Part shown: piece after piece, positions 1 through 31,432 of the stretch
How positions within the stretch are numbered: position 1 is the stretch's first letter
How the letters are laid out: each line of letters opens with the position of its first letter
Source: a virus
Lineage: Duplodnaviria > Caudoviricetes
Direction: 5' to 3' (one strand)
Length of the DNA: 31,432 nucleotides
IMG/VR virus record: IMGVR_UViG_3300033755_000092
Span: 1 to 31,432 of that record
The notes under the pieces: generated by a model
What the model was told of the DNA's origin: nothing
The model's input: the letters and a program-made list of their open reading frames with translations, nothing else
Database searches by the model: none
Translations under genes and position numbers: made by a program

Positions 1-1
1 G

Positions 2-148
2 TCGGTGGAGATGATCCATAGAAATTATTATGAACCCCACGCCCTAGAAAGATTGCGAGCGGCAACCATTATGCCCCGCCTGAGGGAGGTCGAGACAGAG
101 GTTGGCCGCAAGGTGGTGGGTATCGATAATGGTTTTAAGGCAGAATGA
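2..148 (+). CDS. 3' end of a probable tyrosine recombinase/integrase (partial, runs off left edge)
   Basis: Frame 2 is open from the window edge: SVEMIHRNYYEPHALERLRAATIMPRLREVETEVGRKVVGIDNGFKAE*. 'SVEMIHRNY' resembles the (LGH)xSxxMxxxxY catalytic-Tyr box at the C-terminus of tyrosine integrases. Only 48 aa are visible. Confidence 0.5.
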   Translation, partial: SVEMIHRNYYEPHALERLRAATIMPRLREVETEVGRKVVGIDNGFKAE

Positions 149-229
149 GAAATAGAGGGTGGGGGGCCAGGTGCCCGCGAAGCAGCGTGAAATCTAGCTT
201 TTGAGGGGGTGACGAGGCTTGAGGAAGTT

Positions 230-285
230 TGAGAAAAAATGCCGAATTTGCCGGAAAAATGCAGGATAAAATGAGAAAAATGCCG
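230..285 (+). repeat. Three imperfect direct repeats (core AAAAATGC) at 20-21 bp spacing; candidate transposase-binding sites of the left end
   Basis: TGAGAAAAAATGCCG 230-244, GGAAAAATGCAGG 253-265 and TGAGAAAAATGCCG 272-285, lying just outside the first phage gene. Confidence 0.5.
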
Positions 286-657
286 CTAGTGGTTCGAGCC
301 TATGACGATCTCCCGATGCCAGTCCTCGGACCATTTGAGGATCAATTCAAGTAGTCGGGTGGACGCAACTTTTAGATCGTTAATTCCAAAAGTCTCTTCT
401 ATCACTTGGCTGAAGCGATTATTGTAAAAGTACCTGCCGCCATTTCGTTGAATTGCCTCGATCAATTCCTTGCGTGAAGCGCGCGATCGAGTTGATTCGC
501 TTCCCTGTCTTTTCCCAGATTTCCCAACAGCACTTAGATGCACATCGCCGTTGATGTGAATAGACAAATTCTGGATTACGATCCCGCTTGAGCTTGAGGG
601 TTTTCCCTCATGAGATTTAAGCGCGTTGACGAGTTTCAACGTCAGTTCGTCATTCAT
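286..657 (-). CDS. Hypothetical protein downstream of the repressor (likely lysogen-expressed)
   Basis: 123-aa AT-rich ORF starting 2 bp after the repressor stop on the same strand. Confidence 0.7.
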   Translation of the reverse strand: MNDELTLKLVNALKSHEGKPSSSSGIVIQNLSIHINGDVHLSAVGKSGKRQGSESTRSRASRKELIEAIQRNGGRYFYNNRFSQVIEETFGINDLKVASTRLLELILKWSEDWHREIVIGSNH

Positions 658-659
658 GA

Positions 660-1106
660 TCAGCTAGTCAGGGCGCTAACAAGGTTTTCCGTCTTACGTT
701 TAAGCTCTTCTCGTATGATCGATACGAGAGCGGATTTTTGTTCAGAGTTTATTTCTCGCCCTGTTGCCTTAAGGGCTTCTTCCACCAGTTCAACCGCACT
801 GTCAATATATATCGGTTTTCTTTGCGGGCTTATTTGAGATGACTGGTCCTCCTTACTACTTAATCCAAACACAAGTTCGTCTAGGCTTAAATTGAAGTTC
901 CTGGCCAAGTAGACAGCCCACTCCAAAGGCCACGTGCCACGCTTTTTTGCCTGGGTAATGTTGGATTCGTTGATGCCGAGCGCCTGAGCCAGCTCTCGCT
1001 GGGTCTTGATCCTGAGGAGCCGTTGAGCGCGCTGCCAGGCCTCCTCAAACGGAAGGACGGTGGCATTTTCCAGGACTGAGTTTGCAGCCAAGTTTGCAAC
1101 CTCCAA
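660..1106 (-). CDS. Phage CI-type HTH repressor
   Basis: TQRELAQALGINESNITQAKKRGTWPLEWAVYLARNFNLSLDELVFG is a typical CI (186/P2-type) HTH. Divergent from the early operon. Start codon uncertain. Confidence 0.85.
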   Translation of the reverse strand: MEVANLAANSVLENATVLPFEEAWQRAQRLLRIKTQRELAQALGINESNITQAKKRGTWPLEWAVYLARNFNLSLDELVFGLSSKEDQSSQISPQRKPIYIDSAVELVEEALKATGREINSEQKSALVSIIREELKRKTENLVSALTS

Positions 1107-1295
1107 TTTTAGATAAATCCCGCAATATTTCAGTATATTAAATTCATTTGACGCAAAAATTTATTTGCAACCAATTTTTTATCTTGAATTAAGTTTTGTG
1201 CGAGCTTAAGTTGTCGCCATGAATACAGCGCGACGCTACCCGACATCCTCTCCGGGGACAATATCCGGGGCGTCGCAAATTTCGGACACGGCGTC
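1081..1295. promoter_or_regulatory. AT-rich divergent lysis/lysogeny switch region with repeated TTTGCA(A/G)CC boxes
   Basis: Lies between divergent repressor and early genes. TTTGCAGCC 1081-1089, TTTGCAACC 1093-1101 and 1164-1172; TTGACG at 1148-1153. Confidence 0.55.
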
Positions 1296-1714
1296 ATGAA
1301 AGGCCAACAGTTCGACCTTTGGCACAAACCAAGCCTGGACGTGACCCAACGGGTCAAGGCGGCTCTTCGCGAGGTCATGTCGGTATGTCCGCTCAGCCGC
1401 GAGGAGATCGCGGACAGCATGTCGAACGCGGCTCGCAAAGAGGGATTGGCTACAGATAGGTCGCCGGTCTCTCCCGACATGCTGGACAAATGGGCCGCCT
1501 CAAGCGCGGTCACGCACCGCATGCCTCACCATTTCATTGTCATCTTCTGCTCCGTCACCCTTTCGCTGCTGCCCATTCAGGCCATGTTGGCCCCGTTGAA
1601 GTCCGCCGCTGTCCTAGCGAGGATCTGGATCTCCTGGAACTCGCCAGAATTGGCATTCAGGAGGAGGAGCTTGCCCGCAAAAAGAAAGCCATCAAGGGAA
1701 GGCTCAAGAAATGA
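1296..1714 (+). pseudogene. Phage regulatory protein, apparently split by a -1 frameshift near 1613 (pseudogene or sequencing error)
   Basis: The N-part (LSREEIADSMS...SPDMLDKWAASS...HRMP) reads in the 1296 frame. A helical C-terminus (PSEDLDLLELARIGIQEEELARKKKAIKGRLKK) is in the -1 frame and ends in an ATGA overlap with the next gene. Confidence 0.55.
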
Positions 1715-1923
1715 AAATGAAAACCAAGGCGGTTCAGCGCTGGGCGTTCGATAACGACGTGACCTGGGTCATGGTTTCCAGAGAGGCAGGTGTCAGCAAG
1801 TCGCAGGTCAGCCATGTCGTGAATAACAGACGCACGGACACCGGAGACGCTGTTCGGAATGTCCTGTGCTTCTATGGATGCCCGGCCGAGTGCCTGGGCA
1901 CCGATGGTGAGCAGCGCAAATGA
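1711..1923 (+). CDS. Small Ner/Cro-like HTH protein
   Basis: VMVSREAGVSKSQVSHVVNNRR HTH pattern; directly upstream of and ATGA-coupled to the transposase. Confidence 0.75.
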   Translation: MKMKTKAVQRWAFDNDVTWVMVSREAGVSKSQVSHVVNNRRTDTGDAVRNVLCFYGCPAECLGTDGEQRK

Positions 1924-3962
1924 AGGACGCTTTCTCCACCAAGGAGTTGATGGCCGAACTGGGAGTCTCACGTCAGGCGATCGAAAAGCTTGCCGATCGC
2001 CAGGGATGGAAGTGCCGAGTAGAGCCATCCAGCGGCCGCAACGGCACGCTCAAGCTCTGGCGGGTGGAGAGCATGGACGAGAAGACCAAGATCACCCTGG
2101 GCATGCGCCAGCGCACGGCCCTGGCCGTCATTCCCGGCGGCAAAGGCTCCCGGACTGCTCCGCTTCCGGCCAGCCGGGCGCTGGAGCCGGAATTGCTGCT
2201 CCCTGAGCTGCCGCCGGAGAAGCTGCACAAGGCCTCCATGAAGGCCGACCTGGTCTCCCACTACCTGCACGCCAAGGCTTGCGCCAAGCGCAAGGGGCAA
2301 AAGATCGAGGATGCCCGGGCCGGCTTCGTCCTGGCCTACAACGCCGGCATCTCCTACCCGTCCATCCTGGCCGAGCTGGGCGCGACCTCATGGAAGTCCT
2401 TGGAGCGCTGGGCCGTGAACCTCCGGCAGTGCGGCCACGACTGCGCCGCCCTGGCAGAGCGCTACGGCCAGCACCGCAAAGGGCAGAGCAAGGTCACTGA
2501 GGCTGAGAAGGCCATCCTGCTCAAGCTGCTGCTGCACCAGCACAAGATCAAGGTCGGCACGGCCATAGAAATGGCCAAGATGAACCTAGGGCAGCAGGGC
2601 GTTCCGTCCCCCAGTTCGCCCAGCACGCTTCGCGGATTCGTGAATGAATTTCGGGCGCACAATGCGGACATCTGGACCCTGGCCAGGGAAGGCGAGAAGG
2701 CGCTTACGGACAAGATCGCGCCCTATTTCGAGCGCGACATCTCGCTGCTGGAGGTTGGCGACGTGCTCATCGCGGACGGTCACGTCTGCAATTTCACGGT
2801 GGTCAACCCCTTCACGGGCAAGGCAGCGCGCCCCACGCTGATCGCCTTTCTGGATTGGGCCAGCCGGGATGTGGTGGGCTACGCCTACATGCTCACGGAG
2901 GATACCCAGGGCATCCATCTGGCCCTGTACCGGGCGATCCAGCGACTGGGGAAGATGCCCAGGGTGGTCTACCTGGACAACGGCAAGGGGTTCAAGGCCA
3001 AGGTGTTCACCAAGGACCTGGACCTGGAGCAAACCGGCATGGCGGGCCTGTACGGACGCCTGGGCATAATGGCCGTGTTCGCCAAGCCCTACAACGCCCG
3101 CTCAAAAGTGATTGAGCCCTTCTTCAAGACCTTTTCCGACCATTTCGAGCGTTTCGTGCCCAGTTTCTCGGGGGCATCCATCACAGACAAGCCCGCCCGC
3201 TTGCGCCGCAACGAAAAGTTCATGCAAGGCCTGGCTCCGGGAGCACCCATCAGCATCGAACAGGCCTCGAACGCTTTCGAATCCTGGCTCGAACTCTCCT
3301 ACCGCCAGCGCCCACACTCGGGCCTGGGCAAGCGCTCGCCCGGCGAGGTGTTCACGGCCGGTCGCGGAGAAGGAGTGGACCCGGGCCAGCTGCGCTTCCT
3401 GATGATGCACGAGGAAGTGGCCCACCTCACCAACAACGGGGTGCCCCGCTTCGACGGCCACTACTATCACGAAGCCTTGTACGGCCTGCGCACCCGGGTG
3501 CTCATCCGTTACGACTGGCACGATCTGCGGAGCGTCCACGTCTACGACTTGGACGGCAACTACATCTGCGAGGCCAAGCGCACCACGCCAGTGCATCCAA
3601 TGTTCGCGCTGATCGGAGGCAAGGACGCCCCGGGGTATGCGGAATTCCGCGAGCAGAAGAAAGCCCAGGAATCACTCAAGCGGGGGACGAAGAGGGTGGT
3701 GGCTGAGGCCGCGCGCCTGGGCAAGCTGGACGGCATCCGCGACGTCCTGCCCATCCCCGCCGATCCGCGCATGGTTGCAGACATGGAGCGCATCGCGGCC
3801 GAGAACACGCCTCTTCCCAAGCTTCCGGATATCGAAATTTCAGAGGAGTCCAGTCCGGCGAGGCCGGGTCGCTTGATCGACCCGACATCGCTGGACTGGA
3901 TGGACGACAACGACTTGGAGGCAGCGTTCCAGCGCTCCCTCCAGGCAAGCTCAAGGAGGTAG
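1920..3962 (+). CDS. MuA-like DDE transposase
   Basis: N-terminal HTH (FSTKELMAELGVSRQAI), catalytic motifs ADGH / YLDNGKGF / PYNARSKVIEPFF, and a Mu transposase C-terminal region (VLIRYDWHDLRSVHVY). Confidence 0.95.
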   Translation: MKDAFSTKELMAELGVSRQAIEKLADRQGWKCRVEPSSGRNGTLKLWRVESMDEKTKITLGMRQRTALAVIPGGKGSRTAPLPASRALEPELLLPELPPEKLHKASMKADLVSHYLHAKACAKRKGQKIEDARAGFVLAYNAGISYPSILAELGATSWKSLERWAVNLRQCGHDCAALAERYGQHRKGQSKVTEAEKAILLKLLLHQHKIKVGTAIEMAKMNLGQQGVPSPSSPSTLRGFVNEFRAHNADIWTLAREGEKALTDKIAPYFERDISLLEVGDVLIADGHVCNFTVVNPFTGKAARPTLIAFLDWASRDVVGYAYMLTEDTQGIHLALYRAIQRLGKMPRVVYLDNGKGFKAKVFTKDLDLEQTGMAGLYGRLGIMAVFAKPYNARSKVIEPFFKTFSDHFERFVPSFSGASITDKPARLRRNEKFMQGLAPGAPISIEQASNAFESWLELSYRQRPHSGLGKRSPGEVFTAGRGEGVDPGQLRFLMMHEEVAHLTNNGVPRFDGHYYHEALYGLRTRVLIRYDWHDLRSVHVYDLDGNYICEAKRTTPVHPMFALIGGKDAPGYAEFREQKKAQESLKRGTKRVVAEAARLGKLDGIRDVLPIPADPRMVADMERIAAENTPLPKLPDIEISEESSPARPGRLIDPTSLDWMDDNDLEAAFQRSLQASSRR

Positions 3963-3967
3963 GCCCC

Positions 3968-4660
3968 TTGCGCAAGCAGTTCGCCATGACGGCAAACGTA
4001 AAACGCTATGTGACGGCCGTCAACGCCGCCGTGGCCAGCCCGGCCGGTATCGACAAGTTCGTGATCGTGGCCGGCGAGGTTGGCCAGGGGAAAACCGAGA
4101 CAAGTTTATGGTGGAAGAACCACCACAGCCCGCACTCGGTGCTGGTGCGCATCAAGAAGGCCATGGGTCCACGCTGGCTCCTGGAGGACATCGTCTCGGA
4201 GTTGGGGCTCATGCCCGCCAAGAAGAGCCAGGGCCTCTTCGATCAGATCGTGGAGACGCTCATGGGCTCGGACCGGGCGCTGATCCTGGACGAGGTGGAC
4301 TACGTGGCGGACAAGACCACCCTGGTGGAGACCATACGGGACATCGGGGACATGACCGGCATCCCCGTCATCCTGATCTGCATGCCCTGGGCCGATGAGC
4401 GGTTGAAGCGCTACCCCGCGCTCATGCGCAGGGTGAGCCAGCGCGTGGTGTTCAAAGACCTGGAACACGACGACGTGTGTGAGGTGATGGGGCAGATCTG
4501 CGAGGTTCCGGTCGCGGACTGCGCGGTGCAGGCCATCCTGGCGGGCGACAAGAAGATGCCCGTGTACAAGCTCTACCGCTGGGCGCAGGCCTGCGAGCAG
4601 CTGGCCCGCAAGCACAACGTTTCAGAGGTCCGGGCCGAACATTTGGCCCGCAAGGAGTAG
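3968..4660 (+). CDS. MuB-like AAA+ transposition ATPase
   Basis: Walker A GEVGQGKT, Walker B LILDEVD; follows the transposase; AGGAGG upstream of a TTG start. Confidence 0.9.
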   Translation: MRKQFAMTANVKRYVTAVNAAVASPAGIDKFVIVAGEVGQGKTETSLWWKNHHSPHSVLVRIKKAMGPRWLLEDIVSELGLMPAKKSQGLFDQIVETLMGSDRALILDEVDYVADKTTLVETIRDIGDMTGIPVILICMPWADERLKRYPALMRRVSQRVVFKDLEHDDVCEVMGQICEVPVADCAVQAILAGDKKMPVYKLYRWAQACEQLARKHNVSEVRAEHLARKE

Positions 4661-4662
4661 CC

Positions 4663-5220
4663 ATGGGCCAGGTGGGACCCCTGGGCCTGGTGAAGGCCTT
4701 CATCGCCGAGTTGTGCGTCAAGGATGGTGAATTCCGTGAGGCGGACGTCGCCTTTCCGGCGGTCCTCACGCGGGTGACCGGGTTCGAGCGGCGTAAGGTG
4801 CTGCGGGTTATGGACCGGCTCTGCCGTGAGGGCGACCTGCGGCTGGTGGCGGAGGAAAAGGTCCGCACGCCCCGGGGTGAAATGGGGCCGGCCCGTCGCA
4901 ATCCCACCTGGCGCGTCGTACGCGATCCGCGCCTGCGCCGGGACAACCAGGTCCACTCCCGGGTCACGTGCCGGGACAAAGTGTGGAGCACGTTGCGTGG
5001 CCTTCGGCCACGCGCGGTCACCGTGTCGGAAATAAGCCGCTTGAGCGGCTGCGATGACGAAACCGTCCGTGAGGCGATCAAGCTCCTGGAAGAGCACGGT
5101 TACGTGAAGAACAGGGGCAAGATCGAGCGCGAAAAGGCCTGGGTACTGGTGAAGGATGCCGGGCCGAAACGACCGGAGACTCCGGAGGCGCGGCCCGAGA
5201 CCCTGGAGGCACAGTCATGA
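4663..5220 (+). CDS. Hypothetical winged-HTH protein
   Basis: VTVSEISRLSGCDDETVREAIKLLEEHGYV pattern; operonic position after the ATPase. Confidence 0.7.
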   Translation: MGQVGPLGLVKAFIAELCVKDGEFREADVAFPAVLTRVTGFERRKVLRVMDRLCREGDLRLVAEEKVRTPRGEMGPARRNPTWRVVRDPRLRRDNQVHSRVTCRDKVWSTLRGLRPRAVTVSEISRLSGCDDETVREAIKLLEEHGYVKNRGKIEREKAWVLVKDAGPKRPETPEARPETLEAQS

Positions 5221-5579
5221 GCTGGCTCGTGGTCCTCGAAAGGGCCGTCCGGGAAAAGAGTCTCTCCGTGGTGGCCGGCGAGCTGGGCTACCGCTCCAAG
5301 AGCGTGGTCTGCGAGGCGCTCAAGGGAACCTACAAGGGCAATTTGCAGCGTCTGGAGGAGCGGGTTCTGGAAACCTACGGACGTCCAGAAGCGGTCCAAT
5401 GTCCGGTGCTGGGCGAGATCGCGGGCGAGGCGTGCGCCGCCAACCGCGATCTCGCCAAACGCCTGGGCGTTCGCGGCGGAAACGCCCAGACCATCAGTCT
5501 GCGCAAGGGGTGTTTGGGGTGCCTGAAAAAGGATTCGAACGTCCGTTCGAACGGAGGGAAAGGACATGGAAGAGCGTGA
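5217..5579 (+). CDS. Hypothetical HTH protein with Cys-rich C-terminus
   Basis: SLSVVAGELGYRSKSVVCEALKGTYKG ... VQCPVLGEI...C...C..C; ATGA overlap with the previous gene. Confidence 0.75.
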   Translation: MSWLVVLERAVREKSLSVVAGELGYRSKSVVCEALKGTYKGNLQRLEERVLETYGRPEAVQCPVLGEIAGEACAANRDLAKRLGVRGGNAQTISLRKGCLGCLKKDSNVRSNGGKGHGRA

Positions 5580-5922
5580 TCTTTTGAATCTGGCCCGACT
5601 GCTCTGCGTGACCGAGTTGAACCTGATCCGGGCGTCGCGAGCGGAGCCGGAGGATCGGCCGATGTTGGTGACGTCCTGCCACGAGGACGCGCAGCGCGCC
5701 CTGGACTTCTGGGTCAAGGGCCGTGTCACCGGGCTGATGTTCGCCAAGCTCGCCATGGAAGAGGCCTGCTCAAGGCTGGAAAGCGCCCGGAAGTTCGTGG
5801 TCGAGGTGCGCAGGACCGAGCTGATCGGGCTGGCCGTGGCCAAGGTGCTTACGGCCTTGCGGGAAGTGCAAACCGCCCTGGCTGCTCGCCAGGAAAGGGA
5901 GGTGGCCAATGCTGGTTCTTAG
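5566..5922 (+). CDS. Hypothetical protein
   Basis: 118-aa ORF with AGGA RBS, overlapping its neighbours in the operon. Confidence 0.6.
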   Translation: MEERDLLNLARLLCVTELNLIRASRAEPEDRPMLVTSCHEDAQRALDFWVKGRVTGLMFAKLAMEEACSRLESARKFVVEVRRTELIGLAVAKVLTALREVQTALAARQEREVANAGS

Positions 5923-6160
5923 CGTCGAACGGAGCGTGGAGCTTCTCGAGTCGGCCATTGGCGATTTGGCCTTGGCCGTCGGCGGCCAAAACCCGAAGGA
6001 GATCCAATCCCTGGCGCATGCGGCCTGGAAAAAGCTCGGCCAAGCCCGGGCGCTCCTTCGCAGGCCCGATCTGGCTGGGTCTCTTCCGGCCCCGGGGCGT
6101 GCGCCCTTGACCATCCTTCCCGGTGGCTCCGGCTCACGCGAGGAGGTTGCCCATGGCTAG
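5909..6160 (+). CDS. Hypothetical protein
   Basis: 83-aa ORF preceded by GGAGGT; overlaps the Gam start. Confidence 0.6.
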   Translation: MLVLSVERSVELLESAIGDLALAVGGQNPKEIQSLAHAAWKKLGQARALLRRPDLAGSLPAPGRAPLTILPGGSGSREEVAHG

Positions 6161-6692
6161 ACATAAGCCGGCTCCCGCCATGGTCATCACCGACATTGAA
6201 AGCGCGGACAAGGCCCTGGCGGAGCTTGCCGAGATCGAGCGGGAACTCTCCCTGATAGAGATCACGGTGGATGAGGAGGTCGACGCGGCCAAAAAGCGCG
6301 GTGCGGAGCTAGCCAAGCCCCATTTGGAACGCCGCAAGGAACTTGGAACCGCGCTGAGCGTATTCGCCGCCAGTCGTAGGAGCGAACTGTTCGGAAAGGC
6401 CAAGTCGCTCCAGCGCCTGCATGGTGTGTTCGGCTTCCGGCTCTCCAGGAAGCTGGCAACCCTCAAGGGATGGAATTGGAAAAAGGTGCTCTCGGCTGTC
6501 CAGGGCATGGGAACGAGCTTGGAGGATTTGGCAATCTTCGGTGGCTGTGTGCGCACCAAGCCCGAGCTGGACAAGGAAGCAGTGCGCAAGCTCTCCGAGG
6601 CCGACATGGCCCGGATCGGCTGCAAGATCCAGGAGGAAGACGAGTTTTTCATCGAAACCAAGAAGGAGAACGTCGCCGAGAAGGCGGCATAG
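6153..6692 (+). CDS. gam: Gam-like host-nuclease inhibitor
   Basis: ADKALAELAEIER...LFGKAKSLQRLHGVFGFRLS...RTKPELDKEA...QEEDEFFIE; AGGAGG before ATG 6153. Confidence 0.85.
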   Translation: MARHKPAPAMVITDIESADKALAELAEIERELSLIEITVDEEVDAAKKRGAELAKPHLERRKELGTALSVFAASRRSELFGKAKSLQRLHGVFGFRLSRKLATLKGWNWKKVLSAVQGMGTSLEDLAIFGGCVRTKPELDKEAVRKLSEADMARIGCKIQEEDEFFIETKKENVAEKAA

Positions 6693-6702
6693 GGGGCCTG
6701 TG

Positions 6703-6936
6703 ATGGCGAGGGTGAGAACTGAACATACCCTGGAAGCATCCATGGCGCTGGTTAAGGTCTGGAATGAACAATATCCCCCAGGGACGCCCGTCAAGCTGGT
6801 CAAGGATTTTGGGGACATCGTTCTGACCAAAACACGTTCAGAGGCGTGGGTGATCTCTTCCGGGAACGCGATGGTCTACGTGGATGGGATTGCCGGTGGC
6901 TACAAGCTTTCGCGCGTCATCCCCATCAAGCAGTAA
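6703..6936 (+). CDS. Hypothetical phage protein
   Basis: 77 aa (WNEQYPPGTPV...TRSEAWV...VYVDGIAGGY); its stop TAA abuts hammerhead 1. Confidence 0.75.
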   Translation: MARVRTEHTLEASMALVKVWNEQYPPGTPVKLVKDFGDIVLTKTRSEAWVISSGNAMVYVDGIAGGYKLSRVIPIKQ

Positions 6937-6996
6937 GCGAAACCGCCCTTCGGGGCGGTCGTCCGGGCGTGGCGGCCCGGGCCTGATGAGCAGCCA
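6937..6996 (+). ncRNA. Type II hammerhead ribozyme 1 (predicted cleavage after C6960)
   Basis: GC-GAAA-CCGCCC-UUCG-GGGCGG-UC^-GUCCGGGC-GUGGCG-GCCCGGGC-CUGAUGA-GC-A-GCCA. Complete core, stems III and I, 2-bp stem II, and a loop I UGGC / 3' GCCA pseudoknot. Confidence 0.92.
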
Positions 6997-7012
6997 AGGA
7001 GTGATGAGACAC

Positions 7013-7222
7013 ATGGAACTGACCGTACTCACGATAGTGCATAATTCAACGCAGTGTCTTGATCATATTGAGAAACACATTGGTGCTGCATCTACGTTGA
7101 TTGACTTAATTCTTGGCGACAAAACGTGCACGCAGAAGCTCAAGGCGATTGAGGGTCTTAAGATGGAGTTCAACATTATCAAAAGTGATGCGGAAAGGGC
7201 ACTTGCCTTCCTGGGAGACTAA
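7013..7222 (+). CDS. Small AT-rich hypothetical protein between the two ribozymes
   Basis: MELTVLTIVHNSTQCLDHIEKH...AFLGD; AAGGAG at 6996-7001 (alternative ATG at 7004); codon usage visibly more AT-rich than the flanks. Confidence 0.7.
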   Translation: MELTVLTIVHNSTQCLDHIEKHIGAASTLIDLILGDKTCTQKLKAIEGLKMEFNIIKSDAERALAFLGD

Positions 7223-7240
7223 TAGCGCCTCTCGCTTGAA

Positions 7241-7300
7241 GCGAAACCGCCCTTCGGGGCGGTCGCCCGACGGTGGTGCGCCGGGCCTGATGAGCAGCCG
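7241..7300 (+). ncRNA. Type II hammerhead ribozyme 2 (predicted cleavage after C7264)
   Basis: GC-GAAA-CCGCCC-UUCG-GGGCGG-UC^-GCCCGACG-GUGGUG-CGCCGGGC-CUGAUGA-GC-A-GCCG. Same architecture as copy 1, with compensatory changes in stem I. Confidence 0.9.
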
Positions 7301-7312
7301 AAGGAGAATCCC

Positions 7313-7534
7313 ATGGCCTCCATCTACCTGATTTCCGCCGAAGACCAGCCCGGAGCCACGCGCAGGGTGCATCCGGCTGGCGGCTACAAACCTTGCCGGA
7401 AACAAGGACTTCACCGCGCCTTTCAGTCGCCCGACGGCATGGCGGTCTGCCCGGGATGCGATCGCACTTGCGTTCTGCCGGACGGATTCAAGCGCGGAGA
7501 TGCGTTCCTGACCGTGCCGAGGCCCAAGGAGTAG
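7313..7534 (+). CDS. Hypothetical protein with CxxC
   Basis: 73-aa ORF with AAGGAG RBS at 7301-7306 directly after ribozyme 2. Confidence 0.7.
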   Translation: MASIYLISAEDQPGATRRVHPAGGYKPCRKQGLHRAFQSPDGMAVCPGCDRTCVLPDGFKRGDAFLTVPRPKE

Positions 7535-7538
7535 CGCC

Positions 7539-7970
7539 ATGAGCAACGCAAAGTGGAAACCGCTGCCGGGTTTTCCGGTCTACGAGATCAACCGTTCCGG
7601 CTGGGTGCGCAATGCGCGCGGCTATATGCTTGCCAACGGCCAGGGCGCGATGCTTTCCACGAATGGGAAGACCGTGAGCCTTGGCCGCAAACGGCTGCTT
7701 GAGCTGGCCGCTGAGGCGTTTGCTCTGGAAACGCCGCGCGAGATCGTTCCGCTTACGATCCAGGAGCTTCCAGTTCCGGTCAAAGTCGCGGAGCCGAAGC
7801 CGGAAGTCCAGGCAATCACCAAGGAGCATGAGCCTTACGCCCATCCTCACGTGACCAGGGAGCGGCTGCGCCAGTGGATCGATCCTGAACACCAGCTGCC
7901 CCTGCGTGATCCCTGGGCGGACGGCAGCATCGAGGTCGAGTCGACGTGGGCGCTCCAGGGGGTGATGTGA
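7539..7970 (+). CDS. Hypothetical protein with N-terminal NUMOD4-like motif
   Basis: KWKPLPGFPVYEINRSGWVRN resembles NUMOD4; no HNH motif follows. Confidence 0.65.
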   Translation: MSNAKWKPLPGFPVYEINRSGWVRNARGYMLANGQGAMLSTNGKTVSLGRKRLLELAAEAFALETPREIVPLTIQELPVPVKVAEPKPEVQAITKEHEPYAHPHVTRERLRQWIDPEHQLPLRDPWADGSIEVESTWALQGVM

Positions 7971-8146
7971 TGAATCACGCTTACGCTGAACGCCCCCAGG
8001 CTGCGCCCACCGAATGCCCATGTCTCACCTGCCATGAACACGGCTCGTACTGCGCAGAGAGCTGCTCCCGGTTCGAGGCCTGGGAGCGCGCCGGGAAGCC
8101 TGGACGGACCGTCACGACTCAACTGGCCAAGCCGGAAGGAGAATGA
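7970..8146 (+). CDS. Small Cys-rich hypothetical protein
   Basis: TGATG-coupled start; CPCLTC...CAESC. Confidence 0.6.
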   Translation: MNHAYAERPQAAPTECPCLTCHEHGSYCAESCSRFEAWERAGKPGRTVTTQLAKPEGE

Positions 8147-8604
8147 CCATGGGCACCATCATGATCACCCCCGTGCAGATCAAGAAGATCCACGCCTTGA
8201 AAAACGCCATAGGCCTGGACGAGGACGCCTACCGCGACATGCTCGAAGATCGCTTCCGGGTGTCTTCCAGCAAAGGGCTGACCGGCAAGCAGGCCGCCGC
8301 GCTCATCGGCGACTGGGAGAAGAAGGCCGTGGCCTCCGGAGCCTGGAAGGTCCACCCCGGCCGCAAGAAGCACGAGGATCTTCGCACCCGCGCGGATGAC
8401 TTCGCCTCGCCCGCCCAGCTACGCATGGTCGAGGCCATGTGGGACCAGGTGGCCCGAGCGCCCCAGGCCGAGCGCGGCGCAGCCCTGGACAAGCTGGTGC
8501 TGCGCATCGTGAAGCGTGACAAGCTCAGGTTCGTCAAAAAGACCGACGTACCCTCGCTTGTGGCCGCTCTGGAGACCATGGGCGCTGAGAGGGAAAGCCG
8601 ATGA
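8143..8604 (+). CDS. gemA: GemA / DUF1018-like regulatory protein
   Basis: QIKKIHALKNAIGLDEDAYRDML...SSSKGLT...ASPAQLRMVEAMW; canonical position before Mor. Confidence 0.85.
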   Translation: MTMGTIMITPVQIKKIHALKNAIGLDEDAYRDMLEDRFRVSSSKGLTGKQAAALIGDWEKKAVASGAWKVHPGRKKHEDLRTRADDFASPAQLRMVEAMWDQVARAPQAERGAALDKLVLRIVKRDKLRFVKKTDVPSLVAALETMGAERESR

Positions 8605-8900
8605 ACATCCATCCGGAACTGCTGGCCATGGTCCAGCCGGAAGACCTGGCTGGAGATATGGCCCTGGTGGCCCAGGAATGCGGCCTGGAGACGGCCGTGC
8701 GGCTGTGGCTCGGGATGAAGGGAACCTCGGTCAGCGTGCCCAAGAACGCGCTCAACAAGGCGATCGAACGCTTCGTGCGCGAGCGCTACGACGGCCGCAA
8801 CGCCCCCTTGCTGGCCGTAAGTTGCGGGATAAGCGAGCGCCAAGTGTATGTGATCATGGAAAAGGCCCCCATCAAGAACGATCAGCATCGGTTGGTGTGA
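8601..8900 (+). CDS. mor: Mor/C-family transcription activator
   Basis: GLETAVRLWLGMKGTSVSVPK...YDGRNAPLLAVSCGISERQVYVI. Confidence 0.85.
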   Translation: MNIHPELLAMVQPEDLAGDMALVAQECGLETAVRLWLGMKGTSVSVPKNALNKAIERFVRERYDGRNAPLLAVSCGISERQVYVIMEKAPIKNDQHRLV

Positions 8901-8980
8901 GGCGAATATGTGTGACGCAGCCCCCTCCAACGACAACCAGGTCCTCGTCACCGTGGACCTCATGAACCTGGTTTCCAGAG

Positions 8981-9202
8981 CTAAGCAAATCTTTCCCATT
9001 CGCTCAGGTCAGTCGGCCCAGAAACGCTCGGGAAGCAGTCCCAGTCATAATGGCCGGTGGCCTGCATGTACACGGCATCTGCTGCTGCCTGAGGCGAAAG
9101 GAAGTGGCCAAGCCTTTCATCGTCCACACCAAGCCACCAGCCCCCCTGGTTATTGGGCACGATGAAGAAAACGCCTACGCGTGAACGGTAAATGTACGTC
9201 AT
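8981..9202 (-). CDS. Small hypothetical protein in opposite orientation (moron-like)
   Basis: MTYIYRSRVGVFFIVP...SPQAAADAVYMQATGHYDWD...PTDLSEW; AGAGGG upstream. Confidence 0.7.
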   Translation of the reverse strand: MTYIYRSRVGVFFIVPNNQGGWWLGVDDERLGHFLSPQAAADAVYMQATGHYDWDCFPSVSGPTDLSEWERFA

Positions 9203-9306
9203 GAGATTACCCCTCTTCACGATGATGAAGACGAAAGGATTGTGCGTGAACCTGCGCACGATGGCAATCACATCACGCATGAAAACTGCGCACTGGAGAA
9301 CGCATA

Positions 9307-9738
9307 ATGGCTGATCCCCGCAAGGCCGCCCTATATTTTTCCGTGAAATATACCTCCGGTCGGACGCGCTCGGTGTCGCTTTTTCCTGCCGCTGACTTCC
9401 CAGGTGGCCAGGGCGTCACGGATCGTTGCCGGTGTCGGGTCGGCAGGTCCTGGCACATGCCCGGCGGCCAGAAATATGCCTTCCTGACTGTGGACGAAGC
9501 CTGGGATCTGCTTCTCGGAAGGCAGGGCAGTCCGCAATCCGAACCAGAGCCTGATCTGCCCGTGGGGAGCTATGTGCGCGTGCCCAGCTCATTGCTGGCC
9601 GGGAAGCCGCAGTACACCCGGACCTTCACCAAATCCAGGCCATTCCAGGGAGTGGACGGCCGCTGGAGAGTGTTGTGCGCTTTTTTCGAGGAGCCAATTA
9701 TGGTCGAGGAAATTCTGGCCGTGGAAGTGAAAAAGTGA
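9307..9738 (+). CDS. Hypothetical protein
   Basis: 143-aa ORF with GGAG RBS. Confidence 0.7.
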   Translation: MADPRKAALYFSVKYTSGRTRSVSLFPAADFPGGQGVTDRCRCRVGRSWHMPGGQKYAFLTVDEAWDLLLGRQGSPQSEPEPDLPVGSYVRVPSSLLAGKPQYTRTFTKSRPFQGVDGRWRVLCAFFEEPIMVEEILAVEVKK

Positions 9739-9863
9739 TGTGCATGCTATTCAGCGCCGCTTGGCGCTTGTTTCTTTGGGGCGGCCACCTCCTGGGGGTG
9801 GCCGCTTTCTTCGGATGTCGGTATGAGACCATCCGCCAATGGTTCTCCAGGAGGTCCCCTTGA
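9738..9863 (+). CDS. Small hydrophobic peptide
   Basis: 41 aa; TGATG overlap upstream and TTGA overlap with the PLD start downstream. Confidence 0.4.
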   Translation: MCMLFSAAWRLFLWGGHLLGVAAFFGCRYETIRQWFSRRSP

Positions 9864-10447
9864 ACTCACGCAAAATGACCGTCACCGTCCTCCTTCTGCT
9901 CTCCCTGGCCATCCCGGCCAGCGCCGAGCCCATCCACATCCAGGACGCCGGGGGCAGCGTCAACTTCAGCCCGGACGGCGGCTGCACGGCCGCGCTGGCG
10001 GAGCGCATCGGGCAGGCGCGCAAAGAGATCCTGGTTGAGTGCTACAGCTTCACCTCCAGGCCCATCGCCCAGGCCCTGATCGAAGCCCACCAGCGTGGCG
10101 TGACCGTGCTTGTTATTTCAGACCCCACGAACCTCAACGGACGCGGCTCCATGACCGCCGAGCTTGAGGCAGCCGGGGTCACGGTGCTCTACGATACCGC
10201 ACACAAGATCGCCCACAACAAAGTGATGACCTTCGACGGGGTGGCCGTGGCCACCGGCAGTTTCAACTTCTCGGCTTCGGCCGAGCACGCCAACGCCGAG
10301 AACCTGCTCATCCTGGAGAACGCCGGGCTGGCCTCAATCTACGCCAGGCGATGGCATGAGCTTCGGGAATATGCTGTGCCGAGGGTGGAAGTGGTTCCCC
10401 GCAAGGTGCATGCCCGCGATCTTGCGCCGGAAGCCGGGAAGCCGTAG
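9860..10447 (+). CDS. Secreted phospholipase D-family (Nuc-like) nuclease
   Basis: Signal peptide (VLLLLSLAIPASA), single HxKxxxxD motif (HNKVMTFD) followed by TGSFNFS and NAENLLIL; AGGAGG before TTG 9860. Confidence 0.85.
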   Translation: MNSRKMTVTVLLLLSLAIPASAEPIHIQDAGGSVNFSPDGGCTAALAERIGQARKEILVECYSFTSRPIAQALIEAHQRGVTVLVISDPTNLNGRGSMTAELEAAGVTVLYDTAHKIAHNKVMTFDGVAVATGSFNFSASAEHANAENLLILENAGLASIYARRWHELREYAVPRVEVVPRKVHARDLAPEAGKP

Positions 10448-10479
10448 ATTGTCGGCATCATGATATCGGAGGGAGCACA

Positions 10480-10986
10480 ATGAAAAAGCATGCCCTGGCG
10501 CTTATTTTCACCATCCTGCTTGCTGTCCCGGCGGCAGCCCGGCCCGTCAACGACTTCACCGTCGAGGATGGCCAAGCCTCCTATCAGTTCGCCCTGGAGG
10601 ACACGGAGATGAAGCTCTTTTTCTTCAGCTATCAGAACCAGACCTGGTCGGATCAAAGAAGCAAGGTCTTCACCTACAAGCCGACCGGCCCCGCACCCGT
10701 GGACAGCCCGGTGGCGAGAGAGGAGATCGCCAAGGCCGTCAAGTGGTTGTTCACCAATGAAATGGCCCGCGTGGACTCCACGCATCCTGCGGAGCTGCCA
10801 TTTGGAATCAGCTGCTTCCCTGTCATCACCATCGCGGACGGGAAAGATCTGGAAGGGCTTGGGATTCGTTTCACGGTGGAGAGCGGGGCGATCCGGAAGG
10901 TGGAGGTGGCCAGCTGCATGACATGCCGGATGATGCCCGACCTCATCAAAGACTACGAGGCCAAGAAGCCCAAAGCCAAGAAGTGA
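10480..10986 (+). CDS. Secreted hypothetical protein
   Basis: Signal peptide MKKHALALIFTILLAVPAAA; GGAG RBS; C-terminal CxxC. Confidence 0.8.
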   Translation: MKKHALALIFTILLAVPAAARPVNDFTVEDGQASYQFALEDTEMKLFFFSYQNQTWSDQRSKVFTYKPTGPAPVDSPVAREEIAKAVKWLFTNEMARVDSTHPAELPFGISCFPVITIADGKDLEGLGIRFTVESGAIRKVEVASCMTCRMMPDLIKDYEAKKPKAKK

Positions 10987-11014
10987 TTTTCGAGAAGCGT
11001 TCGAATGAGGTTCG

Positions 11015-11048
11015 AAAGGGCGGCTCCCGACGGGGAGTCGCCCTTTTT
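11015..11048. terminator. Bidirectional intrinsic terminator
   Basis: AAAGGGCGGCTCCC-GACG-GGGAGTCGCCCTTT(TT) between convergent genes. Confidence 0.85.
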
Positions 11049-11575
11049 CATTTGATCTTGATCTGCTTGGCCAAGGCAGCCAGCCATTGCGCCAAGCGTT
11101 CTTCGCTGACGGGATCAAACCAGGGGCATGGCATGGTGATGTTCCAGTTTTTGAACCCAGGCACCGGCAACAAGCGCTTGGGCCGGTAGCGGCCGAAGCC
11201 GAAGACCTTGATGGCCTGGTCGCTGCTGGCGAAGCGCGTGCAGAGCCTGCGGCATCCGCATTCTTCATCGTGGCAGCGGGTCAGATCGTCAATCTCCTTC
11301 GGGAAGGTCGGGTGCAGGATCGTCCCCGTGGCCACGCCGTAGTGGATGGCGTGGCCACGGCAGAAGTGCAGCCCGGGCTCGGCCTCGGCGGCGTGCTCCA
11401 GGCAGAGAGGAGCATCGCAGGTCTTGCCCTTTCCAAGGGGAAAGTCGCAGAGCACCACCGCTTCGCGGGGGCAGTCGTCCACGCAACAGCGGGATGATTC
11501 TCTCCGACGGCCACGGAAGCAGAAAGTGATGGCGTAATCTGCTCCGTAGGGGATGTATTGGTCACACCCCATCAC
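11048..11575 (-). CDS. Cys/His-rich hypothetical protein (two putative metal-binding modules)
   Basis: LCDFPLGKGKTCDAPLCLEHA...HFCRGH and DLTRCHDEECGCRRLCTRF...CPWF; overlap-coupled to gpG. Confidence 0.75.
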   Translation of the reverse strand: MMGCDQYIPYGADYAITFCFRGRRRESSRCCVDDCPREAVVLCDFPLGKGKTCDAPLCLEHAAEAEPGLHFCRGHAIHYGVATGTILHPTFPKEIDDLTRCHDEECGCRRLCTRFASSDQAIKVFGFGRYRPKRLLPVPGFKNWNITMPCPWFDPVSEERLAQWLAALAKQIKIK

Positions 11576-12015
11576 AGCCCCTCGGTGAGGTAGTCCCCCA
11601 TGCGCCGCACGATCTTCTCCATGTCCTTCTCCTCGAGCTTCAGAAACGGCCTGGCCGAGATCTCCACCTTCCGGCCGCGCCCGGCCATGCCGCCGAGCTG
11701 CTGGATGGCGGCGTAGACCTTGTTCGTGCCAACCACGGCCTGCCGGTCGTCGTAGCTCTGGCTGATGGAGCTGGCCAGGCTGCCGGAGCGCTGGAGGATC
11801 ATGCCCGGCCAGTTGCCGGTCCTGGTGCGGTCCTTGACGGTGGCCGGGGCGAGGTCCTTCCAGCGGGGGCGGCCTTCCTGCTCGAAGTTCTCCTCCACGG
11901 CGTCGGCCATGATGCCGGCGGCCATGCGCATGGCCGGGGTCAGGTCGCGCGCCCGGGCCGAGAGGAGCGTCATGACCTCTCGAAACTGCTTGTCGTCCAC
12001 CTGGATCTCGATCAC
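11572..12015 (-). CDS. Phage virion morphogenesis protein (Mu gpG / P2 gpS-like)
   Basis: NFEQEGRPRWKDLAPAT...ILQRSGSLASSI...VGTNKVYAAIQQLGG...ARPFL. Confidence 0.9.
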   Translation of the reverse strand: MIEIQVDDKQFREVMTLLSARARDLTPAMRMAAGIMADAVEENFEQEGRPRWKDLAPATVKDRTRTGNWPGMILQRSGSLASSISQSYDDRQAVVGTNKVYAAIQQLGGMAGRGRKVEISARPFLKLEEKDMEKIVRRMGDYLTEGL

Positions 12016-12170
12016 TTGGCGGCTCCTTGGGCCACTCCGTAGGCGAGGGGCCTCAAGAGGAAGCCGAGCGTAGCGCCCAGGAACTTGGCCAGGCAGCGGG
12101 GAATGCCCAGATCGCGGCAGCGGCAGTAGATGTGGAGGGAGTTGAACCTGTGCTGGCGTTCACTTCGCAT
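12012..12170 (-). CDS. Small hypothetical protein downstream of MuF
   Basis: 52 aa (MRSERQHRFNSLHIYCRCRDLG...); GGAGGT RBS; GTGA overlap with gpG. Confidence 0.65.
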   Translation of the reverse strand: MRSERQHRFNSLHIYCRCRDLGIPRCLAKFLGATLGFLLRPLAYGVAQGAAK

Positions 12171-12210
12171 GTTGCCATCACCTCCAGGAGGAGTTATTGT
12201 TTTCGAAGCT

Positions 12211-12315
12211 AGCTGGCGAGGTCGAGATTCCCGGAGCGCCTGGGCGCTGAGAAGGGATGAAGGACCCCGGTAAAACCCATGTGATTTACCGCTCGGGTGA
12301 GACGCCTCGCCAGCT
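12211..12315 (-). ncRNA. Candidate multi-stem structured RNA
   Basis: Perfect 11-bp closing stem AGCTGGCGAGG/CCTCGCCAGCT enclosing CCCG/CGGG and three inner hairpins; fills most of the MuF 3' intergenic region. Confidence 0.55.
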
Positions 12316-12318
12316 TTC

Positions 12319-13692
12319 CTATTTCTTGCCGAAGAGCAGCTCACCCACCCGTTGTTTGTTCATGGCCTTGTCGTTGGCCTGCATCATGTTCCACAGAAGG
12401 CTGCCGTCCTGGTTCACCCTGGCCACCACCAAGAGATCGTTCTTACCCGTGAAAAGTCCGACGTAGCGTTCCCGGTAACCGTCCTCGTAGGCGGTCAGGT
12501 AGACCTCATATGGGTCCTCGAGCGTGGGCAGGATGAAGTTCGCGTAGCGTTCGCGGGCGTCGGCCGGATTTTCCACCAGGTGGGCGAGCAGCTCCGGTTT
12601 GAGGTAGACCTTGCTCACAGGCGTGGCCACCTCAAGGAGCGGTCGCTTGTCGAGGCCAAGAGCGCGGTTGAGGATGGTAGCCGCCTCTTCCCGGGTCTTG
12701 CCGCCATCCAGGAGTGCGGGGGCCGGCAGTCTGAGCTTGGCCGGGACGTCGCGCAGATCCGGACGTCCGTAGTCTTTCCAGGTCTTTTGGTTGGGTTGTA
12801 TTCTCACGCAAGGCTTGAACGAATCGGCGAAGGAAACGTCAAGGCAGTCCGGCAGGCCGCCGTTTGCATCGAAGAGCGGCCAGCTCTTGCCCGGGTTGTA
12901 TCCCCATCCGGGATCGGTGGCGATGCGACGCCCGGTGTTATCCGTGAACACCGCCGCCGAGGCGGTCTTGCCGCTCTTCGCGGAGACCGGCACCTCAACC
13001 TGGCTCAGGTGGTCCGCACCGCTCTCCACCGTGCGGCCCTTGGCCGTAACCGCCTCCCCGTCCATGGCCCGCACCCGGCAGCGGCAATTCCAGCCGTTTG
13101 GCGGGTAGAAGCTGCCCCAGAAGGGATCGTCGTATTTGAACGTTCTGCCGTGCAAAGCGCGGTGCGACGGCCTGGTCCTGGCGTCCAGCACGGCCACGTA
13201 CATCCAGAAGGGCTGCTCCTTGGCGTTGGCCAGTTGTTCCTGGTAGCGCCCGGCCATGTAAGCGGTCTGCATGTTGGTCTGGTAGATGGTGCGCAGACGG
13301 TACGGGCTGCCCAGCTGGGCGCGGCGCACCTCGCCGGTGCGCGGGTCCGTCACCTCCTGCTTGCCCCACCAACCCAGGGCTTGCAGGCGCGGGGTGAGGT
13401 TCTTCTGGAACTGGCGAAGCGTCAGGCCCTGGTCCAGGGACTTCTGGACTTCCTCCCGGATGGTGGAGAGCACGTCAAGCGTCATGGCCTTGGCCACGGT
13501 GAAGCTCTTGGCCTGGGCGTCTGCCAGCACCTCATGCCAGTCGAAAGAGATCGCGTAGCCTTTGGCCTTCAGGTAAGCCATAGCCCTCTCGGGCGGCAGG
13601 CCCAGGGCGTACTTGAGGTCCGGCAGCCCGGGCTTGCCGGGTGCGCCTGGTTTGTCCGGCTTGTCCGGGCCGTCCGGCTTAGGACCCGGCAT
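12319..13692 (-). CDS. MuF (gpF) minor head protein with C-terminal PBECR2-like nuclease extension
   Basis: MuF motifs (RLRTIYQTNMQTAYMAGRY, LDARTRPSH, YPPNGWNCRCRV) followed by about 150 aa containing H...RERY...ILPTLEDPYEVY...RERYVGLF...W...KQRVGELLF. Confidence 0.9.
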   Translation of the reverse strand: MPGPKPDGPDKPDKPGAPGKPGLPDLKYALGLPPERAMAYLKAKGYAISFDWHEVLADAQAKSFTVAKAMTLDVLSTIREEVQKSLDQGLTLRQFQKNLTPRLQALGWWGKQEVTDPRTGEVRRAQLGSPYRLRTIYQTNMQTAYMAGRYQEQLANAKEQPFWMYVAVLDARTRPSHRALHGRTFKYDDPFWGSFYPPNGWNCRCRVRAMDGEAVTAKGRTVESGADHLSQVEVPVSAKSGKTASAAVFTDNTGRRIATDPGWGYNPGKSWPLFDANGGLPDCLDVSFADSFKPCVRIQPNQKTWKDYGRPDLRDVPAKLRLPAPALLDGGKTREEAATILNRALGLDKRPLLEVATPVSKVYLKPELLAHLVENPADARERYANFILPTLEDPYEVYLTAYEDGYRERYVGLFTGKNDLLVVARVNQDGSLLWNMMQANDKAMNKQRVGELLFGKK

Positions 13693-15205
13693 GCAGCCGC
13701 CCCCAGACGTCGGCCAGGAAGATGGCCCGGGTCAGGTGCTCCTGGAAATCCTGGTCGTTCATATCGGGATAGGCCGCGCCCAGGCCGTCCAGGATGTCCT
13801 CCAAAGAGCCGCCGCCCTCGATCAGCTTTTGAACGGGCTTCAGAACGCCTTCCATCTCGGCCTGGAGTGCGGAGGGGTCCAGGGTCTGGGCGGCTTCGTC
13901 CAGCTTGGTCTGGTCCGGGAAGGTATGGGGCGCCGTTTCCTCGAAGTTCACCTGGGCAGGCGTGGCCAAGTCGTCAGGAACCGGCGAGGTGGGTTCGGGT
14001 GCGTCGGCCACCATTTCGAAATCGTCGTCGGCCAGATTGTAGACCCGTTTATAGTAGGATCTGGTGAACTTGATCTCGCCAATGTCAGTGAGAACTTTGT
14101 CCCGATCGGCTTGGGACTGATCGACGTCCTCTTCCTCATGGAGTTCGAACGACGGCTGCACCGCATTCCCGAAGTTGACCTCGCGGATCCATCCGATGAG
14201 GTCGTTGAATACTCGGGCCACGATCCGCTTGTCGCCATCCTTGATCTCGCCCCGCACCCGGTCATGCACCTGGGCGGCGGATAGGGAGCCGCCCTTGACG
14301 CTGGTGGTCAGGTTCTGGCCCAGGATGGCGATGGCGATGTCTTCGTCGCAGCTGAACTTGAGGTCCTTGAACAAGGCGGAGGTGCCGGATCTGCTGCCGG
14401 CCTCCTTGATCTCCACGCTGGAATCCTCAGGGATGACCAGCACGGCGTCCTGGATGGCCGCCTCCAGGGTGTCGGCGATATTCTGTATCTCGCGTTCCTC
14501 CATGCCCCGGGGATGCTTGCCCACCAGGTAGGGCATGCCGAACTTCTCCATGAAGGTGAGCCAAAAGCGCATGCCGCCCTTCTTGAACACCACGGGCCAG
14601 AACACCCGCGAGAGCACGCGCTCGCCGTACGGATCCTCATAGGTGGGGTTGTTGCGCGCCAGGAGGAACTTGCGCGGGGGCAACTCCTCGCCAAGCACCA
14701 GGTTCTGCTTGGTGCGCATCCTCAAATTGTTGTCCAGATCGAACACGAACCAGCGAGCCGGCTTGCTCACCACGTCCACCGGCACGAGGAGGCCTCCCAC
14801 CTTGCCCCAGAGGACTTCCAGGGGCTGGTAACCGTAGAGGGGCGCGTTCAGGATCTCGCCGATGATGCGGTCGATATCAAGATCCTCGAAGACTCCCTGG
14901 ATCAGCTTGGCCTGGCGGGAGTTGGCCTTCCCGCGCGCCACCTCCCATTCCAAGGCCTTCACGGCGGCCTTGCGTTGCTCCACGCATGCGCCGACCCGGC
15001 TGTCGGAGAGTAGCTCCTGGTACACCCGGAGGTCCTTGCCTTCACGGCGCAGAATGGGATCGGGGTCGGGCAGATACATGCCCAGGGCGTAAAAGTCGGG
15101 ACTGCGCTGCCGGGTGGCGATCTCACTGGTCAAGGAGGAACGTATGGTGGCCTCCTCGAATTTCATGAACTTGTCGGGTCCGAGCCAGAGTCCTTTTTTG
15201 GGCAT
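13679..15205 (-). CDS. Portal protein (Mu gp29 / DUF935-like)
   Basis: LPDPDPILR...FMEKFGMPYLVGKHP...ILGQNLTT...AAQVHDRVR. Confidence 0.92.
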   Translation of the reverse strand: MPKKGLWLGPDKFMKFEEATIRSSLTSEIATRQRSPDFYALGMYLPDPDPILRREGKDLRVYQELLSDSRVGACVEQRKAAVKALEWEVARGKANSRQAKLIQGVFEDLDIDRIIGEILNAPLYGYQPLEVLWGKVGGLLVPVDVVSKPARWFVFDLDNNLRMRTKQNLVLGEELPPRKFLLARNNPTYEDPYGERVLSRVFWPVVFKKGGMRFWLTFMEKFGMPYLVGKHPRGMEEREIQNIADTLEAAIQDAVLVIPEDSSVEIKEAGSRSGTSALFKDLKFSCDEDIAIAILGQNLTTSVKGGSLSAAQVHDRVRGEIKDGDKRIVARVFNDLIGWIREVNFGNAVQPSFELHEEEDVDQSQADRDKVLTDIGEIKFTRSYYKRVYNLADDDFEMVADAPEPTSPVPDDLATPAQVNFEETAPHTFPDQTKLDEAAQTLDPSALQAEMEGVLKPVQKLIEGGGSLEDILDGLGAAYPDMNDQDFQEHLTRAIFLADVWGRLHAGS

Positions 15206-15361
15206 GGGTGATTTCCCCTATGTGAGTCCGGGGGCAGTCCCCCGGTTTCGTTTAGACCGACGCAAACCCGTTCGAATGCCGTTCGAATTCGATCCTGGGG
15301 CCACGGGGCGCACGTCGTGTCGCAGGCGGTAGCCAGGACGCGTCCTGGGCGAATTTGGGCG

Positions 15362-16705
15362 TCAGTAGTTTTCGAGCATGGCTATGGCCTGACGGCGCGA
15401 CCTGGAGTGGATGGTGGCCATGCTCCCGGGCTCGCTTGCAGCGTGGTTGGCCAGTGCGGCCGCCTGGAAGCGGTCCGCATGCCCCTTGGCTTCGCTTGCG
15501 GCCACGTCGAAGCGCACGTTGCCGGCAGCCGTGGTCACGCGGCGCACGCTGTGAAGATCCTCGCGCACCTGGTGGTCTGCGGGCACCAGGAAGGCCACAT
15601 CCTCGATCGCCCGACGCAGGCCGTAGGCCAGCTGCTCCTTGACCATGGCCGTGAAGGTGAGCGCTTCCACCTTGTAGCCGCCGAACGCTGTCTGCGCTTC
15701 CTCGGCAAGCTGCATGCCCAGACCGGTGTTGTCGATGCAGGCCCGGCGAAGCCTGGGGTGGGAGAGCACTGAGAAAAGGACCTCGCGCTGCTTGGCGAAG
15801 GGCATGCGCTCGAGTTCGATGATCTGGCGGGTGACCTTGATGTTGGCCATCCGCTCCACCACCCAGATCACGGTCAGGTCCTTCTTGCGGCCGATGTCCA
15901 CGCCCGCGAACAGGTCGCCCTGGGTGTCGCCCAGGTCCAGGACGATGTCCTCACGCTCGCATTTGGCGATCATTTCGTAGGTCAGGAAGGCCGTGGCTTC
16001 GTCCACCGGGATGCAGCAGTACTCCTGGAGCCAGGTGTCCTCGTCGCCGGCGTCCGCACGCTCATCTTCGAGCCAGAGGGCTCGTTCCTCCTCGGTCAGC
16101 GGCCGGCCCTTGATGCGATCGGCAAAACCCTCGGCAACTGCCAGCTGTATCGGCGTGGAGTGCAGGCTCCATTTGAGCTTGCCCTTCTTCACATCCTCGA
16201 CTTGTCGGTAGTATCTGTTGGATTTTCCATTGTATGTTGACAGGATGCGCAGTGGGAAACCCCAGGTGATGCAGGGCTTTGCCGCTTTCCACATTTTGTC
16301 CGGATCGTCGTGAAAGGCGTACTCATCCAAGGCGACCTTGCCGCCTTTCGAACGGAATGCCTTGGGGTTCGAAGAGAGAGCATTTATGCGCGGACCAGCC
16401 GTGAAGTCCACGGCATAGACGCGAATGTCGCGTTCATCCACGACTTCGGTGATCTCCAGACCCTTGGCCACGACATTGAAGAGCCGAACCCATTTCTCGC
16501 AGTAGAGGATGTACTCCTTGGCGGCAGTCTCGTCCGCCGAGGAAAACCAGACAGAAGGGACCAGGCCCTTCACGCAGTCGCGCACGTCCTCGTAGGCTTG
16601 GACGTATGTCGCGCCGATGCGGCGGGACTTCTCCCAGATCTTGATGCGGGATTGGTCCGCCAGCCAGCGGACCTGGTAGGGCAGAAAATAGGGCTGATCA
16701 GCCAT
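15362..16705 (-). CDS. Terminase large subunit (Mu gp28-like)
   Basis: LPYQVRW...EKSRRIGATY (Walker A), VALDEYAFH (Walker B), GVDIGRKKD and GHADRF nuclease motifs. Confidence 0.95.
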   Translation of the reverse strand: MADQPYFLPYQVRWLADQSRIKIWEKSRRIGATYVQAYEDVRDCVKGLVPSVWFSSADETAAKEYILYCEKWVRLFNVVAKGLEITEVVDERDIRVYAVDFTAGPRINALSSNPKAFRSKGGKVALDEYAFHDDPDKMWKAAKPCITWGFPLRILSTYNGKSNRYYRQVEDVKKGKLKWSLHSTPIQLAVAEGFADRIKGRPLTEEERALWLEDERADAGDEDTWLQEYCCIPVDEATAFLTYEMIAKCEREDIVLDLGDTQGDLFAGVDIGRKKDLTVIWVVERMANIKVTRQIIELERMPFAKQREVLFSVLSHPRLRRACIDNTGLGMQLAEEAQTAFGGYKVEALTFTAMVKEQLAYGLRRAIEDVAFLVPADHQVREDLHSVRRVTTAAGNVRFDVAASEAKGHADRFQAAALANHAASEPGSMATIHSRSRRQAIAMLENY

Positions 16706-17117
16706 GGCCGCAAAGTTGCTGGTCGATGATCTTGGCCAGCTCCTCGGCCGTGATGGGACCGCCGGCGGTTTCCGTCCGCTTGCTTACGGCTACGGCCTCA
16801 TAGTCCTTCACCTTGACCAGGTTGGGAATGAGACGCATGAGCGCGTAGAGCCGGTTGGCCGACACTTCCTTCCCCTCGGCCATATCCTCGCGCACCTTTT
16901 TGAGCAGCTCCCGGGCGAATTCGTAGAGTTCCTCGTGGAAGCTCTGCCGGCTGCCCAGATAGGCCCGGCGCTTGTCCTCCCAATCCCCGGCCTTTTCCTT
17001 CCAATTGCGGACCGTTCTTTCTGCCACCATCAGGCGCGAGGCGATCTCGGCCAGCGAGCATTGCTCGATGACGTAGAGCCTCTCGGCCTCGGGGCCAAGA
17101 ATGTCCGCCTTAGCCAA
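16698..17117 (-). CDS. Terminase small subunit-like HTH protein (DUF1804-like)
   Basis: AERLYVIEQCSLAEIASRLMVAERTVRNWKEKAGDWEDKR; overlaps the large subunit start. Confidence 0.8.
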   Translation of the reverse strand: MAKADILGPEAERLYVIEQCSLAEIASRLMVAERTVRNWKEKAGDWEDKRRAYLGSRQSFHEELYEFARELLKKVREDMAEGKEVSANRLYALMRLIPNLVKVKDYEAVAVSKRTETAGGPITAEELAKIIDQQLCGHG

Positions 17118-17355
17118 GGTAATCCTCCAGCTCGCGGATCTGGCGGTCGATTTCAGAGAGTTCGCGCTGGATCTCGCAAAGGCGGCGCAGCTCGACCTCG
17201 GCCTGGTCGAGTTTCAGCTTGGTCAGGTCAGGCTCAAATTGGTCGAGCACCCCGCGCATGAGCAGGATGCGCCCCTTGCCTTCGATGCGTAGATCGCGGG
17301 CGCGATGCTGAAGGTCGGCCAGCCGCGCCTTGTTTTGCAGACGTTCGCTGTTCAC
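17110..17355 (-). CDS. Coiled-coil hypothetical protein
   Basis: GTG start after AAGGAG; 81-aa helical sequence overlapping its neighbours. Confidence 0.7.
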   Translation of the reverse strand: MNSERLQNKARLADLQHRARDLRIEGKGRILLMRGVLDQFEPDLTKLKLDQAEVELRRLCEIQRELSEIDRQIRELEDYLG

Positions 17356-17621
17356 CGGCCAGTCTCCTTGCGCACCATGGGGCAGAACAGGTTGCTTTCG
17401 ATCTTGCTTTCCATGCGGGAGTTCTGGGCAATCATGCACTGAAGCGTTTCGAGGAAACCGTTTAGCATCTCGAAGTTGCGCTTCTCGCGATCAGAGTCCG
17501 CCTGCCTCTGCTCCTTCCAAGCCTTGTTCTGGCTTTTGAGAAACAGAAAAAGGATGACGAAGAGGAGCACCCCTATCCCGTTGTTCTTGACCATCTCCGT
17601 TATCCAGTGCCAATCGACCAT
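17352..17621 (-). CDS. Single-pass membrane protein (holin-like or Mu gp25-like)
   Basis: N-terminal TM GIGVLLFVILFLFL followed by a charged coiled coil; GGAG RBS. Confidence 0.7.
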   Translation of the reverse strand: MVDWHWITEMVKNNGIGVLLFVILFLFLKSQNKAWKEQRQADSDREKRNFEMLNGFLETLQCMIAQNSRMESKIESNLFCPMVRKETGR

Positions 17622-17673
17622 GGCGACTCCGTTTTTTCCAGTTGCTACGCCACAATCACATGATCTCAAGCAA

Positions 17674-17710
17674 GAAAAGACTCCACTGCACCGTGCAGTG
17701 GAGTCTTTTC
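17674..17710. promoter_or_regulatory. Perfect 37-bp palindrome between divergent late operons
   Basis: GAAAAGACTCCACTGCAC-C-GTGCAGTGGAGTCTTTTC (18-bp arms, 1-nt centre). Confidence 0.7.
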
Positions 17711-17788
17711 AAGTTCGTGTCCTAGTGTGCGGCACATAAGCCGAGTGCGTCAAGAGCCGACACGAACAGAAATGTAACGGAGAATTAT

Positions 17789-18448
17789 ATGGGTATAACG
17801 GGAGACATCACCATCCATCTGCCGCACCTGGGCAAGAACGTCATCATCACGCCCGATGAGCCTGCCTCGGAAAAGGCCATCGCCTGGGTCCTGGCGGCAG
17901 AAGGCCATGGCGGCGATCCGAACGATCCGGGGGGAGCCACCAACTGGGGCTGGACACTGTCCACCTTGAAGACCCTTGGCCCCGAGCTTGCGGACTTCAA
18001 CGGTGACGGCGTGGTGGACCTGAAGGATCTGGAGATGATGACCGCTGCCCAGGCCGCGAACCTCTACAAGCTGGTCATCTGGGACAAGCTCTCCTGCGAT
18101 CGGCTGGACCCCGGAGTGGCCTGCGTGCTCCTGGATTCAGCCGTGAACCTGGGGCCGGCCCGGGCCGTGGAATTCCTCCAGCAGGCCTTCAACGCGTTGC
18201 CGCTTCCCATGCGGGAGTACGCCAGCGTCCTCGGCCTGGAAGTTGACGGCGTCATCGGCCCCAAAACCGTGAACTCGGTCATGGCCGTTGGCTCCAGGCC
18301 GGGCGGAGCCCCCGCCTTGATCAAGGGAATGCTGACCAACCGCCTGAACTTCTACCGGAGCCTGCTCCCCGGCTCCCAGCGGTATTACGACGGCTGGCTG
18401 AATCGGCTGGGCGACCTTCAGACCTTCGTCTCGCAGGCCTGCGCGTGA
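17789..18448 (+). CDS. Glycoside hydrolase family 108 endolysin
   Basis: EGHGGDPNDPGGATNWG catalytic motif, DSAVNLG, VDGVIGPKT and C-terminal GWLNR. Confidence 0.9.
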   Translation: MGITGDITIHLPHLGKNVIITPDEPASEKAIAWVLAAEGHGGDPNDPGGATNWGWTLSTLKTLGPELADFNGDGVVDLKDLEMMTAAQAANLYKLVIWDKLSCDRLDPGVACVLLDSAVNLGPARAVEFLQQAFNALPLPMREYASVLGLEVDGVIGPKTVNSVMAVGSRPGGAPALIKGMLTNRLNFYRSLLPGSQRYYDGWLNRLGDLQTFVSQACA

Positions 18449-18576
18449 TGCGCCGCCGCTTAAGCGCCGCCCAGGCAGCCGGGGCCGTCATCGCCGTCGC
18501 GGCGGGGATCGCCCTGGCGTGCTCGGTCGGCATGCTGATTTTCGAGATGGCCAAGGCTTTGGAATACATCCACTAA
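18448..18576 (+). CDS. Small membrane peptide in the lysis cassette
   Basis: 42 aa MRRRLSAAQAAGAVIAVAAGIALACSVGMLIFEMAKALEYIH; TGATG-coupled to the endolysin. Confidence 0.55.
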   Translation: MRRRLSAAQAAGAVIAVAAGIALACSVGMLIFEMAKALEYIH

Positions 18577-18588
18577 AAGGAGATCGCC

Positions 18589-19044
18589 GTGAAAAGCTTC
18601 AAACATCCCCTCATTGTCTTCAGCCTTTTGTTCATTCTGGTCGCAGCCCTGGGGGCCTGCTCCGGCACCACCGCGCCGGCCGCTCCCGGCCAGGGCCAGG
18701 ACGCCACCCCGGCCGCGGCCACGGTCGTCGCTCCGGTCGCGACCAGCGCCACTGCCTCCGCCGGACAGGTTCTGGACCTCTCCGTGACGGCCCTGAACGA
18801 AAGTGTCGCCAAGCTCTCGGCCGAATATCCGGACAAGGCGCAGGCCCTCCAGGCTAAGGTCGCCCCGGCGCTGGCCCTCGTCCAGGACGCGGACAGCGAC
18901 TACCAGGCCGCTTTGTCCGCCGGGCAGTCCTCAAACTCCACGGACGCCCTTTGGGGCGTGGCCAAGACGGCAATGGGTCAGGTCATCGACGCCGCCATGC
19001 CCATCGTGGGCGAAGCCGCGCTCAAGGCGCTGGGGCTGCTCTAG
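18589..19044 (+). CDS. Lipoprotein (candidate spanin component)
   Basis: Signal peptide with lipobox LGAC, Ala/Pro linker and helical C-terminus; AAGGAG RBS. Confidence 0.7.
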   Translation: MKSFKHPLIVFSLLFILVAALGACSGTTAPAAPGQGQDATPAAATVVAPVATSATASAGQVLDLSVTALNESVAKLSAEYPDKAQALQAKVAPALALVQDADSDYQAALSAGQSSNSTDALWGVAKTAMGQVIDAAMPIVGEAALKALGLL

Positions 19045-19617
19045 ATGCCGGCCCCGGCGATCCAGACCCCTTACCTCCAGGGCGGCAAGGAGTTGTGCAC
19101 CACGGGGTCTTGCATCCTGGTGTATTCCCCGACCCTCCTGGGGGAGGCCATCCGCGAATTCGAGGACAACGGCGGCTGGTGCAACCACGCGGCGTCCATC
19201 GTCAGGATGCCCGAGCCGTTCTGCTCCGAAGCCGAAGTGAGCCTGGTGGAGGCCCTGGAGCACGGGCTCACCCCGACTCTCCTTAGAAGCTACTTCGGCA
19301 GCCCGGGCACGCGCCTGTATTTGTTCACCCCGGACGGCCTCACCCCTGAGGTGCAGGCCCGCTTCGCCGCGTGGATCATGGGCAAGATGTTCACTGGTAC
19401 GGCTTACGCCTACGGGGCTCTCGTGGAGCAGGTAGCCGGGCACGTACAGGAGGGCACCTCGGCCATGTTCTGTTCGGAAAGCTACGGCTGCGCGCTGGAG
19501 GCCGCCGGCCTCAAGCGCCTGGGGAGCGCGCCGGCCGGCGTCGCCCCGCAACCCACGGACATACCCGCCTGGTGGAGCGGCTCCCTGGTGGAGCTGGTGC
19601 CGCCGTTCGCGGCCTGA
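19045..19617 (+). CDS. Permuted papain-like NlpC/P60 (YaeF/YiiX-like) enzyme
   Basis: His before Cys: CNHAASIV...LVEAL...GTAYAY...MFCSE. Confidence 0.7.
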   Translation: MPAPAIQTPYLQGGKELCTTGSCILVYSPTLLGEAIREFEDNGGWCNHAASIVRMPEPFCSEAEVSLVEALEHGLTPTLLRSYFGSPGTRLYLFTPDGLTPEVQARFAAWIMGKMFTGTAYAYGALVEQVAGHVQEGTSAMFCSESYGCALEAAGLKRLGSAPAGVAPQPTDIPAWWSGSLVELVPPFAA

Positions 19618-19631
19618 AGGGAGGGCACGTG

Positions 19632-19922
19632 ATGAACCTCATGGGCATGATGGCCAATCTCGGCTGGAAAACCATCGCGGGCGCGGGCTTGTACGCCATC
19701 GGCCAGATCCTCCCGGTGGCGGCTCCGGAGCTGGCTCCCACCGCCGCGTACCTGAGCGCCTCCGGCGCGCTCCTGGGGGGTGTGGGCGTGGCCCACAAGG
19801 GAGCCACGATCCTGGCCGTCATACGGGACATCCTGGACGCCGTGCAGGCCCTGAACCTCCAGGCCAACCAGCCGGTTCAACCCAGCGGCGCGAACCAGGC
19901 CCAGCCCGGAGGGGGACAGTGA
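19632..19922 (+). CDS. Holin-like membrane protein
   Basis: GWKT followed by two hydrophobic segments (IAGAGLYAIGQIL; GALLGGVGVAHK). Confidence 0.6.
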   Translation: MNLMGMMANLGWKTIAGAGLYAIGQILPVAAPELAPTAAYLSASGALLGGVGVAHKGATILAVIRDILDAVQALNLQANQPVQPSGANQAQPGGGQ

Positions 19923-21031
19923 CCATGTTCAAGGGCGTGGAGATCTTCCGGGCGGGCGAGCACGTCAGCTCCGAGGGCGTGCGCAAAGCCTACACCGAAT
20001 CCGACCTGGACCGGATCGCGGCCTACGATTCGTCCAAGCACGAAGCCCCGGTGGTGGTGGGACATCCCGCCAGCAACGCCCCGGCTTATGGTTGGGTCGG
20101 CAAAGTCTGGCGTCAGGGAGGCAGGCTGCTGGCCGATTTCTCCGATGTGGATCCGGATTTCGCCGACCTGGTCAAGTCAGGGCGGTTCAAAAAGCGTTCG
20201 ATAAGCCTCTACCCCGACGGCACGCTTCGGCATGTGGGCTTCCTGGGAGCGGTGCCCCCGGCCATCAAGGGACTCAAGGACGTCTCGTTCGCGGAAGGGG
20301 AGGCGCTGACCTTCGACTTCGAGGATGGCCGCGTCTCGGGAATCGTCGGCGTCCTGGTCAATCTGCGCGACTGGATCATCGATCAATTCGGCGCGGACAC
20401 GGCCAACAATATCATGGACTCCGACGATCTGGGGCAGCTCCTGGATACGCCAAGCGACGACAATTCCAACATCGGGGCCGAGGATACGGCCTTCAAGGAG
20501 GAAGATATGGCAGCAGCCGAGATCAACAAACAGCTTGAGAGCCTGACCGGCCAGATGGCCCAGTTCTCCGAGCAGCTCAAGGCCAAGGACAAGCAGATCG
20601 CCGACCTGGAGGCCTCCAACAAGTCCCTGTCCGCGAAGCTGGACGCCACCGGCGGCAGCATCCTGAACAAGGACCTGGCCCAGTTCTGCGAGGCGCACCT
20701 CACGCGGATCCTGCCCGCGAACCGAGCCCGGGCCATGGCCATCATGACCACCCTGGCCAACTCCAAGCCGGTCAACTTCGCCGAGGAGGGTAAGGACCCC
20801 GCCGACGTGAGCCCGCTGAAGCTCTTCCAGGAGATGGTTTCATGCCTGCCGGTACAGGTCACCTTCGGCGAGCACGCCACGCGTGCCCGCGCCGGAAACG
20901 CCCTCGACGCTTCCGACGCCCAGGCCATGGCCACCAAGATCAGGGACAAGCGCGACGCCGCGCACAAGGCCGGCCGGGCGATGTCCTTCGCGGAAGCCCA
21001 AGCCGAGGTACTGAAGGAGGGCCAGAAATGA
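19919..21031 (+). CDS. Prohead protease/scaffold (Mu gpI-equivalent)
   Basis: EIFRAG...EAPVVVGHP..NAPAYGWV...FKKRSISLY...LRHVGFLGAVPPAIKGL, then a coiled-coil C-terminal half. Confidence 0.9.
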   Translation: MTMFKGVEIFRAGEHVSSEGVRKAYTESDLDRIAAYDSSKHEAPVVVGHPASNAPAYGWVGKVWRQGGRLLADFSDVDPDFADLVKSGRFKKRSISLYPDGTLRHVGFLGAVPPAIKGLKDVSFAEGEALTFDFEDGRVSGIVGVLVNLRDWIIDQFGADTANNIMDSDDLGQLLDTPSDDNSNIGAEDTAFKEEDMAAAEINKQLESLTGQMAQFSEQLKAKDKQIADLEASNKSLSAKLDATGGSILNKDLAQFCEAHLTRILPANRARAMAIMTTLANSKPVNFAEEGKDPADVSPLKLFQEMVSCLPVQVTFGEHATRARAGNALDASDAQAMATKIRDKRDAAHKAGRAMSFAEAQAEVLKEGQK

Positions 21032-21402
21032 ATCCGGGACTGATCAAAAGCTACACTGCATACGGCGAAATTCCCCCCAAGTGCATCGTCATGGCCGGCC
21101 CCTCCGACGGCACCGTGGCCCTGGCCAACGGGTCGACGGGAGTCTCCTTCCTGGGGCTCTCCGATGCCCTGGACGTCGCCTCCGGTTATCCCGTGGACGT
21201 GATCCACGACCGCATCGGCGACCTGACTCTGGGAGCCCCCGTGAACTTTGGCCAGCGTCTCACCTCGGACGCCAACGGCCACGGCATTCCGGCCGCCCCT
21301 GCCGCCGGGGTCAATTGCGAGGTGGTGTGTAAGGCCCTGGAGACCGGCATCGCCGGGGACATCATCCGGGTGCTCATCACCCTCACCCAAATCAAAGGTT
21401 AA
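21028..21402 (+). CDS. Capsid decoration/cement protein (DUF2190-like)
   Basis: 124 aa between scaffold and capsid; GQRLTSDANGHGI...KALETGIAGDIIRV. Confidence 0.75.
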   Translation: MNPGLIKSYTAYGEIPPKCIVMAGPSDGTVALANGSTGVSFLGLSDALDVASGYPVDVIHDRIGDLTLGAPVNFGQRLTSDANGHGIPAAPAAGVNCEVVCKALETGIAGDIIRVLITLTQIKG

Positions 21403-21413
21403 GGAGTTAATTC

Positions 21414-22370
21414 ATGGCACTCCCGTCGATGTCCCTGCCGAGTGTTGCTCCGTTCCAGATACTGCCGGAGTTGCAGGCGATCGCCATCGCCTATTCCAAC
21501 AACAAGCTGATCGCCGACCTGGTGCTTCCGCGCATTCGCCCAGTGGGCAAACAGGCCTTCGCCTGGATGCAATTCGCACTCCAGGACGGCTTCTACATTC
21601 CCGACACCAAGGTCGGCCGCAAATCCCAGCCCAATCAGGTGGAGTTCTCGGCCACGCTCCAGAACGCCCAGACTCAGGACTATTTCCTGGAGGACCCGAT
21701 CCCCTGGTCGGACATCGAGAACGCTCCCGAGAACTTCGACCCCAGAACCCACTCCACTGAGATGATCATGTATCTGATCCAGCTCGACCGGGAGCGTCGG
21801 GTATCCAACCTGGTGTTCAACGCCAACACCTATCCCGCGAGCAACCAAGTCACGCTGAGCGGCACCAGCCAGTTCAGCGACTACGTCAACTCCGACCCGG
21901 TGACGGCCATCAAGGCGGCCATGGATGCCATGGTCATGCGTCCCAACAAGATGGTCATCGGCCGCCCGGCGTGGAGCGTGCTCCAGAGCCATCCCGACAT
22001 CCTCAAGGCGGTCTATCGCAACTTGGGAGACGCCGGTAACGCCACCGCCCAGGAGGTGGCTGAAGTTCTTGAGCTGGATCAGATCATCGTGGGCGAAGCG
22101 TGGATGGACAGCTCCAAGCAAGGGCAAAACCCGACTTTAGCTCGCCTTTGGGGCAAGAACCTGGCCCTGATCTATCAGGGAGAGCTGTTCACCAATACGT
22201 CCGGTGTGACCTTCGGCTACACCGTCCCTTGGGGGGTGCCCATGGCCGGCGGATGGGAGGACAAGAACATCGGCCCGAGGGGCGGCGTGGTGGTCCGCGC
22301 CGGCGAGTCGGTCGAGGAAGTTATCGCCGCGCCGTTGTGCGGTTATCTCATGCAGAACGTCGTGGCCTAA
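21414..22370 (+). CDS. Major capsid protein
   Basis: 318 aa; LQAIAIAYSN..LIADLVLPR...LDRERRVSNLVF...WGKNLALIY; canonical position. Confidence 0.88.
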   Translation: MALPSMSLPSVAPFQILPELQAIAIAYSNNKLIADLVLPRIRPVGKQAFAWMQFALQDGFYIPDTKVGRKSQPNQVEFSATLQNAQTQDYFLEDPIPWSDIENAPENFDPRTHSTEMIMYLIQLDRERRVSNLVFNANTYPASNQVTLSGTSQFSDYVNSDPVTAIKAAMDAMVMRPNKMVIGRPAWSVLQSHPDILKAVYRNLGDAGNATAQEVAEVLELDQIIVGEAWMDSSKQGQNPTLARLWGKNLALIYQGELFTNTSGVTFGYTVPWGVPMAGGWEDKNIGPRGGVVVRAGESVEEVIAAPLCGYLMQNVVA

Positions 22371-22383
22371 AGGGAGGCGCACC

Positions 22384-22632
22384 ATGCAATACCTCGTGAA
22401 ACATCCGCTCAGCCACGATGGCAAGTCGTATGCCCCCGGCTCCCTGGTGGAGTTGGGGGATGAGGCGGCTGAGCCATTGCTGGCCGTCAAGACCATCGCG
22501 CTCCAGGGCAAAGTTACGGAGAGCGATTCAACCGAGCAGCCCGCGAAAGCTTCTGCCGCCGCGCCGCCGCCCACCAACGAAGGCCCCCAGGCTCCGTCCG
22601 AGGTCGAGAAGTCCAAGAGCGGGCAGAAGTAA
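22384..22632 (+). CDS. Small head-associated hypothetical protein
   Basis: YLVKHPLSHDGKSYAPGSLVEL...AEPLL motif typical of small genes following the capsid gene. Confidence 0.7.
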   Translation: MQYLVKHPLSHDGKSYAPGSLVELGDEAAEPLLAVKTIALQGKVTESDSTEQPAKASAAAPPPTNEGPQAPSEVEKSKSGQK

Positions 22633-22644
22633 GGAAGGCGGGAC

Positions 22645-23127
22645 GTGCCCTACTGCACCTTGGAAGACATCAGCATGGCCATGCCGGTGGCGACGCTCAT
22701 CCAGCTCACCGACGACACGGACGTCCAGACGGCCGTGAACGAGGACGTGCTGGACGATCATATCGCCAAGGCTGGCGACGTGATCGAATCCTACCTGCGG
22801 CAGCGCTACGTCCTGCCCATCACTCCGGTGCCACCGATCCTGGTGGAAGTGGCTGTCTCGCTCACGGTGTTCGGCCTGTTCGCCCGGCGGCCCGAAACCC
22901 ACGACGAGCCGCCCAAACTCTGGCTTGAACGCAACCGCACGGCGCTACGCATGCTGGAGCAGATGCAGGCCGGGCGCATCACCCTGGGCGTGGCCGGCGC
23001 GAACGACGCAGACCCCAAAAACAGCGAATTCCACGTGAACCCGCGCCGCAGGGAGTTTGGAAGGCGTCTCTGGGCCAGGTACCAGAACCCCGACCGCGAC
23101 TATCCGGGCAGGACGTACGAGGAATAG
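22645..23127 (+). CDS. Head-tail adaptor (Mu gp36 / DUF1320-like)
   Basis: MPYCTLEDI...LIQLTDD...IESYLRQRYVLP...GRITLG. Confidence 0.88.
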   Translation: MPYCTLEDISMAMPVATLIQLTDDTDVQTAVNEDVLDDHIAKAGDVIESYLRQRYVLPITPVPPILVEVAVSLTVFGLFARRPETHDEPPKLWLERNRTALRMLEQMQAGRITLGVAGANDADPKNSEFHVNPRRREFGRRLWARYQNPDRDYPGRTYEE

Positions 23128-23128
23128 C

Positions 23129-23644
23129 ATGCTCGAAATGATCGAACAGGCCATGGTGGCCAGGCTGGCCGCCCAGCTGCCGAACCTCTCCGTGGAGCCG
23201 TTCCCGGACAATCCCGGCGCCTACAAGTTGAACCACCCCATGGGCGCGCTGCTCGTCAACTACCATGGCTCCGACTACCGCGATCCCGAGTCCACTGACG
23301 CCATGATTCAGGAGCGCAAGGCGGACTGGGACATCACCCTACAGCTGCGCAACCTGCGGTCGCATGTTGGCGCATATCCGGTCATTGAGAGCATCAGGGC
23401 CGCCCTACAGGGCTGGGGGCAAAACGAGGTGGGCGCAGCCTTCTGGATGGTCTCGGACAAGTTCGTGGACGTGCTCCATGGGGTCTGGGTCTACCGGATC
23501 GTGGTCAGGCACAAGCTCATGGCCGTGCCGGTAGTATCTCCCGAAACCGAGGCCGAAGCCAACGCGGTCCTCTGTACCCAGGTGACGGCGAGCAACTCCG
23601 CCCTGGGCGAGGAAATCATCATCCCAAGGATCAACAATGGATAA
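23129..23644 (+). CDS. Mu gp37-like tail terminator
   Basis: VEPFPDNPGAYKLNHPMGALLVNYHGS...LRSHVGAYPVIESIRAALQGW. Confidence 0.8.
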   Translation: MLEMIEQAMVARLAAQLPNLSVEPFPDNPGAYKLNHPMGALLVNYHGSDYRDPESTDAMIQERKADWDITLQLRNLRSHVGAYPVIESIRAALQGWGQNEVGAAFWMVSDKFVDVLHGVWVYRIVVRHKLMAVPVVSPETEAEANAVLCTQVTASNSALGEEIIIPRINNG

Positions 23645-23891
23645 GCCCTTCGTATACAAAGGTCCGATATCCTCGGTCACGCTGCCCAAAGGCCGGGAGG
23701 TGATCCTTCACCCCGGCCGGACGGTCACGCTTCCCGATGACAATCCCTACGTGGCGACCCTGGCGGCCCGAGGCCACCTGGTCGCGGTTCCGGAGGCTGC
23801 TCCCAAGGCCGCACCGGAGAAGGCCGCTGCCGCCTCGTCGCCGGCGTCCAATCCTGAACCCGTAGTGGAGGGAGGTCCCAATGTCCGCTAA
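23637..23891 (+). CDS. Small hypothetical protein before the sheath
   Basis: 84 aa FVYKGPISSVTL...YVATLAARGHL; overlaps both neighbours. Confidence 0.7.
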   Translation: MDKPFVYKGPISSVTLPKGREVILHPGRTVTLPDDNPYVATLAARGHLVAVPEAAPKAAPEKAAAASSPASNPEPVVEGGPNVR

Positions 23892-25356
23892 CTTCCTGCA
23901 CGGCGTCGAGACCATCGAGGTCGACAGCGGCCTCGTCCCCATCCAGCTGGTCAAGACGGCCGTGGTCGGTATCGTGGGCTTGGCGCCCATCTTCCAGGTC
24001 ACTGGCGGCCCCGTCAACGAGCCCACCCTGATCTTGAACGCCCAAACGGGCGCGGCCACGTTCGGGACGTCCCTGCCGGGATTCACCATCCCCGACGCCA
24101 TGCAGGCCGTGTGGGACCAACAGGTCGACGGCCAGGGCTCGGGCGCGTGCATCGTGGTCAACGTCTTCGATCCGACCGTGCACAAGACCAACGTCCCGGA
24201 GACGGCCCAGACCTTCGATTCCACGGGTTCGATCACCTTGGGATTTTACGGCATCACCAACCTGGTGCTCACCAACCAGGCCGGGACCACCACCTACGTG
24301 CTCGGCAAGGACTACGCCCTGGACCCGGTGAACGGCATCATCAGCATCATCACCGGAGGGGCCATCCAGTCCGGAGCCGAGGTGATGGCCGGCTACACCT
24401 ACGCTGACCCCTCCAAGGTAACCGCCGCCGACATCATCGGCGCAGTGAACGCGGCCGGGGATCGCACCGGCATGCAGACCTTTCTGGACTGTGCGAACGA
24501 CTTCGGGTTCACGCCCAAACTCCTCGTCGCCCCGGGCTTCAGTCAGCTGGCCTCGGTGGAGGCGGCCATGGACGTCATGGCCCAGTCCCTCAGGGCCATC
24601 GCCTTCGTGGATGCCCCCATCGGCACCACCGTCCAGCAGGCCATCGAAGGTCGCGGACCCAACGGGAGCATCGCCTTCGACACCAGCTCGGAGCGGGTTG
24701 TGCTCTGCTACCCCTACGTCCAGGTCTTCGACACAGCCTCGAACGCTTACGTACTGGAGCCTTACTCCCAGCGCCTGGCCGGGGTCGCCGCCGCCACGGA
24801 TCTGGCCTTCGGCTACTGGTACTCTCCCTCCAACAAGGAGATCCAGGGCATCACCGGCATCGAACGCAAACTCACCGCAGCCATCAACGACCCCAACTCC
24901 GAGGTCAACCAGCTGAACGAGGTGGGTATCGCCACCATTTTCAACGCCTTCGGCACGGGCCTGCGCAGCTGGGGCAACCGCTCGGCGGCGTGGCCCACGG
25001 AGACCGCCCCCAAAAACTTCATCTGCATCCGGCGCACGGCGGACGTGATCGAGGATTCCATCGAACAGGCTTCGCTCCAGTTCATGGATTTGCCCATCAC
25101 CAACGGCAAGATCGACGCGGTCGTCGAGAGCATAAACAGCTTCCTGCGCACCTTGATCGGGCGTGGCGCATTGGTGGACGGCAAGTGCTGGTACGCTCAG
25201 GCCAACAACCCGGCCACGGAATTGGCCTTGGGTCACATTACATTCAACTATTCCTTCATGCCGCCACCCCCGATGGAACGCATTTCCTACGAATCGCTGG
25301 TGGACATCAACATGCTAAGCGAGCTGGGAACCACCACTTCTCAGCAGGGGACGTAA
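23881..25356 (+). CDS. Contractile tail sheath protein (P2 FI-like)
   Basis: NFLHGVETIEV...PKLLVAPGF...GYWYSPSNKEI...WGNRS...PPPMERI. Confidence 0.95.
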   Translation: MSANFLHGVETIEVDSGLVPIQLVKTAVVGIVGLAPIFQVTGGPVNEPTLILNAQTGAATFGTSLPGFTIPDAMQAVWDQQVDGQGSGACIVVNVFDPTVHKTNVPETAQTFDSTGSITLGFYGITNLVLTNQAGTTTYVLGKDYALDPVNGIISIITGGAIQSGAEVMAGYTYADPSKVTAADIIGAVNAAGDRTGMQTFLDCANDFGFTPKLLVAPGFSQLASVEAAMDVMAQSLRAIAFVDAPIGTTVQQAIEGRGPNGSIAFDTSSERVVLCYPYVQVFDTASNAYVLEPYSQRLAGVAAATDLAFGYWYSPSNKEIQGITGIERKLTAAINDPNSEVNQLNEVGIATIFNAFGTGLRSWGNRSAAWPTETAPKNFICIRRTADVIEDSIEQASLQFMDLPITNGKIDAVVESINSFLRTLIGRGALVDGKCWYAQANNPATELALGHITFNYSFMPPPPMERISYESLVDINMLSELGTTTSQQGT

Positions 25357-25359
25357 GCC

Positions 25360-25878
25360 ATGAATATCTCCGTAAACCGTTGCACTAACGCCAACGTGCT
25401 CCTGAACGGCGAATCCATGCTGGGCCGGGCCGAGGAGGTCGACCTGCCCGACATCAAGACCACCATGGCTGATCACAAAGCGCTTGGCATGCAGGGCAAG
25501 ATGGAACTGCCCAACGGCGTCGACAAACTGGAAGCGTCCTTCAAGTGGAACAGTATCTATCCGGACGTGATGGCCCTGGTGCCCAACCCGTACGTGGCCA
25601 TCTCCGTGCAGGTGCGCGCTTCCGTAGAGACCTGGGACGGCACCGGTTGTTCCCAGCAGGTCCCCCTGGTGACGTATTTGACCGGATCGTTCAAGGAGTT
25701 CTCCGCCGGCAAGTTCAAGCCACGAGAAAACGCCGAGTTCCCTTCCAAAATGAACGTCACCTACATCAAACAAAATCTGAACGGCGTGGACCTGTTCGAA
25801 ATCGACATGCTCAACAATATCTACAACGTGAACGGCGTGGATCTGTTGTCCGCGTACCGGGCTAATCTGGGCGTCTAA
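25360..25878 (+). CDS. Tail tube protein (P2 FII-like)
   Basis: LGRAEEVDLP...GVDKLEASFKW...EIDMLNNIYNVNGVDLLSAYRANLG. Confidence 0.92.
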   Translation: MNISVNRCTNANVLLNGESMLGRAEEVDLPDIKTTMADHKALGMQGKMELPNGVDKLEASFKWNSIYPDVMALVPNPYVAISVQVRASVETWDGTGCSQQVPLVTYLTGSFKEFSAGKFKPRENAEFPSKMNVTYIKQNLNGVDLFEIDMLNNIYNVNGVDLLSAYRANLGV

Positions 25879-25902
25879 CCCCCAAACAGACAGGAGAAGA
25901 TC

Positions 25903-26400
25903 ATGGACGACATCACCCCCATCGACGCAACCACCACTCCCGCCGACGGCGACCAGGTCGACACCACGAACGCCGGTTCGCAGGGTTCGAACGCCCAGGG
26001 CGACGGCTCGCCTGAAGCCGGCACGCAGCCCGACGCCGACGCGGCTACGCCGGGTGCCGGCACCGCCAGTGTGTCCGGAGCTGCCGCTCCCGGAACGACC
26101 GCTCCGCCGCCGGCGGCCCTTCCCGCCGGCGGCGTCACCCTCTCCGACGGCCGCGTGGCCGTGGTGCGCCGGGGCAAGGGCCGCGACATGCTGGAAGCCA
26201 GCCGCCGTTCCGGAACGGACCTCAGCCGCATCCAGTTCGATTTGCTCAGCGTGCTCACCCTTATCGATGGGCAGCCGCTCCATTTCGATGAGTTGATGGA
26301 GATGGACATGGAAGACATCTCCGAGCTGATGCTGGCCTCCGGAGGCGCGAAGACGGATTTTTTCCGCAACCCCGGCACCTCCTCCACCTCGCCGCAGTGA
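25903..26400 (+). CDS. Tail assembly chaperone (gpE-like) with long low-complexity N-terminus
   Basis: VTLSDGRVAVVRRGKGRDM...ELMEMDMEDI; lies between tube and tape measure. Confidence 0.8.
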   Translation: MDDITPIDATTTPADGDQVDTTNAGSQGSNAQGDGSPEAGTQPDADAATPGAGTASVSGAAAPGTTAPPPAALPAGGVTLSDGRVAVVRRGKGRDMLEASRRSGTDLSRIQFDLLSVLTLIDGQPLHFDELMEMDMEDISELMLASGGAKTDFFRNPGTSSTSPQ

Positions 26401-26504
26401 GCCATACCTCGCTGACGGAGATCCTGGAGATGGACGCCGGCGAGTTGTGCTTCTGGGTGCGCGAGTCGGTGGACTACCACAACAGCCTGCACAAGGCGGA
26501 TTGA
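26358..26504 (+). CDS. gpE'-like extension reached by programmed -1 frameshift
   Basis: Slippery T-TTT-TTC at 26358-26364; the -1 frame gives FPQPRHLLHLAAVSHTSLTEILEMDAGELCFWVRESVDYHNSLHKAD*. Confidence 0.8.
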   Translation, partial: FFPQPRHLLHLAAVSHTSLTEILEMDAGELCFWVRESVDYHNSLHKAD

Positions 26505-26507
26505 ACC

Positions 26508-28676
26508 GTGAGTATGATGCAACTCGGCCTGGCGCTGGTGGCCTACGACAAGCTCTCCGGGGTGGTGGACAACGCCATGGGGCGCGTCACTCGCAGCCTC
26601 TCCGGCGTCCAGGCCAAGGCCATGGAGGTCTCCCGCAAGATGGCCGAGATCGGCACGGGAGCCTCCATGGCCGGGCATCAGATCATGGACGCCATGCGCA
26701 CGCCTCTTGGAGCGTTCGCGGAGCAGGAACAAGCCCTCTCCAAGCTGGAGATGGTCTTCATGGACTCTTACGGCAAGATCCCGGCCGCCCTGGCCGAGAC
26801 CAAGCGCCAGGTCGTGGAGCTGGGCAACACCAACCCCGGGACCGACGCCATTTTCGCCAACACGGCCGTGGCCCTGCGCAAGCAGGGCATGGCCCTGGAG
26901 GACATCAACAACGGGGCTCTCAAGGCCGCCGCCGCTCTGGCCATCACCCTGGACAAGCCGGCCCAGGAAATGGCCGAGATGGTGGGCAAGCTGCGCGAGG
27001 GCTTCGGCCTGGCGGGTAGTGAGTTGCCCAAAATGGCGGACATCATCCAGCGCACCTCCATCGGTTTCGGGGTGGACCCCGAGTCCATGCGCTACGCGTT
27101 GCAATATGCCGGGTCCACCATGCGCGCCCTGCACATGGAGGGAGCGGAAAGCGCCAAGCAGTTTCTGACTATCCAGGGCCTCATGCAGCAACGGGGCGTC
27201 GAAGGCTCGGTCTTCGGCACCAACTTCGCCCAGATGGTCAATCAGGCCGGCATGCTGGACACAAAGCTCATGCGGCATTCGGCCATCATGAAGGAGGTGA
27301 ACAAGGACCTGGCCGATCAGGGCATCAAGCTCCAGTTCTTCAACGAACAGGGCAAATTCGCCGGCATGGAGAATTTCATCTCCCAGTTGGAGAAGCTCAA
27401 GACCCTAACAGACAAAGAACGTTTGACGGTCTTGAACCGTCTCTTCGGCATGGAGGGGGCTCGCACGGCCATCCAGTTGATGGAGATCGGCAACGAGGGG
27501 TTGCGCAAGGGCTATGCGGTGCAGGAAGCGCAAGCCAACATCACCGACCGCAACAACAAGATGCTCGGCACCACCCTCAACCTGTGGATCGCCTTCACCG
27601 GCACCATGCGCAACCTCTTTGCCGCCCTGGGCGGTCCGGCCGTTACTGCCCTCAAACCTCTGCTGGACAGCATCAACCTTTTCGCCGGCGCTGATGGGCC
27701 ACTGGCCCGGTGGGTGCATCGAAACCAGGAACTGGTGAAGTGGGTCGGATTGTTGGTTCTTGGTGGCGGCGTCCTTCTTGTGGGGCTCGGTGGCCTTGGC
27801 ATCGTCCTGTCCTTTGTGGCGCGTGGGGCGGCCATGACCATAGGCGGTTTTGGTTCGCTCGTCACGTGCGCCAAGTGGCTGGGCAGCTGCATCTCGTTGT
27901 TAGGGCCTGTGTTCAGTGTGGTTGGACGCATCATGATGGCGAGGTTGATTCCGGCGGTTATCGCTGCCACGCAAGCATTTTGGGCTTGGGGCGTCGCCAT
28001 GATGGCCACGCCCGTTGGCTGGGTCGTGGCGGCCATCGTGGCCATAGCCGCCGGGGCCTACCTCATCTGGAGGAACTGGGACACCATCAAGGCCTGGTTT
28101 TCCGCCTTCTGGAGCTGGCTCACCAACCTGTTCAGTCAGATGGTCTCCTGGTTCATGGGGCTGGGTTCAAAGTTCGTCGAGGCTGGTTCGAACATCATGA
28201 CCTCGCTCTGGCAAGGCATCTCGTCCAAGGCCCAGATGGTGATCGACAAGGTCAAGGAAATAGCAGGCAAAGTCCGGGGCTACTTCCCTTTCTCGCCGGC
28301 GAAAGAAGGGCCGTTGCGTGACATCCACCGCATCAAGTTGATCGAAACCATCGCCGCGTCCATCAAGCCGGGCTCGCTGGTCAAAGCCATCAGCAGCACG
28401 GTTGCAGCCGCCCAGCTCGCCCTCGCTCCGCTGGCCATGCCGGCCATGGCCATGCCCAACCTGTCCCCGGCCAAAATCGCTCCGGCAGCGCAGGGCGCGG
28501 CCCAGCGAAGCGCTCCCATCACCATCCACTTTTCACCGCAGGTCACCGTGCATGGGCAATCCGGAGACGGCACCGACATCAAAGGCCAGGTCATGGACGC
28601 GCTCAAAAAACATGAGCACGAACTGGTGCGCATGATCGAAGACGTGCAGCGCCGGTACGGCCGGAGGGCCTACTAA
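26508..28676 (+). CDS. Tail tape measure protein
   Basis: 722-aa Ala/Gly-rich helical protein with hydrophobic segments, Trp periodicity and YFPFSPAKEGPL. Confidence 0.92.
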   Translation: MSMMQLGLALVAYDKLSGVVDNAMGRVTRSLSGVQAKAMEVSRKMAEIGTGASMAGHQIMDAMRTPLGAFAEQEQALSKLEMVFMDSYGKIPAALAETKRQVVELGNTNPGTDAIFANTAVALRKQGMALEDINNGALKAAAALAITLDKPAQEMAEMVGKLREGFGLAGSELPKMADIIQRTSIGFGVDPESMRYALQYAGSTMRALHMEGAESAKQFLTIQGLMQQRGVEGSVFGTNFAQMVNQAGMLDTKLMRHSAIMKEVNKDLADQGIKLQFFNEQGKFAGMENFISQLEKLKTLTDKERLTVLNRLFGMEGARTAIQLMEIGNEGLRKGYAVQEAQANITDRNNKMLGTTLNLWIAFTGTMRNLFAALGGPAVTALKPLLDSINLFAGADGPLARWVHRNQELVKWVGLLVLGGGVLLVGLGGLGIVLSFVARGAAMTIGGFGSLVTCAKWLGSCISLLGPVFSVVGRIMMARLIPAVIAATQAFWAWGVAMMATPVGWVVAAIVAIAAGAYLIWRNWDTIKAWFSAFWSWLTNLFSQMVSWFMGLGSKFVEAGSNIMTSLWQGISSKAQMVIDKVKEIAGKVRGYFPFSPAKEGPLRDIHRIKLIETIAASIKPGSLVKAISSTVAAAQLALAPLAMPAMAMPNLSPAKIAPAAQGAAQRSAPITIHFSPQVTVHGQSGDGTDIKGQVMDALKKHEHELVRMIEDVQRRYGRRAY

Positions 28677-29776
28677 TGTACGCCCAGCTCGGCGACGTCA
28701 CATTCGACCTCCCCACCTATTGGGACGCCCACGGCGTCAGGCGAGCCTACGAGTATGCCGAGCATAAGGTCATCGAAGGCAAGCCCCGTCTGCAATGGGT
28801 CGGCGATGCCCTGGACGAAATCAGCATCAAAATCGTTCTGCACGCCTCGTACTGCAATCCCGAGCTGGAGCTGAACAACCTGCGCAACGCGGCGACGGCG
28901 CATCAGGCGTTGCCCTACGTCACCGGCGCGGGCGTGTACAAGGGCAATTACGTCATCACCGCGTTGGAAGAGGACACCAGGCATACCGACCCTCAGGGGC
29001 GAGTCATTTACCTGGAGGCCATGCTCTCCCTTAAGGAGTACGTGGGCGTCACCTCAACGCCCTCCGGTGAAGCCGTGGTGACCATCGGGCAGACGATTCC
29101 CGGCGCGGTCAACAACGTCCAGGCGGCCGTCACGGTGGCTGCCGGCCTCACCGACGCGGTGGCCAACACTGCCGAGGCGGTGTGCACGTGCATGGAGATC
29201 CTGCATGTCGACTGGCCAAGCGCCCTGAACTCGCTGGTCAAGATTGCGGAGCTTGGCGCGTGGTCAGCCGCCCAGACAGTAGCCCAACTGGCCACTGTGA
29301 CCGTGGTCGCCAACACTGTAGGAATCACCGGCCTTTCCGGGCTGGCCCAGGTGGGCGCGGCAGCGATCCTGGCGGTGGACTGCGCGAGTGATCCCGTCAC
29401 CGGTATCGCCTGCCTGACAGCCTTCCTGGACGGACTCTCGGGTTCTAACCTGCTTGGTGCGTTCGCAACCAAGCTGGCCAGCGTCCCCACCGATCCCCTT
29501 CAGGCCCTGGCCGCCTCCCAGGGGGGCGACCTCGTCTACGCGGCCGGAACGCAACTGCGCATGACGGCCTCGGCCAATCCGGCGCTCGTCCCGGCGTGGC
29601 TGCCCCCGGATGCCGTAGACTTCGGTGTTGTCCTCATGAGCCGGCTGCCGCTCTATGAACAACTATTAGGTCAGATAACGGCCTTCGCCGACCAGGACGC
29701 CGGCGTGCCCATCTCCCTTTTCGCCGAGCCGTTGTCCTTCGACTGGGTGCACACACTGGTGAGGTTCCCGGCATGA
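28676..29776 (+). CDS. P2 gpU-like tail protein with long C-terminal extension
   Basis: MYAQLGDVTF...YAEHKVIEGKPRLQWVGDALDEI...LSLKEY (about 122 aa) followed by about 240 extra aa. Confidence 0.85.
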   Translation: MYAQLGDVTFDLPTYWDAHGVRRAYEYAEHKVIEGKPRLQWVGDALDEISIKIVLHASYCNPELELNNLRNAATAHQALPYVTGAGVYKGNYVITALEEDTRHTDPQGRVIYLEAMLSLKEYVGVTSTPSGEAVVTIGQTIPGAVNNVQAAVTVAAGLTDAVANTAEAVCTCMEILHVDWPSALNSLVKIAELGAWSAAQTVAQLATVTVVANTVGITGLSGLAQVGAAAILAVDCASDPVTGIACLTAFLDGLSGSNLLGAFATKLASVPTDPLQALAASQGGDLVYAAGTQLRMTASANPALVPAWLPPDAVDFGVVLMSRLPLYEQLLGQITAFADQDAGVPISLFAEPLSFDWVHTLVRFPA

Positions 29777-29997
29777 GCACCACGGCCATCCAGCACACCA
29801 CCACCGAGGGCGAACGCTGGGACCTGCTCGCCTGGCGTTACTACGCCGACCCCATGGCCTACGAGCAGATCCTGGCCGCCAACCCCCAGATGCCGTTCTG
29901 CGCGGTGCTGCCGGGCGGCCTGACCCTGTACGTCCCCGTCACCACCGCCTCGGACACCGTGAGCGCCCAGGATCTGCCGCCGTGGAAGCAATCCTAG
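29773..29997 (+). CDS. P2 gpX-like tail protein
   Basis: HTTTEGERWDLLAWRYY...ILAANP...LPPWK. Confidence 0.9.
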   Translation: MSTTAIQHTTTEGERWDLLAWRYYADPMAYEQILAANPQMPFCAVLPGGLTLYVPVTTASDTVSAQDLPPWKQS

Positions 29998-30977
29998 TAC
30001 CCACGCCGACCTATCAGGTCACCTGGGCCGGCGTGAATGTCACCGGAGCCGTCACGCCGTACGTGCTGGCCCTCACCTATACTGACTACGCCCACGGCCA
30101 GTCCGATGAGCTGGAACTGGACCTGGAGGACATTGGAGGGGGCTGGAAGGATGGCTGGTACCCGAACAAGGGCGACGTCATCACGGCCCGCATCGGCTAC
30201 CAGGGCTCTGCGCTCGTGAATGCCGGCGACTTCCAGGTCGAGGAGTTCGAGGCCAAGGGTCCTCCGGATACAGTCCACGTGCGCGCCCTGGCCACCGGCG
30301 TCACGCAGACCCTGCGCACGGCCCGTTCCCAGGCCTATGAGGACCAGAGCCTGCGGAACATCGCCCAGGCCATCGCGACCAGGCAAGGCATGACCGTGGT
30401 GGGAAGCGTTCCCGACGATATTGTGCTTCAGCGCGTCACCCAGAATCAGGAGCGTGACCTGGAGTTCCTGAAACGGGTCGCCGAGCAATACGGCCAAGTG
30501 TTCACCGTCAAGGGCACACAGCTCATCTTCATGGACCGCTCCGGTCTCATCGATCAGCCCCCGGTGCTTACTCTCCAGTACGGCCCGGACTTCTCACGGT
30601 ACTCCATCAAGGACAAGGGCCTCGCGACGTGCAAGGGTGCCAGGGCCGCCTATGACGACCCATGGACCAAGACGACCCACGATGAGCAGGTCCAAGCCGC
30701 CACTGCCGACGGCGTGGCCGACTCCATCAAGGTCACGCACCGTGCCGAATCCAGCAAACACGCCCGCATGCAGGCTCAGGCGGCCATGGACGTGGCCAAC
30801 GAGGCCCGCTTCGAGGGCAGCGTCACCGTGGTGGGCGATCCCACATTGGTGGCGGGCAACACCGTGGCCCTGGCTGGTCTCGGCAAACTCTCCGGCACAT
30901 ATCTCATCAACTCGTCACGCCACCGGATAGGACGCGATACCGGCTACAGCACGGAGATGGAGGTGCGCCGTGCTTAA
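29982..30977 (+). CDS. P2 gpD-like baseplate hub (late control D)
   Basis: TYTDYAHGQSDELEL...GPPDTVHVRA...TQNQERDLEFLKRVAEQYG...GDPTLVAG...GYSTEME. Confidence 0.9.
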   Translation: MEAILVPTPTYQVTWAGVNVTGAVTPYVLALTYTDYAHGQSDELELDLEDIGGGWKDGWYPNKGDVITARIGYQGSALVNAGDFQVEEFEAKGPPDTVHVRALATGVTQTLRTARSQAYEDQSLRNIAQAIATRQGMTVVGSVPDDIVLQRVTQNQERDLEFLKRVAEQYGQVFTVKGTQLIFMDRSGLIDQPPVLTLQYGPDFSRYSIKDKGLATCKGARAAYDDPWTKTTHDEQVQAATADGVADSIKVTHRAESSKHARMQAQAAMDVANEARFEGSVTVVGDPTLVAGNTVALAGLGKLSGTYLINSSRHRIGRDTGYSTEMEVRRA

Positions 30978-31432
30978 ATTCGGCATCGTGAGCCAGATTG
31001 ACGCCACGAGCGGCCGGGTCAAGGTCAAGTTCGGGTCAGATGAGGGGCTGGAATCCTACTGGCTGCACGTGCTGGCCGCAAACACCCAGAACGCCAAGTT
31101 CTATGCCATGCCCGAAGTGGGCTCGGGCGTGGCCTGCCATGTGGACGAGCACTGTGAGAACGGCGTGGTGATGGGCACGATCTATTCTCAAACCGACACG
31201 CCCCCGGTCACGGATTCGAACAAGTTCCATGTGCTGTTCAAAGACGGCACGTGGCTCGAATACGATCAGGAGCAACACAAGCTGACCGGCCAAGTGCAGG
31301 GTGCAGTGGCGTTGGAAGCCACCGGTGCTATTCAGGTGTCTACGGAAAAAACGCTCATATTGGAAGCAGCCCAGGAGGTCCTGATCCGCACGCCGCACTT
31401 CCTCGTGCAGTCCCTGGACGGGAAGGGAATAT
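30970..31432 (+). CDS. Baseplate spike protein gpV (partial, runs off right edge)
   Basis: MLKFGIVSQIDATSGRVKVKF...ESYWLHV...MPEVGSGVAC...GVVMGTIYS...FKDGTWLEYD. Confidence 0.9.
   Translation, partial: MLKFGIVSQIDATSGRVKVKFGSDEGLESYWLHVLAANTQNAKFYAMPEVGSGVACHVDEHCENGVVMGTIYSQTDTPPVTDSNKFHVLFKDGTWLEYDQEQHKLTGQVQGAVALEATGAIQVSTEKTLILEAAQEVLIRTPHFLVQSLDGKGI

Follow-up and report, generated by a model that had tools for sequence, protein, structure and literature searches.

Paired type II hammerhead ribozymes around a single gene in the early operon of a Mu-like phage: candidate sites of mRNA processing and recombination

The early operon of a Mu-like phage carries two hammerhead ribozymes, one on either side of a small gene. 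Why would a transposable phage place such a pair there? The locus lies in a 31,432-nt virus record, the whole of which was analyzed and is called the window here. The landmarks of the window run from a repressor gene through MuA (1920-3962), MuB, Gam (6153-6692), GemA (8143-8604), and a Mor-like gene (8601-8900) to the head and tail genes. The MuA transposase, MuB, Gam, GemA, and Mor genes are present in Mu order, which identifies a Mu-like transposable phage; the Mor-like product stayed under the cut-off of PF08765 and matched PHROG 836 with an E value of 8e-7. The hammerhead pair sits between gam and gemA, in the accessory part of the early operon. A sequence-only reading of the window had placed pseudoknotted type II hammerheads in the early operon of a transposable phage, and both the Rfam matches and the Mu-order early genes agree with it. 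A search of the plus strand from 1400 to 9270 returned no promoter-like or terminator-like sites. Elsewhere in the window, the minus strand carries the packaging block (11572-17669), whereas the genes for endolysin, head protease, capsid, and tail are on the other strand; the block holds a terminase small-like gene, terminase large (15362-16705), portal (13679-15205), minor head (12319-13692), and neck (11572-12015) genes.

The two hammerheads and the gene between them

The features of the locus are as follows.

6153..6692, plus strand: Mu Gam-like protein, marking the left side of the variable early region (PF07352, E 1.6e-27)
6703..6936, plus strand: upstream accessory gene, 77 aa, no counterpart in the closest relative
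6937..6996, plus strand: hammerhead 1 (type II), Rfam RF02276, 79.8 bits
6937-6938, plus strand: hammerhead 1, 3' strand of stem II
6939-6942, plus strand: hammerhead 1, GAAA
6942-6959, plus strand: hammerhead 1, stem III with UUCG loop
6960, plus strand: hammerhead 1, predicted cleavage site C17
6961-6982, plus strand: hammerhead 1, stem I
6983-6989, plus strand: hammerhead 1, core CUGAUGA
6990-6991, plus strand: hammerhead 1, 5' strand of stem II
6993-6996, plus strand: hammerhead 1, pseudoknot tail
6961..7264, plus strand: predicted 304-nt released RNA, deduced from the cut sites
6996..7001, plus strand: Shine-Dalgarno (SD)-like AAGGAG of the cargo gene, by sequence, overlapping the last base of the hammerhead 1 pseudoknot tail
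7013..7222, plus strand: cargo open reading frame (ORF), 69 aa, predicted two-helix hairpin, GC 0.44, GC3 0.51
7241..7300, plus strand: hammerhead 2 (type II), Rfam RF02276, 65.6 bits, layout of hammerhead 1 shifted by 304
7264, plus strand: hammerhead 2, predicted cleavage site C17
7265-7286, plus strand: hammerhead 2, stem I with one A.C mismatch
7301..7306, plus strand: SD-like AAGGAG of the downstream gene (ATG 7313), by sequence
7313..7534, plus strand: downstream accessory gene, 73 aa, Cys-containing, no counterpart in the closest relative
8143..8900, plus strand: GemA (gp16) and Mor-like genes, marking the right side of the variable early region (GemA, PF06252, E 5.6e-19)

Both elements span the full Rfam model RF02276 (Hammerhead_II; positions 1-66 of 66), with copy 1 matching at 6935-6999 (79.8 bits, E 2e-15) and copy 2 at 7239-7303 (65.6 bits, E 1e-11) against a gathering score of 37; the Rfam search of the whole window returned nothing besides these two matches. 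The search with the hammerhead type II model had been proposed in the sequence-only reading, whose two copies of about 60 nt, 304 nt apart and with full cores, were recovered. The copies form a 61-nt direct repeat with 89% identity and a spacing of 304 nt. Both cores match the consensus C3 U4 G5 A6 N7 G8 A9, G12 A13 A14 A15, and U16 H17, as set out in the methods part of PMC3088659, and the core-adjacent pairs are intact in both copies. The GUC triplets end at 6960 in copy 1 and 7264 in copy 2, the core reads CUGAUGA in both, stem III with its UUCG loop is the same in both, and stem II is open and has 2 bp, stems I and III being closed. Stem I differs between copies 1 and 2 at pair 2 (U-G to C-G), at pair 6 (G-C to an A.C mismatch), and at pairs 7 and 8, which are swapped. 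The 4-bp pseudoknot between loop I and the tail reads UGGC:GCCA in copy 1 and UGGU:GCCG, with two G-U pairs, in copy 2. The stem III, GUC, stem I, CUGAUGA, and pseudoknot details of the earlier reading were all found in the sequence. Our own hammerhead descriptor gave 1 match in 100 Markov resamples of the window, searched on both strands. In addition, the two copies showed 0 differences in independently assembled contigs of run X1, which is possibly the source sample, and the junction of hammerhead 1 with the cargo gene was confirmed by one contig of run X3. In the predicted fold, stems I and III of hammerhead 1 had in-context pairing probabilities of 0.83-1.0. The two window elements are genuine type II hammerheads by structure.

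Hammerhead 1 begins 0 nt past the stop codon of the upstream gene (6703-6936), and hammerhead 2 begins 18 nt past the cargo stop, with the SD and ATG 7313 of the downstream gene coming after it. One complete ORF with a ribosome-binding site (RBS) had been described between the predicted cut sites, and it is indeed there (7013-7222, 69 aa, with its AAGGAG at 6996..7001). The predicted 304-nt RNA would carry the stem I hairpin of hammerhead 1 at its 5' end, the cargo ORF, and the stem III hairpin of hammerhead 2 at its 3' end; both terminal hairpins were present in the computed fold. The interval 6961..7264 would also be the DNA unit deleted by repeat-repeat recombination. An in-frame ATG at 7004 was rejected as the cargo start because it is too close to the SD. 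Read from an ATG within gene 6703, the cargo frame stays open over 112 codons and crosses hammerhead 1, which is probably incidental; this 112-aa ORF (6884-7222) was set aside, the call of the sequence collection being the 69-aa form.

The cargo product was modeled as a two-helix hairpin (pLDDT 92). It showed no family in Pfam, PHROG, or PADLOC and no usable match in Atlas; a PDB profile search gave nothing significant (best E 0.007, a designed coiled coil), and Foldseek returned no hit at E<=0.001, just generic helical hairpins. Profile searches for the cargo family collected 7 and 16 proteins, and H18, H22, and D59 were invariant in 21 aligned sequences; one of these 21 members had a single weak match to DUF3847. 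A resemblance to the CsoR/RcnR metal sensors was considered and rejected (probability 0.35 and TM 0.37 for the CsoR row). Single-sequence searches for viral relatives of the cargo, Gam, gene 7313, and gene 6703 returned none from a collection that may lack records close to the window. Homologs of gene 7313 are common in related early regions, and in locus L151, two hammerheads 312 nt apart enclose a homolog of gene 6703 (61%) and no other gene.

The cargo had been called a foreign gene in the sequence-only reading. Its composition supports part of that description (GC 0.44 versus 0.62 for the window; 0.50, 0.59, and 0.62 in three homologs measured), but its close homologs are located in Mu-like early regions. 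The cargo is a circulating accessory gene of these phages, with an atypical composition here. It was matched in 7 of the 401 genomes of the Desulfovibrio-genome family. Among seven distinct close contexts, a cargo homolog lies directly after a hammerhead in four (L191, L198, L200, and L206) and one gene further away in two (L151 and L195), and no hammerhead was seen nearby in L202. The depth of the run X1 contig over the cargo (6.7 versus 10-12) was not used as evidence.

These contexts bear on the idea that the pair excises the cargo RNA, which is then circularized by self-ligation or by a host RtcB-type ligase into a stable mini-mRNA. Hammerhead cleavage leaves 5'-OH and cyclic phosphate ends, so the predicted cut ends would be compatible, and, the 5' halves being identical, one hammerhead could be restored from the two ends. 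But such a circle would hold an intact hammerhead and would therefore reopen, and a cargo homolog stands alone between two hammerheads in none of the seven close contexts. Spliced or circular products of prophage clusters were sought and not found, according to the text of PMC3088659. We consider circularization highly improbable.

The hammerhead subfamily in relatives and the state of copy 2

The window-derived pattern was present in at least 133 viral loci and 58 genome loci. Because most of the 58 genome loci are Desulfovibrionaceae, the host of the window phage probably belongs to this family too. Among the matches listed, our own descriptor recognized 209 distinct sites in 193 loci, 202 of them with 250 nt on both sides; these counts are lower bounds because the descriptor misses altered cores such as those of L195 and L206. 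Among the 202 sites listed, a stop codon lay within 40 nt upstream at 156 (median, 2 nt; random, 9%), and an SD with a start codon lay within 45 nt downstream at 135 (median, 19; random, 17%). The complete order of stop, ribozyme, SD, and start was found at 107 of the 202, compared with 1.8% at random and 4 of 202 on the opposite strand, with the random expectation taken from 3000 random positions. In a sample of 151 genomes belonging to the same family as a Desulfovibrio genome, 51 carried the element, as did 0 of 14 control genomes. Besides the hammerhead in the accessory region, several prophages (L143/L151, L146, L158/L190, L162/L163, L043, L051, and L064) have another just upstream of the MuA region.

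Covariation was examined in an alignment of 81 sites, made of the two window copies and 79 of 81 equal-length sites after exclusion of L049 and L059, whose stems deviate. In this alignment, 98.5% of the cells were paired, and two-sided changes were found in seven of eight stem I pairs and three of four pseudoknot pairs. The pseudoknot was 95.1% paired over the 81 sites, with few two-sided changes. Stems II and III carry no covariation evidence because the search pattern fixed them. In sequence comparison, the covariation across the family shows selection on RNA structure.

Cleavage appears to be dispensable at some sites. Rfam found an altered-core hammerhead at 3512-3575 of L195, one gene upstream of the cargo homolog, and a hammerhead with an altered core lies at 1392-1462 of L206. 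In both, the hairpins and tail are intact and the position between stop and SD is kept, and it is from these altered cores with kept hairpins that the dispensability follows.

We then considered the origin of copy 2. Copies 1 and 2 share 27 identical bases, and their stem III variant occurs at only 4 of the 209 sites listed, two of which are the window copies themselves. Copies in one locus resemble each other more than copies from different loci do (5.0 versus 7.9 stem I mismatches; n = 23 versus 7237). The stem I of copy 1 is identical to that of 13 other sites. The nearest neighbors of copy 2 stem I are 4 positions away, and the pairs swapped in copy 2 are those of other allele classes that are common. 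This pattern fits a 5' half that was duplicated or converted, with a stem I from another allele, rather than stepwise covariation. The stem I differences noted in the sequence-only reading are all real, but in view of the allele classes, they are not just covariation that arose after a local duplication.

The computed stem I energy is -11.1 kcal/mol in copy 2 and -16.7 kcal/mol in copy 1, and among 174 stems of the family just 15 are weaker than that of copy 2. The modeled stem I probability of copy 2 was 0.73-0.87 with up to 40 nt of downstream RNA and 0.07 with 78 nt, a test in which 42 of the 174 family sites also fell below 0.2. SD accessibility did not change on predicted cleavage (0.59 versus 0.59 and 0.49 versus 0.50) in a model that ignores pseudoknots. 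A discrete 304-nt RNA would require cutting by both copies, and stem I is the weaker one in copy 2.

These properties could mean that the DNA repeat alone matters, with copy 2, or both copies, a decaying passenger that cuts poorly, and that no separate RNA of 304 nt builds up. At stem I pair 6, copy 2 alone among the 81 aligned sites lacks pairing, its weaker stem and two G-U pseudoknot pairs are joined by predicted misfolding in longer contexts, and altered cores occur in relatives. On the other hand, both cores and all core-adjacent pairs are intact, the family covariation indicates selection on the RNA, and 14 of 18 consensus hammerheads assayed were active according to the text of PMC3088659. 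We regard the passenger explanation as improbable.

Likely gene exchange at the repeats and probable processing of the early mRNA

The conservation of gene neighborhoods was scored as the recurrence of neighboring gene pairs in 108 dereplicated loci (of 139 long loci), with genes from our own simple caller, which left 13 of 140 hammerheads within called genes. Gene adjacency conservation was lowest at hammerhead junctions, 0.078 (n = 84); the next junctions scored 0.202 (n = 139; P = 6e-4), or 0.222 when restricted to spaced junctions (n = 65). The loci were selected by and centered on the hammerhead and are related rather than independent, so that these P values are no more than indicative. 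The flanked genes are not constant, with 63 downstream families at 99 hammerhead junctions. A gene for an HU/IHF-like protein was the commonest upstream neighbor, at 23 of the 99 junctions, and was followed by 20 different downstream families. Among 173 sites, pairs sharing a 150-nt flank did so upstream only in 42 cases, downstream only in 38, and on both sides in 16, with some of the one-sided pairs just below the threshold on the other side.

Exact differences by one unit of repeat plus genes were seen in relatives of the window phage, as distinct from the window's own cassette. The 38 long loci with two or more hammerheads, a redundant set, held two independent exact cases with and without such a unit. 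L170 has a 1094-nt two-gene insert between two hammerheads, and L193, L011, and L126 have one hammerhead; the flanks of L170 and L193 are 99% identical. Similarly, L071 has a 751-nt insert relative to L077 (87%). L054 shows a tandem duplication of a 1160-nt hammerhead-bounded unit with a hybrid middle hammerhead, which has its upstream flank from the last hammerhead and its body from the first. The units of L054 differ at more than 100 positions in their last 480 nt, and this is therefore no simple assembly repeat. The hammerhead-bounded gene at L054:1319-3640, which also occurs in L040, L024, L081, and L182, encodes 343 aa with no match in Pfam, and all differences between its tandem copies fall within the last 480 nt. 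Its C-terminal motifs resemble those of C-type-lectin-fold targets of diversity-generating retroelements.

The closest relative among the loci listed, L194 (MuA, 78%; MuB, 86%), has gam, one hammerhead, and a homolog of gene 7970 and is without genes 6703, cargo, 7313, and 7539. At L194:7030-9400, an AT-rich stretch and a gene directly follow mor, where the window has unrelated genes; by its motifs, this gene presumably encodes a DNA cytosine methyltransferase. Other contigs of run X1 contain a hammerhead that is almost identical but lies between different genes, and the similarity stops at the hammerhead edges. No relative with gene 6703, one hammerhead, and gene 7313, in which the cargo alone is missing, was found, and no sequence joint skipping the cargo was seen in three runs. 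Judged from these sequence comparisons, the hammerhead repeats likely mark crossover points for the gain and loss of accessory genes. Two points were missing from the sequence-only reading: the earlier publication of this arrangement and the position of the repeats at the limits of gene cassettes in the DNA.

We consider it probable, on sequence grounds, that the hammerheads serve as mRNA-processing punctuation that doubles as a recombination boundary in the Mu-like early operon. The hammerheads would cut the long early mRNA cotranscriptionally after 6960 and 7264, and the cut products would part permanently, stem II being 2 bp only. Downstream pieces would gain a fixed hairpin leader (5'-OH, stem I, and core just before the SD), and upstream pieces would end in the stem III hairpin. 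In bacteria, a 5'-OH and terminal hairpins slow RNA decay. The leader with its 5'-OH and stem I, together with the 3' stem III hairpin, may make each piece independent of its neighbors in stability and translation, an effect that we liken to the engineered insulator RiboJ. At the DNA level, the repeats of about 60 bp would supply homology for recombination, as suggested by the pairs with and without a unit in relatives, and the cargo would have entered the window phage as a hammerhead-bounded unit. The hammerhead pair would then exist because a cassette was added at a hammerhead and not because the cargo needs excision. A point on the opposing side is that 89 of the 108 dereplicated loci show a single hammerhead, a lower bound.

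The same cuts could have an opposite outcome. If they exposed the downstream pieces to decay, they would damp the accessory genes, gemA, and mor and act as an early-to-middle timer. The cleavage product of glmS decays via RNase J. Of the 108 dereplicated loci, 71 have a hammerhead placed after MuB, Gam, or one common early family but before GemA, and L194, the minimal relative, keeps the same placement. Differing stability or translation of cleavage products is suggested in the available part of a 2019 review (PMC6765202). Against damping, the strong hairpin of copy 1 (-16.7 kcal/mol) would stand at the start of the 3' product, right before the SD, the RiboJ layout raises expression in E. coli, and many different genes lie downstream of hammerheads. 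We hold damping to be unlikely.

Beyond the window, we tentatively suggest that the type II hammerhead may be a two-level cassette boundary in Mu-like phages, a DNA repeat and a RiboJ-like RNA insulator in one. At the DNA level, accessory genes would be gained, lost, and duplicated at the repeat of about 60 bp, with no recombinase devoted to the task. At the RNA level, each acquired gene would get its own protected mRNA with a standard leader, as in an integron-like plug-and-play array.

Comparison with known systems

Paired hammerheads around a prophage gene have been a known arrangement since 2011, and in this respect the find is largely ordinary. In the text of Perreault et al. (PMC3088659), multiple hammerheads flank single prophage genes or blocks whose identity varies, three prophage clusters were cleaved in vitro and one also in E. 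coli, and the processing of long phage transcripts is proposed as a role. As far as that text describes them, those clusters share with the window the type II topology, the 2-bp stem II, the pseudoknot between loop I and the tail, and several copies flanking genes, and the window has at least two same-strand hammerheads flanking a gene in a (pro)phage, the mark of a clustered prophage case. By analogy, cleavage of the polycistronic early mRNA is likely here because three such prophage clusters were tested. The text of PMC3088659 and 11 supplementary text files contain no Desulfovibrio example, the supplementary files show no match to the motif either, and its figures and alignments may include the subfamily; figures aside, that text holds neither a rule of stop, ribozyme, and SD nor cassette pairs with and without a unit. 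A fixed stop-ribozyme-SD-start geometry and exact pairs with and without a unit in relatives are added by the present comparison. A literature search by title and the start of the abstract, with subscription literature outside its scope, returned no work that treats hammerheads as boundaries of cassettes or of recombination or that deals with them in transposable phages.

In phage Mu (NC_000929), the semi-essential early region from B to gemA/mor has the same landmark order as the window, and the order common to both is repressor, ner, A, B, gam, accessory genes, gemA, and mor. With our descriptor, Mu 1-11000 showed no hammerhead on the strand of the early operon; a match on the opposite strand at 10340-10410 was judged to be due to chance. 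Integron cassettes are single promoterless genes with a repeated structured element between them and are exchanged as units. The present system resembles them in its promoterless single genes, repeated structured element, and unit-wise exchange. It differs in that the window repeat is a ribozyme and exchange is likely by ordinary homologous recombination; no dedicated site-specific recombinase was found among the annotated early genes of the window.

In the 2019 review, as far as its available text goes, the idea of polycistron processing is repeated, and the purpose of these bacterial and phage self-cleaving ribozymes is called undefined (PMC6765202); this locus alone leaves that unchanged. 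The family offers natural comparisons in cultured Desulfovibrio genomes (L149 and L170), in pairs with one and two hammerheads, and in decayed cores, and the altered-core hammerheads of L195 and L206 are natural candidates for inactive controls.

The relation to RiboJ is a functional analogy and not membership. In the available text of Clifton et al. 2018 (PMC6206723), RiboJ raised transcript about twofold and protein 2-10 fold. Both RiboJ as described there and the window elements place a self-cleaving ribozyme just upstream of an RBS, with a fixed leader on the downstream mRNA; RiboJ is synthetic and stands behind a promoter, whereas the window elements are natural, intergenic, and repeated and would also put a hairpin on the upstream piece. 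If the insulator and recombination reading is true, it would explain the clustering of hammerheads in the variable early region of transposable phages, and nature would be using a design that synthetic biologists invented as RiboJ.

Follow-up and report, generated by a model that had tools for sequence, protein, structure and literature searches.

Two type II hammerhead ribozymes around a small gene of a Mu-like phage: probable boundaries of mRNA processing and likely points of gene exchange

The DNA analysed here (the window) is a stretch of 31,432 nucleotides, positions 1 to 31,432 of the virus record IMGVR_UViG_3300033755_000092, for which completeness is estimated at 72%. It is a contig of a Mu-like phage, in which a transposase gene (1920-3962) and genes for MuB, Gam, GemA and a Mor-like activator are followed by head and tail genes. 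The transposase and MuB are 52% and 63% identical, respectively, to those of a Solidesulfovibrio prophage (L160), and three of three genome matches for the small gene described below fall in the Desulfovibrionaceae, so that the host of the phage likely belongs to this family. Two ribozymes sit in the accessory part of the early region, where they enclose an open reading frame (ORF) of 69 amino acids. On the plus strand between 4600 and 9200, no promoter- or terminator-like sites were found, and no gene for RtcB or reverse transcriptase was found in the contig at its 72% completeness. The features of the locus are as follows.

6703-6936, plus strand: upstream gene of 77 amino acids (PHROG 19503, unknown function), ending in a TAA stop codon (6934-6936) directly next to stem II of ribozyme 1
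6935-6961, plus strand: direct repeat of 27 nt, identical to 7239-7265
6935-6999, plus strand: type II hammerhead ribozyme 1 (RF02276, 79.8 bits, E 2e-15), predicted cut after 6960
6937-6938/6990-6991, plus strand: stem II of ribozyme 1, which also has a stem III hairpin and a stem I at 6961-6982
6983-6989, plus strand: core CUGAUGA of ribozyme 1, with GUC at 6958-6960 and a pseudoknot of 6970-6973 with 6993-6996
6961-7264, plus strand: predicted double-cleavage fragment of 304 nt, deduced from the two cut sites (GUC ends 6960 and 7264)
6996-7001, plus strand: Shine-Dalgarno-like AAGGAG, sharing its first base with the 3' end of the pseudoknot strand
7013-7222, plus strand: ORF of 69 amino acids (72 from the ATG at 7004), GC 44% and GC3 0.51, with a GC3 of 0.68-0.90 in the neighbouring genes
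7239-7303, plus strand: type II hammerhead ribozyme 2 (RF02276, 65.6 bits, E 1e-11), predicted cut after 7264
7274-7277/7297-7300, plus strand: pseudoknot of ribozyme 2 with two G-U pairs; its stem I has a mismatch, A7270-C7281
7313-7534, plus strand: downstream gene of 73 amino acids with its ribosome-binding site (RBS) at 7300-7306; in related phages no ribozyme immediately precedes its homologues

An Rfam search of the window returned exactly two matches, both to Hammerhead_II (RF02276, gathering score 37 bits) and both on the plus strand; the minus strand of the window gave no Rfam match. Each match has the CUGAnGA, GAAA and NUH core, closed stems I and III, an open stem II and, by inspection, a pseudoknot of at least four pairs between loop I and the 3' tail. 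Judged by sequence, both type II hammerhead motifs are real. Ribozyme 2 has an intact catalytic core, and its stem I and pseudoknot differ from those of ribozyme 1 with the pairing kept. Both copies are predicted to cleave themselves by analogy with homologues for which cleavage is described (PMC3088659; PMC8782182), and the stem I mismatch of ribozyme 2, together with the degenerate core of a ribozyme in a related phage (L153), suggests that some copies may be inactive.

This layout has already been described. Multiple hammerheads flank single genes or short blocks in prophages; three clusters were reported to cleave in vitro and one in E. coli, and a type II construct cleaved fast only with its pseudoknot intact (Perreault et al., 2011, PMC3088659). 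As in those clusters, the ribozymes studied here are of type II, with a loop I/3'-tail pseudoknot and a stem II of two base pairs, and a tandem pair of them encloses a small, variable gene of a phage operon. Likewise, several ribozymes lie close together around single genes or short blocks, and the flanked genes are not constant, the same gene being found with zero, one or two ribozymes. The locus is a further case of this known arrangement, in another phage and with another gene. In Desulfovibrio vulgaris, in vivo cleavage has been reported for three type II hammerheads (Olzog et al., 2021, PMC8782182). Two of its sites (loc 2 and loc 3) resemble the present pair in Rfam type, in starts that lie 313 nt apart, in phage-like genes and in the likely host family; the reads described in that source are under about 55 nt, too short for an inter-ribozyme fragment, and very few come from loc 2. 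Furthermore, ribozymes are enriched near Mu-like phage genes for a reason that the authors call unknown (Eckert et al., 2023, PMC10085705), an association that the transposase, MuB, Gam, GemA and Mor genes of this contig match, and the role of bacterial hammerheads has been called open (Weinberg et al., 2019, PMC6765202).

The motif is common in viral records. One strict pattern recovered 135 stretches in 12 of the 64 parts of IMG/VR, which corresponds to about 650 in all, and a two-ribozyme pattern added 16 further loci; given an arrangement both known and this frequent, the present copy is unsurprising. Among the 186 distinct motif copies with enough flanking sequence, the stop codon of an open frame lies at most 15 nt upstream in 168 (16% at random positions) and at most 1 nt from the ribozyme in 113, and a loosely defined RBS with a start codon lies within 25 nt downstream in 143 (9.5% at random positions). 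Whole records were searched for the first 50 distinct contigs; 21 of these records are at least 90% complete, and they comprise 12 with one match, seven with a pair less than 1 kb apart and two with a pair more than 5 kb apart. In 12 single-ribozyme loci, no other Rfam family reached its gathering score. A lone ribozyme is unable to release a circle, and the general role of the motif therefore needs none. In addition, 49 adjacent ribozyme pairs enclose unrelated lengths and ORFs.

By sequence similarity, the enclosed 69-residue protein is a member of a small family in Desulfovibrio-type Mu-like phages. Its predicted structure (AlphaFold) is a two-helix hairpin with a pLDDT of 95.7, for which Foldseek found no match at E <= 0.001 in BFVD or PDB. 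Searches of Pfam and PHROG gave no family and the Atlas no usable match, a further search returned only the protein itself, and nothing was found for the protein in metagenomes or in locus searches with Gam and the 7313 protein. The 11 protein hits include seven small relatives; the other four, long proteins (P0004, P0006, P0007 and P0011), were set aside as matches of the repeat type. A relative is encoded at nine loci; after L161 was merged with L153 (100% identical), and L163, where the match lies inside a long ORF with no shared context, was dropped, seven distinct loci were left. A ribozyme lies directly upstream of the relative in four of these (L152, L158, L159 and L162) and further upstream in two (L153 and L154), and one (L160) has none. 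In none of the seven does the gene stand alone between two ribozymes; in L158 and L159 the gene and one further ORF lie between two, in fragments of 579 and 1022 nt, respectively. The L152 provirus (100% complete, 39 kb) has one ribozyme in all. The conserved link of this gene family is a ribozyme upstream, not bracketing. The homologue in L160 (4968-5186) is partial, covering residues 14-69 with a different N-terminus and without the DHIEKH motif, and no ribozyme is nearby; its gene start may be recombinant.

Homologues of the downstream gene do not immediately follow a ribozyme in L010, L052, L152, L153, L158, L159 and L162. In the window (7313-7970), this gene precedes the HNH-like gene at 7539, and its homologue comes after that gene in L152, L153, L158 and L162.

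Comparison of related phages places exchanges of small genes at the ribozymes. L153 and L158 show 96% identity along 4.6 kb on the upstream side and 97% along 1.8 kb on the downstream side, with gene copies that are 92% identical, and they differ in having one and two ribozymes, respectively, at this slot and different companion ORFs. Their identity stops within the first ribozyme and returns at the next RBS. Both are Desulfovibrio-type prophages, near-identical and with the difference confined to the ribozyme-bounded slot (L153:4510-5210, L158:4880-5540). The ribozymes of L153 and L158 have an additional U within or next to the core, and the core of the L153 copy is degenerate in a way that may leave it inactive. 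In a set of 188 ribozymes, both members have a common upstream flank and different downstream flanks in 16 pairs, and the opposite holds for 31 pairs. These pairs are non-independent, since several clades occur more than once, and in at least two of the 16 an indel seems to have shifted one and the same downstream gene. The two members have the same stem I in 8 of the 16 and 12 of the 31 pairs (background 0.9%), and the same stem III in none of the 16 and three of the 31. Exchanges therefore break ahead of the ribozyme, inside it and behind it, a spread that recombination between conserved DNA blocks would produce but strict ligation of RNA at the cut would not. A solely RNA-mediated route, with insertion at the cleavage site, is unsupported, because stem I remains linked to the upstream gene in 8 of the 16 pairs and reverse transcriptase is found in none of five phage records.

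Recombination would account for these swaps, and at the DNA level the ribozymes likely have a second role as exchange points for small genes, similar to that of the PeSL cassettes of T4-type phages. Through those cassettes, gene modules are shuffled and DNA mini-circles arise (Arbiol et al., 2010, PMC2839356). In both cases, short intergenic repeats with a role in expression mark the points where small non-essential genes are inserted or replaced, and here, as there, the repeat coincides with swap breakpoints between related phages (L153/L158, and the 16 and 31 non-independent pairs). As that source describes them, recombination between neighbouring cassettes can excise small DNA circles, which would be conjectural for the present phage. 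Unlike PeSL, which combine a promoter with a terminator stem-loop (PMC2839356), the repeat here is a ribozyme, and the plus strand from 4600 to 9200 offered no promoter- or terminator-like site. In the consulted part of Perreault et al. (2011, PMC3088659), recombination is not discussed, and the evidence for swap points is additional to it.

A 5'-OH hairpin would generally protect bacterial messages. The ribozymes of this locus are probably mRNA-processing boundary elements that cut an early transcript into linear pieces and double as recombination sites. A long early transcript would be cut at each of the two ribozymes, and each 3' product would begin with a 5'-OH stem I hairpin, paired from its first nucleotide and about 50 nt before the start codon. 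The following gene would thereby receive a linear message with a hairpin just ahead of its RBS, and the 304-nt piece would also end in stem III. The ends of that piece are hairpin-capped in the predicted fold, by stem I at the 5' end (-16.7 kcal/mol) and stem III at the 3' end (-12.0 kcal/mol). The ribozyme pair around the 69-residue gene would have arisen by DNA recombination at the ribozyme repeat, and not to make a circle. Transcription of the locus, cleavage of both copies and an effect on message stability or translation are presumed in this account, and the benefit of cleavage is hypothetical, since cleavage could equally promote decay. Perreault et al. (2011, PMC3088659) likewise proposed processing into gene-length mRNAs, and in synthetic RiboJ insulators ribozyme cleavage decouples the 5' UTR (PMC12857756). 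Against linear processing stands the recurrence of bracketing, the gene being bracketed together with one further ORF in two of the seven relative loci (L158 and L159) and pairs less than 1 kb apart occurring in 7 of the 21 near-complete records.

Cleavage might instead act as a switch for decay or uncoupling, separating the upstream message for replication and transposition from that of the downstream accessory genes and shortening the life of one piece, with ribosomes at the abutting stop codon or at the RBS modulating the folding. The stop codon that touches stem II of ribozyme 1 would suit such a switch, as would the closeness of a stop codon (at most 1 nt) in 113 of 186 copies and the overlap of the RBS with the pseudoknot strand. 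Many phages also manage with a single ribozyme (12 of 21 near-complete records), and altered stability or translation has been named as an open possibility (PMC6765202). However, in arrays with as many as 24 units, each ribozyme is still followed immediately by an RBS. Furthermore, both new ends are hairpin-capped, which is generally protective rather than destabilising, and a decay switch is on balance unlikely.

The preliminary description had read the 304-nt RNA as a candidate protein-coding circle that rebuilds a chimeric hammerhead around its own ends. The composition that it gave for the fragment agrees with the sequence: the 5' part comprises stem I (6961-6982), CUGAUGA (6983-6989), GC (6990-6991) and the pseudoknot tail of ribozyme 1, the 3' part comprises GC (7241-7242), GAAA (7243-7246), stem III and the GUC of ribozyme 2, and the ORF runs inside it from the ATG at 7013 or 7004 to 7222. 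The chimeric hammerhead can also be drawn by pairing GC 6990-6991 with GC 7241-7242, but it is uninformative: since 6935-6961 and 7239-7265 are 27 identical nucleotides, it has the same sequence as ribozyme 1. The same identity undoes the proposed diagnostic of a circle junction absent from the DNA, as the junction word already occurs at 6953-6968; a junction word is absent from the DNA only if at least 27 nt upstream of the second cut are included. In general, the fragment between any two tandem hammerheads of the same type is able to refold into a nicked hammerhead. In unconstrained folding (ViennaRNA), the two-base-pair chimeric stem II has a pairing probability of 0.00 in the linear and in the circular form, and forcing it costs 5.1 kcal/mol (linear) or 6.9 kcal/mol (circular), whereupon an extra helix forms over the RBS. 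These energies leave out the core and tertiary contacts, so that the low pairing probability is compatible with the chimeric fold.

The proposed geometry and the fragment ends, a 5'-OH and a 2',3'-cyclic phosphate of the kind that RtcB joins, thus fit a circular RNA, but no feature specific to this locus favours one. It is very unlikely that host RtcB or the reassembled hammerhead ligates the fragment into a functional, stable, protein-coding circle. RtcB is encoded in both of the two Desulfovibrionaceae genomes that hold related prophages; it circularised about 30-80% of retrozyme monomers in vitro, with 1-3% by self-ligation (PMC7229834), and one natural hammerhead was about one third ligated at equilibrium (PMC2553840). 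Bracketed fragments do recur, in 49 adjacent pairs, and the helix over the RBS forms once stem II is forced. On the other hand, the 69-residue gene is bracketed alone in none of the seven relative loci, 12 of the 21 near-complete records carry a single ribozyme, and the contig, at 72% completeness, is without RtcB or reverse transcriptase. The two halves are joined by two base pairs only, the pseudoknot lies wholly within the 3' product, and a ligated circle would hold an intact copy of ribozyme 1 that could cleave it again. In addition, Perreault et al. (2011, PMC3088659) raised spliced and circular products for other prophage clusters and detected neither ("data not shown"), and in their construct disruption of the pseudoknot or an added pair in stem II lowered activity. 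Literature showing circles from phage hammerhead pairs was not found in a search in which most subscription papers lay outside the scope.

In retrozymes and viroid-like RNAs, tandem hammerheads release a unit of 170-1000 nt with a 5'-OH and a 2',3'-cyclic phosphate, as would be the case here (Cervera and de la Pena, 2020, PMC7229834; de la Pena, 2020, PMC7761336). As those sources describe them, retrozymes carry type I or III hammerheads in non-coding, genomic multi-copy repeats for which circles are shown, whereas the present unit is of type II, single-copy, coding, of one polarity only and inside a phage operon. The window holds two matches and not a multi-copy unit with a non-coding centre, and neither a ribozyme on the opposite strand nor conserved end-to-end pairing was found.

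The same description had suggested that 6995-7001 could pair with 7231-7238 and extend the chimeric stem II over the RBS. This helix can be drawn, but it is no stronger than chance: of 2000 dinucleotide shuffles, 36% attain the -10.2 kcal/mol calculated for the two 20-nt segments, as do 24 of 48 tails taken from unrelated ribozymes. In its favour, this pair comes fourth among the 49 in tandem, and an equally good match to the tail is offered by only 5 of 48 foreign upstream segments. The helix uses C6995 and A6996, both of them pseudoknot bases (6970-6973 with 6993-6996), and its pairing probability in unconstrained folding is 0.00 in either form. Across the 49 adjacent pairs, of which 20 come from one contig, some are near-duplicates and one skips an undetected copy, pairing of the tail with the upstream segment is not in excess over that of permuted partners (P = 0.89, or 0.61 when the large array is omitted). 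This result counts against a circle, and the extended helix was rejected as a conserved feature. The invariant GC/GC of stem II (183 of 186 copies) was likewise set aside as evidence for cross-pairing, since the search pattern fixed it.

Rolling-circle translation was also rejected, as 304 leaves a remainder of 1 on division by three and the ORF has two stops; the fragments of the 49 pairs are spread 17/18/14 over the three frames. In the circular form, a stop-free frame runs from the TTG at 7113 through the junction into the 69-residue ORF (7113-7264 joined to 6961-7222); it has no evident RBS ahead of it and probably arose by chance.

A circular RNA may form at this locus, more probably as a minor by-product than in a functional role, and is not conserved around the relatives of the gene. 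The wider proposal, a bacterial circular-mRNA cassette in which host RtcB or the reassembled hammerhead closes the 304-nt RNA into a translated circle and the same repeats load new genes, is also highly improbable. A translated circle, if true, would have no known precedent among DNA phages as a circular mRNA encoded in the genome and made by ribozymes. The evidence at the locus gives a circle no advantage over linear processing. It is likewise very unlikely that only ribozyme 1 matters and that ribozyme 2 is a neutral, partly decayed by-product of unequal crossover or duplication, as the 27-nt identity, the stem I mismatch and the seven loci in which the 7313-gene homologue is not directly behind a ribozyme might suggest, since an intact core (65.6 bits) and a stem I and pseudoknot that differ from those of ribozyme 1 yet still pair show that it is not a simple recent copy.

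With linear processing as the preferred reading, the locus is useful for testing the role of phage hammerheads: related phages (L153 and L158 among them) carry this small gene with none, one or two ribozymes and provide natural controls. A much stronger test case than the window locus is the record IMGVR_UViG_3300017605_000570 (G001; L155, L028 and L029), where 24 tandem type II hammerheads lie on the minus strand between 9932 and 17520. Most units of this array contain one small ORF with its own RBS, there is no BLAST similarity among the ORFs, and neither RtcB nor reverse transcriptase was found in the record. In L145 (G005; 2760-3288), three ribozymes with identical stems I and III flank two small AT-rich ORFs, and the identity of these stems suggests recent duplication or conversion.
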